Assembly: GCA_964589485.1 (NCBI GenBank)
Contig: CAZPRK010000009.1
Location: 1 to 37,172, forward strand
Direction of reading: 5' to 3'
DNA: 37,172 nucleotides
Source of the DNA: an uncultured Methanosarcinales archaeon
GTDB lineage: Archaea > Nanobdellota > Nanobdellia > Woesearchaeales > CAYSVS01
Part shown: in pieces, positions 1-37,172 of the stretch
Numbering within the stretch: the stretch's first letter is position 1
Layout of the letters: the number at the start of each line of letters is the position of its first letter
The notes under the pieces: generated by a model
Seen by the model: only the letters and a program-made list of their open reading frames with translations
The model's database searches: none
What the model was told of the DNA's origin: nothing
Made by a program: the position numbers and the translations under genes

Positions 1-3000
1 ATGCCTTGTGAATGGATTAATGCAACTGAACGTTGTGGTCCAAGACTTGATAGAATATTCGAAGATGGAAAAGAGAATTTAATCACTATAGATAATCAAA
101 AAAGTTGTGAATATGCAGGTGGAAAATGGATTACTGAAAATTATTGTGAAGGTGCAATTTCAGTTCCAACAGGAAGATGTGAAGCTAAATTTGATGAAGA
201 AAGAAATTGTAATAAAGCATGTTATGCATGTGAATATAAATCAGATGGAACTAACTGGAGTAGTTCTGCAGATGCTAAAGAAGCATGTATTGAATCTAAA
301 TTAGGATATTGTGAATTTGTTGCAAATTCAGATTCATTTAATGGTTATGGTAATTGTAATGTAAAGGATGAATTTATTACAGGAATTGCAGGAAATTGTG
401 ATGCTGATTGTGGTTCATGTAGTCATAAAGGAGATCCTACTGCTTCAGATGATAACAATAAACCTTCTTATTTTTGTAGAAATAGTGATGCAGGATGTAA
501 ATGGATTCCTGATTTAGATAATCCTAATGATGAAGCGAGAGGAAGATGTGCTTCAAATTCTGAAAAAACTTGTTCAGATAGATGTGATAAGTGTGATACA
601 GAAACTCAATGTAGTCAATATGGTCAAAAGAAAGGAAATACTAGTTTAGAGAAACAATGTAATTGGGATTCAACAGCAATTGTAAAATGTCAACCAAAGA
701 ATGGTGCAGATGAATTAGAGATTTGTTGGGATGGACAAGATAATAATAATGATGGTAAAATGGATTGTGCAGATTCTATGTGTTTTTCAGATCCTTTTTG
801 TGGAGGAACTACTGGAACAGGAGCTGCTTGTTTTACTGCAGATACAGAAGTAGTATGTAAAAATACATTAACTACTGATTCAAATAATTGTACTTGGGTT
901 AATGAATCTTGGGGAAGTTGGTGTGATATTCCTGGAAGTGATTGTTGGAATCATGATGGAACTAATGAAACTTTTTGTGAATCAAAAGGATGTTCATGGC
1001 ATTCTAACTTTGGTGGATTTTGTGAAGAAGACTGGGAAGCTAATGACTTTAGTAGTTGCTTTAGTTCAAATATTACAACATGTGGTGGAAATTGTACATG
1101 GGTTGTAGATAATTGGTGTCAAGAATCTGGAGGATGGTGTGAAGGTAAAACTGGATACTCAGGAAGTGAATTTCAGAATTGTTGGCAGTATGATGATAAT
1201 GGTGAATCTACATGTAATGCAGCAACTGATTTAAATGGAGAACAATTATGTCAATGGCAACAAGATTCTTGGTGTAGCACACAAGGTAGTAATGCAGGAT
1301 GGTGTGATCATAAAAAGTTCACATGTTGGCAATATAGCCATAATCAAACTGCATGTACTAATTCAAGTAATACTGATTGGTGTCAATGGAGAAGTGACGA
1401 ATGGGGAAGTTGGTGTGAATCAAAAACATCAGGGTCAACATCTTGTTGGAGTCAAAGTAATAATGCTTCTTGTGTAACTGCAGGATGTAATTGGATAACT
1501 GGATTATGTGATCCTCCTGGGTTTGGTGGTCACACGTTTGGTGGATATAGTGGAAATGGTAGTTTTTCAGGTACAGGTAATAGTTGTTGGAAATTTGATG
1601 GAAATTTAACTGGTTGTAATAATCAAAGTGGGTGTTCATTTTTTACAGAGAATAAACCATTTTGTAATGTTGAAAAAAATAATAATTGTAATCAATATAA
1701 CAGCGTAGCAGCTGGATGTAATACAACTAATGGATGTTTCTTTAGTAACGAAAGTGGAAACGCATGGTGTTCAAGTATTAAAGAACAATGTTGGAATAAT
1801 GTAACTTTAACAAATAATCAAACTTTATGTAATGCAAATTCCCATTGTAATTGGACAATTAGTAATGAAGGTTGGGAAGGTTGTGAACCTACTTGTTTTG
1901 CATCTCAAACAGAAGGAGAATGTGGAAGTGGATGTAATTGGGTTAGCGGTTGGTGTAGTTCCGGAACTGTTAGTGAGTTTTTCGATGATATGGAAGGAGG
2001 AGCACCAATTGAATTAGGACGTGATGCTGAAGGAGATGCATCTCCAAATGAAATAGATATATTAGGTTTTGGAATGAAAGATATGGGCGATGCATTTGGA
2101 TTTGGAATAGGTGTAAAGGATTTAACAAATGCATCTTTATGTAATGGAAAAAAGATTGGATTTGGTACTAATGCTCAATCGGGAACAGGTAAAAATACTA
2201 CTAAGTTCTTCTGGTATTTTGATACAGATGGAACTAGGACAGGAAATTGTGCTTTATCTCATAATTCATCTGCAAAAGGGTTTGAATTTTATGCTACTGC
2301 TGTATATAAATGGAGTACAACTGCAAATAGTCTTAGTGAACAATATACTGTTTACAGATGTACTAGTGGAAACTGGTCAGTTGTAGATATTAAAGCTAGC
2401 GGATTTCCTCAAAAATCTTGTTCAGAGATTGGTGGCGGTATGATTGCAATTGAGAAAAATGATTTTGAAAGATTCCCTACACTTTATACTGTAGGGACAG
2501 ACATGAGAGTCACAGTAGCTACAGCCAATGCAGTAGGAAATATTACAAGTCCTACAGATACTGCAAGTTCAGGATTTGCAACTCCAGGAGCTGTAGATTT
2601 TGATTTAGATTCACTTGACTTTTTCAAGTTAAGTAGTTCTAATGTTCAGGCTAAAAGTTTAGATAATGCTAATAAAGGGTATGTGTCATATTCAGCAGAT
2701 TGTTGGACTGCTTCAGGATGTTCAGATTATTCATGTTATAATCATCCATATTGTGTTTCAAATTCATATGGAGTTCACGCTTCTGGTTTTGAAGACACGA
2801 GAACACCTAAAGTAATTGCAATATCAAAAGAAATGTATCCAAATAGTTCTTTAATAAGTTATTTTACAGACAAGCCAGCAAACGGAAGTTTATTGTTTTA
2901 TCATAATGATAGTACTTGTTCAACTCTTAACTATACTGTAAATGATGAAGCATTAAGTAGCTTAGAAAGAAGAAATTATAGTTTATTACATTTTGCAGAA

Positions 3001-4287
3001 ATATTTAATGATAATGGTGTAACTTCGTTAAATTATGATTTGAAGTCAAATACCAAATACTATTTTAAAATAAAAGTTTGTGATGATGGCAATAAATGTG
3101 GAATAAGTAAATGTTCATCTTTTGTGACTGAATCTCAAAGTAGTTGTGCTTATTGTGACTTTGTAACAAAGTTAAATGCCCCAGCTGGTTGGAATGTAAG
3201 TTATGATTTAGACAGTGATTTAACTTATGAACATGTTCAAGGTGAAGTTTGTGGGAAAAGTGCAGGAATGAAAACCAACTATACTGATGGAAGAAGTGCA
3301 AACATTAAACTTTATAAAAATGATAATAGTACTTGGTTTGAATTTCATAATGTAAGAATAACTAAAACAGGAATGAGCAGTAGAATGAGCTCTATAAGTG
3401 ATGACACTGATTTACCAACAGGAACTACGACTGATGTGGGAGGAAATACAGTTGGATATGCAGGAATGTTAACTAGTACAAGAGATAAAGTAGTTAATAA
3501 CTTATTCCCTGAACAATGTTACATTAAAATACCGGGAACTGGGTCATGTACTGAGTTATGGCATTGTAAAAGTGACTTGACAACTTGTGTTGACAGAACA
3601 TCAGAAGCAATTTTGAATCAAACTGGTTCTGATTATTGTATATGGCAAATTCCTTTCTGTGACTTTTCAGCTTGGGCTGGAGGTCAACCTCAGTCAGGAT
3701 CTTCATCTTCTTCATCGTCTTCGTCTTCAGGTGGAGGCGGAGGAGGCGGCGGTGGCGGCGTTTCAGGTGGTGGTGGAAAGAAAGCTACAGAAGTTACTGT
3801 TTCATCTGCTTTGAAGACATATAGTATGAAGGCTGGAGATTTAATTCAGTTTAAAATTGAAAACGAAAATCACACTATTAAGTTAAAATCAACTTCAGGA
3901 AATAAAATAGTATTACAGTTTGCATCAACTCCATTTGATGTTTCTTTTAATGATGGAGAAACAAAAAATATAGATCTTGATAAAGATAATGTGTTTGATA
4001 TTCAAGTAGGTGTTAAGAAAAAATCTTTTAGTGAGATTGATTTAAACATAAAATTATTACCTAAACCTAGCTGTTCAGATGGAGTTAAAAATCAGAACGA
4101 AGAAGAGATAGATTGTGGCGGAGTTTGTAATAGTTGTGAGGTTGAAGTAGCAGAAGTTACTCCAATAGATCAAGAAAGTGTAGAAGAAGAAAAAGAAGAA
4201 ATTGTTGAAGAGTCTAATAATTATGTTTTAATTGGATTGGTTGCAATTTTATTATTATTTGCTATTATTTTCTTTAAGAACAATTAA
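1..4287 (+). CDS. Large Cys/Trp-rich cell-surface protein with C-terminal membrane anchor (probably 5'-truncated by the window edge)
   Basis: 1428-aa ORF open from base 1 with no signal peptide at the visible N-terminus. Many C-x-W/W-C repeats, a CWDGQDNNNDGKMDC motif, an FN3-like LKSNTKYYFKIKVCD segment, a Ser/Gly linker, a CSDGVKNQNEEEIDCGGVCNSC module, an acidic spacer and a terminal hydrophobic helix. Many N-x-S/T sequons. Confidence 0.8.
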   Translation: MPCEWINATERCGPRLDRIFEDGKENLITIDNQKSCEYAGGKWITENYCEGAISVPTGRCEAKFDEERNCNKACYACEYKSDGTNWSSSADAKEACIESKLGYCEFVANSDSFNGYGNCNVKDEFITGIAGNCDADCGSCSHKGDPTASDDNNKPSYFCRNSDAGCKWIPDLDNPNDEARGRCASNSEKTCSDRCDKCDTETQCSQYGQKKGNTSLEKQCNWDSTAIVKCQPKNGADELEICWDGQDNNNDGKMDCADSMCFSDPFCGGTTGTGAACFTADTEVVCKNTLTTDSNNCTWVNESWGSWCDIPGSDCWNHDGTNETFCESKGCSWHSNFGGFCEEDWEANDFSSCFSSNITTCGGNCTWVVDNWCQESGGWCEGKTGYSGSEFQNCWQYDDNGESTCNAATDLNGEQLCQWQQDSWCSTQGSNAGWCDHKKFTCWQYSHNQTACTNSSNTDWCQWRSDEWGSWCESKTSGSTSCWSQSNNASCVTAGCNWITGLCDPPGFGGHTFGGYSGNGSFSGTGNSCWKFDGNLTGCNNQSGCSFFTENKPFCNVEKNNNCNQYNSVAAGCNTTNGCFFSNESGNAWCSSIKEQCWNNVTLTNNQTLCNANSHCNWTISNEGWEGCEPTCFASQTEGECGSGCNWVSGWCSSGTVSEFFDDMEGGAPIELGRDAEGDASPNEIDILGFGMKDMGDAFGFGIGVKDLTNASLCNGKKIGFGTNAQSGTGKNTTKFFWYFDTDGTRTGNCALSHNSSAKGFEFYATAVYKWSTTANSLSEQYTVYRCTSGNWSVVDIKASGFPQKSCSEIGGGMIAIEKNDFERFPTLYTVGTDMRVTVATANAVGNITSPTDTASSGFATPGAVDFDLDSLDFFKLSSSNVQAKSLDNANKGYVSYSADCWTASGCSDYSCYNHPYCVSNSYGVHASGFEDTRTPKVIAISKEMYPNSSLISYFTDKPANGSLLFYHNDSTCSTLNYTVNDEALSSLERRNYSLLHFAEIFNDNGVTSLNYDLKSNTKYYFKIKVCDDGNKCGISKCSSFVTESQSSCAYCDFVTKLNAPAGWNVSYDLDSDLTYEHVQGEVCGKSAGMKTNYTDGRSANIKLYKNDNSTWFEFHNVRITKTGMSSRMSSISDDTDLPTGTTTDVGGNTVGYAGMLTSTRDKVVNNLFPEQCYIKIPGTGSCTELWHCKSDLTTCVDRTSEAILNQTGSDYCIWQIPFCDFSAWAGGQPQSGSSSSSSSSSSGGGGGGGGGGVSGGGGKKATEVTVSSALKTYSMKAGDLIQFKIENENHTIKLKSTSGNKIVLQFASTPFDVSFNDGETKNIDLDKDNVFDIQVGVKKKSFSEIDLNIKLLPKPSCSDGVKNQNEEEIDCGGVCNSCEVEVAEVTPIDQESVEEEKEEIVEESNNYVLIGLVAILLLFAIIFFKNN
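3700..3777 (+). repeat. Low-complexity (TCN)n(GGN)n tract encoding a poly-Ser/poly-Gly linker
   Basis: tcttcatcttcttcatcgtcttcgtcttca followed by ggtggaggcggaggaggcggcggtggcggc..., translating to SSSSSSSSSSGGGGGGGGGGVSGGGG. Confidence 0.9.
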
Positions 4288-5247
4288 AGCTTTATTGAAA
4301 GGGGTTTCTAAATCATATTTAATTTCATTTATGGTATGTTCATATAAAGGATCATAATATTTTTCAAGCATTGTAATTGTAAATTGTTCATATTCTTTAT
4401 TGTTAATATTACTTCTTAATTCTTCAATTACTTTATTAGATAATTTTTGTTTAAGTTTAGGTAAAATTTCTATAATGTAATCTAAATCTTTTTTTGTTAT
4501 ATTAGAAAAATATTCTTTTATGATTCTTTTTGCTCTATCTTTTAATGGACAAGTTATTTTAATTTTTTTACTTTTTTTCATTTTTTGCCATAAAAATTCA
4601 GGCATTTCAACTTTTCCGATTTTTCTTGATTCACCTTCAATAAATATATTTTTTTTATTTTCTAATTCTTTTAATTTATCGAATAATATTGCATCAAACA
4701 TTTTTTGACTTCTTGGTTTAAGACCAATTTTACCTAAAAGAGAGCTTCTATGTTGTGCAATGTCTTCAAGGTCTATTGTATCTTCTAATTCATGTAACAG
4801 TTCAGTTTTTCCTGCACCTGTAAGGCCATATAATACTGTTAATTTTGGCTTAAAATTAATACTCTTAAAGTAGTTTAGAACATAATTTCTATATGCTTTA
4901 TGCCCACCTTCTAGTTGTTTTACATAAAACCCTAGTGCATCTAAAAAATTAACAATAACTTTACTTCTCATTCCACCACGCCAACAATAAATTAAAAGTT
5001 TTTTATTTTTAAATTTAAAATAATCTTCCATCATTGTTGGCATTTTTTTAGAAAAAATATTAATACCTTCTTTAATTGCAATATTTTTACCTTCTTGTTT
5101 ATACAAAGTTCCTACTATTGCTCTTTCTTCATTTGTAAATAGAGGAATGTTTATAGCTTTAGGGATATGCGCTTCTTTAAATTCAGCAGGAGTTCTAGTA
5201 TCAATTATTATAAAATTTTCAGATTTAATTAATTCTTCGACTTTCAT
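4255..5247 (-). CDS. selU: tRNA 2-selenouridine synthase (rhodanese + P-loop, SelU/MnmH/YbbB)
   Basis: N-terminal rhodanese (IDTRTPAEF, HIPKAINIPL, VGTLYKQ, YCWRGGMRS), P-loop GLTGAGKT, DLEDIAQHRSS, EGESRKIG and YYDPLY motifs. Confidence 0.92.
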   Translation of the reverse strand: MKVEELIKSENFIIIDTRTPAEFKEAHIPKAINIPLFTNEERAIVGTLYKQEGKNIAIKEGINIFSKKMPTMMEDYFKFKNKKLLIYCWRGGMRSKVIVNFLDALGFYVKQLEGGHKAYRNYVLNYFKSINFKPKLTVLYGLTGAGKTELLHELEDTIDLEDIAQHRSSLLGKIGLKPRSQKMFDAILFDKLKELENKKNIFIEGESRKIGKVEMPEFLWQKMKKSKKIKITCPLKDRAKRIIKEYFSNITKKDLDYIIEILPKLKQKLSNKVIEELRSNINNKEYEQFTITMLEKYYDPLYEHTINEIKYDLETPFNKALIVLKENNSK

Positions 5248-5267
5248 AATTGTTGTTATTAAAGAAC

Positions 5268-5570
5268 TTATTTAAATATATACCTTGTATACTTTTTACA
5301 TTCAAAACAAGTGTAAATTAATTTTTTTCTATATAATCTTACTCTACTATTTTTACCAGGTATTAACAAAGCGTAACAATGTTTACAAAAATTTCTTTTA
5401 TATTCACTTATTTTAATTTTAAATTTCATTGCTATTTTTCTTGCTATTTCAATATACCTGTTAGCTAATTCTTGATTTTTGATAGTTTTAGCTAAATCAA
5501 ACAATCCTTTTATTCTTTCTTTAGCGATTTTAACCTGATTATCGGGTTTTTTCTTGTGTTTTCGCTTCAT
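5268..5570 (-). CDS. rnp4: Ribonuclease P protein component 4 (Rpp21)
   Basis: IAKERI..LF, LANRYI.IARKI, KRNFCKHC..LLIPG..RVR, and YTCFEC zinc-ribbon motifs. Confidence 0.93.
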   Translation of the reverse strand: MKRKHKKKPDNQVKIAKERIKGLFDLAKTIKNQELANRYIEIARKIAMKFKIKISEYKRNFCKHCYALLIPGKNSRVRLYRKKLIYTCFECKKYTRYIFK

Positions 5571-5594
5571 ATTATATCCTAGAGAGGCAATATT

Positions 5595-5602
5595 TTTATA
5601 TA
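5595..5602. promoter_or_regulatory. Bidirectional TATA box shared by rnp4 and the 5626 ORF
   Basis: TTTATATA in a 55-bp divergent gap, about 24 nt from the ATG on each side (5570 minus, 5626 plus), as expected for leaderless archaeal transcripts. Confidence 0.55.
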
Positions 5603-5625
5603 TTTCTAATTTTCGTTTTTTGCAG

Positions 5626-6804
5626 ATGTTAAATTGGATTAAAAATTTGTTTCAAAATAGAGAAATTATTAAATTTGAAGATATAGATAATTGGATAAAT
5701 GAACAGATTATAGTAAAAGAAGAAAAACAAACAGCTTTAATTGAGGATGCCAACACTGAGGTTCAAGGTATACTTGCAAATATACCTGAAAAATTAACTT
5801 TATTGGCTAATGCTACTTATGAAAAGCCAGTTGAACCTAAAACTATGAGTGTTATAAACCAAAATAGAGCTATTTTTATTGAAAAAACACGGAAATTTCT
5901 TGATTCTGACAGTAATGAAATTAGAGATAAACTTGAAAAATTAATGGAAAGTTCCAATAAGTTACTTCATACAATGAAACACTTATATTTCGATCAAACT
6001 GAAAGTATTTTAAATGAATTTAAGAAAATTTCAGATTTGTTTGATTTTTTAGATTCAAAAATAATTAAATTGAATTTAGATGGGTTTTATAAAATGCGTA
6101 CTGACCTTGAAAACTATGTCAAAGATGTTGATAAAAAACTTAAATTATCTGATGAAATAAAAGAAAAAGAAACATTATTTGCTAAAATTAAAGTTAAATT
6201 AGAAGAAATGGAAGAAGAATTAAGTAAATTATTAATTTCAGAAATTGCTAAAGATTTTTCATTATTAACAAAAAATAGTGAAGAGTTACAAACTCAAATG
6301 AATTCATTGAAATTAAGTTTTAATAGTGAATTTTCAGTATTAGAGCATGCTTTAAAAAAATATTATAAATTGGCCTTAAATCAAGTGATAATTCTTGATT
6401 ATGTAAAAAATCCTATAAATACTTTGATTGAAGATCAAGATTTAAAAGTGTTAGAAGTTTTAAGTGGAATGAAATCTAAAATTGATAAATTAGATCTTAA
6501 AGATAAAAAACAGGAAAAAACTATTGAAGCAATAAATTATTTTACAAGAGATAAGTTTTATAAATTCATTTCTGAACATGAAGCTTTGAATAATAAAATG
6601 TTAGCTGTTAAAGAATCGTTGAAAGCCAATACTTTTATTAAAGATAAAGATGAATTAGAAGAAATTATTAGTGATTTAAAAAAGAAGTTAGATAAGCTTA
6701 ATACTGATATTGTTGACTTTAAACAAATAGAAAGAAATATAAAGCCAGATAAACAATTAATAATAGATAATGTTGAGAATGTAAGTGAGTATGAAGTATG
6801 TTAA
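5626..6804 (+). CDS. Hypothetical coiled-coil protein
   Basis: Long helical K/E/L-rich ORF. ATG 5626 (MLNWIK) is preferred over TTG 5554, which overlaps rnp4 and lies upstream of the TATA box. Confidence 0.75.
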   Translation: MLNWIKNLFQNREIIKFEDIDNWINEQIIVKEEKQTALIEDANTEVQGILANIPEKLTLLANATYEKPVEPKTMSVINQNRAIFIEKTRKFLDSDSNEIRDKLEKLMESSNKLLHTMKHLYFDQTESILNEFKKISDLFDFLDSKIIKLNLDGFYKMRTDLENYVKDVDKKLKLSDEIKEKETLFAKIKVKLEEMEEELSKLLISEIAKDFSLLTKNSEELQTQMNSLKLSFNSEFSVLEHALKKYYKLALNQVIILDYVKNPINTLIEDQDLKVLEVLSGMKSKIDKLDLKDKKQEKTIEAINYFTRDKFYKFISEHEALNNKMLAVKESLKANTFIKDKDELEEIISDLKKKLDKLNTDIVDFKQIERNIKPDKQLIIDNVENVSEYEVC

Positions 6805-7217
6805 AATTTATAAAACAATTTACGGATAAAGATTTGGGAAATGTTATCCAAATTGCAAACAGACATTACCTTTCTAAAGGATTAGAGTATAGTGAAACCC
6901 CTAGGCATATCGGTGTTTTTCTTGGGGAAGAGATTGAAAATAAGTTTCATCCTAGTATTGAATTAATTGAAATACTTTCTAAAATGTCAAATAAAAAAAT
7001 TTTTATTAATGATAAATCTGAATGGATTTTTTTAAATGGAAAAGATATTCTTGGAAAAGCTATAACTAAAGCAAATGTAACTAATGGATTAGTTTTTGTT
7101 CAGAATAAAAAAGATGAAAATTTAGGATATGGTAAATTTATTTTAGATATAAAACGAAAAGATGAAGTTGTTGTTAAGAACATTCTAGATAGAGGACATT
7201 ATCTTAGGTGTGAGTAA
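6798..7217 (+). CDS. Nip7-like PUA-domain ribosome biogenesis protein
   Basis: SEWIFLNGKDIL, VFVQNKKDENLGYG and C-terminal NILDRGHYLRCE resemble the Nip7 PUA domain (D.G.YLR.E). Confidence 0.75.
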   Translation: MLKFIKQFTDKDLGNVIQIANRHYLSKGLEYSETPRHIGVFLGEEIENKFHPSIELIEILSKMSNKKIFINDKSEWIFLNGKDILGKAITKANVTNGLVFVQNKKDENLGYGKFILDIKRKDEVVVKNILDRGHYLRCE

Positions 7218-8343
7218 AACCTGGTAATTTTTTTCCTTCAATATATTCAATTGAAGCTCCACCTGCAGTTGAAATGTGAGTATAATTATTTAATTTAAAT
7301 TTTTTTAATGCAGCTGAAGTGTCTCCTCCGCCTATAATTATTAACTTATTTAAATTATGTAAGCATTTCGCAATTTTTTTTGTTCCGTTTTCAAAAGCTT
7401 TATTTTCAAAAACACCTAAAGGTCCGTTCCAAAAAATTGACTTTGCTTTCTTTAAATGTGATTTAAATAAATCTATTGATTCTGGGCCAATGTCTAACCC
7501 TATTTTACTTTTAGGGATATTAGTTGCATGAATAACTTTTCCTTTCTTAGAATTTATTGAATTTCCAACAACAACGTCAATTGGAAGAATAATTTTATTA
7601 TTATATTTTTTTAATAATTTTCTACATTCATTTATTTTACTCTCATCAACTAAACTTTTGCCTACCTCAAGATGTAATGCTTTGTAAAATGTAAATATTA
7701 TTGCTCCTCCTAATAATAATTTATCTACTTTTTTACATAATTTATCTATTAATTCTATTTTATCTGATATTTTAGCTGCTCCTAAAATAGCAATATATGG
7801 TTTTTTTGGTTTGTTTAATTTATTTAAATTTTCAATTTCATTTTTTACATTTAATCCAAAGTAACTTGGGATGATTTTTTTAATACCAACAATACTTGCA
7901 TGCTTTCTATGCATTGTACTGAAACAATCATTTACGTATATTTCAGCTAATGAAGATAATTTTTTTGCAAAAGTTTTAGAATTATTTATTTCTTCTTTGT
8001 AAAATCTTAAATTTTCTAATACTGCAATTTCACCAGATTCCATATCTTTAACAAACTTATTTACATCCTTACCTATACATTTATCTAGTTTAAATATTGG
8101 GATTTTTAATAATGAAGATATTTCTTTAGCGACAACATTCATTTTTAGTTTGTTATCTATTCCTTTTGGTCTTCCTAAATGACCAATAATTATTATTTTA
8201 CATTTATTTTTTCTTAATAATTCTATAGTTGGTAACATAGCTAAGATTCTAGAATTATCACTTATTTTATTTTTACTTAATGGTACATCTAAATCTGCTC
8301 TTAGAATAACATGTTTATTTTTAATTTTATTATTGATATACAT
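7204..8343 (-). CDS. pgk: Phosphoglycerate kinase
   Basis: LRADLDVP, GHLGRPKG, LENLRF, YVNDCFSTMHRKHAS, GAAKISDKI, GLDIGPES, WNGPLGVFE, GGGDT and HISTAGGASIE. Confidence 0.97.
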   Translation of the reverse strand: MYINNKIKNKHVILRADLDVPLSKNKISDNSRILAMLPTIELLRKNKCKIIIIGHLGRPKGIDNKLKMNVVAKEISSLLKIPIFKLDKCIGKDVNKFVKDMESGEIAVLENLRFYKEEINNSKTFAKKLSSLAEIYVNDCFSTMHRKHASIVGIKKIIPSYFGLNVKNEIENLNKLNKPKKPYIAILGAAKISDKIELIDKLCKKVDKLLLGGAIIFTFYKALHLEVGKSLVDESKINECRKLLKKYNNKIILPIDVVVGNSINSKKGKVIHATNIPKSKIGLDIGPESIDLFKSHLKKAKSIFWNGPLGVFENKAFENGTKKIAKCLHNLNKLIIIGGGDTSAALKKFKLNNYTHISTAGGASIEYIEGKKLPGFTHT

Positions 8344-8375
8344 ATCAATATTATCTTAGTTATATTATTTAAACT

Positions 8376-9026
8376 TTACTTATCTTCTACTGGCGTAGGT
8401 TGTTTGATTGTTAATCTGCTTTTAAATTTATTATAGAAGTAAGGTATAAAACTCATTATTACAAATAATCCAATGTATAAGAAAAACTGAACTCCTCCTA
8501 ATGGAGCTCCTCCAATATTTGCTAAAACAAAACTTCCTGGAATAATTCCAATAAAAGTAGCAATTAAATAATCTTTTTGGTTTACTTTAGTTAAACCTAA
8601 TGCGAAGTTTAATGCATTGAATGGAAAAATAGGAACAAGTCTAAAAAACATTGTTGTCATAAAACCATTACTTTCTAATTTATCATTGTATTTTTCAATA
8701 CCTTTAACTTTGTGCAATAATTTTGTAATATAATCTTGACCAAAGTATCTTGCAAAAAGAAATGCTAAATGTGCACCGATAGTTGCTCCAATAACTGTAT
8801 ATATAGTTCCACTAAAACCACCAAAAAATAAACCAGATGCTATAGTTAATGGTGTTCCAGGAATAAAAAAAACAGTACATAAAGCATATATTGTTATAAA
8901 TAATAAAGGACCATATATTCCTGCACTTTCTATAATATTTCTAATAGACTCTTGAGATATATCTATATTATTTCCTATCACAAAAGCAAGCGCTATAAAT
9001 ATTAATAATATGGTTATTTTTTTCAT
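8376..9026 (-). CDS. TVP38/TMEM64 (DedA/VTT-domain) membrane protein
   Basis: FIPGTPLTIASGLFFG, GATIGAHLAFLFARYFG, FRLVPIFPFNALNFALG and TFIGIIPG. Confidence 0.9.
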   Translation of the reverse strand: MKKITILLIFIALAFVIGNNIDISQESIRNIIESAGIYGPLLFITIYALCTVFFIPGTPLTIASGLFFGGFSGTIYTVIGATIGAHLAFLFARYFGQDYITKLLHKVKGIEKYNDKLESNGFMTTMFFRLVPIFPFNALNFALGLTKVNQKDYLIATFIGIIPGSFVLANIGGAPLGGVQFFLYIGLFVIMSFIPYFYNKFKSRLTIKQPTPVEDK

Positions 9027-9140
9027 TTTGTGAATATTCCTTTGAACCTTTATAACTGTTTTGCTTTCTAATTCAAAGTTTGTTTTGAGAATATAATTTA
9101 TACAGAAAACTTTAAATAATAGAAATGGATTAATGTTAAA

Positions 9141-9554
9141 ATGGAAAAACTACATTTTAAAAACGACTATTTCTATTTTTTATTTAGATTAGTTGTAGGA
9201 TTATTGTTTTTCTTGCACGGAGCACAAAAATTTGGTTTGATTGGAGAAGGTAATATTGCAGGTTTTGCAAGTGCTTTCGGATTTTCAACTGGATTAGCTA
9301 GCTTTGTTGGCTTAGTAGAATTATTAGGTGGATTATTTATTTTACTAGGACTTTGGACAAGGTTATCTTCTGCATTATTATCAGTAGTAATGTTAGTTGC
9401 AATGATTCTTGCTCATTTTCCAAAAGGATTAAACCCTTTGGCTAATGGAGGAGAATTGGCTTTATTATTCTTTGTAGGACTTTTAGTTCTATGGGATAGA
9501 GGTGCAGGAAAGTGGAGTTTGGAAAAAACTCTAACTGGAAAAGAATATTTTTAA
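9141..9554 (+). CDS. DoxX family membrane protein
   Basis: RLVVGLLFFLHGAQK, ELLGGLFILLGLWTR, GGELAL and GAGKWSLE signatures. Confidence 0.9.
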   Translation: MEKLHFKNDYFYFLFRLVVGLLFFLHGAQKFGLIGEGNIAGFASAFGFSTGLASFVGLVELLGGLFILLGLWTRLSSALLSVVMLVAMILAHFPKGLNPLANGGELALLFFVGLLVLWDRGAGKWSLEKTLTGKEYF

Positions 9555-9560
9555 CTTTTT

Positions 9561-11267
9561 TTATTTTATTATTTTTCTACCAATTGAAGTAATTTTTATA
9601 CATTTAACTCTTCCTTTTAATTCAATATTAATTAATCCTAATGCTTGTAACCTTTTAACTTTAGTTCTAGTTGTTGGTTTTGTTATATTAAATTTATTAG
9701 TAATATCTTTAAATGAAATTATTTTATTCATGTTATTATTAATATTAACAAGATTAAGAATTTCAAGTTCCATTTCACTTAAATTTACGTTATTAGATAA
9801 ATGTTTTCCATAAAGGTCTATTGCCTCTGAGTTAATTAATGAAAACTCTTCATCTTTTGTAATTGAAGTATTGATGGATAATATTATGATACAATTATTT
9901 TGTGAAATTAAATCTTTAAGTGAATGAATTGTACTTTTCATGTCATCAAAAGTATTTTGTGTAAAAAGATAGTTTAAATTTTCAATTAAAATTACACTTT
10001 TTTCACTTTTTAGGATAAACTCTTTAATTAATTCAATTAAAGTATTTATATTTGTTTCTGAAGGAGTATCTGTATTATTTTTACTTAACCAAATAAAACT
10101 AGTTTCTTTAAGATTATATTTTTCTTTAACTTTATTTGGATCTTCTCTTATTATTCCTAATCCTGCATATCCTTTATTTAATGCACTTATGAAAATATCA
10201 AAACAATTATTATCATCTTCTTCTTTAATTAAATACATTTTTTGGTTTTCTAATTTGATGTCAGAAGTAGTAAATTTATTTTTTTCTAATCCTATCTTAA
10301 TTCCTAATTTATTAAGCTTCTCTTGTACTTCTTCCTTGGATTTATGGACTTTTACTAATATTATAAATATTGAAATTATGCCTATTAATACAAAGCCTAA
10401 ACTATAGAAATGCCTTTTTTTAAGTTTCTTAATTTCATTTGAATGATTTTTTAACGGAGAAAAGACATATAAAGTCCATTTATCTCCACTTAAAAATAAA
10501 TCTGACGAAGTTTGTATTGTTTGTCCATAATCTAGGAAACTAGAAGTATGTAAATTTTTATTTGATATTTTTGTTTTGATATCATCAAATTCAGGAAAAT
10601 TATTACTTTTTAGTATTGTTTCTTTTGTTTCTGAATTAATTAAAATAAATTTATTATTAGAAGTGTCAAAGAATTTATGAAAATATAAATTTTTTAATAA
10701 ATCTAATTCTATTATACTTAATAAAACTCCTTTAAATTCACCCTTAAAGTTAGGATATGGTGTATATTCTGTTGTTTCATATAATGGAACAGAAACAAAT
10801 ATTTGTTTTTTATCGCCTTGTATTATTACTTCGCTAATAAAAGGTTCATTTGATTCTTTAGGATTAATAAAGTAATTTTTATTTTTTATATTTAGTTGTA
10901 AAAAATTAGAATATTCTTGTGAACTACATTCTGTAATGTCTCCTTTATCATTTACTCTAAGGATTGCTTGACTTTTTGTTTTTGTTTTTTCATGTATTTG
11001 TTTTAAGTTTCCATCACAACCTTTCAAATCTTCGGTTAATGGGAATTTAGTTAAAGTTATTAATCCATTTTTAACTTGAGTTACATGGTTTTCGAATTGT
11101 TTTGCTGCAAATTCGGTTTCAGTTAGTTGGCTTTTTTCAACTTGATCATATATGGTAATTTGTACTTGTGAAAAAGAAAGAATGTTGAAAAATATTATAA
11201 TTGCTATGCTTAAAAGAAAAATTAATGCGTAAATTAAGACTTTATGATTTCCAATTTTATCCTTCAT
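9561..11267 (-). CDS. Membrane-anchored one-component regulator: TM - extracellular Cache domain - TM - DUF835 - winged HTH
   Basis: Two TM helices flank a Cache-like region (KNYF..P..SNEPFISE, IFVSVPL, GEFKGVL, WTLYV). DUF835-like segment (GLGIIREDP, FIWLS, VILIENLNYL, LKDLISQNNCIIILSI). C-terminal wHTH (ITKPTTRTKVKRLQALGLI..KGRVK..ITSIG). Confidence 0.75.
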   Translation of the reverse strand: MKDKIGNHKVLIYALIFLLSIAIIIFFNILSFSQVQITIYDQVEKSQLTETEFAAKQFENHVTQVKNGLITLTKFPLTEDLKGCDGNLKQIHEKTKTKSQAILRVNDKGDITECSSQEYSNFLQLNIKNKNYFINPKESNEPFISEVIIQGDKKQIFVSVPLYETTEYTPYPNFKGEFKGVLLSIIELDLLKNLYFHKFFDTSNNKFILINSETKETILKSNNFPEFDDIKTKISNKNLHTSSFLDYGQTIQTSSDLFLSGDKWTLYVFSPLKNHSNEIKKLKKRHFYSLGFVLIGIISIFIILVKVHKSKEEVQEKLNKLGIKIGLEKNKFTTSDIKLENQKMYLIKEEDDNNCFDIFISALNKGYAGLGIIREDPNKVKEKYNLKETSFIWLSKNNTDTPSETNINTLIELIKEFILKSEKSVILIENLNYLFTQNTFDDMKSTIHSLKDLISQNNCIIILSINTSITKDEEFSLINSEAIDLYGKHLSNNVNLSEMELEILNLVNINNNMNKIISFKDITNKFNITKPTTRTKVKRLQALGLINIELKGRVKCIKITSIGRKIIK

Positions 11268-11288
11268 ATTTTATTTTTATTTGGTGAT

Positions 11289-11338
11289 TTTATAAAATTT
11301 TCCCTATTTTTTCCCTATTTTTTCGATTTATTTAAATA
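11289..11338. promoter_or_regulatory. Divergent promoter pair with tandem 11-bp direct repeats (candidate operator)
   Basis: TTTATAAA (11289-11296, ~22 nt from ATG 11267 minus) and TTTAAATA (11331-11338, plus) bracket TTTCCCTATTT x2 (11299-11309, 11310-11320) and a degenerate third unit. Confidence 0.55.
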
Positions 11339-11385
11339 CTAGGCGGATTTATTTGGTGTATACTCAAAAAACGGGGGAAGTTTAA

Positions 11386-12333
11386 ATGAACGATACAAAT
11401 GATATTGAAAAAAAAGGGGAAAGTCATTCTGGAATTAATAAAGAAGAAAATATTTCTAATGAAGTAATAGAAGAAACTAATAATCATAAAGAATTTGATA
11501 ATAAGGTTGAAATTTCTGAAAAGAAACATGAGCATAAAGAAAATGTAGAAGAAAAACTTACTCATGAAGAAGTTAAAAAGCCTGAAGTTGAAGTTTCTGA
11601 AAAGAAACATGAAGGAAGTAGCTTTAAAACAAAAAATATACATGCGAAACCAACTTATTTAAATAATCAACTTTCAATTATGATGGTGTTAGCAGCTGTG
11701 TTTATTTTATTAAATCAAATGCAAATAAATGCTTTATCTGATTCTTTATCTGGGAATTTAGGTTCTTCAGGTCATAGGCAAAGTGATTTGAGTAATATTG
11801 ATTTATCTCAATTAAAATCAACAGGGCATACTCTTGCTGCAGTTTATCCAATTGAGGATATAAAAAATGCAGAAGATGCAATGGCGATAATGTTTCCTAC
11901 AGGAAAACCTGATTATGGTGATGCTTTAGGTGTAACTTTTGATGATCCAGTAAATTCATTACAAACTTTAAATGACATGTATAGAGGATTAAAAGCTGAA
12001 GTTGAAAAGAAAGATCCTGATGCGTTTGCTAGATTTATTAATTTGGCTTCAAATCCTTATGGAGTTTCTTGTGAATATTGTTGCGGAATAGGACCTATTG
12101 GTTCAGACAAACAAGGAAATTCAAGGTGTGGATGTGCACATAATCCAGGAGTATTATCGGTAGCATTATATTTATCTGCTTATACGGATTATACAGATGG
12201 AGAAATTTTAAGAGAAGCAATGAGATGGAAAACATTATGGTTTCCAAAAAATATGATTGAGCTAGGAGCTAGCTTAGCAGGAGGAGATACTTCTGCATTA
12301 AAAGATTTACCAGGAATGGTAGGGGGGTGCTAG
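11386..12333 (+). CDS. Single-pass membrane protein with CEYCC...CGCAH cluster and C-terminal KDLPGMVGGC tail
   Basis: Acidic/His N-terminus, one TM helix (LSIMMVLAAVFILL), SCEYCCG...RCGCAH, ends in MVGGC-stop. GGGGG SD-like site upstream. Confidence 0.8.
   Translation: MNDTNDIEKKGESHSGINKEENISNEVIEETNNHKEFDNKVEISEKKHEHKENVEEKLTHEEVKKPEVEVSEKKHEGSSFKTKNIHAKPTYLNNQLSIMMVLAAVFILLNQMQINALSDSLSGNLGSSGHRQSDLSNIDLSQLKSTGHTLAAVYPIEDIKNAEDAMAIMFPTGKPDYGDALGVTFDDPVNSLQTLNDMYRGLKAEVEKKDPDAFARFINLASNPYGVSCEYCCGIGPIGSDKQGNSRCGCAHNPGVLSVALYLSAYTDYTDGEILREAMRWKTLWFPKNMIELGASLAGGDTSALKDLPGMVGGC
11506..11612 (+). repeat. 26-bp intragenic direct repeat (VE[I/V]SEKKHE twice)
   Basis: GTTGAAATTTCTGAAAAGAAACATGA (11506-11531) vs GTTGAAGTTTCTGAAAAGAAACATGA (11587-11612), 25/26 identical. 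Confidence 0.85.
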
Positions 12334-12336
12334 AAT

Positions 12337-12486
12337 ATGTATGAAATGTTAAAAACTTTATTTTTAGCAAAAAGGTATTTGTTGTTAGTTAGTATTATTG
12401 TTGTAGGACTTTTTTTAGTTGGGTGTAGCACTCAAGCAGGAAGTCCGCCACCATCTGGACCAATTGGCGGAGGGTGTGGAGGTTGA
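12337..12486 (+). CDS. Small lipoprotein-like peptide (49 aa) ending in GGGCGG; absent from the ORF track
   Basis: MYEMLKTLFLAKRYLLLVSIIVVGLFLVGCSTQAGSPPPSGPIGGGCGG*. Basic n-region, hydrophobic h-region, lipobox LVG|C. Starts 3 nt after the previous stop, and its TGA overlaps the next TTG start. Confidence 0.78.
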   Translation: MYEMLKTLFLAKRYLLLVSIIVVGLFLVGCSTQAGSPPPSGPIGGGCGG

Positions 12487-12866
12487 ATTACTCAAGTCAC
12501 ATTGAAAGAGAGCAAAGATTTGAACAACATAAACTTGAAAAAAAGAAAAAAAATCAAAAAATAATTGGAGTTTGTGTTGGGATTTTTTTGTTAATCTTAT
12601 CTGGGTTTGCTTATGTTAACTTATCACCTGGTAAATATGATGGGTTTGCTAAGTGTCTTACAGAAAAAGGAGTAGTTATGTATGGAGAGGATTGGTGTCC
12701 TTATACAAACGCTCAAAAAGGAATGTTTGGTAAGTCTTTCAAACATATTAACTATGTTGTTAAATCAGATCTTAAATTAAGACCAACTTGGGAAGTAGAT
12801 GGAGAAAGTTACGAAACAGTACAATCATTTCAAAGATTATCGGCTTTAACCGGTTGTAAATATTAG
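12483..12866 (+). CDS. Membrane-anchored thioredoxin-like protein with CxxT (WCPYT) site
   Basis: TM helix, then FAKCLTEKGVVMYGEDWCPYTNAQKGMFG...PTW...LTGC, resembling the VKOR-associated Trx-like domain. TTG 12483 chosen for GGAGG at 12469-12473 and the TTGA overlap. Confidence 0.75.
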   Translation: MNYSSHIEREQRFEQHKLEKKKKNQKIIGVCVGIFLLILSGFAYVNLSPGKYDGFAKCLTEKGVVMYGEDWCPYTNAQKGMFGKSFKHINYVVKSDLKLRPTWEVDGESYETVQSFQRLSALTGCKY

Positions 12867-12878
12867 GAGGAAATTAAA

Positions 12879-13103
12879 ATGGAAAAACCAACAGTTATTG
12901 CACTAGTATTAGGTGTATTAATAGTATTGTCAGCAGTACAAGCATTTCAATTAAATGCATTACAAGATAAATTAGAGGATGAAGATTTAACAGTTAAGTC
13001 TAGTCATTCTTCATCATCTGTAGCATCAAGCGGTGAGAGAAAAGCTCCATCTGCAGTTCCAGCAAGTATTAAAGACTTACCAACAATGGTCGGTGGATGT
13101 TAA
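12879..13103 (+). CDS. Small exported/anchored protein with Ser-rich linker and C-terminal KDLPTMVGGC tail
   Basis: Strong SD (AGGAGG), N-terminal hydrophobic helix, short coiled segment, low-complexity linker, MVGGC-stop. Confidence 0.85.
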   Translation: MEKPTVIALVLGVLIVLSAVQAFQLNALQDKLEDEDLTVKSSHSSSSVASSGERKAPSAVPASIKDLPTMVGGC

Positions 13104-13125
13104 TTTTTTAGTGGAGGTTTTTTAG

Positions 13126-14247
13126 ATGAAACATTATGGGAAAAAAGAATATACTAAATTGTATACTATTATGATTGTAGTTTTGGTTGCATTTACGGCA
13201 ATAAACTTAATTCAAAGTAGTAGTTTACAAGGGAAGTTAGTTGATAAGTTAGCTGAAATGAAGGAATTAAGTAGACCAGCTGAATTGGAATTAACTATCA
13301 TTAATTCAAATTGTAATGATTGTTTTGATATTTCTAGTATCGTAGATCAAGTTAAAAGTGGAAATGTAAATATTACAAATGAACTTAGTTTAAGTGCAGT
13401 AGAAGCTCAAGATTTAATTACTAAATATAACATAGAGAAATTGCCTTCATTAATTGTTAAAGGTGAACTTGAAAAAGTTCAATTAAGTAATTTTGATGAA
13501 AGTGAAGATGTATTATTATTTAGTCAACAACTTCCTCCTTTTGTAAATGTAAAAACAGGGAGTGTAGTAGGAAGAGTTACTGCAATTACAATTAGAGAAG
13601 AATCATGTGAAAAATGTTCAGATGTATCACAAATTTTAGCTGCAATGAAACAATCTCACATTAATATCATTTCTGAAAGAGTTATAGACTCTGATTCAAA
13701 AGAAGCTAGAAGTTTAATTACAAAATATGGAATAAGTAAATTACCAACTCTTGTTTTGTCTAGTGATATTAGAGCTTATAATAATGAAGTAACTCAAGCA
13801 CTTCCAGAGATTGGTGTCTTTGCTAATGATGGATCTTTTGTTACAAGAGAAGCAAATCCACCTTATTATGATTTGGCTACAAATAGTGTAAGAGGTTTAG
13901 TTGATTTAACTATTTTGAAAAGTTCAAGTTGTACTAACTGTTATGATGCAGAATCATTTCATGGTCCGATTATAGCAAGGTTAGGTATAGCATTGTCTGA
14001 TGTTAAAAAAGTAGATGTGAATTCAGCAGAAGGAAAAGAGTTAGTTAGTAAGTATAACGTTGTTGAAATACCAACAATTTTACTTAACGGAGATACTGAC
14101 TCTTATTCTCATTTACCTCAAATATGGGCAAATGTTGGAACTATTGAGCCAGATAAAACTTTTGTTTTTAGAAAAGTAAAAGAAATTACAAGACAAACTT
14201 ACTTTGATCTAAAACAAAATAAAGTTATTGAAGGTGGTCAACAATGA
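13126..14247 (+). CDS. Membrane-anchored protein with three tandem thioredoxin-fold CxxC domains
   Basis: CNDC...ITKYNIEKLPSLIV, CEKC...ITKYGISKLPTLVL and CTNC...VSKYNVVEIPTILL. N-terminal TM helix. GGAGG SD. Confidence 0.8.
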   Translation: MKHYGKKEYTKLYTIMIVVLVAFTAINLIQSSSLQGKLVDKLAEMKELSRPAELELTIINSNCNDCFDISSIVDQVKSGNVNITNELSLSAVEAQDLITKYNIEKLPSLIVKGELEKVQLSNFDESEDVLLFSQQLPPFVNVKTGSVVGRVTAITIREESCEKCSDVSQILAAMKQSHINIISERVIDSDSKEARSLITKYGISKLPTLVLSSDIRAYNNEVTQALPEIGVFANDGSFVTREANPPYYDLATNSVRGLVDLTILKSSSCTNCYDAESFHGPIIARLGIALSDVKKVDVNSAEGKELVSKYNVVEIPTILLNGDTDSYSHLPQIWANVGTIEPDKTFVFRKVKEITRQTYFDLKQNKVIEGGQQ

Positions 14248-14573
14248 AAAGGTTGTTTATCTTTTCTTTTTTTATTTTAATGTTATCAAATTTTGTAACT
14301 GCTCATGGAAGTGAAGGTGGTTACTTTAGTTTAATTGATATAGAACTTTATTTAGTATTTATTTTGGCAATATTTGCAGCGTTTTATGCATTTAAGAAAA
14401 GTAGTTATTTAGGAATTACTGCTTTATCTTTTGGATTAATTTTTTTGTTGAAAATACTTATTGATGTTTTTAGGTTATTTTATGTTCCTGAAGATGCATT
14501 GTTACATATTACACAAATATTTGGAATTATTGCATTGGTTAATTTAATATTGGGAGTAAAAGAATTGAAATGA
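14244..14573 (+). CDS. Small membrane protein (signal peptide ending A|HG plus 3 TM helices)
   Basis: Hydrophobic 109-aa ORF with ATGA overlaps at both ends. Confidence 0.7.
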   Translation: MKRLFIFSFFILMLSNFVTAHGSEGGYFSLIDIELYLVFILAIFAAFYAFKKSSYLGITALSFGLIFLLKILIDVFRLFYVPEDALLHITQIFGIIALVNLILGVKELK

Positions 14574-15166
14574 AAAAACTACTTTTAATTTTATTTGGAA
14601 GTGGAATTTTGTTAAGTTTAATAGCTTTTTTTATTACAAGTTCATCAAATGTTGTTGGTGATAAAGAAATACTTGCAGAAATTGAAAGGGTTAGTAACTT
14701 ACCTTATAAGGTAGTTTCTTATGATAGTGTAACTCCTGCTGATTTGAAAAAATTATCTGAATTAAGTGCTAAAGATGAAATTGCTAAAAGTCTGATTGAT
14801 GAAGCTGTTTGGCTTTCATCAAATGATGAACACGAACATGTTGGTCATTCATTATATTATTTAGGTGAATACGTAAAAAAAGCAGAAGATGTTTTTTGTT
14901 TACCTCATGAATTAGAACATATTCAAATTTATTTAGAACATGATGCAATTGAGTTAGCTGAAAAACAAATTAGGATTGCTACAAAATATCAAAAAGATTG
15001 GTATGCTTCAACTGAAAGGAAATATAATAAATTTCCTCAATATTTTCCTAAGTATAGCGAATTGATATCAGCTACAAATAAAGCTTTAGAAAATTTAAAT
15101 AAAGGAGATTACGGAAAAGAAACAATGGAATTTATTGGTTTTTCCATTTATTATTCGATATGTTGA
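14570..15166 (+). CDS. Exported helical protein with His clusters (HEHVGH, CLPHELEH)
   Basis: N-terminal signal/anchor, His/Glu clusters, C-terminal Cys. Translationally coupled within the operon. Confidence 0.7.
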   Translation: MKKLLLILFGSGILLSLIAFFITSSSNVVGDKEILAEIERVSNLPYKVVSYDSVTPADLKKLSELSAKDEIAKSLIDEAVWLSSNDEHEHVGHSLYYLGEYVKKAEDVFCLPHELEHIQIYLEHDAIELAEKQIRIATKYQKDWYASTERKYNKFPQYFPKYSELISATNKALENLNKGDYGKETMEFIGFSIYYSIC

Positions 15167-16131
15167 AAATGAACAAAACAATTATATTAACATTGTTAGG
15201 AATGCTTTTGATTAGTGTAACTTATGTGGAAGCATCAGAAAATTTACCTATTGGTTTGCAGAAAATTATTGATTATAATAATGAACAAACTGCAGATTTT
15301 GCTTTAAAAATATCTTTTTTAATTGCATTTGTAGCTGGAATGTTGGGAATACTCTCCCCGTGTATTCTTCCATTTCTTCCAGCTTACTTTTCTTTAACAT
15401 TTAAAGAGAAAAAAAATGTGACTAAAATGACATTTATATTCTTTTTAGGATTTTCTTTTACTTTTGTATTTATGGGTGTTGTTGCAGGTTTTATCGGAGA
15501 GCATACATTATCGGTTTTACAAACTGGTTGGTTAGTTAGTATAGCCGGTGTATTTATGGTTTTAATGGGAATTATTGTATTAAAAGGTCAAAAAATGTGT
15601 AATTATGTTAATATAAAAACTTTAAATAAATATGGCGATGATACAATTGGAACTTTTTTATTTGGATTATTTTTTGCTCTTGGATGGACTGCATGCCTTG
15701 GTCCAATTTTAGGAGGGATATTAGGAATAGGAGCTATAATGGGTAATATTTGGAAAAGTGCATTACTTTTATTTTTCTACTCTCTTGGAAATTTAATTCC
15801 ATTATTTATTTTAAGTATTTTTTATGATAAATTTAAATTATCTGAAACAAAATTAATTAAAGGAAAAATGTTAAGTTTTAATTTTTTAGAAGATACTTAT
15901 CATATACATAGTACTAATTTAATATCTGGATTATTGTTTATTATATTAGGAATAACTGTTGTAATTTTTAATGGAACAAGAGTTTTTAATACGTGGGATT
16001 TTTTAGGAACTAAAGATTACTTTTACTCAATACAAGATGTTTTGATTAATTCGGGTTATGCAAATTATATAGGAATAGCAGCTTTTATTTTATTAGGTAT
16101 ATTATTTTATTGGTACAAATCACGATCGTAG
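15160..16131 (+). CDS. ccdA: CcdA/DsbD-beta family transmembrane thiol-disulfide transporter
   Basis: AGMLGILSPCILPFLPAY and LGWTACLGPILGGIL catalytic Cys motifs, YSLG..IP, multiple TM helices. Confidence 0.9.
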   Translation: MLKMNKTIILTLLGMLLISVTYVEASENLPIGLQKIIDYNNEQTADFALKISFLIAFVAGMLGILSPCILPFLPAYFSLTFKEKKNVTKMTFIFFLGFSFTFVFMGVVAGFIGEHTLSVLQTGWLVSIAGVFMVLMGIIVLKGQKMCNYVNIKTLNKYGDDTIGTFLFGLFFALGWTACLGPILGGILGIGAIMGNIWKSALLLFFYSLGNLIPLFILSIFYDKFKLSETKLIKGKMLSFNFLEDTYHIHSTNLISGLLFIILGITVVIFNGTRVFNTWDFLGTKDYFYSIQDVLINSGYANYIGIAAFILLGILFYWYKSRS

Positions 16132-16186
16132 CTGGCAATTTGAAAAATATACGTCCCCGTTGTATATTATCAAATTGTCAGTCTAC
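16128..16186 (+). other. Long imperfect inverted repeat (stem-loop) filling the ccdA / DUF255-ccdA intergenic gap
   Basis: GTAG-CTGGCAATTTGAAAAATATAC, loop GTCCCCGTT, GTATATTATCAAATTGTCAGTCTAC. About 22 pairable positions with small bulges. Confidence 0.65.
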
Positions 16187-16198
16187 TATATTTTAAAA

Positions 16199-18601
16199 AT
16201 GAAAAGGATAACTTTATTTATAATATTTTCTCTTTTTCTAGTTACATTTGTATCTGGTGAGTATACAAAAGAAACTTCTGAAGAGTTAGAACATTTAATT
16301 AATTGGCAGGAATATACTCCTAAAACTTTTCAAAAAGCCTTATCTGAAAAAAAACCAATTTATTTAGTGGTGTCTGCTCCTTCATGGTGTTATTGGTGTC
16401 ACGTTTATGAAAGTGAAGATTATTTGTATAATTCTGTTTTATATCCATACATAAATGAAAATTTTATTCCCGTTTTAGTTGATTCTGATAAAAGACCTGA
16501 TTTAACTAGGAAGTATTTAGAAGGGGGATGGCCGTCTACAACTATATTAGCTCCAAATATGCAAAGAATAAACGGATTTACTGGTCCAAGAGATCCAAAA
16601 GGTTTACAAGAATATCTTGAAAGCCTAATTATTTATTTAGTTGATAAAGACTTTTCTTTATTTGAAAATTCAATTGAATATAGTAAAATTGATGTTGTTT
16701 TACCTTCGGAAAATAATGATTTAAGAAAAAAATATCTTGACTTAGTTAAAAAAAATTATGATACTTTTTATGGTGGTTTTGGTTTAGGTAATGCTCCTAA
16801 ATGGAGGGAAGGACAAAAATTTCCAAGACCATTAACTTTGAAACTTTTTATGGAAGAATATGAAAAATCAGGTGATGAAATTTATTATGACATGGTATTA
16901 AAAACATTTGAAAATCAATTTACTAGTGATTTAGAAAATTATAAACTTTATGATCCTGTAGAAGGTGGGTTTCATAGATATTCTACAAAAAGGGATTGGA
17001 CAATTCCACATTATGAAAAAATGTTATATGATCAAGCTAAATTGATTAGTGTTTATTCTAAATTAGATGTTGCTGAATTAGTTGTAAACAAAAGTCTTGA
17101 TTTTATTTTTTCTAAATTTTATGATTCTGATGGAGGATTTTATTCTAGTCAAGATGCGCATTTGGAAAGTGAATACTTTGGTGAAAAAAATAGATCTGAA
17201 TTAGAGCAACCATTTATAGATAAAACAAGAAAAATAAATGATAATGCGTTAATGATAATTACTTTAATTGAGTTAGGTTATAATGAAGAAGCAAAAAAAA
17301 GTTTAGATTTTATTAAGAATAACATGTTGAGCGATGGTTTATTTTATTACTATGATCATGAATTAAAAAAACCATTTCTTGATGGACAAAGTTTATCCAA
17401 TTCATATGGATTATTGGCTTTTATTTCTGCATATGAAAAATATGGTGAATATTTAGATGAATCTAAACAAATAGCAGATTATTCTTTAGATAATTTGTAT
17501 GATTGGAACAGTGCAGGATTTTTTGAAAGGAATAGTAAAAACATTAATTTTTATGCATTAAATGAAAGAATTAGTTTAAATAGGAATTATGAAGAAAACG
17601 CAGTTTTTGTTTATGGTTTGATTAAGTTATATTTATCTACTAATGATGATAAATATTTAGATCCGTCTTTGAAAACTTTAGGTTACTTAGTTCAAAATTT
17701 TCAATTTAGTGATGAAAGTTATTACGTTATTAAATCTTTAGAGTTAGTTAATGAAAATAATTTAATTAATAAACATAAAACTTTTAGCAGAGATAATTTT
17801 TGGTTAAATGATTTATTGGATGTAAAAAGTAATACTATTTCTTTAGATGATGCTCCATTGTTAAAACCAGAATTTGCTGATGTTAGTACTGTTATTTTAA
17901 TATTAGTTTCTTTTTTAGTTGGCTTGCTAAGTTTTTTATCTCCTTGTACTTTACCTATTCTTCCTGTATATTTTGCAGTTAATATTAATTCAAAAAAATC
18001 TATAAAAGATACTTTATTGTTTGTTATAGGTGTAGCCTTAATTTTTAGTTTATTTGGAATGGGTGCTGGATTTGTTGGAAGTTATTTGAAAGATTATAGA
18101 AGCATAGTAACAAAAATAGCTGGTTTATTGATTATATTATTTGGAATTTTAGAATTAAAAGGTAAAGGGTTTTCTGGGTTTAAGATAAATAAAAAAATTG
18201 AAAATAGCTTTTTATTAGGTTTAACCTTTGGAATTGGTTGGAGTGCTTGTATTGGTCCAATATTAGCTTCTTTCCTTTTATTAGCAAGTACAAGTGGAAC
18301 TATCTTTAAAGGAACTTTATTGTTATTTATTTATGCATTAGGGTTATGTTTACCTTTAATTTTAATATCTCCATTTTTTGATAAGTTTAAGAAAACTAAG
18401 TATTGGGAGTATCTTAAAGGAAGAGAAATATATGGAATGCATTCTACTTACTTGATTTCTGGTTTGATTTTAATTATATTAGGTATATTGATTTATTTTG
18501 ATTTCTTGTTTAGTTTAAATGAATATGCTTTACAAAGTGAATATGTTCAGAAAGTAATAATTACTGGAGAAGAATTTTTAAAAAAAGTATTTTTAAGATA
18601 G
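16199..18601 (+). CDS. Exported DUF255/YyaL (thioredoxin + alpha/alpha barrel) protein fused to a C-terminal CcdA domain
   Basis: Signal peptide from ATG 16199. WCYWCHV, DKRPDL, GGWPST, KFP, GGFHRYS, IPHYEKMLYDQA and GGFYSSQDA, then LSPCTLPILP and GWSACIGPILA. Confidence 0.88.
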   Translation: MKRITLFIIFSLFLVTFVSGEYTKETSEELEHLINWQEYTPKTFQKALSEKKPIYLVVSAPSWCYWCHVYESEDYLYNSVLYPYINENFIPVLVDSDKRPDLTRKYLEGGWPSTTILAPNMQRINGFTGPRDPKGLQEYLESLIIYLVDKDFSLFENSIEYSKIDVVLPSENNDLRKKYLDLVKKNYDTFYGGFGLGNAPKWREGQKFPRPLTLKLFMEEYEKSGDEIYYDMVLKTFENQFTSDLENYKLYDPVEGGFHRYSTKRDWTIPHYEKMLYDQAKLISVYSKLDVAELVVNKSLDFIFSKFYDSDGGFYSSQDAHLESEYFGEKNRSELEQPFIDKTRKINDNALMIITLIELGYNEEAKKSLDFIKNNMLSDGLFYYYDHELKKPFLDGQSLSNSYGLLAFISAYEKYGEYLDESKQIADYSLDNLYDWNSAGFFERNSKNINFYALNERISLNRNYEENAVFVYGLIKLYLSTNDDKYLDPSLKTLGYLVQNFQFSDESYYVIKSLELVNENNLINKHKTFSRDNFWLNDLLDVKSNTISLDDAPLLKPEFADVSTVILILVSFLVGLLSFLSPCTLPILPVYFAVNINSKKSIKDTLLFVIGVALIFSLFGMGAGFVGSYLKDYRSIVTKIAGLLIILFGILELKGKGFSGFKINKKIENSFLLGLTFGIGWSACIGPILASFLLLASTSGTIFKGTLLLFIYALGLCLPLILISPFFDKFKKTKYWEYLKGREIYGMHSTYLISGLILIILGILIYFDFLFSLNEYALQSEYVQKVIITGEEFLKKVFLR

Positions 18602-18634
18602 GTTTATAAATAATTGTACTAGTACAAATAATTC

Positions 18635-19231
18635 ATGGAATTAAGTAGACAAGTTTTAAATTTAGCACATAGGTATTTTATGTATTCAGGAGATGTTTCT
18701 AGAGTTAATTTAGGAAAAGCTAAAGAATTAAGAGAAAATTTGATTATTCCTTTTGAATTTGCAACAACAGAATTTAGAAATGCAACTTACATAGATAAAA
18801 CTTTAGATGATGAAGGAATTCAAGAAATTTATTCAGCTGCATATTCCGCTTTAAGATCAGCTAGACAGATTGTTTTAAACTTAGGTCTAGAATATAGAGT
18901 TAGAGAAAAAAGAAAATTTCTTCGATTTAATGAAAACTCTTTGAAGTCTTTAGAATTAGAAGTTAAAGGAACAGAACTTGAAGAACATGTTTCTAAAGTT
19001 ACATATAATGCTGATCATGTTTCAGTTCATGAATTTTCTTTAAAATTATTTGAATATATTGAGAAAGCAAAAAATCCTAAAGAATATGTATCAGTTTTTC
19101 TTAATAGACATGGTCTAAGAAGAAACGGAATTTTAACTTTATTTACATATGATGTTTTTGATTCAGGTTTAATTACAAAATTAACTACGATGGTTGATAA
19201 ATTAAGACAACCAGAAGTTATAACTTTATGA
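18635..19231 (+). CDS. Hypothetical protein
   Basis: 198-aa ORF with TTTATAAA at 18603-18610 in leaderless spacing. No recognised motif. Confidence 0.65.
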   Translation: MELSRQVLNLAHRYFMYSGDVSRVNLGKAKELRENLIIPFEFATTEFRNATYIDKTLDDEGIQEIYSAAYSALRSARQIVLNLGLEYRVREKRKFLRFNENSLKSLELEVKGTELEEHVSKVTYNADHVSVHEFSLKLFEYIEKAKNPKEYVSVFLNRHGLRRNGILTLFTYDVFDSGLITKLTTMVDKLRQPEVITL

Positions 19232-19855
19232 TTTTATTACGTTAATAATTTTACAAGTATCTAAGTTTTTACATATAGATTCATTATGTGCTTTATTGAT
19301 TATTTTAATTACTTGTTCAGGATTTTTTGCAAAATGAATGTTGTCTAAATCTTTTTTACTCATTAATTTATTTCTTAATGCTGTTTTTTTAATCCAAGTA
19401 ATTAAATCTGTCCACATGTTTCCATAAAGTATAATTGGGATGTGATTTATTTTATTAACTTGGGTTAATTGCCATGTGTAAAATAATTCTAACATTGTTC
19501 CAATTCCACCTGGAGCTACTACTACTGCATTTGACAAGTACATGAATTTATCAAGCCTATTTGAAAATTTATTAAAGTCCATTTCAATGTCCAAATGTTT
19601 ATTTGAACTTTGTTCAAATGGTAATTTAATATTAAGTCCTATTGAATGAGAATTGTTATGATTTTTTTTGCCTGATTGATGTCCTGCATTAGCTGCATTC
19701 ATTATACCTGGACCACCGCCAGTTACAACATCATAACCTTCTTTTCCTATTAATTTAGCTAATTTATAGATCCTCTTATATGTAGGATCGTTTCTTTTAA
19801 TTCTTGCACTTCCAAATATTGCAACGTGAAAATGTTTCATTACATAATTAACCAT
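19226..19855 (-). CDS. LOG family nucleotide phosphoribohydrolase
   Basis: AIFGSAR, TGGGPGIMNAANAG, GLNIKLPFEQ and PGGIGTMLELF. Confidence 0.9.
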   Translation of the reverse strand: MVNYVMKHFHVAIFGSARIKRNDPTYKRIYKLAKLIGKEGYDVVTGGGPGIMNAANAGHQSGKKNHNNSHSIGLNIKLPFEQSSNKHLDIEMDFNKFSNRLDKFMYLSNAVVVAPGGIGTMLELFYTWQLTQVNKINHIPIILYGNMWTDLITWIKKTALRNKLMSKKDLDNIHFAKNPEQVIKIINKAHNESICKNLDTCKIINVIKS

Positions 19856-19932
19856 ATTTGATTTTCAGTATTAATGATTTATATATTTTTTGTTTCTAAA
19901 CTTTTATAAATATTAATTATATTTTTAATTAT

Positions 19933-20358
19933 ATGAAAAAAGGAATAGATTATACTGGAATAACTGTAGTATTTTTTTGTCATGATGGGCAGGGAAATTT
20001 TCTTTTAGCAAAAAGAAGTACTTCTTGTAGGGATGAACATGGAAGATGGGACCCTGGCGGAGGGGCATTAGAAGTAGGATATTCTGTAGAAGAAACTTTA
20101 AGAAAGGAAATATTTGAAGAATATGGTACTTCAGTAATTGATTTAGAATTTTTAGGTTATAGAGATGTTCATAGAGAAAAAACTCATTGGATTGCATTAG
20201 ATTTTAAAGTTCGTGTTGATAGAATTAAAGTAAAAAACAACGAACCTCATAAATTTGATGAAATAGGTTGGTTTAAATTAGATAATTTGCCTCAACCCTT
20301 ACATAGCCAAATGGGGATATACTTGGAAAAATATAAAGATAAACTTATTTTTTCTTAA
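19933..20358 (+). CDS. NUDIX hydrolase
   Basis: Nudix box GGALEVGYSVEETLRKEIFEEYG, plus NEPHKFDEIGWF. Confidence 0.9.
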   Translation: MKKGIDYTGITVVFFCHDGQGNFLLAKRSTSCRDEHGRWDPGGGALEVGYSVEETLRKEIFEEYGTSVIDLEFLGYRDVHREKTHWIALDFKVRVDRIKVKNNEPHKFDEIGWFKLDNLPQPLHSQMGIYLEKYKDKLIFS

Positions 20359-21235
20359 CAACCTTATGTCCGCCAAATTCATTCCTTACGGCTGAAATTA
20401 CTTTTTTACCTAAATTAAATTTATTACTTTTGTCTTTTCTAATTTTAACTGATTCTTTAAAAGCAGGGGTATATCCTCTAACTGATTTAACTGTATTTTG
20501 TAGTTCATCTATTGTTACACTACCTATTTCTTTGCTAATATTATTAAAATCAGGTCTTCTTAAAGCGATAGTGGTTAAGTCAACTAACCAACTTCTGATT
20601 ACTGATGAATCTTGCCATCCTTCTGTTGCTTCATCTAACTTAATGTTATGCTTAAATTTATTTAATAATTCAATTCCTTCAGCTAAGCCTTGAAGGTAAG
20701 TATATTCAACTATATTGTGTACACTTTTAACAAAATGTCCAGATCCAGCAGGTCCAAAATATTTATATCCTTTTTTTGTAGAAAGTGTTTTCATAAAAGG
20801 CTCTATATATTTGTATTGGCTTTTTGGGCCACCGATCATTAAAGGATATCCGTTTTTTAAACCCCATATTCCTCCTGAAACTCCAACGTCAAAAAAATAA
20901 ATTCCTTTTTCTTTACACCATTTATCATGTTTTTCTGCATTTTTATAAAATGAATTAGCTCCATTGATTATAATATCACCTTTATTTAATAAAGCTAAAA
21001 TTTGTTTCATGTTTGAATCTGTGACATTCCCTGTAGGTAGCATTAACCAAACTATTTTTTTCTTTCCTAATTTTTGGACAAATTCTTTTAAGTTATAAGC
21101 TGGAATTGCGCCTTTTTTAGCAATAGATTTAACTTTATCTGGGCTTCTGTTATATGCAACTACTGAATGTTTTTTTAGAAGTCTTTGAACCATATTGTAT
21201 CCCATTCTACCTAACCCAATAAAGCCAATTTTCAT
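20345..21235 (-). CDS. gnd: 6-phosphogluconate dehydrogenase, short-chain decarboxylating type
   Basis: GLGRMG Rossmann motif, AYNRS, WLMLP, DVGVSGGIWG, GSGHFVKSVHNIVEY, SVIRSWL and RNEFGGH. Confidence 0.93.
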   Translation of the reverse strand: MKIGFIGLGRMGYNMVQRLLKKHSVVAYNRSPDKVKSIAKKGAIPAYNLKEFVQKLGKKKIVWLMLPTGNVTDSNMKQILALLNKGDIIINGANSFYKNAEKHDKWCKEKGIYFFDVGVSGGIWGLKNGYPLMIGGPKSQYKYIEPFMKTLSTKKGYKYFGPAGSGHFVKSVHNIVEYTYLQGLAEGIELLNKFKHNIKLDEATEGWQDSSVIRSWLVDLTTIALRRPDFNNISKEIGSVTIDELQNTVKSVRGYTPAFKESVKIRKDKSNKFNLGKKVISAVRNEFGGHKVVKKK

Positions 21236-22518
21236 ATTATATCACCAAGTTTACTTTTTTTGTTATATTTAATTAATTTCTTTTTTTTAATTTTATCTAC
21301 AATTTTCCATTGATATTCTATTTCATCATTTCTCATAAACACAGAATGGTCTCCTTTGATTACATCTTCTAAAAGTTTTTCATAAGCTTCTGGTGAATTT
21401 GGAAAGTGACAATTGTAACAAAAATCCATGTTAATTGGAATTATTTTTGAACTAAAAGGAGATTTAGCGTTTAAAGCCATTTTAAACCCTTGTTGAGGTT
21501 GTATGTCTAAGATTAATTTATTACTTTCTAATTCACAATTAAACAATACGCAAGGTGCTTCTTTAAATTCAATTGTAATATTTGAACTTCTTTCAGATAA
21601 ATTTTTTCCAGTTGTTAAAAAGAAAGGAACGCCTTTCCAACGAGAATTGTTAATTGACATTTCAACTGAAGCAAAAGTTTCAGTATTAGATTTATGACCA
21701 ACTTCTTTAACATATTCTTTATATTGGCCAAGGATTGTTTTATTTATTTTTGCTTTTTTTAAGACTTTTACCTTTTCATTCCTTATAAATTTTGATTCTA
21801 ATTTTTTAGGTTTTTCCATAGCAACTAATGCTAATAATTGTAATAAATGGTTTTGAAGTACATCTTTAATTGCTCCGTACTTATCATAAAATTTTGCTCT
21901 GGTTTCAACTCCAAAATCCTCTTGTACTAAAATGTTTATTTTTTTAATATGTTTATTGTTCCAAATGGGTTCAAATATTTTATTTGTAAACCTTAATATT
22001 GCCAAATTTTGAACAGTATCTTTTCCAAGGTAATGGTCTATTCTGTAGATCTCTTTTTCTTTAAAATGTTTTTTTATTGTTTTATTAATATCTTTGGCTG
22101 ATTTTAAATCATTACCAAAAGGTTTTTCAAAAACAATTTTACCTTTAAGTTTATTTTTACTGAAATTATTTATTATTGATTTAAAATGTTGAGGAAGAGT
22201 AGCTAAATAGAATATTTTTTCACTTTTTAATTTATGTTTTTTTTCAACATTTTTAATGAAAGAATCTAAATTATTAAATTTATCAGAATAAAAATCACTC
22301 TCAAAATGATATGTTTTTGAATTAAGTTTTTTTAAAACATTATCATCAGGTTTTTTAATATATTTTTTTGATTCTAAAATTATGTTGATTTTACTTCTGG
22401 AAACTCCAATTATTGCAAATTTATTTAATTTTTCTTTTTTAACTAGCTTATAGATTGCTGGAATTAATTTCTTTTTGGTTAAATCTCCGCTAGCACCTAA
22501 AATTACAAATGTAGTCAT
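21232..22518 (-). CDS. zwf: Glucose-6-phosphate 1-dehydrogenase (bacterial type)
   Basis: GASGDL..KKLIPA, EKPFG.DL.SA, RIDHYLGK, DVLQNHLLQ, TETF, RWKGVPF and EAYEKLL. Confidence 0.96.
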   Translation of the reverse strand: MTTFVILGASGDLTKKKLIPAIYKLVKKEKLNKFAIIGVSRSKINIILESKKYIKKPDDNVLKKLNSKTYHFESDFYSDKFNNLDSFIKNVEKKHKLKSEKIFYLATLPQHFKSIINNFSKNKLKGKIVFEKPFGNDLKSAKDINKTIKKHFKEKEIYRIDHYLGKDTVQNLAILRFTNKIFEPIWNNKHIKKINILVQEDFGVETRAKFYDKYGAIKDVLQNHLLQLLALVAMEKPKKLESKFIRNEKVKVLKKAKINKTILGQYKEYVKEVGHKSNTETFASVEMSINNSRWKGVPFFLTTGKNLSERSSNITIEFKEAPCVLFNCELESNKLILDIQPQQGFKMALNAKSPFSSKIIPINMDFCYNCHFPNSPEAYEKLLEDVIKGDHSVFMRNDEIEYQWKIVDKIKKKKLIKYNKKSKLGDII

Positions 22519-23294
22519 TTTAATAATTTAGCATATTCGGGAATAATATCTTTTGTGAATGATTTTATACCTTCATCTGTTTTTTTATGTTCAAGTAATT
22601 CTTTGATTACATTATATGGCAGAGTAGATATGTCTGCTCCATTAACTGCACATTCTCTTACTTGTCTTGAATTTCTTAAGGATGCAGCTAAAACTTCACA
22701 TTTAATATTATATTTTTTGAAAATTATTTTTATTTGTTCTACTAAGTCAACTCCCGAAACAATACCATTATCCTCTAACTTTCTCATTCCTTCTTCTGGA
22801 AAATATTCTGTTTTGTTGAATTTTAGTTTATGTTTTGTTCTAATATAATCATCCATTCTCCCTGCAAATGGACTTATAAATTTTGCTCCAGCTTTTGCTG
22901 CTAATAAAGCTTGTTCTGGAGTGAAAATAAGAGTACAATTAATAGGAATATTTTTTTTTGATAAATATTTAATAGCTCTAATTCCATCATAACTATTATT
23001 AGTATTTACTGGAATTTTAATATAAACATTTTTTGCAATAGGGTTAAACATCTTAAATAATTTAAGTCCTTGTTTAACCATTCCTTCATAACTTAGTTCA
23101 GTAACTTCTAAAGATACAGGTGTGCCTTTGGCAAGAATTAGAATTTTTTTAATATAATTCTTCATATCTTTTGTTTTATGTTTTAATCCTGCTTTTTTAA
23201 TTAAACTAGGGTTAGTTGTTACTCCATCTACTATTCCCATAGTATAAGCATCTTTAATTTCATCTATATCTGCTGAATCAATAAAAATTTTCAA
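22515..23294 (-). CDS. tal: Transaldolase (small TalC/FSA fold)
   Basis: FIDSAD, GVTTNPSL, SLEV, IKIP, NCTLIF..EQA, ISPFAGR and AASLR. The Glu in SLEV and Phe in SPF favour transaldolase over FSA. TTG 23294 follows a GAGGTG SD. Confidence 0.88.
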   Translation of the reverse strand: MKIFIDSADIDEIKDAYTMGIVDGVTTNPSLIKKAGLKHKTKDMKNYIKKILILAKGTPVSLEVTELSYEGMVKQGLKLFKMFNPIAKNVYIKIPVNTNNSYDGIRAIKYLSKKNIPINCTLIFTPEQALLAAKAGAKFISPFAGRMDDYIRTKHKLKFNKTEYFPEEGMRKLEDNGIVSGVDLVEQIKIIFKKYNIKCEVLAASLRNSRQVRECAVNGADISTLPYNVIKELLEHKKTDEGIKSFTKDIIPEYAKLLK

Positions 23295-23418
23295 AAATAA
23301 CACCTCTTTAATGAAATTAAGAAATTAAGATATATAAATTTATGTTTTTTTAACTAAAATTTACTTTATTGTTATTTAATCAAAACATTAATAAATAATA
23401 GAAATTTAAAAACAAGAT

Positions 23419-24072
23419 ATGTACTACCCAATATTTGCAGGAATTGCAGTTTCAATAATGCATTACCTAAACCAAAGTTATTTTTCTAAATTGAAAGATA
23501 TGCGTTTAGTTTCTTTTTCTTCAGGGATTTCTATATCATATATTTTTTTACATTTGTTTCCGCAATTTACTAAATCTGTAAGTGGGAATAGATTGTTTTT
23601 TATATTAGTTTTATTGGGTTTTGCAACATTTCATTTAGTTGAAAAATATATATATAAAAATACTAAAAATGCTAAGTATAAATTAGCAATAGAAGATTCT
23701 ATTATTTCTGCTTTATATCATTTTTTTACAGGGATATTGTTAGTTAATTTTTTTAATATAAATTTTTTAGAAGGAATTTTATTTACTATTCCAATATTTT
23801 TACATACTGGTGTTTCAAGGCATCCTTTTGATATTTCTAAACTTAAAAATATTCAATATTTAACTGCTTTATCAACATTAATTGGAGTAATCGTAGCAAT
23901 ATCTACTTTTAGTTATTTTCATGCTGACTTTTTTAATGTAGTTTTAGGGTTTGTTCTAGGAGCATTAATATTTACAGTAACTCGTCATTCTTTACCTAAA
24001 GAAAAAGAAGGCGAACCTTTATTCTTTATGCTTGGAGCTTTATTGTATAGTATTTTTCTTTTTATTGTATAA
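23419..24072 (+). CDS. ZIP-like divalent metal transporter
   Basis: Multi-TM protein with SGISISYIFLHLFP, YHFFTG, FLHT and GALIF...HSLP. Confidence 0.6.
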   Translation: MYYPIFAGIAVSIMHYLNQSYFSKLKDMRLVSFSSGISISYIFLHLFPQFTKSVSGNRLFFILVLLGFATFHLVEKYIYKNTKNAKYKLAIEDSIISALYHFFTGILLVNFFNINFLEGILFTIPIFLHTGVSRHPFDISKLKNIQYLTALSTLIGVIVAISTFSYFHADFFNVVLGFVLGALIFTVTRHSLPKEKEGEPLFFMLGALLYSIFLFIV

Positions 24073-24251
24073 TTCAGGAATTATAAAAATTAAACTAATT
24101 GAAAAAATAATACTTAGTTTATTTGAAATGAATAAATTTTCTCCAAAGAATGAATATTATCAATAAGAGAAAAGTTAATTATTTTGTTTAGTATAATAAA
24201 TAAAACACTAATTCTTACTATTCACAATATTCCCTTAAATATTTTATTCAT
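24073..24251 (-). pseudogene. Possible decayed membrane-protein gene remnant
   Basis: An ATG overlapping the pgl stop gives MNKIFKGIL*IVRISVLFIILNK. Another frame gives FFGENLFISNKLSIIFSISLIFII. Weak signal in AT-rich DNA. Confidence 0.2.
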
Positions 24252-24883
24252 AAATTTGTAATGATTACATTACTTTTAATACTTTTTACTATTTTGGCTG
24301 GACAATCAATATAACTAACATTATTATCTTTAAATCTATTTAAAGCATCTCTTTTTTCTTTCCCAAGAAATAATAATATTGCAAATTTACTTTTACTAAT
24401 TAATGTTTTTGAACTACTCATTCTTTTTTTGGGTAATTTAGGGGAGTCATTCATTGAAAAGAAATATTTTGCTTTGTTTTTAGCAGAATGATGGTTAGGG
24501 TATAACCCGGCAACATGCCCATCTTCCCCTGAACTTAATAAAACAACATCAAATTTTCCTCCTACTTTTTTTAATTCAAATTCATATTTTTTATTGTTTT
24601 TTATATAAGGGTGAACGTTTTCTTTAGGTATATTTATGTAATTAAGGAGATTATCTTTTGCTAGCTTAAAGTTACTATCTTTATGATTTATACTAACCAT
24701 TCTTTCATCTATCATGAAGATATGAATTTTAGACCAATTCATTTTTTTCTTCTTTAATTCAGAATAAATTCCTTTCATACTTCTTCCGCCAGGGATAGCT
24801 AATACTTTTATTTTCTTTTTTTCTATAATAGATGCAACTAATTTATATGCTTCTTTTTTATTTTTTATTTTTTTTATAGACAA
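24248..24883 (-). CDS. pgl: 6-phosphogluconolactonase
   Basis: AIPGGRS, FMIDERMV, DSNF, FDVVLLSSGEDGHVAGLYP and DSPKLPKKRMS. TTG 24883 follows GGAGG. Lies within the PPP cluster. Confidence 0.85.
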   Translation of the reverse strand: MSIKKIKNKKEAYKLVASIIEKKKIKVLAIPGGRSMKGIYSELKKKKMNWSKIHIFMIDERMVSINHKDSNFKLAKDNLLNYINIPKENVHPYIKNNKKYEFELKKVGGKFDVVLLSSGEDGHVAGLYPNHHSAKNKAKYFFSMNDSPKLPKKRMSSSKTLISKSKFAILLFLGKEKRDALNRFKDNNVSYIDCPAKIVKSIKSNVIITNL

Positions 24884-25487
24884 TTTTAGAAGCCTCCAAA
24901 AAGTTTTTTGCAATATATCCTTTTTTATTCATTTTTTTAATTTGCTCAGGTTCATTAATAAAAGGAACTAATATCCCTGTTCCTTTAACATTAATTGCAG
25001 TTTGAACATCACTGGCTCTATCTCCAATTACATATATTTTAGTTTTTTTAAAATTTAATCCTTCTTTTTCAAGTGAACTAATAACCATTCCTAAGTTAGG
25101 TTTAATACAAAAACAATTACAAACTTTTGATTTATGGAACTTATATTTTTTTCTTTTTTTCACATAATCAGGAGTTGCATGTCCGCATGCAAAATAACCA
25201 TCTAATTTTGCTCCTTTTTTTTCTAATTTATTTAAAACGTATTCACAAACTTGAGCAACTCTTTTATCATCAAGAAGTTTAAATTCTTTAATTGCAACCC
25301 CAGGTTGATTTGTTATCATATATATTTTAACACTAGGTATTTTTTTTAGAAGTTTAATTCCCTCAATTACTTTAGGTAAGATTTTAACTTTTTTTTTCCA
25401 ATTGTTACTTTTACCTAAATGATATTTTTTATCATATATTAAAACTCCGTCTCTATCAATACATATAAGTGTATTCAATAAAGCCAC
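24858..25487 (-). CDS. HAD IIIA phosphatase (GmhB/HisB-like)
   Basis: IDRDGVL, TNQPG, C.H...C.CIKP..GM and GDRASD. Confidence 0.85.
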   Translation of the reverse strand: MALLNTLICIDRDGVLIYDKKYHLGKSNNWKKKVKILPKVIEGIKLLKKIPSVKIYMITNQPGVAIKEFKLLDDKRVAQVCEYVLNKLEKKGAKLDGYFACGHATPDYVKKRKKYKFHKSKVCNCFCIKPNLGMVISSLEKEGLNFKKTKIYVIGDRASDVQTAINVKGTGILVPFINEPEQIKKMNKKGYIAKNFLEASKIVYKKNKK

Positions 25488-26872
25488 CTCATTAACTTCT
25501 TAGAAAAAGGGTTTAATTTTCTTGAAAAAATGGATGAGATTGCTTTTTTATTAATTCTAGAAGCAGTAGGGTATGGATAAACTTTTTTAAATAATTCTGT
25601 AATGCTAAGTTTAGCGCTATTTGCTAAAATTAATTCTTGAATTAATTCCCCTGCGTTAGGTGCAACCATTGTTCCACCTAATATTTTATTATTTGAAATA
25701 TATAGTTTTACTTTTCCATTGGTAAAATTATCTACAATTGCTCTATCGTCATGTTCAAAATTAGTATTTATAACTTCAAATTCAATATTTCTTTTTTTTA
25801 ATTCATCTGTTTTTAAGCCAAAGGTTGCAATTTCTGGATATGTGTATGTAACCCAAGCAATATTATCATAATTAATTTTTTTCTTTAACGGTGAAAAAAA
25901 GTTATTAATTAAAACTCCTGCATGCATTTCAGCAGCATGTGTAAATTGATACGATCCCACAATATCTCCACATAAATATATGTTGCTATTAGTAGTTTGT
26001 AAATATTCATTCACTTCAATTTTTCTTTCAGAATGTTTAATGCCGGCTTTATTTAAATCAAGGCCTTCTAAATTAAGTTGCCTTCCTATCCCAACAAAAA
26101 CTGAATCACACTTAACTATTTCTTCTTTTCCATCTTTATTTCTAATTAATACTTCATTTTTTGATATGGCTTTTATTGGAACTGAATTAAATTTAAACTT
26201 TATTCCTTCTTTTTTTAATTGCTGAAGTAAAACATCTGCAATTTCTTTATCTTCTTTTTGTAGAAATTGATTAATGTTTTGCACAATAGTTACTTCACTT
26301 CCTAATCTGTTTAAAGCTTGACCTAATTCTATTCCTATTGGCCCACCACCAATGAATAAGAATTTTTTAGGTAGATGGTTTAAATTAAATATACTTTCAT
26401 TATTATATAATTCTAATTTTTCAACTCCTGGGATGTCTAATTTTCTTGCCATTGAACCTGTAGCAATTACTATTTTCTTTGCTGAAAACTTTTTTCCTTC
26501 AACTTCAATTGAATCTTTAGAAATGAATTTAGCAAAACCTAACACTACATCCATGCCTTGTTTTCTAAAATAATCTGCGTTTTCATGTGTACGTATAAAT
26601 TCTTTTTTAGAAGTAATGTACTCTACCACTCTTTTAATATCAATTTCTCCTGAAATTTTAAATCCAAATTTAGTTGACTCTTTCGCATTATAAATTAATC
26701 TTGAAATGTGTATTAATGCTTTACTAGGAACGCAACCATAATTTAAACAGTCTCCTCCAATATCTCTGTCACTTTTATCAACTAATAACACATTAAATCC
26801 AGCTTTATTCATGAAACTAGCAATATTTAATCCACCTGATCCAGCACCTATAACAATAATGTCGTATTTCAT
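25475..26872 (-). CDS. Class I pyridine nucleotide-disulfide oxidoreductase (Lpd/MerA-like)
   Basis: GAGSGG, GGDCLNYGCVPSKAL, GGGPIGIE, GDIVG.YQFTH and YPYPT. Confidence 0.9.
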   Translation of the reverse strand: MKYDIIVIGAGSGGLNIASFMNKAGFNVLLVDKSDRDIGGDCLNYGCVPSKALIHISRLIYNAKESTKFGFKISGEIDIKRVVEYITSKKEFIRTHENADYFRKQGMDVVLGFAKFISKDSIEVEGKKFSAKKIVIATGSMARKLDIPGVEKLELYNNESIFNLNHLPKKFLFIGGGPIGIELGQALNRLGSEVTIVQNINQFLQKEDKEIADVLLQQLKKEGIKFKFNSVPIKAISKNEVLIRNKDGKEEIVKCDSVFVGIGRQLNLEGLDLNKAGIKHSERKIEVNEYLQTTNSNIYLCGDIVGSYQFTHAAEMHAGVLINNFFSPLKKKINYDNIAWVTYTYPEIATFGLKTDELKKRNIEFEVINTNFEHDDRAIVDNFTNGKVKLYISNNKILGGTMVAPNAGELIQELILANSAKLSITELFKKVYPYPTASRINKKAISSIFSRKLNPFSKKLMRWLY

Positions 26873-26934
26873 TTAGTTTAAATTTTATTTTAGTTTTAAT
26901 AAACTATGTCTTAATGTTCAAAATGTAGTTTGTT

Positions 26935-27846
26935 TTATTTAACTATTGCACTCATTTTTTTATCAAATACTTTTGAAGCTTTTTTCATATACTTTACTAT
27001 ATTTTTTTTAAAGTAAGGCGTATGTGCTTTTTGTATTTGGCCTACAATGTAATAACTAATAGCCATCATTGATGCATAATTTACATTTTTTGGTAAGGGG
27101 ATATGTAATTGTGGTTTTCCATAAATTGAATCCATTTTTTTACCAAATGAAACAAATAATTGGTTTTTTGAAGGAACTACAGTTGTTGCATGTTTAATAT
27201 ATTCAAAGGTTTCTATATCTCTAGAAAATTCTCTACCAAAAAGTTCAATAAACTTTACATTTAATAGCCTAATTACGCCAGTAAATTCTTCAGGAATTAA
27301 AAAATAATATTTTTTATACTTTTTAAAATTTTTAAATTTTGGCAAGTTATTTATGAATTCTAATATTTTTTTTGGGTTTTCTTTAGTCATTCCTATTATG
27401 GGTCCCATATATGTAGATGTATTGTATGTGTAAGGTTCTTTGTTTTTTGGGAAAGTATAAGTTTTATCTACAAATTTTTTAGCTTCAGCATTTACATTAT
27501 TTGTAATAAGAATTACTCTTTTACTTGATTTTTTTGCTTGTTTAGCAATTATTGGAGCGTGTTTTCCACCGGAAGCTGATATTAAAACAACTCCATCTAT
27601 TGATTTAATGCTTTTTAACTTATTTTCAAATGTAGACTCATCTGCAAAAATTGCATCTTTATTTTCAAATATAATTTTTCCCGTTGCTGCAGCATTTCCG
27701 CTCCCAACAACTAAAGGACGTTTGAAAGGTATATTTAATTTAGGTAGTTTAGTTTGAGAAAATAATTCTAATGCCGCCAATACACATACATCTAAATTAG
27801 GAATATTTTTTGTAGTAAATGTTTTCATAATTTCCATGTTTTTCAT
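26935..27846 (-). CDS. SIS-domain sugar-phosphate isomerase-like protein
   Basis: VVGSGNA, LISASGG and LITNN SIS-fold motifs. ATGA-coupled to rpe. Confidence 0.6.
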   Translation of the reverse strand: MKNMEIMKTFTTKNIPNLDVCVLAALELFSQTKLPKLNIPFKRPLVVGSGNAAATGKIIFENKDAIFADESTFENKLKSIKSIDGVVLISASGGKHAPIIAKQAKKSSKRVILITNNVNAEAKKFVDKTYTFPKNKEPYTYNTSTYMGPIIGMTKENPKKILEFINNLPKFKNFKKYKKYYFLIPEEFTGVIRLLNVKFIELFGREFSRDIETFEYIKHATTVVPSKNQLFVSFGKKMDSIYGKPQLHIPLPKNVNYASMMAISYYIVGQIQKAHTPYFKKNIVKYMKKASKVFDKKMSAIVK

Positions 27847-28442
27847 TTTAATAGCCTCTTTAACTTTTCATGATTTAATTTAGGAGATTTTAATAAATAA
27901 CTTCCACTTATGAATAAATTAGCATCTTTTGCTTGTATTATTGTTTTATCACTAATGCCTCCATCAACTTCTATAACCACTTTATATTTCTTAAGTTCTT
28001 GGATTTTTTTAGTTGTAAAAGGTAAAAATTTTGCACCATATTTACCTGGATATACTGTCATTATTAACACATTGTCTACATATTTTATTAATTTTTTAAT
28101 TTTATCTACTTTAGTTCTTGGGTTTATTGCAATTCCAACTTTTTTTTTAATTTTTCTAATTTCTTTAATTACTTCAATATGATTTTTAACAGCTTCATAA
28201 TGGAAATAAATAGTATTTACTTTCTTTCCATGTAACTTAATCCAATTAATAGGATCTTTTACCATCAAATGAGCTTCATATTTTTTTTTGGGTAAAATAA
28301 AATTGAAATTAAAACTTTTATTCTTTACAAATTTTCCATCCATAATATCTATTTGCATTAATGGCGCAAATGAAACTTTTTTAATTATTTTATCTAATTC
28401 TTTTTGGTTTCTTGCAATTATACTTGGAATTATTTTTTTCAT
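27843..28442 (-). CDS. rpe: Ribulose-phosphate 3-epimerase
   Basis: IIPSI, QIDIMDGKFV.N, EAHLMV..P, FHYEA, GIAINP.T, MTVYPG..G, EVDGGI and SGS. Confidence 0.95.
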   Translation of the reverse strand: MKKIIPSIIARNQKELDKIIKKVSFAPLMQIDIMDGKFVKNKSFNFNFILPKKKYEAHLMVKDPINWIKLHGKKVNTIYFHYEAVKNHIEVIKEIRKIKKKVGIAINPRTKVDKIKKLIKYVDNVLIMTVYPGKYGAKFLPFTTKKIQELKKYKVVIEVDGGISDKTIIQAKDANLFISGSYLLKSPKLNHEKLKRLLK

Positions 28443-28861
28443 TCTATTTTTTTTATTCTTCTTTTATGCCTTGCTATTTTGCTAAATTTAGTATTTAACC
28501 AAGTTTTAATTATTTGTTTTTCTTTTTCAAAACTAAAAAACCTAGACCTTAAACATAAAACATTTGCATCGTTGTCATACCTTGACATTTTCGCGCTATA
28601 ATTATCATATGCAACTACAGCTCTTATTCCTTTTACTTTATTTGCTACAATAACCATTCCTGTTCCAGTGCCACAAATAAGAATTCCTTTTGCTTTATTT
28701 TTTATGACTGCTTTTGCAACTTTTTTAGCATAGTCAGGATAATCTACACTTGTTTCAGAAAAAGTACCCATATCTTCGAAAGGAAGTTTTATTCTTTCTA
28801 AATATTTTTTGATTTTCTCTTTTTTTTTAAATCCAGCATGATCACTCCCTAGATATATCAT
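28439..28861 (-). CDS. rpiB: Ribose-5-phosphate isomerase B
   Basis: GSDHAG, SVDYPD, GILICGTGTGM..ANKVKGIRA, NDANVLCL and RHKRRI. Confidence 0.96.
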   Translation of the reverse strand: MIYLGSDHAGFKKKEKIKKYLERIKLPFEDMGTFSETSVDYPDYAKKVAKAVIKNKAKGILICGTGTGMVIVANKVKGIRAVVAYDNYSAKMSRYDNDANVLCLRSRFFSFEKEKQIIKTWLNTKFSKIARHKRRIKKIE

Positions 28862-28893
28862 ATGTTAAAAAACTGATTTTAGAATTTATAAAC

Positions 28894-29475
28894 TTATTGC
28901 TTTTTTAACTTAGTTTCTTTAATATAAGTAACATCGATAATTTTTACTGGTGCAATTTTTTTAACTTCATCTTTAAGTGATCTTTGAAATCTGTTTGTTA
29001 ACATTTCACTTAAAAATCTTTCAAATTCATTTTTACTTGCAAATTCTTTAAAATGATCATTAATTTGAGTTCTGATTGCAGAAGAAATTGCTCTACTTAC
29101 CCTAAATTGTGTGATTATAATAAGTTTAATTCTAAATAATACTCCATCTTTTGATTTAAGAATAACAGAATCTGCAATTTTATTTTTTCTTCTTCTTACT
29201 AATCTTCTAATTGCAGCTGGCATTAATTTATATCCTATCATTTTAGTGAAAGCTTTATTTTCTTTAACTTCACTAACTTCAAAAGAAGCATTTATGTTTT
29301 GTTTTTTAATATCTCTAGTTAAAGTCATTAAATTAACAGCAATATGTCTACTAAGTAAATTTGTTGCAGTTGATACATAAGATTCTCCAATATTTTGGTT
29401 TTGATAAGTCTTAGGAGCTAATATTTGTACCCAAGATTTTTTTTTTACCTTAGTAGATTCTTTCTTTTTAACCAT
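28894..29475 (-). CDS. rps3ae: 30S ribosomal protein S3Ae (eS1)
   Basis: KKKSWVQILAP..IGE, NLMTLTRD, IRRLVRR..KI.D and KSKDG. TATA box at 29499-29506. Confidence 0.88.
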   Translation of the reverse strand: MVKKKESTKVKKKSWVQILAPKTYQNQNIGESYVSTATNLLSRHIAVNLMTLTRDIKKQNINASFEVSEVKENKAFTKMIGYKLMPAAIRRLVRRRKNKIADSVILKSKDGVLFRIKLIIITQFRVSRAISSAIRTQINDHFKEFASKNEFERFLSEMLTNRFQRSLKDEVKKIAPVKIIDVTYIKETKLKKQ

Positions 29476-29521
29476 TGAATGAAAGAAAAATCATTGTATT
29501 TATAAAGGTTACTGTAAGGGA

Positions 29522-29806
29522 TTACTCTAACTCTTCCATTATTAGTTCTTTAATTTCTTCCTTAGAATTTAATTTTACAAACCTTCCCTTTGGGTAAGCA
29601 ACAGCTACAGCAGAATCAGGGTTACAAAAACCTAAACATTGAGCTTTAGTGCAATAAACTTGCCCTACCAAGCCATTGTGAAGAATCCATTGTTTTATCT
29701 CTTTAATATCTTCAGGTTTAATATGTTTATTACAACATGATCCTTCTCTTTCATTAATGCATACAAATACGTGTACTTTTGGTCTTGGGAAATTGATATC
29801 TTGCAT
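29522..29806 (-). CDS. Thioredoxin-like [2Fe-2S] ferredoxin
   Basis: HVFVCINER..CC ... CLGFC ... VAYP.G pattern. Confidence 0.82.
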   Translation of the reverse strand: MQDINFPRPKVHVFVCINEREGSCCNKHIKPEDIKEIKQWILHNGLVGQVYCTKAQCLGFCNPDSAVAVAYPKGRFVKLNSKEEIKELIMEELE

Positions 29807-29894
29807 TTTTTGGTATTAAGGATGTTTATTTATATAGTTATGTTTAAATATTAGTAATAACTTAATTTATTAAATGAGTTTCAAAAATGATATT

Positions 29895-30029
29895 ATGCAT
29901 GATAAGAATAGACTTTTTTTTGCTTTAGCTTTATTGGTTTTCTTACTTTTTTTTGGTGGGATAGTTATGAAAGTTGCATTGTTTTTATTAATTTTATATA
30001 TTTTCTATCTTATTTTTTATAGGAGTTAA
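29895..30029 (+). CDS. Small hydrophobic membrane protein (44 aa), not in the ORF track
   Basis: MHDKNRLFFALALLVFLLFFGGIVMKVALFLLILYIFYLIFYRS*. The stop lies 1 nt before the argS ATG, and TTTATTAA sits about 22 nt upstream of the start. Alternative ATG at 29874. Confidence 0.55.
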   Translation: MHDKNRLFFALALLVFLLFFGGIVMKVALFLLILYIFYLIFYRS

Positions 30030-30030
30030 A

Positions 30031-31686
30031 ATGGATTTCAAAAAAGAAATAATAAAAGAATTGAAAAAATTAGTAAAAGTTGATATTTCTTTAACTATTC
30101 CCAAAAATGTAGAACATGGAGATTTCGCTTTTCCTTGCTTTAATATTGGAAAAAATCCTGTAGAAGAAGCTAAAAAGTTAGAAAAAAAATTTAAAAATAA
30201 ATATATAACAAGAGTGCAAGCAGTAGGGCCTTTTTTGAATTTTTTTGTGAATAACAATATAATTGTAGAAAATACACTTAAGGAAATAAATAAAAAACAA
30301 GAATTATATGGAATACAAAAGTTAAGTAATGAAAAAATTGTCATAGAATTTCCTTCTCCGAATACAAATAAACCTTTACACCTTGGTCATGTTAGAAATA
30401 TGGTTCTAGGGACAGGTGTTAGTAATTTATTAAAAGCAATTGGAAATAAAATTTATCATGTGAATTTAGTAAATGATAAAGGTGTACATATTTGTAAGTC
30501 AATGTTAGCATATCAAAAATATGGAAAAAATAAAAAACCAGACATAAAAACTGATCATTTTGTTGGTCAATATTATGTTAAATTTGATGAAGAAGTAAAA
30601 AAAAATGCACAATTAGAAACTGAAGCTCAAGATATGTTAAATGCTTGGGAACAGGGAGATAAGGAAGTTATTAAGTTATGGAAAAAAATGCGAAATTGGG
30701 CTTTAAAGGGAATGGATGAAACATATGCAAAATTTAATCTTGATTTTAATAAAGTTTATTTTGAGTCTGAGATTTATTATGAAGGAAGAGAAGTTGTAAA
30801 AAAAGCGTTAAAAAAAGGATTGTTATATGAAAAAGAAGGAGCAGTATTTGCACCATTAACAGATCTACAAGATAAAGTTTTATTGAGAAGTGATGGAACT
30901 ACTGTATATATGACTCAAGATTTATATTTAGCAGAACAAAAAATTAAAGACTTTAAAGCTAGTTCTTCAATCTATGTAGTTGCAAGTGAACAAAATTTTC
31001 ATTTTAAACAATTGTTTAGTATATTAGAATTACTTGGTAACAGTTGGGCAAAGAAATGTTATCATTTGAGTTATGGCATGGTTTTACTTCCTGACGGAAA
31101 AATGAAAAGTAGAGAAGGAACTGTTGTAGATGCTGACAATTTAATCGATGAAGTTATTACTTTAGCTAAAGATGAAATAAAAAAGAGACATCATTTAGGT
31201 AAAAAAATTTTAGATGAAAGATCAATGAAGGTAGCAATGGGTGCAATTAGGTTTTATTTATTAAAAAATGATCCAATAAAAGATATGGTTTATAATCCCA
31301 AAGAAAGTATTAGTTTTGAAGGAGAAACAGGTCCTTATGTTCAATATACACATGCTAGATGTTGTAGCATTATTGATAAAAAAGGAACATTAAAATCAAA
31401 TATTGATTTTAGTTTATTAAAAAGTCAAAATGAAATTAATTTGGTTAAATTATTGAAAATATTTCCTGAAAAAGTAAAGGAAGCAGCTATGAATCATAAA
31501 CCTAGTACTTTATGTCATTATTTATTAGCTTTATGTCAAAGTTTTAATACCTTTTATCATAATAGTAAAGTTATTTCTGAAGATGAAAAATTAACTGATG
31601 CTAGAATTCTTTTAGTAGATTCTGTAAGACAAGTTATAGATAATGGTTTATTGTTATTAGGAATAGAAAGTCCTAGGCAAATGTGA
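30031..31686 (+). CDS. argS: Arginyl-tRNA synthetase
   Basis: HGDFAFPCF, SPNTNKPLHLGHVRN (HIGH), RSDGTTVY, KMKSREG, FEGETGPYVQYTHAR, FNTFY and C-terminal RQM. Confidence 0.97.
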   Translation: MDFKKEIIKELKKLVKVDISLTIPKNVEHGDFAFPCFNIGKNPVEEAKKLEKKFKNKYITRVQAVGPFLNFFVNNNIIVENTLKEINKKQELYGIQKLSNEKIVIEFPSPNTNKPLHLGHVRNMVLGTGVSNLLKAIGNKIYHVNLVNDKGVHICKSMLAYQKYGKNKKPDIKTDHFVGQYYVKFDEEVKKNAQLETEAQDMLNAWEQGDKEVIKLWKKMRNWALKGMDETYAKFNLDFNKVYFESEIYYEGREVVKKALKKGLLYEKEGAVFAPLTDLQDKVLLRSDGTTVYMTQDLYLAEQKIKDFKASSSIYVVASEQNFHFKQLFSILELLGNSWAKKCYHLSYGMVLLPDGKMKSREGTVVDADNLIDEVITLAKDEIKKRHHLGKKILDERSMKVAMGAIRFYLLKNDPIKDMVYNPKESISFEGETGPYVQYTHARCCSIIDKKGTLKSNIDFSLLKSQNEINLVKLLKIFPEKVKEAAMNHKPSTLCHYLLALCQSFNTFYHNSKVISEDEKLTDARILLVDSVRQVIDNGLLLLGIESPRQM

Positions 31687-31769
31687 CAAAATTGTCTCAC
31701 TTTTGGTCTTTGTATTTGCTAAACTTTTATAAACAAAAATAATCTATTTTGTCCTTAGTTAGTAGTTGT

Positions 31770-31789
31770 TACATAATTGACATTATGTA
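31770..31789. promoter_or_regulatory. Perfect 8-4-8 palindrome, candidate operator
   Basis: TACATAAT-TGAC-ATTATGTA in the argS/31897 intergenic region. Confidence 0.5.
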
Positions 31790-31794
31790 CCATG

Positions 31795-31843
31795 GACAAA
31801 AAAATCACAAACTCTTGTTGTTGACTTTGATTTTTTTTATTAA
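31795..31843 (+). promoter_or_regulatory. 49-bp promoter motif, copy 1
   Basis: GACAAAAAAATCACA-N14-ACTTTGATTTTTTTTATTAA, ending in a TATA box. 38/49 ungapped identity with 34207-34255. Confidence 0.65.
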
Positions 31844-31896
31844 TCTTAAACACCTTGAAGGTATTATAGCAAATTAATATCACAAGGTGATTAAAA

Positions 31897-32622
31897 ATGG
31901 AAGATTTAGAAAAAAAAATTAAAGAAGAAAAGGAAATGTATGTTCGTTTTAGGGATGATATTCAAGAAGAAATCAAAGGACATAGGCTTTCGGAATATAA
32001 ATTTGGTGATCAAGATATAAATATTAGTGATACGGTTAACGAAATATTTGAAAAAACAATGTCTTTTGCAGTTACTGAACATATTAAATTACAACAAAAA
32101 ATAAAAAAGTCGAATGTAAGTTTTGAAGATGTAAGAGGAGAAGATGCAGTTGTAAAATATTTTGCAGATTTGCATCAATCTTTCGGAAATAATTTTTACA
32201 CAGAAGCATTAAAACAAGATTCAGATTCAGCTAAGGAACAAATTATTAAGGAAATAGGAGCTATATTTCCAAGGTATACAAAAGATCCTGCACAAAAGTT
32301 TGAAGCTTTAATGCAATATGGAGATGTAGATGCTTTAGAAACTATAAAAAAAGCAGTTATTAATCAAAGTGTTGAACAAATCGAAACAGGAGTTCAAATG
32401 AAGTTAAGTAAATTAAATGGAACTGATAAAATTGCATTTGCATCGGTAGTTGCTGGATATAAAAATTCTGATCTCGGTATTAAAGCAGATCCAATTAATT
32501 ATGTGGGTAACTTATCAGGAGCAGTAATGGGTGCTATAGAAATGAAAGTTAACAATTATTTAAGTTCTCCTGTACAGGAAAGATCAATGGATAATTACAA
32601 TGGACGGACTTTACAACCATAA
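31897..32622 (+). CDS. Hypothetical helical protein
   Basis: 241-aa ORF with AGGTGA SD. First gene of an overlapping three-gene operon. Confidence 0.75.
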   Translation: MEDLEKKIKEEKEMYVRFRDDIQEEIKGHRLSEYKFGDQDINISDTVNEIFEKTMSFAVTEHIKLQQKIKKSNVSFEDVRGEDAVVKYFADLHQSFGNNFYTEALKQDSDSAKEQIIKEIGAIFPRYTKDPAQKFEALMQYGDVDALETIKKAVINQSVEQIETGVQMKLSKLNGTDKIAFASVVAGYKNSDLGIKADPINYVGNLSGAVMGAIEMKVNNYLSSPVQERSMDNYNGRTLQP

Positions 32623-33445
32623 AAATATAAAACAGGCTACTGAAATTAGGCCAATGACTGCAATGCCATCCCCAAATTTAACAGATGGGTCAGAAGTAGT
32701 TAGTATTGTAAAGTATGAACCTATAAAAAATTTAATTGACGGATACATTGGAGAAATTGGTAAAAGTCAGTTAAAACAAAATTATGATAGTGTCATTAAT
32801 AATGTATATGAAAGTTTGGATAAAGTAGTATCGCAACCAAAGGAAAAAATTGGTTTTGATTCTGCATTAAAGTTATTTGAAAAATCATATTTATCAAATG
32901 CATTACAAAAAGCTTCAAATGAAGTGTTAGATGGAGTTGTAAATAAAGCTGCAGAATATATTGGAATCGATAGATCAACTCTATCTAGGAAAATATCTGA
33001 TTATAATATATCAGATGAAATTGTTAATAAAACTGATTCAAGTAAAACGATTCAAGGGGCATTAGAAAATGCAATTTTTAGTAGTAAAGATGTGTTACCT
33101 GAATCAATGTATAATGGACTAAAAGATTCTATAGAAGAAATTGCTAGAAAATCCTCATATGAGTTAAACCCTTTAGATGTAGCTTCTACAACTGAAGAAG
33201 TTATTAATGCTATAGCAAATGAATTAAGTACGCTTACACATAAAGAAGCAATGGATGAATTTAAGGCACTTTATACAGGGTTTGCGTTACAAAGATTTTA
33301 TGGTGATAAAAATAAAGTTGCAGAAGATTTAGGTATAAGTCCAAAAACAGTTGATAGAAGAATTAAAAACCAAAATGTAAGTGACATAGTTAACAAAATT
33401 TTACATAGAAAAACAGATAGTAAATTAGAGGACTTAGCTGCATGA
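32600..33445 (+). CDS. Protein with two Fis/NtrC-C-terminal-type HTH domains
   Basis: FEKSYLSNAL...KAAEYIGIDRSTLSRKISDYNI and FKALYTGFAL...GDKNKVAEDLGISPKTVDRRIK. Confidence 0.75.
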   Translation: MDGLYNHKNIKQATEIRPMTAMPSPNLTDGSEVVSIVKYEPIKNLIDGYIGEIGKSQLKQNYDSVINNVYESLDKVVSQPKEKIGFDSALKLFEKSYLSNALQKASNEVLDGVVNKAAEYIGIDRSTLSRKISDYNISDEIVNKTDSSKTIQGALENAIFSSKDVLPESMYNGLKDSIEEIARKSSYELNPLDVASTTEEVINAIANELSTLTHKEAMDEFKALYTGFALQRFYGDKNKVAEDLGISPKTVDRRIKNQNVSDIVNKILHRKTDSKLEDLAA

Positions 33446-34215
33446 ATTATCAAACTTTAGATACTGTTATATATTCAGCAAAAGTTAGTTATAGTGTACA
33501 ATGTGGAACTGATGGAACTGTAGAGTATTCTCATTCATCACCTTTGGAAAATTTAACTCAAGTAAAACTAACAGAAGAATTTAGTTTAACTAATAAATTA
33601 TATTCTACTGATGAGAATTTAAGTGATTATAAAATTAATAAGCAAGATTCTAAATATTATTTTAATCCAAATCCTTTCTTAAATCCAAATAGAGAAAGAC
33701 AAAGGTTTATTGGAAAAGCTGAAGATATAAGAGGATTTATAGAGGAAGCTTTTGAAAAAACTACAGGGAATTCTATACCCACAGATATAGATCTTGTTAT
33801 ATGTTCTGAAGATGATTTTAAGAAAAATTTAAAGATAGATAATAAAGGTATACGTGGAGTTACTTTTAATAGGAGACATCATGGATTAATAACTCAAATA
33901 TTTGTTAAGGAAGATGAATTAGATAGAGTGATGTTAACTGTTGGCCATGAATTAGGACATGCTGTAACGATGCCATTAATGAGTGACTTAGATGAAGAAG
34001 CAAAGGCATTTGCTTTCCAAATCGCATTTATGAGAACGTTGCATAAAAATAATATTGCTAACCTTGCAAGTAGTATAAATTTGGATTTTAATCCCGCAAC
34101 TAACGGTGTGCATGATATTGCTTTTAATCATGTTGCTGAATTGGTCGCGAAAGGAAATAATCCCTTAGAATTGTTTAAAAGTATTGCGCAGAAAGAATTT
34201 AGAGTTGACAAATAA
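33442..34215 (+). CDS. Putative HExxH zinc metallopeptidase
   Basis: LTVGHELGHA...DEEAKAFAF. ATGA overlap with the HTH gene. Confidence 0.65.
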   Translation: MNYQTLDTVIYSAKVSYSVQCGTDGTVEYSHSSPLENLTQVKLTEEFSLTNKLYSTDENLSDYKINKQDSKYYFNPNPFLNPNRERQRFIGKAEDIRGFIEEAFEKTTGNSIPTDIDLVICSEDDFKKNLKIDNKGIRGVTFNRRHHGLITQIFVKEDELDRVMLTVGHELGHAVTMPLMSDLDEEAKAFAFQIAFMRTLHKNNIANLASSINLDFNPATNGVHDIAFNHVAELVAKGNNPLELFKSIAQKEFRVDK

Positions 34216-34255
34216 ATCACATTTTGTTGTCTATAACTTTGACTTTTTTTATAAA
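34207..34255 (+). promoter_or_regulatory. 49-bp promoter motif, copy 2
   Basis: GACAAATAAATCACA-N14-ACTTTGACTTTTTTTATAAA. The TATA box ends 22 nt before ATG 34278. Confidence 0.65.
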
Positions 34256-34277
34256 GTTCTAGCACTTATTATAGTCT

Positions 34278-35081
34278 ATGGGACAAAAGAACCATTGGAA
34301 TGAATTAGATGAATATGTTAGACGTATGAAGAAATTTAAATTATTTGAAAATTTAGCTAACTTCTCATTGCCTCCTGCACCTATGAGAAAAAGAGATGGA
34401 TTTTATACTAGTCTAGTAAAAGGAAAAAATAAACTTGATGATAATTATGCTCATGAAATGTTTGATAAAGTAAGTAGTAATATAAAAGATGCTCAAAAAT
34501 ATTCAGGAGAAAGTACGTATAGTTCATTATCTGATGTGAAATACGGAGGTGCTTTAAATCCTTTATCTAATATAAACTATGGTGATGCTTCTTCAATTGA
34601 TAACATTACTTATGGAGATACAAATAATGTATATTTTCCTGAGATTGCTATTGATTCTATAAGTGATAACTATAGTAATAGGTTTGCTACATCTCCTATT
34701 CAAGATAAAAGTATTGACGATTTAGTTTCTCCTTATACTGTGGAATTAAATGGTTATGATCAATATAACGATTCACTTACTTATGAACAATTAGATGTGC
34801 CCGATAGTATATATGTTTTAGATGATTTAATCAAAGAAACTAAAAGTAAATCTAAATTAGAAAATGAGATTAATGAGAGTTTATATGGAACTGATAAACC
34901 TTTTTATGAATTTGGAGTTAAAGAAAAAGAAATTGACATTCCTTATGATAATTCTTTGTCTTTATCTGAGTATTTAGAAACACCAAAATATGAAGATGGA
35001 ATGATTGGTGGAGATTATGAATCAGGAGAAGAAGTAGGTTATGATGCAGGAACAGAAGATGGAGGAGAAGGAGGAGAATAG
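34278..35081 (+). CDS. Hypothetical acidic, Tyr/Asp/Ser-rich protein
   Basis: 267-aa ORF with basic N-terminus, three short [LI]x[DN][VI]xYG repeats and a Gly/Glu-rich tail. Confidence 0.7.
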   Translation: MGQKNHWNELDEYVRRMKKFKLFENLANFSLPPAPMRKRDGFYTSLVKGKNKLDDNYAHEMFDKVSSNIKDAQKYSGESTYSSLSDVKYGGALNPLSNINYGDASSIDNITYGDTNNVYFPEIAIDSISDNYSNRFATSPIQDKSIDDLVSPYTVELNGYDQYNDSLTYEQLDVPDSIYVLDDLIKETKSKSKLENEINESLYGTDKPFYEFGVKEKEIDIPYDNSLSLSEYLETPKYEDGMIGGDYESGEEVGYDAGTEDGGEGGE

Positions 35082-35131
35082 ATACGCCAGTATATAAAAT
35101 TTTAAAAATTAGTTTAATATATTTATTCTTT

Positions 35132-35962
35132 ATGTTAACTGAGTTATTAGAAATATTTCAAACAAAGATTAAAGCTTTAGAAGTACTTTTTGTTTTAGAA
35201 GAAGTAAAACCTGTTGCTAGAATTATGACTTTAGATGACAGAGATATTCTTGCATTTTGTGCAAAGAATAATTTATCCGTACAAGAAGCAGATTTTAAAG
35301 TAAAAATGCTTGATGAAGATAAACAATATAGTAATAAAGGTATAATTCTAGATAAATATAAAGAAGGTTACAAAGTTTTGTATATTTCAAAAGATATAAT
35401 AAAAGCTGATCAAGCAAAACAATTAGAAAGTAATAAGAAACATTACGAATTAGGATTAATTTTAGGATATCCTGAATGTTGTTCTTCTTTTTTTGAAACT
35501 AATTCAGAGAAAGAAGAAGAAAAAAATAATGATTTTATCTTAGCAATTACCAATAATACAAAAGAAATAGATAATTCAATTTATACTAATGTTTTTACTA
35601 CTTACTTTGACCATGCTTTAATTAGTCATTTTCCACATAGTTTTGATTGTGAAGAAAGTATTAAACTTGCAAAAAGAAATTTTGAAATTATAAAAAAACA
35701 TTCAGAAGATATAGCTAATAATTATATTAAAATGTTAAAAAGTATTGCTATTTACACGCCTCTTGGAGTTTATATATTGTATGGGGAAATTGATAAACAT
35801 GTTATTAAACCTGTTAAGATTCTAGCAAACCAAAAAAATGATTTGTATAATTTATTGTATAACTCAAAAACTGTTGAAATTGTAGATAAAAATGGTATAA
35901 GTATTAATAAAAATACTCTTAGAAATAAAAATATGGCAGTAATTAATTTTTGTAAAGAATAG
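35132..35962 (+). CDS. DUF483-like protein
   Basis: VKPVAR, LGLILGYPECCSSFF and ISHFPHSFDCEESI. Confidence 0.6.
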   Translation: MLTELLEIFQTKIKALEVLFVLEEVKPVARIMTLDDRDILAFCAKNNLSVQEADFKVKMLDEDKQYSNKGIILDKYKEGYKVLYISKDIIKADQAKQLESNKKHYELGLILGYPECCSSFFETNSEKEEEKNNDFILAITNNTKEIDNSIYTNVFTTYFDHALISHFPHSFDCEESIKLAKRNFEIIKKHSEDIANNYIKMLKSIAIYTPLGVYILYGEIDKHVIKPVKILANQKNDLYNLLYNSKTVEIVDKNGISINKNTLRNKNMAVINFCKE

Positions 35963-36458
35963 CGTATAAGTTTTTTTTTCTTAAATCTTTAATTTGTTTC
36001 ATATTATTTGGAAGAAAATGTTCACTATATACTATTATAGTTCCTTTGTAATTTGATAATAATTGATCTAATCCTCTATGGAATGGTTTATCTGGATTAA
36101 TGAATATTATATCGTATTGATTAATGTCATGTTCTTCAAAGTTTCCATGAATAAAATTTGCATTTAGTTTTAATTTATTTTTAATGTTAACTCCGGCTTT
36201 TAATAAATCATCGTCTATTTCGATTCCTTTTGCATTAGTAAATAAAGATGCAATTAATGTGACACTTCCATCTCCACTTCCCAAATCTAAAAAATGATTA
36301 TATTTTTCTAGTTTGATTTCTTTGAAAATTTCATGTACTTCATCTAAAATTACTTTTCCCCAAAAACCTAGTTTTGTATCTTTCCAAAGAAGATTTCCGT
36401 TTTTTAAAAGAAAATTATAAAATGCATCATATTCTTTTTTGATTAAATTGTATGCCAT
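35943..36458 (-). CDS. Class I SAM-dependent methyltransferase
   Basis: FLDLGSGDG motif I, GIEID, GNF and YDIIFINPD. Confidence 0.85.
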   Translation of the reverse strand: MAYNLIKKEYDAFYNFLLKNGNLLWKDTKLGFWGKVILDEVHEIFKEIKLEKYNHFLDLGSGDGSVTLIASLFTNAKGIEIDDDLLKAGVNIKNKLKLNANFIHGNFEEHDINQYDIIFINPDKPFHRGLDQLLSNYKGTIIVYSEHFLPNNMKQIKDLRKKNLYAILYKN

Positions 36459-36511
36459 AGTGTTTTGAGATTATGTTAGTTTATATATTTTTATAATAAT
36501 CAAACAATATA

Positions 36512-36519
36512 TTTATAAA
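36512..36519 (+). promoter_or_regulatory. TATA box of tRNA-Gly
   Basis: TTTATAAA ending 27 nt before the mature tRNA 5' end. Confidence 0.6.
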
Positions 36520-36546
36520 TAAAAACTTAATTCTAAGAAATGCGTC

Positions 36547-36648
36547 GCGCTGGTGGTCTAATGGCTATGACAGCGGCCTTCCAAGCCGCTTATCCGGGAA
36601 ATGTTATGGGAAACTATGCATTCGGAAATTCAAATCCCGGCCGGCGCA
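36547..36648 (+). tRNA. tRNA-Gly(UCC) with a 30-nt intron (36599-36628) at non-canonical position 53/54
   Basis: Acceptor GCGCTGG/CCGGCGC plus discriminator A. D-arm GTCT..TGAC. Anticodon arm GCGGC-CT-TCC-AA-GCCGC. T-arm CCGGG[intron]TTCAAAT-CCCGG. CCA is not encoded, and a T-run follows. Confidence 0.92.
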
Positions 36649-37172
36649 TTTTTATTACATTCTGATGCGTTGTCTGACACCGCTTTAAATATGTCCGTGC
36701 TTTACGAGGTTGTAAAGATGGCAGAAAACGACATATATGATTCGGAAGGCAAGTATAACAGATTTAAATCTGGTTTGAGCGAGATGGCTACTGATCCTGC
36801 TACAAGGGGATCAAGGGCTAAATATTGGTGCAAATGTGCTGATAATTTGAAATATTTTGAAAAGCTGTTCATTCGCTTTGATAGTAAAGATCTTTCTTTT
36901 GTTCGTAGGATGAGATTGTGCAAATCCTTTATGATTGTGCTTCATCATACTGACAAGAGATTATCTGTTTTGGATCGTGAAGATATTGACAAGGTTTTAG
37001 CTGGAATGCACCAGGTCTACAAGAGTCCGAAATCAAAATCTGACTTTATTAAAGATATTCGATATATGTGGAAGATTATCTTACCAGAAAAAGATGTCAA
37101 AGGCAGACCTGATGAAATGTTAGTTCCCTATGTTGTCAGACATCTTTCTCCTAAAGTTGATAAAAGTAAACA
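36649..37172. mobile_element. Probable left end of a tRNA-integrated element
   Basis: Visible shift to more G/C-ending codons (CGC, CTG, GTC, TCG, CAC, AAG) right after the tRNA, plus the integrase-like ORF. Confidence 0.45.
36718..37172 (+). CDS. Putative tyrosine integrase, N-terminal part (runs off the window)
   Basis: Open frame to the window end: MAENDIYDSEGKY...LSVLDREDIDKVLAGMHQVYKSPKSKSDFIKDIRYMWK..., resembling an integrase core-binding domain. GAGGT SD and TTTAAATA upstream. Directly downstream of a tRNA. Catalytic residues are not visible. Confidence 0.55.
   Translation, partial: MAENDIYDSEGKYNRFKSGLSEMATDPATRGSRAKYWCKCADNLKYFEKLFIRFDSKDLSFVRRMRLCKSFMIVLHHTDKRLSVLDREDIDKVLAGMHQVYKSPKSKSDFIKDIRYMWKIILPEKDVKGRPDEMLVPYVVRHLSPKVDKSK

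Follow-up and report, generated by a model that had tools for sequence, protein, structure and literature searches.

A conserved gene module in DPANN archaea combining terminal-cysteine arms, thioredoxins and CcdA: a possible extracytoplasmic thiol relay

Gene content of the locus

Nine same-strand genes of the window, that is, of the whole 37,172-nt stretch of DNA analysed here, encode membrane or secreted proteins (Table 1), all nine with at least one transmembrane (TM)-like segment in a Kyte-Doolittle scan and three with a Gly-Gly-Cys tail. A first-pass annotation had described these sequence features, and each of them was confirmed in place. Pfam searches across the cluster and the adjacent regulator returned two DsbD_TM domains, Thioredox_DsbH, thioredoxin domains, DUF835 and a weak winged helix-turn-helix (wHTH). 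A chance origin of the tails can be excluded because, of the 11,874 ORFs (25 aa or longer) from the window and 80 related loci, 173 end in GGC(G0-2), and all but two of these read as members of the three tailed families lying at the module.

Table 1 Features of the cluster and of its divergent regulator (nine-gene cluster, 11386-18601, +)
Feature	Coordinates	Strand	Distinguishing marks
Sensor-regulator, membrane, divergent	9561-11267	-	Pfam DUF835
Divergent intergenic region	11268-11385	.	Repeats, candidate operator sites
CEYCC protein, 315 aa	11386-12333	+	CEYCC 229-233, CGCAH 248-252, end LPGMVGGC
Lipoprotein, 49 aa	12337-12486	+	Lipobox LVGC, end GGGCGG
Monothiol thioredoxin, 130 aa	12474-12866	+	WCPYT
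Arm-only protein, 74 aa	12879-13103	+	End LPTMVGGC
Triple thioredoxin, 373 aa	13126-14247	+	CNDC, CEKC, CTNC
Membrane protein, 109 aa	14244-14573	+	Four hydrophobic segments
His-motif protein, 198 aa	14570-15166	+	HEHVGH, HELEH, terminal Cys
CcdA	15160-16131	+	Pfam DsbD_TM
DUF255-CcdA fusion	16160-18601	+	WCYWC; Pfam Thioredox_DsbH + DsbD_TM

The anchor gene of the module encodes the CEYCC protein, which consists of a His/Lys/Glu-rich cytoplasmic N-terminal tail, one TM segment, a mainly helical ectodomain with the invariant residues C229, C232, C233, C248, C250 and H252 (CxxCC...CxCxH), and a flexible arm, about 28 residues long in the window. There are 467 homologues at E<=1e-3, and 278 cluster representatives among 1.84e9 proteins. 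The 120 homologues listed are named 'hypothetical protein' wherever a source name is shown and, with the exception of P0112, carry no Pfam domain. The AF2 model is of high confidence (pLDDT 87.5, pTM 0.77), and a Foldseek comparison with the PDB gave 0 matches at E<=1e-3. Across the CEYCC proteins, the arm varies from 23 to 108 residues and the conserved Cys comes last. V-G-G-C is kept in 26/26 and in 68/68 aligned sequences, and every complete CEYCC ORF ends on Cys (80 sources); none of 21 pattern matches fitted selenocysteine or another substitution in the tail context. The tail was modelled with pLDDT of 60-81 in one model and 83-89 in another, which hints that it docks at a defined place and is not a random coil. 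Some family members are naturally fused to a multi-TM domain carrying a CP[TS]CG motif, which ties the family to a Cys-bearing membrane domain, and in one homologue the fusion partner is an FKBP folding domain. His-rich cytoplasmic tails (at least six His within the first 80 residues) occur in 38 of the 120 near homologues listed and fit metal traffic and redox chemistry equally well.

Two further tailed proteins present a terminal or near-terminal Cys. The arm-only protein is a signal-anchor helix with a QAxQLN motif followed by a Ser/Gly-rich linker and ...LPSSxxNLPxMVGGC, in which L67, V71, G72, G73 and C74 are invariant (alignment, n = 46), the terminal Cys lying 40-53 residues from the anchor-helix motif. 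The 49-aa lipoprotein, with P0271 and P0272 as close relatives, would mature to a peptide of about 20 aa ending in PPPSGPIGGGCGG. By hand count, genes of its family lie directly upstream of the CxxT thioredoxin gene, or overlap it, in 15 of the 23 loci that possess this thioredoxin. The thioredoxin is membrane-anchored and has one thioredoxin-like domain, of the VKOR-associated type, with a monothiol site and a retained structural Cys pair (C61, C128). Alone it had no match in Pfam; its family profile matches the Synechococcus VKOR/thioredoxin-domain protein (3kp9/4nv2, E 5.3e-24), and single thioredoxins of this type in the loci comprise 23 CxxT and 11 CxxC members.

The triple thioredoxin is membrane-anchored and built of three PDO-like units, each carrying a CxxC as well as a conserved Pro, taken here to be the cis-Pro. 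It matches Thioredoxin_3 in Pfam (E 5.6e-14) and PDO in NCBIfam below the cut-off (49.7 bits against 185), and its best PDB relatives are the archaeal and Aquifex PDOs 1j08, 1a8l and 2ayt. Exactly three CxxC occur in 42 of 43 orthologues, in which Cys and Pro are invariant and the CxxC dipeptides variable and often acidic. Pfam scores above cut-off together with PDB matches underlie the CcdA and thioredoxin assignments. CcdA (DsbD_TM, E 5.6e-18, above cut-off) is predicted to be a CcdA-type transmembrane thiol-disulfide electron conduit with Cys68 and Cys179. In the fusion protein, a signal-like segment is followed by a DUF255/DsbH-like thioredoxin, a middle region that aligns with 7tkv and a CcdA TM domain (Cys596, Cys697); Pfam recognises Thioredox_DsbH (E 6.1e-18) and DsbD_TM (E 4e-15), and the PDB matches are CcdA 5vkv (E 9.4e-26) and, for residues 36-338, the Thioredox_DsbH protein 7tkv (E 1.4e-18). 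It is probably a second conduit joined to its own outward-facing acceptor. Of the remaining two products, the 109-aa protein has a signal-like segment, three TM-like segments and no Cys, and a family search gave no match, whereas the 198-aa protein is membrane-anchored, ends in ..YYSIC, matched no family and had no Atlas neighbour above 0.79.

The divergent regulator comprises a TM segment (11-29), an ectodomain some 255 aa long in which two Cys are near-invariant (C84 and C114; alignment columns 19/20 and 20/20), a second TM segment (287-305), DUF835 (E 3.2e-24) and a C-terminal winged helix, for which MarR_2 scored below cut-off (E 7e-4). The window protein itself gave no Cache match, whereas dCache_1 was recognised in 13 of the 20 orthologous sensors aligned (best E 2.1e-07). 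Of the earlier label Cache-DUF835-wHTH, DUF835 and a weak wHTH thus hold for the window protein, and Cache at the family level only. The intergenic region contains the tandem direct repeat TTTTCCCTATT x2 (11298-11319) and two copies of TTTATTTGGTG (11276, 11348), candidate operator sites, although short repeats present twice in AT-rich DNA can arise by chance.

A conserved, mobile gene set

Relatives occur in 213 species genomes, and the module is found mainly in DPANN archaea. The conserved core consists of four genes, encoding the CEYCC protein, the arm-only protein, the triple thioredoxin and CcdA. A CEYCC relative is encoded in all 80 loci; where the CEYCC gene is complete (80 sources), the arm-only gene lies on its strand in 73, no more than 2.6 kb downstream in 70, and in four of the seven sources without it less than 400 nt of contig remained. 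The triple thioredoxin is present in 62/80 loci. For the regulator, tblastn gives 22/80 loci and clustering 20 of 74 anchored loci; 18 of its 21 clustered members are encoded on the opposite strand. CcdA is found in 57/80 loci, and part of the 23 loci that lack it lie on short contigs; this absence was counted against the relay discussed below. The gene order is regulator (reverse), CEYCC, lipopeptide and CxxT thioredoxin (where present), arm-only, triple thioredoxin and CcdA (forward). Module genes recur in 19-80 of the 80 loci and flanking window genes in 0-2, so that the linkage is independent of general synteny.

Regulator, CEYCC, arm-only protein, triple thioredoxin and CcdA thus form a mobile, conserved gene set, to which the GGGCGG lipopeptide and the monothiol thioredoxin are a paired, clade-scattered add-on; every part of the module spans or faces the membrane. 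The idea that all nine genes constitute one system holds for four to six of them, and the rest are lineage-specific: the 109-aa gene was found in 0/80 loci, the 198-aa gene in 2/80, and the fusion in 3 of 74 anchored loci (the window, L008 and L034).

The first-pass annotation had proposed an undescribed cell-surface thiol system in which C-terminal Cys arms are fed by CcdA and thioredoxins. The tails are conserved in homologues (120/120 near homologues listed end in [MQ][VI]GGC, and 109 of 149 remote representatives in GGC, the other 40 being mostly fragments or G[SDAE]C ends), they co-occur with ccdA and thioredoxin genes across the loci, and Pfam, NCBIfam, the PDB and the literature gave no match for the tailed families nor any characterised system; therefore this proposal stands.

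A possible thiol relay and competing explanations

We give about an even chance to the reading that the module is an undescribed extracytoplasmic thiol relay, a CcdA-to-thioredoxin line servicing terminal-Cys arms around a new Cys-cluster ectodomain, and take reductive disulfide/thiol chemistry as its primary currency. CcdA would pass cytoplasmic reducing equivalents over the membrane, in this window with the fusion as an additional route, and these would then reduce the membrane-anchored triple thioredoxin. The thioredoxins would keep the terminal Cys of each arm in the free thiol state, or free it when caught in a mixed disulfide, and the arms would swing between the thioredoxins and the CxxCC...CxCxH cluster, the putative site handling an external substrate. 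The arm-only protein and the lipopeptide may be thiol co-substrates kept in place by their tethers, since a cell without a periplasm would lose a diffusible thiol such as glutathione. The CxxT thioredoxin cannot resolve a mixed disulfide by itself and may be dedicated to the single-Cys lipopeptide as its partner. Several points count against the relay. The six invariant CEYCC cysteines are an even number and could pair as three structural disulfides, with the tail stapled by one of them; the variable CxxC dipeptides of the triple thioredoxin are unusual in a tuned redox enzyme; the His-rich CEYCC tails would fit metal traffic as well; and 29 of 74 loci encode putative metal-binding accessories (a four-invariant-His domain, an 'NTHSV..GHH' domain with a TM-CxxxC protein, and DUF411).

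These accessories favour a soft-metal relay, which we regard as unlikely: Cu(I), Zn, Hg or a similar metal would be bound as thiolates by the Met-x-x-x-Cys tails and the CEYCC cluster, then handed over to a Cys-bearing membrane domain and a His-rich cytoplasmic tail or sequestered by the arms, CcdA and the thioredoxins only keeping the ligand thiols reduced. The His-rich tails, the CP[TS]CG and FKBP fusions, ArsR-family regulators in 7 loci, and ZIP and Fur adjoining one locus agree with it, as do the CC, CxC and CxxC clusters of CEYCC, which are typical of Cu(I)-thiolate sites. However, none of the three accessory families occurs in the window, and these domains have no known family, so that their metal binding is itself inferred. 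HMA, CopZ, MerP and MerT domains were undetected in the window and the neighbour-family representatives scanned, and the only P-type ATPase looked at in these loci belongs to the Cation_ATPase (Ca/Mg) type and bears no HMA. Furthermore, thioredoxins and CcdA are the near-universal partners, and established metal relays, mer among them, are not known to require either.

It is quite improbable that the terminal Cys is a SoxY-like carrier holding sulfane sulfur, a thiosulfonate or selenium as a covalent adduct, which the CEYCC domain would load or unload while thioredoxins clear wrong adducts. The lipopeptide does end in the SoxY-type GGCGG, the layout of CcdA, thioredoxin and carrier Cys parallels SoxV/SoxS/SoxY as outlined in PMC10451225 and PMC5336275, DUF1573 proteins occur in 7 loci, the one examined also with a rhodanese domain, and the genome encodes a tRNA 2-selenouridine synthase (4255-5247). 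Rhodanese is rare, though, the main tails end on Cys rather than CGG, Sec variants of the tail were not found, and MnmH is unlinked to the module (0/80 loci). Still less probable is oxidative folding or isomerisation of Cys-rich surface proteins, with the triple thioredoxin as an extracellular PDI-like isomerase, CcdA as the reducing branch and CEYCC as a disulfide generator or shuttle, its C-terminal Cys likened to the shuttle Cys of Erv2/Ero1-type oxidases. The PDO affinity of the triple thioredoxin, the VKOR-partner type of the single thioredoxin, DsbA-like genes in 9/74 loci, the FKBP fusion and, at the window start, a surface protein with 94 Cys and a length of 1428 aa or more speak for it; against it, similarity to VKOR, DsbB, Erv or Ero1 was absent by sequence and fold, a flavin or quinone site is not evident, large Cys-rich ORFs occur in only 9/81 sources, and the single-Cys arm-only protein would have no obvious role. 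That protein, with nothing to staple, also opposes the least probable reading, in which the tail is no swinging arm at all and serves as a structural staple to an odd core Cys or as a C-terminal processing or lipidation signal. The even number of invariant Cys, the fairly confident modelling of the CEYCC tail, the resemblance of VGGC to a lipobox and Lgt homologues in 10/74 loci favour this, but a lipobox comes after a signal-peptide helix, which the tail lacks, the motif is confined to two or three families instead of varied cargo (partly weak evidence), and the constant presence of thioredoxins and CcdA would be left unexplained.

Relation to known systems

Three known systems, Sox, cytochrome c maturation and Mer, were considered and rejected. 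Against a SoxY-like carrier, SoxY and SoxZ domains, SoxXA, SoxB and SoxCD are absent from the window and the neighbour-family representatives scanned, and the survey of the window and neighbourhood ORFs points to no c-type cytochromes, CxxCH occurring in the window only in the DUF255 active site and G6PD, and in 5 of 968 neighbourhood ORFs. A description as 'minimal Sox-like' was not established, GGCGG being borne by the 49-aa lipoprotein only, with no SoxY/SoxZ fold and no Sox enzymes.

The module instead looks like an undescribed way of performing cell-surface thiol chemistry in tiny DPANN archaea, and its proposed thiol relay has precedents of logic. A CcdA homologue and a periplasmic thioredoxin service a carrier Cys in the action of SoxV-SoxS on SoxY (PMC10451225; PMC5336275), and CcdA-Etrx services MsrAB2 (PMC3914529). 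The 49-aa lipoprotein shares the SoxY-like GGCGG terminus, whereas the MVGGC tails differ from SoxY in that the Cys itself is the last residue.

The nine-gene run and its surroundings

The G+C content of the window is ~25%, and the nearest named relatives of its proteins come from Woesearchaeota, Nanoarchaeota, and other DPANN assemblies. Between positions 11386 and 18601, nine plus-strand genes adjoin or overlap one another, each encoding a product with at least one hydrophobic segment. Searches against Pfam and NCBIfam recognized two DsbD_TM domains, Thioredox_DsbH, thioredoxin units, DUF835, and a weak winged helix, and returned no match for the three tailed proteins (the CEYCC protein, the arm-only protein, and the lipopeptide) or for the 130-aa, 109-aa, and 198-aa proteins. 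In all testable particulars, namely the gene run, the tails, the Cys sites, and the Pfam/NCBIfam domains, the first-pass annotation had read the sequence correctly. No riboswitch or other RNA was found by Rfam upstream of the run; the sole Rfam match in the window is a tRNA (44.3 bits, 102-nt span). ARAGORN reports no tRNA in the window, and the match is consistent with an intron-containing archaeal tRNA.

Features of the window considered in this section and those that follow
Feature	Positions	Strand	Length	Distinguishing residues or domains
Giant Cys-rich surface protein	1-4287 (open 5′ end)	+	at least 1428 aa	94 Cys (6.6%)
tRNA 2-selenouridine synthase MnmH	4255-5247	-
DoxX	9141-9554
Membrane regulator	9561-11267	divergent from the nine-gene run	568 aa
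CEYCC protein	11386-12333	+	315 aa	CEYCC 229-233; CGCAH 248-252; C-terminus LPGMVGGC
Lipopeptide	12337-12486	+	49 aa	lipobox; C-terminus GGGCGG
Single thioredoxin	12474-12866	+	130 aa	WCPYT site
Arm-only protein	12879-13103	+	74 aa	C-terminus LPTMVGGC
Triple thioredoxin	13126-14247	+	373 aa	CNDC, CEKC, CTNC
Membrane protein		+	109 aa
His-motif protein	14570-15166	+	198 aa	C-terminal residue Cys (..YYSIC)
CcdA	15160-16131	+	323 aa
Fusion protein		+	813 aa	DUF255/DsbH-like thioredoxin domain (WCYWC), middle region, second CcdA
Pentose-phosphate genes	20345-28861	-
Class-I pyridine-nucleotide disulfide oxidoreductase	25475-26872
tRNA (Rfam match)	36547-36648	+	102 nt

Spread, tail conservation, and linkage of the tailed families

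Homologues of the CEYCC protein number 467 at E ≤ 1e-3, out of 1736 candidates, and at the same threshold its profile matches 278 of 1.84 billion cluster representatives. Ectodomain identity is 58–100% among the best 120 of the 467; all source names shown for these 120 read “hypothetical protein,” and a Pfam domain is present in P0112 only. Five Cys, one His, and the final V-G-G-C are invariant in alignments of 26 and 68 members. Conservation of the GGC tails, three of which the first-pass annotation had pointed out, extends to all 120 near homologues, each ending in [MQ][VI]GGC, and to 109 of 149 remote representatives, which end in GGC; since the other 40 are mostly fragments or end in G[SDAE]C, the terminal Cys is the most persistent part of the tail. 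No selenocysteine variant of the tail was found, and no other, longer protein was found to bear it, which is weak evidence.

Scanning one genome per species identified relatives in 213 genomes, from which 80 loci were retained, with gene calls in these loci being our own ORF calls. A GGC(G0-2) terminus occurs in 173 of the 11,874 ORFs of at least 25 aa in the 80 loci and the window, and by our own reading all but two of these are module genes. A small ORF ending in ...LPxMVGGC lies on the CEYCC strand in 73 of the 80 sources with a complete CEYCC gene, 70 of the 73 being within 2.6 kb downstream of CEYCC and usually less than 100 nt away; in four of the seven sources that lack it, less than 400 nt of contig remain. 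The proposed association of the tailed genes with ccdA and thioredoxin genes was likewise recovered: tblastn counts over the 80 loci, many on contigs so short that absences make these counts lower bounds on presence, are 62 for the triple thioredoxin, 57 for CcdA, 29 for the single thioredoxin, and 22 for the sensor. As a control, genes flanking the run in the window recur in just 0–2 of the 80 loci. Inherited synteny therefore does not account for the linkage, and the module moves as a unit. Its genes are usually arranged with the regulator on the opposite strand, followed by CEYCC, the optional pair of lipopeptide and CxxT thioredoxin, arm-only, triple thioredoxin, and CcdA. In one deposited protein (P0082), CEYCC runs into the arm-only sequence (...LPGIVGGC-EGGKK-M...LPQMVGGC); either read-through or an overlooked stop codon accounts for the joined product, which places the two genes directly next to each other in that genome.

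The giant surface protein contains repeated C..W...WC modules, a poly-Ser/Gly stretch, and a C-terminal TM anchor; it has no Pfam match and only a weak, below-cut-off match to the NCBIfam “acidic double-disulfide repeat.” A thiol-disulfide system at the cell surface might have it as a client. Cys-rich giant proteins are not regular neighbors of the module, being found in only 9 of 81 sources. MnmH (358.5 bits, cut-off 241) implies selenium use in a DPANN archaeon, and is linked to the module in 0 of 80 loci. The pentose-phosphate genes encode a 6PGDH-like protein, G6PD, transaldolase, 6-phosphogluconolactonase, ribulose-phosphate epimerase, and RpiB, and among them lies the flavoprotein, a disulfide oxidoreductase with no NCBIfam equivalog above cut-off. 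Together, these could supply NADPH and disulfide-reductase activity; a link of the synthase or the pentose-phosphate genes to the module was rejected at a recurrence of 0–1 in 80 loci. The His-motif protein, a fourth terminal-Cys protein of the operon, is lineage-specific, with homologues in 2 of the 80 loci.

Carrier genomes are recorded under the names of several DPANN lineages, the taxon labels of several assemblies (“Methanosarcinales,” “Patescibacteria”) being as deposited. CEYCC genes are also found on contigs deposited as bacterial, namely L044 (Patescibacteria), L061, L076, and L040. On L044, ComEC, phosphofructokinase, and class II aldolase adjoin CEYCC, and these bacterial-type neighbors raise the possibility that the family reaches CPR bacteria; L040, which carries RtcB with an intein and archease, looks archaeal. 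In a quick tree, L044 and L061 cluster with each other among archaeal sequences. The few Patescibacteria-labelled loci hint at sharing between two great groups of ultra-small episymbionts. On the same tree, which is rough and of limited weight, the CxxT sub-module is scattered across the family and requires at least five changes.

Tailed proteins and their redox partners

AlphaFold2, run on 68 CEYCC sequences (pLDDT 87.5, pTM 0.77), predicts a TM helix joined by a short disordered linker to a mainly helical domain, which carries a loop-rich Cys knuckle. Foldseek searches of the PDB with both models retrieved no chain at E ≤ 0.001 (best E 2.1 and 0.76), and the CEYCC profile found nothing significant among PDB sequences; its best hit (E 0.73), a CEYC match to the zinc domain of aspartate carbamoyltransferase, was rejected as a relative. 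In the ESM Atlas, the CEYCC protein retrieved the “hypothetical” clusters of its own family alone, and the 198-aa protein retrieved nothing. Counted from the conserved WKxLFFP motif to the terminal Cys, the arm is 27–108 residues long in near homologues (median 28) and 23–70 in remote ones (median 34.5). With a pLDDT of 60–81 in the first model and 83–89 in the second, the predicted tail is not modelled as random coil. A His-rich cytoplasmic N-tail is present in 38 of 120 near homologues, about a third; some Micrarchaeota and Iainarchaeota forms carry an additional multi-TM domain with a CP[TS]CG motif, and one form an FKBP domain. Profile alignment of CEYCC with DUF411, CcdA, and the triple thioredoxin by hhalign revealed no similarity other than the TM anchor they share (P 2e-4). 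The fused multi-TM domain aligned weakly with the neighboring TM-CxxxC family (P 0.003, probability 9.8%), so we claim no relatedness for these two membrane families, despite one BLAST pair at 8e-6.

The anchor helix of the arm-only protein bears a QAxQLN motif, which resembles NQxQIN of CEYCC, followed by 40–53 residues to the terminal Cys, largely a Ser/Gly-rich linker, with the conserved C-terminal stretch ...LPSSxxNLPxMVGGC. The lipopeptide has a lipobox, a mature length of ~20 residues, and the terminus PPPSGP[IV]GGGC(G)(G). Its gene directly precedes or overlaps that of the CxxT thioredoxin in 15 of the 23 loci having the latter. In the window, the lipopeptide gene ends 13 nt into the thioredoxin gene, counted from the GTG start of the latter (12474-12486); similar overlaps or few-base gaps at other loci suggest that the pair is translationally coupled. 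Homologues of Lgt, the bacterial prolipoprotein diacylglyceryl transferase (Pfam LGT, E 2.9e-36), adjoin lipobox proteins in archaeal assemblies (L004, L005, L024, L034, L042, L045, L048, L056, L069, and L071).

Synechococcus VKOR has a thioredoxin-like domain (3kp9/4nv2) that the single thioredoxin family matches at E 5.3e-24, the YG..WC..[CT]..QK..FG site region included. In 23 of the 34 family members in the loci, Thr stands in place of the second active-site Cys, giving the monothiol CxxT subtype found beside the lipopeptide, whereas the 11 members of the CPHC-like subtype are often beside CcdA. The triple thioredoxin has exactly three CxxC sites in 42 of 43 orthologues, with variable, often acidic dipeptides; all six Cys and three Pro, which on our reading of the alignment are probably cis-Pro, are invariant or nearly so. 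Pfam Thioredoxin_3, Thioredoxin, and Glutaredoxin matches mark the thioredoxin fold, and the closest PDB relatives of the triple protein are PDOs, from archaea (1a8l, 1j08, and 2hls) and from Aquifex. Assignment to NCBIfam PDO TIGR02187 was nevertheless rejected: the protein is related but, at 49.7 bits, below the equivalog cut-off of 185, and three units follow its N-terminal TM segment. The two DsbD_TM domains score 65.5 and 56.2 bits against a Pfam cut-off of 27.1, as expected of CcdA/DsbD conduits, and the 813-aa fusion matches both CcdA 5vkv (E 9.4e-26) and the Thioredox_DsbH protein 7tkv. Cys68 and Cys179 of CcdA and Cys596 and Cys697 of the fusion are in or next to hydrophobic segments, presumably at the canonical CcdA positions. 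Just 3 of the 74 anchored loci carry this DUF255-CcdA fusion.

Clustering across these 74 loci defined the neighbor families. Regulators vary by lineage and include the DUF835 sensor (20 loci), BlaI with an M48-like protease (12–13), a TM-wHTH protein (13), and ArsR (7). The sensor ectodomain is flanked by two TM segments and keeps two Cys in 19 of 20 and 20 of 20 orthologues. Its earlier description as a Cache domain holds for the family, dCache_1 being matched in 13 of 20 aligned orthologous sensors (best E 2.1e-07), but not for the window's own copy, which gave no match at E ≤ 0.1. Thiol-related neighbors comprise DsbA-like proteins (9 loci), DoxX (8, one of them just upstream in the window), DUF1573 (7), and Lgt (10), and one DUF1573 representative examined also has a rhodanese domain. 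Accessories with a possible metal role are absent from the window but present in 29 of the 74 loci when the three families are pooled. Four invariant His (HxH...H...H) characterize a small surface domain found in 16 loci (e.g., L008:4659-5102, L022:12997-13455, and L059:8210-8797); an “NTHSV..GHH” domain, accompanied by or fused to a TM-CxxxC protein, occurs in 10, and DUF411 in 9. The His-motif families have no Pfam, NCBIfam, or PDB relative.

Working model, alternatives, and relation to known systems

We assign the module to the CcdA/thioredoxin extracytoplasmic pathway, with new clients. Family membership establishes CcdA as a predicted conduit that moves reducing equivalents outward to thioredoxin-fold acceptors; every step beyond this reduction of thioredoxin is one that we infer. 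CcdA would feed the triple thioredoxin, the thioredoxins would keep the terminal-Cys arms reduced, and the arms would shuttle to the CEYCC Cys cluster, the putative meeting place of an outside substrate. We give this relay around the CEYCC cluster an even chance. A one-Cys protein can act only through mixed disulfides or adducts, and the CxxT thioredoxin can only form, and cannot resolve, a mixed disulfide; the pairing of lipopeptide and CxxT thioredoxin is the best internal hint that an arm-to-thioredoxin mixed disulfide is a real intermediate. A bolder version, which we hold tentatively, is that gene-encoded, membrane-tethered thiol cofactors replace a soluble low-molecular-weight thiol, as a kind of “tethered glutathione.” The cofactors would be the arm-only protein and the ~20-residue lipopeptide, each with a Gly-Gly-Cys end; the CxxT thioredoxin would be their monothiol glutaredoxin-like partner, CcdA and the triple thioredoxin the reductase line, and CEYCC a new Cys-cluster enzyme with the thiol cofactors as co-substrates. 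On this proposal, small-genome archaea without a periplasm could not hold a diffusible thiol.

Other functions for the arms have to be weighed against the thiol relay. His-rich tails and the His- and Cys-motif accessories would suit a metal relay, yet no known metal domain is present and thioredoxins are the constant company of the arms, making this reading rather unlikely. That the arms carry sulfur or selenium, as SoxY does, is improbable: the GGCGG lipopeptide, the occasional rhodanese, and the selenouridine synthase of the window speak for it, but the synthase is unlinked (0 of 80 loci), and neither Sox enzymes or cytochromes nor Sec tails accompany the module. Oxidative folding could draw on the PDO-like, VKOR-type, and DsbA-like parts and on the 94-Cys giant of the window, but we consider it highly improbable, with no recognizable disulfide-generating cofactor enzyme and Cys-rich neighbors in just 9 of 81 sources. 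Least probable is a tail that serves as a staple or lipidation signal, which would leave the single-Cys arm-only protein unexplained.

If the bolder, tethered-cofactor version holds, redox cofactors borne on proteins would form a new class of system here, and the long-missing CcdA clients of archaea lacking c-type cytochromes would be named. The module offers a concrete, testable client for CcdA-type electron export without cytochromes c. The lipopeptide may be the smallest known swinging-arm cysteine carrier. DPANN archaea, a large and almost uncultured share of archaeal diversity, live attached to other cells, which makes surface chemistry central to their biology. Present in 213 species genomes, the module is among the more strongly conserved unknowns in these genomes, at 58–70% identity over the 120 best homologues; its anchor protein combines a confident predicted model with no Foldseek match in the PDB, and for the three tailed families no Pfam, NCBIfam, or PDB relative or paper was found. 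Literature searches retrieved no paper on the module, only unrelated mentions of MVGGC, and none joining Woesearchaeota or DPANN with CcdA and thioredoxin or disulfide; among the papers listed by a broader search, none paired a DPANN term with CcdA or DsbD.

The closest parallel is the CcdA-Etrx1/Etrx2-MsrAB2 system of Streptococcus pneumoniae, in which, according to PMC3914529, CcdA feeds surface-tethered thioredoxin-fold proteins that reduce a surface enzyme. The two share the lack of a periplasm, the flow from CcdA to tethered thioredoxin-fold proteins, and clustered genes, but differ in that the acceptor here would be a new Cys-cluster ectodomain with arm-only thiol proteins, and the thioredoxin a three-unit PDO-like protein. 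No Msr domain (PMSR, SelR) was detected in Pfam scans of the window proteins or neighbor-family representatives.

In the Sox accessory line, as outlined in PMC10451225 and PMC5336275, the CcdA homologue SoxV passes electrons to the periplasmic thioredoxin SoxS/SoxW and on to the SoxY carrier Cys, which holds intermediates on a swinging arm (PMC5336275). A carrier Cys on a C-terminal Gly-rich arm, thioredoxin service, and CcdA-type electrons are common to both, and the lipopeptide ends in GGCGG; unlike the Sox carriers, those of the module are membrane-anchored, and one is a bare ~20-aa peptide. Most of the 15 relatives of the lipopeptide end in GGGC(G)(G), and, unlike in SoxY, the dominant tails, those of the two main families, end in MVGGC, with Cys as the final residue. 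The tailed proteins have no Pfam or NCBIfam match to SoxY/SoxZ at E ≤ 0.01 (for two of them, at E up to 5), and the CEYCC model is predicted to be mainly helical rather than to have the Ig-like fold of SoxY. In agreement with the first-pass annotation, Pfam scans found no Sox enzymes in the window; SoxXA, SoxB, and SoxCD are also missing from the neighbor-family representatives scanned. CxxCH motifs are confined in the window to the DUF255 site and G6PD, and in the neighborhoods to 5 of 968 ORFs.

Archaeal PDOs, which we take to be cytoplasmic two-unit proteins, resemble the triple thioredoxin in their tandem thioredoxin/glutaredoxin-like units with a CxxC in each, whereas the module protein is three-unit, membrane-anchored, and far below the NCBIfam cut-off (49.7 vs 185). 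Unlike in bacterial VKOR, no VKOR membrane domain is seen with the 130-aa protein. The window proteins scanned have no Pfam match to ResB/CcsB or ResC/CcsA of system II cytochrome c maturation, and the search for a Mer relay gave no HMA or MerT matches; the flavoprotein, 7 kb away, is below the MerA cut-off (317.9 vs 454). In mammalian thioredoxin reductase (-GCUG) and in MerA with its C-terminal Cys pair, a flexible arm shuttles between a buried center and an external partner; these arms are cytoplasmic and borne on FAD/NAD(P)H enzymes. The module shares with them the flexible, Gly-flanked C-terminal Cys, but its arm is extracytoplasmic, attached to a domain without a PDB match, and duplicated as a free-standing protein. 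Collectively, on the defining features tested, the module falls outside SoxYZ, PDO, system II, Etrx-Msr, and Mer, in line with its initial description as a candidate undescribed system. Its electron-supply half is built from known families, CcdA and the thioredoxin fold; its acceptor half is not.

Follow-up and report, generated by a model that had tools for sequence, protein, structure and literature searches.

A shared C-terminal cysteine tail on two membrane-anchored proteins of DPANN archaea: a putative thiol module of the cell surface

Two proteins encoded close together on the forward strand of the window, the whole 37,172-nucleotide stretch analysed here, carry the same C-terminal tail, and every copy of either gene in the DPANN loci compared with it ends in the same four residues, VGGC. 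Protein A (11386..12333, 315 residues) ends LKDLPGMVGGC and protein B (12879..13103, 74 residues) ends IKDLPTMVGGC; with their stop codons, these arms occupy 12298..12333 and 13068..13103, respectively. The shared tail had been pointed out in an initial annotation of the sequence and is confirmed at these coordinates, the ending common to both proteins being the eight residues LPxMVGGC. Tail codons read AAA GAT TTA CCA GGA ATG GTA GGG GGG TGC in A and AAA GAC TTA CCA ACA ATG GTC GGT GGA TGT in B, and the five synonymous differences listed in that annotation (GAT/GAC, GTA/GTC, GGG/GGT, GGG/GGA and TGC/TGT) are correct. In each protein a single cysteine lies within the last 12 residues, the stop codon follows it directly, and no transmembrane (TM) segment lies downstream. 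Both also contain a hydrophobic helix followed by Q[IL]NAL, as had been reported, which reads NQMQINAL in A (11713..11736) and VQAFQLNAL in B (12936..12962). Among the 113 six-frame open reading frames (ORFs) of at least 40 residues in the window, MVGGC is the sole last-five (or last-four) ending common to two.

Conservation of the tail was assessed in 81 sources, namely the window and 80 DPANN-archaeal loci (the best 80 of 300 confirmed genome loci). VGGC terminates 83 of 83 A genes and 75 of 75 B genes, and all four valine, all four glycine and both cysteine codons are in use at these positions. This invariance despite free use of synonymous codons upholds the earlier proposal of selection at the protein level. 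The accompanying claim that the tail is not a recent DNA copy is likewise sustained, since the A and B genes form a conserved pair across DPANN lineages (75 pairs, with B starting a median of 24 nt after A). Upstream of VGGC, the A tails have Pro at position −7 in 81, Gly at −6 in 74 and Met at −5 in 80 of the 83 genes (Gln in the other 3). The corresponding counts for the 75 B tails are Leu at −8 in 74, Pro at −7 in 73 and Met at −5 in 73 (Gln in 2), with position −6 variable (Gln 27, Ser 22, Thr 11). Across the A-B pairs, position −5 is Met in both partners in 73 and Gln in both in 2, with 0 discordant (Fisher p = 3.6e-4, a covariation that depends on just the two Gln/Gln genomes). These two genomes are widely separated on the A tree, where their most recent common ancestor spans 70 of 83 leaves. 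That the residue changes together in A and B points to a single recognition site common to the two arms.

More distant relatives behave in the same way. Among 150 distant family A representatives, the strict tail was present in 104, a variant ending in Cys in 15 and the tail plus a few extra residues in 4; the remainder were C-terminally truncated fragments (15) or had no tail (12). Gln replaces Met at −5 in 24 of the 104 strict tails. Variable termini or loss of the cysteine in homologues, which the initial annotation had named as the outcome that would count against it, is thus not the pattern found: distant homologues retain both. Within the 81 sources, a VGGC end occurs on 160 of 5633 ORFs, comprising the 83 A genes and 77 small B-like ORFs, and on no other ORF; composition alone leads to an expectation of 0.0008 MVGGC endings among all 5633.

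Family A comprises 378 matches, with 279 representatives at E ≤ 1e-3. The protein in the window has a charged N terminus, one TM helix with the juxtamembrane motif NQMQINAL (11674..11736; family consensus FNQxQ[IL]), an all-alpha extracytoplasmic domain and the C-terminal arm. An N-in/C-out orientation is suggested by the number of Lys plus Arg residues, which averages 3.84 before the TM helix versus 1.02 after it over the 61 A proteins, out of 83, whose motif could be located. The juxtamembrane motif has an invariant N110, with Q111 and Q113 at least 90% conserved, and aligns with the VQAxQL motif of B (hhalign probability 95%, E 2.9e-8). Structure prediction with AF2 gave an entirely helical domain over residues 131-300, with pLDDT values of ∼80-98 per 10-residue block apart from a dip to 68-79 over residues 221-240. 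The last 15 residues were predicted to be unstructured (pLDDT 51-67). Overlapping the dip is a Cys/His cluster, CEYCCG-x13-CGCAHNP (12070..12147), whose residues C229, E230, C232, C233, G234, C248, G249, C250, H252, N253 and P254 do not vary among the 47 members aligned; most of the 150 distant representatives retain it. Heme-binding CxxCH was considered for this region and rejected by eye, the cluster reading CxxCC and CxCxH.

Protein A has no Pfam or NCBIfam family match, and the 47 members scanned at E ≤ 1 gave scattered chance matches only. Comparison of the model with the Protein Data Bank (PDB) by Foldseek yielded nothing at E ≤ 0.001 (best 0.78), and the best match of the family profile to PDB sequences had an E value of 1.4. 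In the ESM Atlas, all matches were to "hypothetical protein" clusters of the family itself (scores 0.85-0.87). Literature searches on MVGGC, on DPANN thioredoxin and CcdA, and on archaeal C-terminal cysteine swinging arms revealed nothing on the family or the motif; the A/B module has no family name, structure or paper. Some lineages have A joined to a polytopic membrane domain in which an intramembrane GCPxCG motif is invariant; this domain also stands alone near A in 6 loci. No PDB entry matched the model of this domain at E ≤ 0.001 by Foldseek, and the N-terminal membrane domain of long A forms has no family match. Fused forms longer than 568 residues were not found in a search that is itself weak evidence.

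Protein B is made up of a predicted TM (or signal) helix, then VQAFQLNAL, a linker rich in serine and the arm; its gene is preceded by a ribosome-binding-like site, GGAGG. In an alignment of 58 members, L67, V71, G72, G73 and C74 are invariant and Q21, A22, Q24, L25, P68 and M70 are at least 90% conserved. No Pfam or NCBIfam match was obtained for B. Single-sequence searching by a word index retrieved 3 proteins only, and the distribution of B was therefore taken from the loci. The helix ends V-Q-A, a possible signal-peptidase site, and B may be released instead of tethered. Prediction of a complex between A (residues 88-315) and B scored 0.02 versus a mark of 0.32, a result that counts neither for nor against their association.

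A third type of small protein, family C, is represented in the window by a 49-residue mini-lipoprotein (12337..12486) with a signal peptide, the lipobox LVGC at residues 27-30 and 18 more residues ending GPIGGGCGG. Homologous small ORFs ending GGGC(G)(G) occur in 12 of the 81 sources, with lipoboxes reading LVGC, VVGC, IAGC or VAGC; no Pfam or NCBIfam match was obtained for C. Where A is in view the C gene directly follows it; the exceptions are L017, in which it lies ∼3 kb upstream of A, and L027, in which it lies at the locus start. Tails of this kind are thus carried by three types of anchor: a TM helix with a domain (A), a TM helix with a linker (B) and a lipobox mini-lipoprotein (C). Given also that the linker of B varies freely and its tail is constant, the earlier suggestion that the tail is the functional unit holds.

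The genes for these proteins lie in a tightly packed operon, all on the forward strand, with successive gaps of 3, −13, 12, 22, −4, −4, −7 and 28 nt. Between C and B is a TM-anchored glutaredoxin/thioredoxin-like protein (12474..12866) with a single-cysteine motif, WCPYT, and the ending LTGCKY; its NCBIfam glutaredoxin-like match is weak (E 0.01). Protein B is followed by a TM-anchored triple-thioredoxin protein (13126..14247; motifs CNDC, CEKC and CTNC) that matches Pfam Thioredoxin_3, Thioredoxin and Glutaredoxin. Two overlapping genes without assigned function, encoding a 109-residue membrane protein and a 198-residue protein (14244..15166), come next; neither product has a Pfam or NCBIfam match, and their 4-nt overlaps place them in one operon with their neighbours. 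The cluster continues with a CcdA/DsbD-type transmembrane thiol-disulfide transporter (15160..16131; Pfam DsbD_TM, E 5.6e-18) and an 813-residue protein in which a DUF255 thioredoxin-like domain is joined to another DsbD_TM domain (16160..18601; Thioredox_DsbH, E 6.1e-18; DsbD_TM, E 4e-15). A and B themselves were rejected as thioredoxin-fold oxidoreductases, having no such fold with CxxC or CxxS/T; this feature is found in the neighbour at 13126..14247 and, weakly, in that at 12474..12866.

Across the 81 sources, the triple-thioredoxin cluster is present in 64, at a median of 328 nt after A and with three CxxC motifs in nearly all full-length members, and the CcdA cluster in 62. The single-cysteine glutaredoxin-like cluster occurs in 27 sources, usually between A and B, and has CxxC paralogues (YWCPHC) in the same loci; the 198-residue protein type occurs in 3. 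Pfam scans of representatives of 42 of the 52 clusters seen in at least three sources (the 52 include A and B) detected no Sox, Dsr or other sulfur-oxidation enzymes among the conserved neighbours. Neither was VKOR or DsbB found in the neighbourhoods scanned. A sulfur-transferase link by synteny was considered and rejected, rhodanese lying near A only in L015 and L007; the one other rhodanese across all loci, the window's own, has a P-loop-like motif and is 6 kb away.

With regard to function, the initial annotation had left open a tag or a reactive terminal arm. The evidence leans towards a reactive arm, because the tail is confined to A and B, unlike widely spread sorting tags, because no TM segment follows it, and because thioredoxin-like and CcdA genes are syntenic with it. 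The reading put forward, tentatively and with a little less than an even chance of being correct, is that of a membrane-tethered swinging arm whose terminal cysteine is kept reduced by thioredoxin and CcdA, like the arm of SoxY. Such an arm is an analogue of the SoxY system and not a member of it.

In this scheme, A and B would be the two constant members of a DPANN cell-surface thiol module, each held in the membrane by an N-terminal helix ending [N/Q]xxQ[I/L] and each presenting outside the cell a disordered arm, L-P-x-[M/Q]-V-G-G-C-COOH. The segment LPx[M/Q]V would be recognised by a shared partner, Gly-Gly would form a thin, flexible neck, and the terminal thiol would undertake covalent sulfur chemistry in the cleft of that partner as a mixed disulfide, a persulfide or another S-linked adduct. 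Here, the reactivity and cargo of the cysteine and the identity of the partner are what we infer from the conservation, covariation, synteny and predicted fold and topology. The all-alpha domain of A, with its invariant cluster of five cysteines and one histidine, is the likely reaction centre at which arms are loaded or unloaded. B would be an arm-only carrier and lipoprotein C, where present, another. The exported triple-thioredoxin protein and CcdA would carry cytoplasmic electrons outward and keep or reset the arm thiols in the reduced, active state, as SoxS and SoxV/SoxW do for SoxY. The joining of A to a GCPxCG membrane domain in some lineages also favours this scheme. Against the swinging arm stand the lack of sulfur-oxidation enzymes among the conserved neighbours scanned, the rarity of rhodanese near A, the possible release of B and the dependence of the covariation on two genomes. 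In addition, a single cysteine per arm cannot by itself hold a disulfide, the five-Cys/His cluster could be a metal site and not a redox site, and the metal genes found nearby would fit a metal relay at least as well.

The closest parallel is with the Sox system. SoxY is described in the passages cited as bearing sulfur intermediates on the cysteine of a VTIGGC or carboxy-terminal GGCGG swinging arm (PMC11237559, PMC6067878, PMC5336275). According to the cited account, SoxS acts on SoxYZ to reduce false mixed disulfides, and the reductant of SoxW is SoxV, an orthologue of CcdA (PMC10451225). The tails of A and B resemble the SoxY termini given there, VTIGGC and GGCGG, in having a glycine-flanked cysteine at the extreme C terminus of a flexible arm, and lipoprotein C of the window, ending GGGCGG, has the exact GGCGG ending. 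By contrast, A and B end VGGC without a trailing Gly-Gly, the cysteine being the last residue. Exported thioredoxin-like proteins and a CcdA-type transporter in the same cluster are a further likeness to the arrangement described for Sox (PMC10451225), as is the predicted extracytoplasmic placement of A, B and C. The differences are nevertheless considerable. A, B and C lack a SoxY domain (0 of 47 A members matched SoxY at E ≤ 1), and no SoxZ, SoxXA, SoxB or SoxCD was found in the A/B neighbourhoods scanned. SoxY is a beta-sandwich, whereas A is predicted to be all-alpha. In addition, A and B are membrane-tethered and SoxY is soluble, and no described Sox component consists of an arm alone in the manner of B and C.

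Other carriers and tails offer more partial comparisons. DsrC/TusE is presented in the cited text as a sulfur carrier with reactive cysteines in a C-terminal peptide, handled by a membrane complex (PMC10861901), and this placement of the cysteines is the feature shared with A and B. In the Archaeoglobus fulgidus protein as described there, Cys103 and Cys114 hold a trisulfide and DsrC is cytoplasmic (PMC10861901), whereas the arms of A and B have one cysteine and are predicted to be extracytoplasmic. Neither A nor B has a sequence relationship or family match to DsrC/TusE. The GCUG tail of thioredoxin reductase, the C-terminal cysteine pair of MerA and the CGC arm of Erv2 are short, flexible, Gly-rich C-terminal peptides that carry a reactive cysteine or selenocysteine between a buried centre and a partner; they have two chalcogens and belong to cytoplasmic or endoplasmic reticulum flavoproteins. 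The A/B tail differs in having one cysteine and no flavin domain, and in existing also as an arm-only protein. CcdA/DsbD pathways (ResA/CcmG, ScsBCD and Etrx-Msr) likewise combine a CcdA-type transporter with membrane-anchored thioredoxin-fold proteins in one operon, but none described includes A- or B-like proteins or a conserved C-terminal cysteine arm.

The main rival to the swinging arm is hand-off of a thiophilic metal, in which the arms would be thiolate ligands for Cu(I), Hg(II) or a similar soft metal at the surface, an explanation considered rather unlikely. Here, the arms of A and B would form a linear bis-thiolate site, the CExCCG...CGCxH cluster of A would store or transfer the metal, a fused GCPxCG domain would be a MerT-like conduit, and thioredoxin and CcdA would merely keep the ligand thiols reduced. 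Metal-related genes are enriched within ∼8 kb of A, including the P-type ATPase CopA with an HMA domain (12 of 81 sources), the predicted permease ArsP_1 (8, in a cluster some of whose members are small Cys-rich proteins), ArsR (7) and an HMA-bearing membrane protein (7); DUF411 adjoins A in one source, L077. These genes are nevertheless confined to a minority of loci (at most 15%), compared with ∼78% for thioredoxin and CcdA. A MerT model matched one of eight GCPxCG membrane domains, weakly (E 0.0048), with no match in the other 7. Three of eight aligned domains, fused or stand-alone, combine the intramembrane Cys pair with a second CxxC near the C-terminal end, a layout that we take to resemble MerT. 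The arm itself holds both Met and Cys, and an odd number of invariant cysteines with a histidine in a loop of lower model confidence would also suit a metal site. Against this, Gln replaces Met at −5 in 24 of the 104 strict tails and, in two genomes, on A and B alike; since Gln binds soft metals poorly, Met at this position is more likely a packing residue. Furthermore, no HMA, CopC, CusF or cupredoxin-like domain was found in A, B or C. No mer or cop system is known to require CcdA.

A second rival, regarded as improbable, is that A is a DPANN counterpart of DsbB, VKOR or Erv that makes disulfides de novo, with the A and B arms shuttling oxidising equivalents to the thioredoxin-like proteins, which would oxidise exported substrates. 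The arm would then serve as a redox shuttle and would not be a carrier in need of reductive upkeep. An all-alpha domain with CxxC(C) and CGC motifs and a flexible Cys-bearing tail is in keeping with this proposal, and its layout echoes the C-terminal CGC arm of Erv2 and the shuttle loop of Ero1. A DsbA-like protein is found in 8 of the 81 sources, and the YWCPHC sequence of the glutaredoxin-like paralogues is presumably the motif of the thioredoxin-like domain fused to bacterial VKOR. The fold predicted for A is, however, unlike that of Erv, Ero1, DsbB, VKOR or any PDB entry in the Foldseek comparison, and no flavin or quinone motif is known for A. The conserved membrane partner is CcdA, which exports reducing and not oxidising equivalents, and many DPANN archaea are anaerobes without quinones.

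The least probable rival, judged very unlikely, is a processing, lipidation or sorting tag, in which an enzyme would read VGGC-COOH and cleave the tail or attach something to it (a lipid via Lgt, or an envelope link) as a second anchor: M-V-G-G-C loosely fits the lipobox pattern, as do the genuine lipoboxes of family C in the same loci, and 13 of the 81 sources encode an Lgt homologue (PF01790, E 5e-49) no more than a few kb away, but the motif is at the very end, without a TM helix or basic tail after it or a hydrophobic h-region before it, is restricted among the 5633 ORFs to proteins that already have N-terminal anchors, whereas sorting tags mark many families, has no match in NCBIfam, which holds known C-terminal sorting-signal models, and is accompanied by no sortase, archaeosortase or rhombosortase among the conserved neighbours scanned and by no Lgt in a Pfam scan of the 37-kb window. 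Known C-terminal sorting signals (LPXTG/sortase, PGF-CTERM/archaeosortase and GlyGly-CTERM) consist of a motif followed by a TM helix and basic tail, are served by a cognate enzyme and occur on many families; the LPx of the tail recalls the sortase motif LPxTG. The A/B tail was rejected as a signal of this kind given the stop codon directly after Cys, the lack of an NCBIfam match and the lack of a sortase-type neighbour. A and B were likewise rejected as Lgt-type lipoproteins, VGGC being C-terminal and following polar residues; family C does qualify.

Returning to the swinging arm, a more far-reaching version, which is unlikely as it stands, is that the surface thiol cofactor of DPANN archaea is protein-encoded. 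B and C would then be tethered proteins, little more than an arm, that take the place of a small thiol such as glutathione. With A as the loading or cluster-bearing enzyme, the single-cysteine glutaredoxin-like protein, the triple thioredoxin and CcdA, they would make up a complete thiol/persulfide relay outside the cytoplasm that had gone unrecognised. Where A is fused to the GCPxCG membrane domain, this relay might carry sulfur or reducing equivalents through the membrane. The DPANN archaea form a large radiation, for the most part uncultured, whose genomes are reduced, and genes that they keep nearly universally are likely to be important for a surface-bound, host-dependent life. About 300 species-level genomes were found to encode the A/B module in one scan. 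If the arm reading is true, the chemistry of carrier arms, hitherto known from sulfur oxidisers, would extend to the archaeal cell surface, arm-only carrier proteins would have their first example, and the CcdA and thioredoxin genes of organisms without cytochrome c would gain a client. A defined C-terminal peptide also makes the motif a simple handle for metaproteomic and biochemical tests.

Upstream of protein A, a protein combining DUF835 (Pfam E 3.2e-24) with a winged helix (weak MarR_2 match) is divergently transcribed from the reverse strand (9561..11267). Its cluster recurs in 21 of the 81 sources, in most cases upstream of A and on the other strand, and the protein is a candidate regulator of the operon.

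Protein A (315 amino acids, ending LKDLPGMVGGC; 11386-12333, +) and protein B (74 amino acids, ending IKDLPTMVGGC; 12879-13103, +) are encoded by the first and fourth genes of a tightly packed plus-strand operon that extends from 11386 to at least 18601, with successive intergenic gaps of 3, -13, 12, 22, -4, -4, -7 and 28 nt. The ten residues common to the two tails are specified with five synonymous codon differences, as described in the initial annotation, and the hydrophobic helix reported there was likewise found in both proteins, followed by NQMQINAL in A and VQAFQLNAL in B. Among 113 six-frame ORFs of ≥40 residues in the window, the last four or five residues are common to A and B only. 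The operon also encodes an 813-residue fusion (16160-18601, +) in which a long middle region links DUF255 (Thioredox_DsbH) to a second DsbD_TM domain; therefore, two CcdA-type transporters are present.

A search with A returned 378 relatives, and among the 120 listed, 119 end in MVGGC and one in MVGVC. A scan of one genome per species gave 300 loci with an A relative, of which the best 80 were analyzed together with the window (81 sources). Judged by their titles, these 80 loci are nearly all from DPANN archaea (Woesearchaeota, Nanoarchaeia, Micrarchaeia and Iainarchaeum); other labels include about 17 "uncultured Methanosarcinales", one "bacterium" and one "Patescibacteria". All 83 A genes from the 81 sources end in VGGC, and, counting the terminal Cys as -1, Pro is found at -7 in 81, Gly at -6 in 74, and Met or Gln at -5 in 80 and 3, respectively. 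Given that all four Val, all four Gly and both Cys codons are used at the invariant positions, selection must act on the peptide, in agreement with what had been proposed from the window.

To reach more distant relatives, a profile of A was compared with 1.84 billion cluster representatives, yielding 279 matches at E ≤ 1e-3, and tail classes were scored on the best 150 (down to 86 bits). The initial annotation had held that variable termini or loss of the Cys would refute its claim about the tail; 104 of these 150 carry the strict tail and 15 a variant still ending in Cys (MVGSC, MVGDC, MRGGC, QEGGC and similar), and the claim survives. Four have the tail plus a few extra residues, 15 are uninformative fragments truncated C-terminally, and in 12 the C-terminal region is present but the tail is absent, several of these looking like frameshifted or partial calls. 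Residue -5 of the strict tails is Met in 79, Gln in 24 and Ile in one.

In 75 cases across the 81 sources, A is followed by a B-type ORF (∼65-100 residues, terminating in LPx[M/Q]VGGC), at a median distance of 24 nt and within 150 nt in 59. Six A genes without B lie no more than ∼620 nt from a contig end, and L043 is the only locus with >5 kb downstream of A yet without B. On the strand opposite to A, L043 encodes a 159-residue, transmembrane (TM)-anchored Cys-rich protein (13243-13722, -) ending ILPQMVGGCQGSGNGC, which corresponds to the tail extended by a further seven residues and another terminal Cys. One relative, P0069 (335 residues), is a natural read-through in which A (…LPGIVGGC) continues via EGGKK into a complete B (…LPQMVGGC); it either reflects loss of a stop codon or is an artefact of sequencing or gene calling, and in both cases shows that the two genes directly abut in that genome. 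A second A-like/B-like pair with GMVGGC tails lacking LP was observed in L078 (3201-4098), and in L015 a TM-anchored rhodanese ending TFGC (10909-11541) lies inside the operon, with another A paralogue carrying the complete tail after it (11572-12528).

The identity of residue -5 is matched between partners. In 75 A-B pairs, 73 were Met/Met, two Gln/Gln (L050 and L079) and none mixed (Fisher p = 3.6e-4), the sample of Gln pairs being small and the covariation resting on the two Gln/Gln genomes. These lie far apart on the A tree, their most recent common ancestor spanning 70 of 83 leaves, and the residue has therefore switched at least twice, in both genes each time, as expected if both tails fit the same pocket. 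Residue -6 distinguishes the two proteins: mostly Gly in A, it is Gln, Ser, Thr or Lys in B, where Gly accounts for only 4 of 75.

From N to C terminus, A comprises a charged stretch, one TM helix, a confidently predicted all-helical domain and an unstructured tail. In the 61 of 83 A proteins with a locatable motif, Lys plus Arg averages 3.84 before the helix versus 1.02 after it, a sequence bias that suggests an N-in/C-out topology. The domain was modeled with pLDDT block means of about 80-98 over residues 131-300 (68-79 over 221-240), and the tail with values of 51-67. A CExCCG...CGCxHNP cluster (five Cys, one His) and the tail are invariant in 47 aligned members. In B, the N-terminal helix is followed by VQAxQL, then a short helix, a Ser/Gly linker that varies freely and finally LPSS[I/L]xNLPxMVGGC; conservation is limited to the helix-end motif and the tail. 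Profile comparison aligns VQAxQL with FNQxQ[I/L] of A at 95% probability; thus, A and B are alike at both ends and different in mid-protein. The V-Q-A of B could be a signal-peptidase site, in which case B would possibly be released rather than tethered.

A third family, the mini-lipoprotein C, is represented in 12 of the 81 sources and in most of them lies just downstream of A (window 12337-12486, +; L002 781-948; L004 8773-8931; L009 8698-8817; L025 8776-8928; and others). In this protein, a signal peptide and a lipobox precede ∼18 residues that end GP[I/V]GGGC, GGGCG or GGGCGG; the window member ends GGGCGG and so shares its last five residues with the sulfur carrier SoxY. In L005 (6871-7632) and 12 further DPANN loci, a gene for a bacterial-type Lgt (PF01790, E 5e-49) lies a few kb from A, consistent with the bacterial-style lipoboxes of C.

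The tail of A and B may be a swinging arm that brings its cysteine into the cleft of a partner, a reading suggested by the thin Gly-Gly neck, the terminal thiol, the co-varying recognition stretch, the disordered context and the recurrence of this ending on proteins made of an anchor and a linker. A, B and C would bear on their arms either an S-linked covalent group or a mixed disulfide, the Cys/His cluster of A would be the reaction center, and a triple-thioredoxin protein and CcdA would keep the arms reduced; this scheme, built by analogy, is the favored reading but tentative. SoxY is the nearest described case: its substrate-binding Cys lies in a VTIGGC or carboxy-terminal GGCGG arm (PMC11237559, PMC6067878, PMC5336275), the periplasmic thioredoxin SoxS rescues that arm from false mixed disulfides, and SoxV, a CcdA orthologue, reduces SoxW (PMC10451225). 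DsrC is a second carrier, with reactive cysteines in its C-terminal peptide (PMC10861901). The likeness to SoxY is confined to arm and helpers, and the tests run placed A, B and C in none of the SoxY, DsrC, thioredoxin-fold, DsbB/VKOR/Erv or sorting-signal families. The proteins would belong to a known kind, cysteine swinging-arm carriers, with membrane tethering, arm-only proteins and paired co-varying arms as the unusual features. No paper on the A/B family or tail motif was found in the literature covered, which lies outside subscription journals.

Neighbors were clustered over the 81 sources, and cluster representatives were scanned against Pfam. A TM-anchored protein that has CxxC in each of its three thioredoxin-like domains is present in 64 sources, its gene a median of 328 nt downstream of A, and CcdA/DsbD_TM in 62. 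Less frequent are a DUF835 plus winged-helix regulator (21), a BlaI-type repressor (18), an M48 peptidase (16), Lgt (13), a copper-type P-type ATPase and DoxX (12 each), a DsbA-like protein and ArsP (8 each) and ArsR (7). C is followed by a TM-anchored glutaredoxin/thioredoxin-like protein with a single active-site cysteine (WC[Q/P/K]YT); this protein is present in 27 sources, and paralogues of it with CxxC are encoded elsewhere in those loci. A Gly-flanked Cys at or near the C terminus recurs on other redox proteins of A loci: exported thioredoxin-like proteins (CPWC) end IC[D/N]VTG[G/S]C or VCELSGGCQA (L025 11860-12333, L058 4356-4874, L071 5348-5836), and the WCPYT protein has LTGCKY. Upstream of A in 12 loci (e.g. 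L025 1450-2327, -; L003 1625-2511, -; L007 4442-5331, -) lies a gene pair for a membrane protein with SWQ[V/I]CHxxCLG and a secreted protein with NTHSV...GHHxSG, neither of which matches Pfam; L041, L054, L058 and L077 encode a related type of membrane protein with ACCLHH.

In some lineages, a polytopic membrane domain, marked by an invariant GCPxCG within the membrane, is joined to the N terminus of A (L074 7290-8693; L077 3669-5027), part of these fusions having an additional CxxC in the loop that leads to the helix of A itself. The domain also stands alone near A in six loci (L078 12542-13051; L019 13665-14243; L058 13286-13735; L044 12160-12588; L013 834-1310, -; L017 3129-3590, -). One weak MerT match was obtained among eight members, with no other family match and no PDB fold match, and CcdA is absent from the 8 kb examined in L074. 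The MerT-like layout of the fused domain, together with nearby metal genes, would accord with arms that relay metal, but Met at -5 is freely swapped for Gln, and metal genes occur in at most 15% of loci versus about 78% for thioredoxin and CcdA; such a relay is unlikely.

That A is instead a disulfide generator of the DsbB/VKOR/Erv kind is improbable: its layout, all-α with CxxC plus an arm, would suit such an enzyme, but A has no known cofactor motif, its membrane partner is a reductive one, and its domain has no structural counterpart in the PDB. Searches with A against Pfam and NCBIfam gave no match either, and nothing among PDB sequences scored better than E 1.4.

Within 5633 ORFs of ≥40 residues from the 81 sources, 160 end in VGGC (0.0008 expected from composition for an MVGGC ending), namely 83 A and 77 small B-like ORFs, with no other family so ending; the tail is no general tag. 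The motif is followed by neither a TM helix nor a basic tail, Pfam scans of representatives detected no sortase-type enzyme among conserved neighbors, and NCBIfam, which includes models of known C-terminal sorting signals, gave no match for the tail proteins. A lipidation or sorting tag, as the lipobox-like VGGC and nearby Lgt might suggest, is very improbable, given where the motif lies, the polar residues around it and its confinement to two families.

The window has a G+C content of 27% and includes archaeal housekeeping genes for the RNase P Rpr2 subunit and ribosomal protein S3Ae, as well as DUF835 and DUF483. A 1428-residue ORF (1-4287, +), open at the window start, matched no Pfam family at E ≤ 1e-4. 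A 330-residue protein (4255-5247, -) that combines a rhodanese domain at its N terminus with a P-loop-like GLTGAGKT resembles tRNA 2-selenouridine/geranyl-thiouridine synthase and is probably unrelated to the operon.

What the first reader, a model, noticed from the sequence alone, without database searches (positions are those of the whole stretch)
12337..12486. Hidden 49-aa lipoprotein ending in the SoxY-type GGCGG
Absent from the supplied ORF track but fills the gap exactly (3-nt spacing upstream, TTGA overlap downstream). After lipobox LVG|C the mature part is only 20 aa, CSTQAGSPPPSGPIGGGCGG: an anchor, a Pro/Gly spacer and GGCGG-COOH, identical to the terminus of the SoxY sulfur-carrier arm. 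A carrier arm without a folded domain would be unusual. Convergence with SoxY is an inference.
Basis: partly seen in the sequence, partly recalled or inferred. Interest (0 to 1): 0.78.

Follow-up and report, generated by a model that had tools for sequence, protein, structure and literature searches.

The report
Tiny lipid-anchored peptide with one thiol
The 49-codon gene is real and conserved in tiny DPANN archaea, where it encodes a domain-less lipoprotein-like peptide with one exposed cysteine and almost always sits just before a one-cysteine thioredoxin-like gene; its likeness to the sulfur carrier SoxY is only superficial.

Summary
The ORF at 12337-12486 (+) is as described and is a real gene. 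Two database searches found 553 relatives (E<=0.01) and 301 representative clusters (E<=1e-3), none with a Pfam or NCBIfam family. It occurs in 23 of 80 related DPANN loci. Its codons vary synonymously while the peptide is kept (pS 0.78, pN 0.16). Only three things are conserved: a signal peptide with a lipobox cysteine, a low-complexity spacer, and [IV]GGGC.

The SoxY-like GGCGG end is not conserved: 7 of 36 short forms have it. Others end GGGC or GGGCG, and 213 of 250 collected members carry GGGCGV plus an 18-30 aa tail. SoxY membership fails.

The informative association is with the next gene. That gene is a membrane-anchored, VKOR-type thioredoxin-like protein whose CxxC is always C-x-[YF]-T (20 of 20). 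It directly follows 22 of 24 copies of the peptide gene, in several gene orders.

The locus also encodes two DPANN families ending in LPxMVGGC, a triple thioredoxin and two CcdA proteins.

Best reading (inferred, not shown): a lipid-tethered peptide thiol that serves as the second, resolving cysteine or co-substrate of the one-cysteine thioredoxin-like protein on the cell surface.

The parts
12337..12486 (+). LIPO: the 49-aa small ORF including its stop codon. It is a short-form member of a DPANN family of domain-less lipobox peptides with a conserved GGGC.
   Evidence: sequence. (P0002, 71% identical; P0003). (553 relatives at E<=0.01). (301 representative clusters at E<=1e-3). (present in 23 of 80 related loci). 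(pS 0.777, pN 0.157).
12337..12423 (+). Signal peptide (residues 1-29): an n-region with K6, K12 and R13, a hydrophobic core, and lipobox L27-V28-G29 before Cys30.
   Evidence: helix 2-31. (K/R in the n-region in 240 of 250; position -1 is G in 225, A in 12 and S in 8 of 250). No signal-peptide predictor was available.
12424..12426 (+). Cys30, the lipobox +1 cysteine and presumed lipidation site.
   Evidence: Invariant in A2 (24 of 24) and A4 (43 of 43). Lipidation itself is inferred.
12427..12465 (+). Low-complexity spacer STQAGSPPPSGPI.
   Evidence: One search gives the spacer composition over the family: G 23%, Q 14%, S 12.5%, P 11%, Y 9%, His and Met 0.1% each. One search shows coil.
12466..12483 (+). 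GGGC (G44-C47) plus the two non-conserved terminal Gly residues. Cys47 (12475-12477) is the single free thiol of the mature peptide.
   Evidence: G45 and C47 are invariant and G44 and G46 nearly invariant. The endings vary. The codons vary synonymously.
12322..12329 (+). GGGGGGTG, a Shine-Dalgarno-like site 7 nt before the LIPO ATG. It is formed by the Gly-Gly-Cys codons of the upstream gene.
   Evidence: Internal operon genes in this window (12879, 13126, 14244, 31897) have GGAGG/AGGTG(A)-type sites 6-8 nt upstream.
12469..12476 (+). GGAGGGTG, a Shine-Dalgarno-like site 6 nt before TTG 12483 of the downstream gene. It lies inside the Gly-Gly-Cys codons of LIPO, so these bases have a dual use in this window.
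   Evidence: This is not general: GGAGG is absent from the last 8 codons in 5 of 12 homologous copies.
12483..12866 (+). TRX: a membrane-anchored thioredoxin-like protein (start TTG 12483, or GTG 12474) with the one-cysteine active site WCPYT. It is the conserved downstream partner gene of LIPO.
   Evidence: VKOR-linked Trx-like domain 3kp8/3kp9, E 7e-8 to 3e-7; its WCPHC aligns with WCPYT. (C58, C72, T75, P101-T102-W103 and C125 invariant in 20 of 20). (adjacency).
11386..12333 (+). BIG: a 315-aa DPANN-specific membrane protein with a Cys cluster (SCEYCCG...CGC.HNP) and the invariant C-terminus LPGMVGGC.
   Evidence: 378 relatives. (invariant columns). (the tail is present in 81 of 81 sources). 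(no family). (helical model, no PDB fold match at E<=0.001).
12879..13103 (+). MINI: a 74-aa protein made of a membrane anchor, a Ser/Ala/Gly linker and the C-terminus LPTMVGGC.
   Evidence: (this type of ORF is present in 73 of 81 sources).
13126..14247 (+). Membrane-anchored protein with thioredoxin-like domains carrying CNDC, CEKC and CTNC motifs.
   Evidence: Its cluster is present in 69 of 81 sources.
15160..16131 (+). CcdA/DsbD-type transmembrane thiol-disulfide transporter.
   Evidence: PF02683, E 5.6e-18. Its cluster is present in 65 of 81 sources.
16160..18601 (+). DUF255 (thioredoxin-like) domain fused to a second CcdA/DsbD transmembrane domain.
   Evidence: PF03190, E 6e-18; PF02683, E 4e-15.

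Best explanation
The ORF is a real gene of a DPANN archaeon. It is made with a signal peptide ending in a lipobox. After export, the mature product would be a roughly 20-residue, unstructured, lipid-anchored peptide on the outer face of the membrane. Its only reactive group is the thiol of Cys47, held in a flexible Gly-rich context ([IV]GGGC).

It is co-transcribed and translationally coupled with the next gene. That gene encodes a membrane-anchored thioredoxin-like protein of the kind fused to bacterial VKOR, in which the second active-site cysteine is always threonine (C-x-Y/F-T).

My proposal is that the peptide thiol supplies in trans what that enzyme lacks. It would attack the mixed disulfide that the single active-site cysteine forms with a substrate, as glutathione does for one-cysteine (CPYS) glutaredoxins. 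The peptide-peptide or peptide-protein disulfide formed would then be recycled by the CxxC thioredoxins and CcdA electron importers of the same operon.

What is shown: the gene is real; its three conserved features; the absence of a fold; the gene pairing; the one-cysteine active site of the partner. What is inferred: lipidation, the surface location, any contact between the two proteins, and the direction of electron flow.
For: 1. It is a real gene under selection at the peptide level.
- homologue P0002 has an almost identical mature part and a diverged signal peptide.
- 553 relatives at E<=0.01 among 4164 candidates.
- 301 representative clusters at E<=1e-3, of which 32 at <=1e-10.
- over the 9 codons PSGP[IV]GGGC in 12 copies (66 pairs), pS is 0.777 and pN is 0.157.

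2. Architecture.
- the lipobox Cys and the GGGC Cys are invariant.
- exactly two Cys in 233 of 250.
- coil after residue 31.

3. Pairing with TRX.
- of 24 LIPO genes (23 loci plus the window), 22 are directly followed by a C-x-[YF]-T thioredoxin-like gene. L002 and L003 carry identical copies, so they are not independent.
- Of 24 such TRX genes, 22 have LIPO directly upstream. One (L078) has a membrane-anchored peptide ending YGAGCGR instead, and one (L026) has an MsrB-like gene.
- None of the 10 canonical CxxC paralogues in the same loci has such an upstream ORF.
- The pair keeps together in different orders: BIG-LIPO-TRX-MINI, BIG-MINI-LIPO-TRX, LIPO-TRX-BIG-MINI, and kilobases away from BIG.
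- The LIPO stop and the TRX start overlap or lie 0-21 nt apart in the 12 loci with an unambiguous ATG start.

4. The partner looks like an active enzyme with one cysteine.
- homology to the VKOR-linked Trx-like domain.
- Thr at the second position in 20 of 20; the PTW (cis-Pro type) motif and two flanking Cys are invariant.

5. Context.
- the operon carries CxxC thioredoxins and two CcdA domains.

6. Precedent.
- PMC7286987 (passages read): natural one-cysteine CPYS glutaredoxins (Grx6 and Grx7, in the secretory pathway) are active with glutathione by a monothiol mechanism.
Against: - There is no direct evidence of any interaction or of expression.
- LIPO is absent from the fetched stretch in 57 of 80 related loci. 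It is therefore an accessory module, or lies elsewhere in those genomes.
- Two LIPO genes (L057, L071) are followed by the multi-thioredoxin gene and not by TRX. One TRX gene (L026) has no LIPO.
- Most family members (213 of 250) carry an 18-30 aa acidic tail after the Cys. My model does not explain this tail, and it may mean processing or a different role.
- BIG and MINI also end in GGC, so all three tails may serve one unknown machinery that has nothing to do with TRX.
- Gene adjacency reflects shared ancestry as well as function.
- Whether this organism makes a low-molecular-weight thiol of its own is unknown.
Confidence: 0.42

Rival explanations
1. It is a SoxY-like sulfur carrier arm. Cys47 would carry sulfane sulfur or thiosulfate-derived adducts between enzymes, as SoxY does, but without the SoxY domain.
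For: The window copy ends in GGCGG, the same five residues as the carboxy-terminus of SoxY. In SoxY, that cysteine binds the sulfur substrate (PMC6067878, passage read). The arm is flexible.
Against: GGCGG is present in only 7 of 36 short forms and in none of the 213 long forms. There is no SoxY domain hit. No SoxZ, SoxAX, SoxB or other sulfur-oxidation gene appears in the window or among the recurrent neighbours. The nearby rhodanese domain belongs to MnmH (358 bits against a cut-off of 241). The conserved neighbour is a thiol-disulfide oxidoreductase.
Confidence: 0.07
2. It is a thiolate arm for a thiophilic metal such as Cu(I). Alone, or together with the LPxMVGGC tails of BIG and MINI, it would bind metal pumped out of the cell or hand it on.
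For: Related loci often carry metal genes. A heavy-metal P-type ATPase with an HMA domain is in 18 of 81 sources. A BlaI/CopY-type repressor is in 17 and an M48 peptidase in 19. An ArsR regulator and an ArsP permease are also present. In the hit sequences printed by the HMM searches I recognised motifs that recall CuA-type cupredoxins and DUF411/CopG; that recognition is from memory and no family search confirmed it. BIG homologues have His-rich N-termini and a Cys cluster. The BIG and MINI tails put Met next to Cys.
Against: The LIPO spacer has almost no His or Met (0.1% each), and there is one free thiol per peptide. LIPO is not enriched in loci with the ATPase: 6 of those 18 loci have LIPO or the L078 variant, against 23 of 80 overall. 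The specific, order-independent neighbour is TRX and not a metal gene.
Confidence: 0.15
3. Cys47 is a site of covalent attachment or processing and not a redox group. Possibilities are a second lipid, a cross-link to another surface protein, or cleavage of the tail after GGGCG in the long forms by an unknown enzyme that also recognises the (M)VGGC ends of BIG and MINI.
For: Three neighbouring gene products share a hydrophobic-Gly-Gly-Cys end. Long forms have a sharply defined tail of 18-30 residues (mode 23) after GGGCGV, and short forms stop exactly there, which looks like a propeptide boundary. An LGT-domain protein (PF01790, E 2.9e-36) lies in 14 of the 80 loci.
Against: No candidate processing enzyme is consistently linked. 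The BIG fold matches nothing known. This reading does not explain why the linked thioredoxin-like gene has lost its second cysteine in every case.
Confidence: 0.15
4. The peptide has no function of its own. The ORF would be a leader or translational-coupling device, for example through PPP stalling, that sets expression of the downstream gene. Alternatively it is a frameshifted piece of that gene.
For: The overlap is tight (TTGA). The SD for the next gene lies inside the last codons. The window copy has a PPP motif.
Against: The lipobox Cys and the GGGC Cys are invariant, with pN far below pS. GGAGG is missing in 5 of 12 copies. PPP is absent from most long forms. The two ORFs are separate, with varying gaps and frames, in the loci compared.
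Confidence: 0.04

Closest known systems
SoxY, the sulfur-carrier subunit of the Sox thiosulfate-oxidising system
   Same: A flexible C-terminal Gly-rich arm presents one cysteine outside the cytoplasm. The window copy ends in the same five residues, GGCGG (PMC6067878, passage).
   Different: There is no SoxY domain and no Sox partner genes. GGCGG is not conserved in the family (7 of 36 short forms, 0 of 213 long forms). The anchor is a lipobox and not a folded carrier protein.
Glutathione working with one-cysteine class I glutaredoxins (yeast Grx6/Grx7, active site CPYS)
   Same: An oxidoreductase with a thioredoxin fold, a C-P-Y-(S/T)-type one-cysteine site and a location outside the cytosol needs an external thiol to resolve its mixed disulfide (PMC7286987, passages). 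Most copies of the peptide have Cys-Gly, as glutathione does.
   Different: The thiol here would be a ribosomal, membrane-tethered peptide. The enzyme belongs to the VKOR-linked Trx-like group and not to the glutaredoxins: the glutaredoxin hits have E 0.11-0.19, against 7e-8 for 3kp8. No activity has been shown.
CcdA-dependent surface thioredoxin systems, such as the Streptococcus pneumoniae Etrx1/Etrx2 lipoproteins with CcdA and MsrAB2
   Same: CcdA is encoded together with surface-anchored thioredoxin-fold proteins. An MsrB-like gene sits beside TRX in L026 (recognised by its motifs from memory, no family search run). I saw only the abstract of PMC3914529, in the search listing.
   Different: The known systems use CxxC thioredoxin lipoproteins. 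None has a domain-less peptide thiol or a one-cysteine thioredoxin paired with it. The statement about the known systems is from memory.
Thioredoxin-like domain of bacterial VKOR homologues (PDB 3kp8, 3kp9)
   Same: This is the closest solved relative of the partner protein TRX. The FA..L, YG..WC and PTW blocks align.
   Different: VKOR-linked domains have CPHC, while TRX has C-x-Y/F-T in 20 of 20. No VKOR domain was found in the window.

Membership tests
SoxY | SoxY carrier domain (Pfam SoxY-type fold) | tested here: not met
   One search gives no Pfam family at E<=0.01 and no NCBIfam family. The mature part is 20 aa and is modelled as coil.
SoxY | Conserved carboxy-terminal GGCGG | tested here: not met
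   The window copy has it. Within the family only 7 of 36 short forms do, and none of the 213 long forms. Only GGGC is conserved.
SoxY | Genomic association with SoxZ and the Sox enzymes | tested here: not met
   None is found among the 41 window ORFs scanned or among the recurrent neighbour clusters of the 80 loci.
Lipobox lipoprotein (bacterial-type signal, also predicted in archaea) | Lipobox [LVI][ASTVI][GAS]C at the end of a hydrophobic core, preceded by a positively charged n-region | tested here: met
   The window has LVGC. A strict match is found in 198 of 250 and a relaxed one in 240 of 250. K/R is in the n-region in 240 of 250. The Cys is invariant.
Lipobox lipoprotein (bacterial-type signal, also predicted in archaea) | A lipidating enzyme is present in the organism (Lgt, or archaeal AliA/AliB) | tested here: inconclusive
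   None is in the 37-kb window. An LGT-domain protein (PF01790, 125 bits against a cut-off of 24.9) is in 14 of the 80 related loci, but it scores below the NCBIfam Lgt cut-offs. AliA was not searched for.
Lipobox lipoprotein (bacterial-type signal, also predicted in archaea) | Thioether-linked lipid on the +1 Cys and cleavage of the signal peptide | not testable with these tools
   This needs mass spectrometry or labelling.
Monothiol oxidoreductase plus thiol co-substrate (tested as 'works like', not as a family) | A partner enzyme with a thioredoxin fold and a single active-site cysteine | tested here: met
   (3kp8, E 7.3e-8). (C72 and T75 invariant in 20 of 20; PTW invariant).
Monothiol oxidoreductase plus thiol co-substrate (tested as 'works like', not as a family) | A specific link between the enzyme and the thiol carrier | tested here: met
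   The link is by gene adjacency only: 22 of 24 in both directions, and 0 of 10 for the CxxC paralogues.
Monothiol oxidoreductase plus thiol co-substrate (tested as 'works like', not as a family) | Mixed-disulfide formation, or activity that depends on the thiol | not testable with these tools
   This needs biochemistry.

The most novel reading that the evidence does not exclude
DPANN archaea encode their extracellular 'glutathione' in a gene. It would be a lipid-tethered, roughly 20-residue peptide whose single Cys(-Gly) thiol is the diffusible-thiol substitute for a dedicated one-cysteine thioredoxin-like enzyme. Together with the LPxMVGGC-ended BIG and MINI proteins, it would form a set of membrane-tethered thiol arms, kept reduced through CcdA, on a cell surface that has no periplasm to retain small thiols.
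Probability: 0.3. Interest if true: 0.85.

Novelty: new variant of a known kind. Interest (0 to 1): 0.62.

Why it matters
If the pairing is functional, it shows a new way to run thiol-disulfide chemistry outside a cell, with a genetically encoded, membrane-tethered peptide thiol in place of a small-molecule thiol or a second active-site cysteine. It would give a first handle on a conserved and completely unannotated surface redox locus of DPANN archaea (BIG, MINI, LIPO, TRX, multi-thioredoxin, CcdA). These organisms live attached to other cells and are barely studied experimentally. It also shows that 40-70 codon genes with only three conserved features can be recognised by synteny. The prediction is directly testable with a synthetic peptide and one recombinant domain.

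Tried and rejected
- Complex prediction of TRX residues 44-127 (alignment A3) with LIPO residues 20-49 (alignment A4) gave no verdict. The scores were 0.22 and 0.25 against a mark of 0.32, and the controls were not run. This counts neither for nor against binding.
Accessions and names of the nearest homologues therefore stayed unseen.
- Fold search of the BIG model (mean pLDDT 69.9) against the PDB gave 0 matches at E<=0.001 out of 130 at E<=10.
- Protein-atlas look-ups of BIG 135-315 and of LIPO gave only unnamed clusters with scores of 0.82-0.86, which are leads at most.
- Rfam at E<=1 over 11300-13300, both strands, gave no match. An RNA element is not indicated.
- Literature searches found nothing on this family. 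'MVGGC' gave 6 papers, none relevant. 'DPANN, lipoprotein, Lgt' gave 5 papers. For 'DPANN, CcdA, thioredoxin, disulfide', none of the 12 listed papers contains DPANN.
- Leader-peptide, frameshift and SD-only readings were rejected on the grounds given under the rival explanations.
- I noted that short forms go with TRX motifs YGED/YGEN and long forms with YGA... I did not use this, because it may only reflect shared ancestry.
No signal-peptide or lipoprotein predictor was available.

Full report
**The observation.** An ATG at 12337 opens a 49-codon frame that ends with TGA at 12484-12486. It starts 3 nt after the stop of the upstream gene and overlaps a possible TTG start of the downstream gene (TTGA). 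The product is MYEMLKTLFLAKRYLLLVSIIVVGLFLVGCSTQAGSPPPSGPIGGGCGG, with LVGC at residues 27-30 and 20 residues from Cys30 to the end.

The window is archaeal: it carries ribosomal protein S3Ae, RNase P Rpr2 and DUF835. It has about 25% G+C. Relatives of its genes come from Woesearchaeota and other DPANN bins. Short open frames are common in such DNA, so length is not evidence. However, only three stop-to-stop frames of >=25 aa in the whole window end in a GGC/CGG-type tail, and they lie side by side on the + strand. They are the 315-aa upstream protein (...DLPGMVGGC), this ORF, and a 74-aa protein (...DLPTMVGGC).

**Is it a gene?** Yes.
- A search with the single sequence found two other proteins. 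P0002 is 71% identical, with an almost unchanged mature part and a diverged signal peptide. P0003 was the second.
- I fetched 80 loci that encode relatives of the upstream protein: 176 were confirmed of 206 pattern matches and the best 80 were kept. A family HMM finds the small ORF in 23 of these 80 loci. Thirteen are 'short' like the window. Ten are 'long', with the same lipobox, spacer and GGGC followed by GV and about 20-25 more residues. It is absent from the fetched stretch in 57 loci, some of which are cut by contig ends.
- A profile of 24 members found 553 proteins at E<=0.01 in the 5.8-billion set. It found 301 representative clusters at E<=1e-3 in the 1.84-billion set. Where a source names them, the name is usually 'hypothetical protein', apart from two evidently automatic JGI labels. 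None carries a precomputed Pfam domain, and the window copy hits no Pfam or NCBIfam family.
- Across 12 of the 14 short-form DNA copies, the nine codons for PSGP[IV]GGGC differ mostly synonymously (66 pairs, pS 0.777, pN 0.157). I left out L003, which is identical to L002, and the 5'-cut L027. All four Gly codons and both Cys codons are used.
- No Rfam family matches the region.

**What is conserved.**
- In the 24-row alignment only the lipobox Cys, G45 and Cys47 are invariant; G29, G44 and G46 are nearly so. In 43 short forms C30, G44, G45 and C47 are invariant.
- Of 250 collected members, 198 match the strict lipobox and 240 a relaxed one. 240 have K/R in the n-region, and 233 have exactly two cysteines.
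- The spacer is G/Q/S/P/Y/A-rich, with 0.1% His and 0.1% Met.
- An AlphaFold2 model from the 43-row alignment gives a helix for residues 2-31 and coil with pLDDT 53-56 afterwards.
- The product is therefore an anchor, a floppy spacer and one thiol.
- Lipoproteins are predicted to be prevalent in DPANN (PMC12462473, passages read). Lipidation of this peptide is inferred.

**The SoxY idea.** SoxY does end in GGCGG, with a sulfur-binding Cys (PMC6067878, passage), and the window copy matches that literally. The family does not.
- After the Cys, the 36 short forms have G (19), nothing (8), GG (8, of which 7 give GGCGG and one gives GSCGG) or GLQ (1).
- 213 of 250 members continue as GGGCGV plus an 18-30 residue acidic tail, most often 23 residues.
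- There is no SoxY domain. No Sox gene is in the window or among the recurrent neighbours.
- The rhodanese domain at 4255-5247 belongs to tRNA 2-selenouridine synthase MnmH.
- Membership in SoxY is rejected. The resemblance is limited to a flexible Gly-rich arm with one cysteine.

**The Shine-Dalgarno question.** In this window, internal operon genes have GGAGG/AGGTG(A)-type sites 6-8 nt upstream.
- The Gly-Gly-Cys codons of the upstream gene form such a site 7 nt before the LIPO ATG (12322-12329).
- LIPO's own Gly-Gly-Cys codons form one 6 nt before TTG 12483 (12469-12476).
- This is a real dual use here. It is not the explanation for the codons, because 5 of 12 homologous copies have no GGAGG in the last eight codons and still encode GGGC.

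**The partner gene.** The downstream protein (12483-12866) has an N-terminal membrane anchor and a domain homologous to the thioredoxin-like domain fused to Synechococcus VKOR (3kp8, E 7.3e-8; 3kp9 and 4nv2, about 3e-7). The VKOR domain has WCPHC where this protein has WCPYT.

In 20 orthologues the first Cys, the Thr at the position of the second Cys, the PTW motif and two flanking Cys are invariant. The linkage to LIPO is tight.
- Of 24 LIPO genes, 22 are immediately followed by this C-x-[YF]-T gene. The exceptions are L057 and L071, where the multi-thioredoxin gene follows.
- Of 24 such TRX genes, 22 have LIPO directly upstream. L078 has a membrane-anchored peptide ending YGAGCGR, and L026 has an MsrB-like gene.
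- None of the 10 canonical CxxC paralogues in the same loci has such an upstream ORF.
- The pair stays together while its place relative to the other genes changes.
- The LIPO stop and the TRX start overlap or lie 0-21 nt apart in the 12 loci with an unambiguous ATG start.

**The wider locus.** The upstream protein (BIG) belongs to a large DPANN family (378 relatives). It has an invariant Cys cluster and the invariant end LPGMVGGC. The tail is present in 81 of 81 sources, and a MINI-type anchor-linker-LPxMVGGC ORF in 73 of 81. BIG has no family assignment, and its helical model matches no PDB fold.

The recurrent neighbours, out of 81 sources, are:
- a multi-thioredoxin protein, in 69;
- CcdA, in 65;
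- a DUF835 regulator, in 23;
- an M48 peptidase, in 19, and a BlaI/CopY-like repressor, in 17;
- a heavy-metal P-type ATPase, in 18;
- an LGT-domain protein, in 14;
- DoxX, in 13.

The setting is therefore extracytoplasmic thiol-disulfide chemistry, with some metal-related genes nearby.

**Mechanism.** I take LIPO to be a lipid-tethered peptide thiol that works with the one-cysteine TRX. Its Cys47 would resolve, or form, the mixed disulfide that TRX's single active-site cysteine makes with a substrate. This is the role glutathione plays for natural CPYS glutaredoxins of the secretory pathway (PMC7286987, passages). Recycling would go through the operon's CxxC thioredoxins and CcdA.

- Shown: the gene, its anatomy, the pairing, and the loss of the second cysteine in the partner.
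- Inferred: lipidation, contact between the two proteins, and the direction of electron flow.
- Not explained: the acidic tail of the long forms, and the parallel LPxMVGGC ends of BIG and MINI.
- Confidence in the mechanism is about 0.4.
- The rivals are a metal-thiolate arm, a site of covalent attachment or processing shared with BIG and MINI, a SoxY-like sulfur carrier, and a mere leader ORF. Each is set out with its evidence in the Rival explanations section.

**Novelty.** The searches I ran found no paper on this family or on the LPxMVGGC proteins. I class it as a new variant of a known kind of system, namely CcdA-linked surface thiol-redox modules. The bolder reading is a gene-encoded, tethered substitute for a small-molecule thiol. 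That reading is open and testable with a synthetic peptide and one recombinant domain.

Noticed in passing
window 11386-12333 and 12879-13103; all of L001-L080: Two unannotated DPANN protein families end in the same C-terminal motif, [LV]Px[MQ]VGGC. One is BIG, of about 230-320 aa, with the Cys cluster SCEYCCG...CGC.HNP and often a His-rich N-terminus. The other is MINI, of about 70 aa, made of an anchor and a linker. BIG-type tails are present in 81 of 81 sources and MINI-type in 73 of 81. Neither has a Pfam or NCBIfam family, and the BIG model matches no PDB fold.
   Followed up: partly
L035:12042-13424 and 13 other loci (L004, L005, L025, L040, L047, L049, L055, L058, L060, L067, L069, L071, L080): A 461-aa membrane protein with a clear LGT domain (PF01790, E 2.9e-36, 125 bits against a cut-off of 24.9) lies near BIG in 14 of 80 DPANN loci. 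It scores below the NCBIfam Lgt cut-offs. PMC12462473 (passages) states that no archaeal Lgt homologues had been identified. Contamination of the bins or gene transfer was not examined.
   Followed up: partly
window 12483-12866; A3: The VKOR-type thioredoxin-like protein has Thr in place of the second active-site Cys (C-x-Y/F-T) in 20 of 20 orthologues. CxxC paralogues occur elsewhere in the same loci.
   Followed up: yes
window 20345-28861 (- strand): There is a run of pentose-phosphate genes: 6-phosphogluconate dehydrogenase, glucose-6-phosphate dehydrogenase (zwf, 454 bits against a cut-off of 400.6), transaldolase, 6-phosphogluconolactonase, ribulose-phosphate 3-epimerase and RpiB. It encloses a class I FAD pyridine-nucleotide-disulfide oxidoreductase (25475-26872) that stays below every named NCBIfam cut-off. 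From memory, an oxidative pentose-phosphate branch is unusual for archaea. The substrate of the disulfide reductase is unknown.
   Followed up: partly
window 1-4287: A 1428-aa ORF is open at the 5' end and has no Pfam family. Its G+C is higher than the rest of the window (0.34 against about 0.25), with a strong GC skew.
   Followed up: no
window 4255-5247 (-): tRNA 2-selenouridine synthase MnmH is present (358 bits against a cut-off of 241). This implies selenium use in tRNA by this DPANN archaeon.
   Followed up: no
L078:6708-6860 and L041:8800-8979: Two edge variants of the small peptide were seen. In L078 a membrane-anchored peptide without a lipobox, ending YGAGCGR, sits before a C-S-Y-T TRX. 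In L041 a lipobox peptide ending GSMCEG follows directly after BIG, with no TRX.
   Followed up: no
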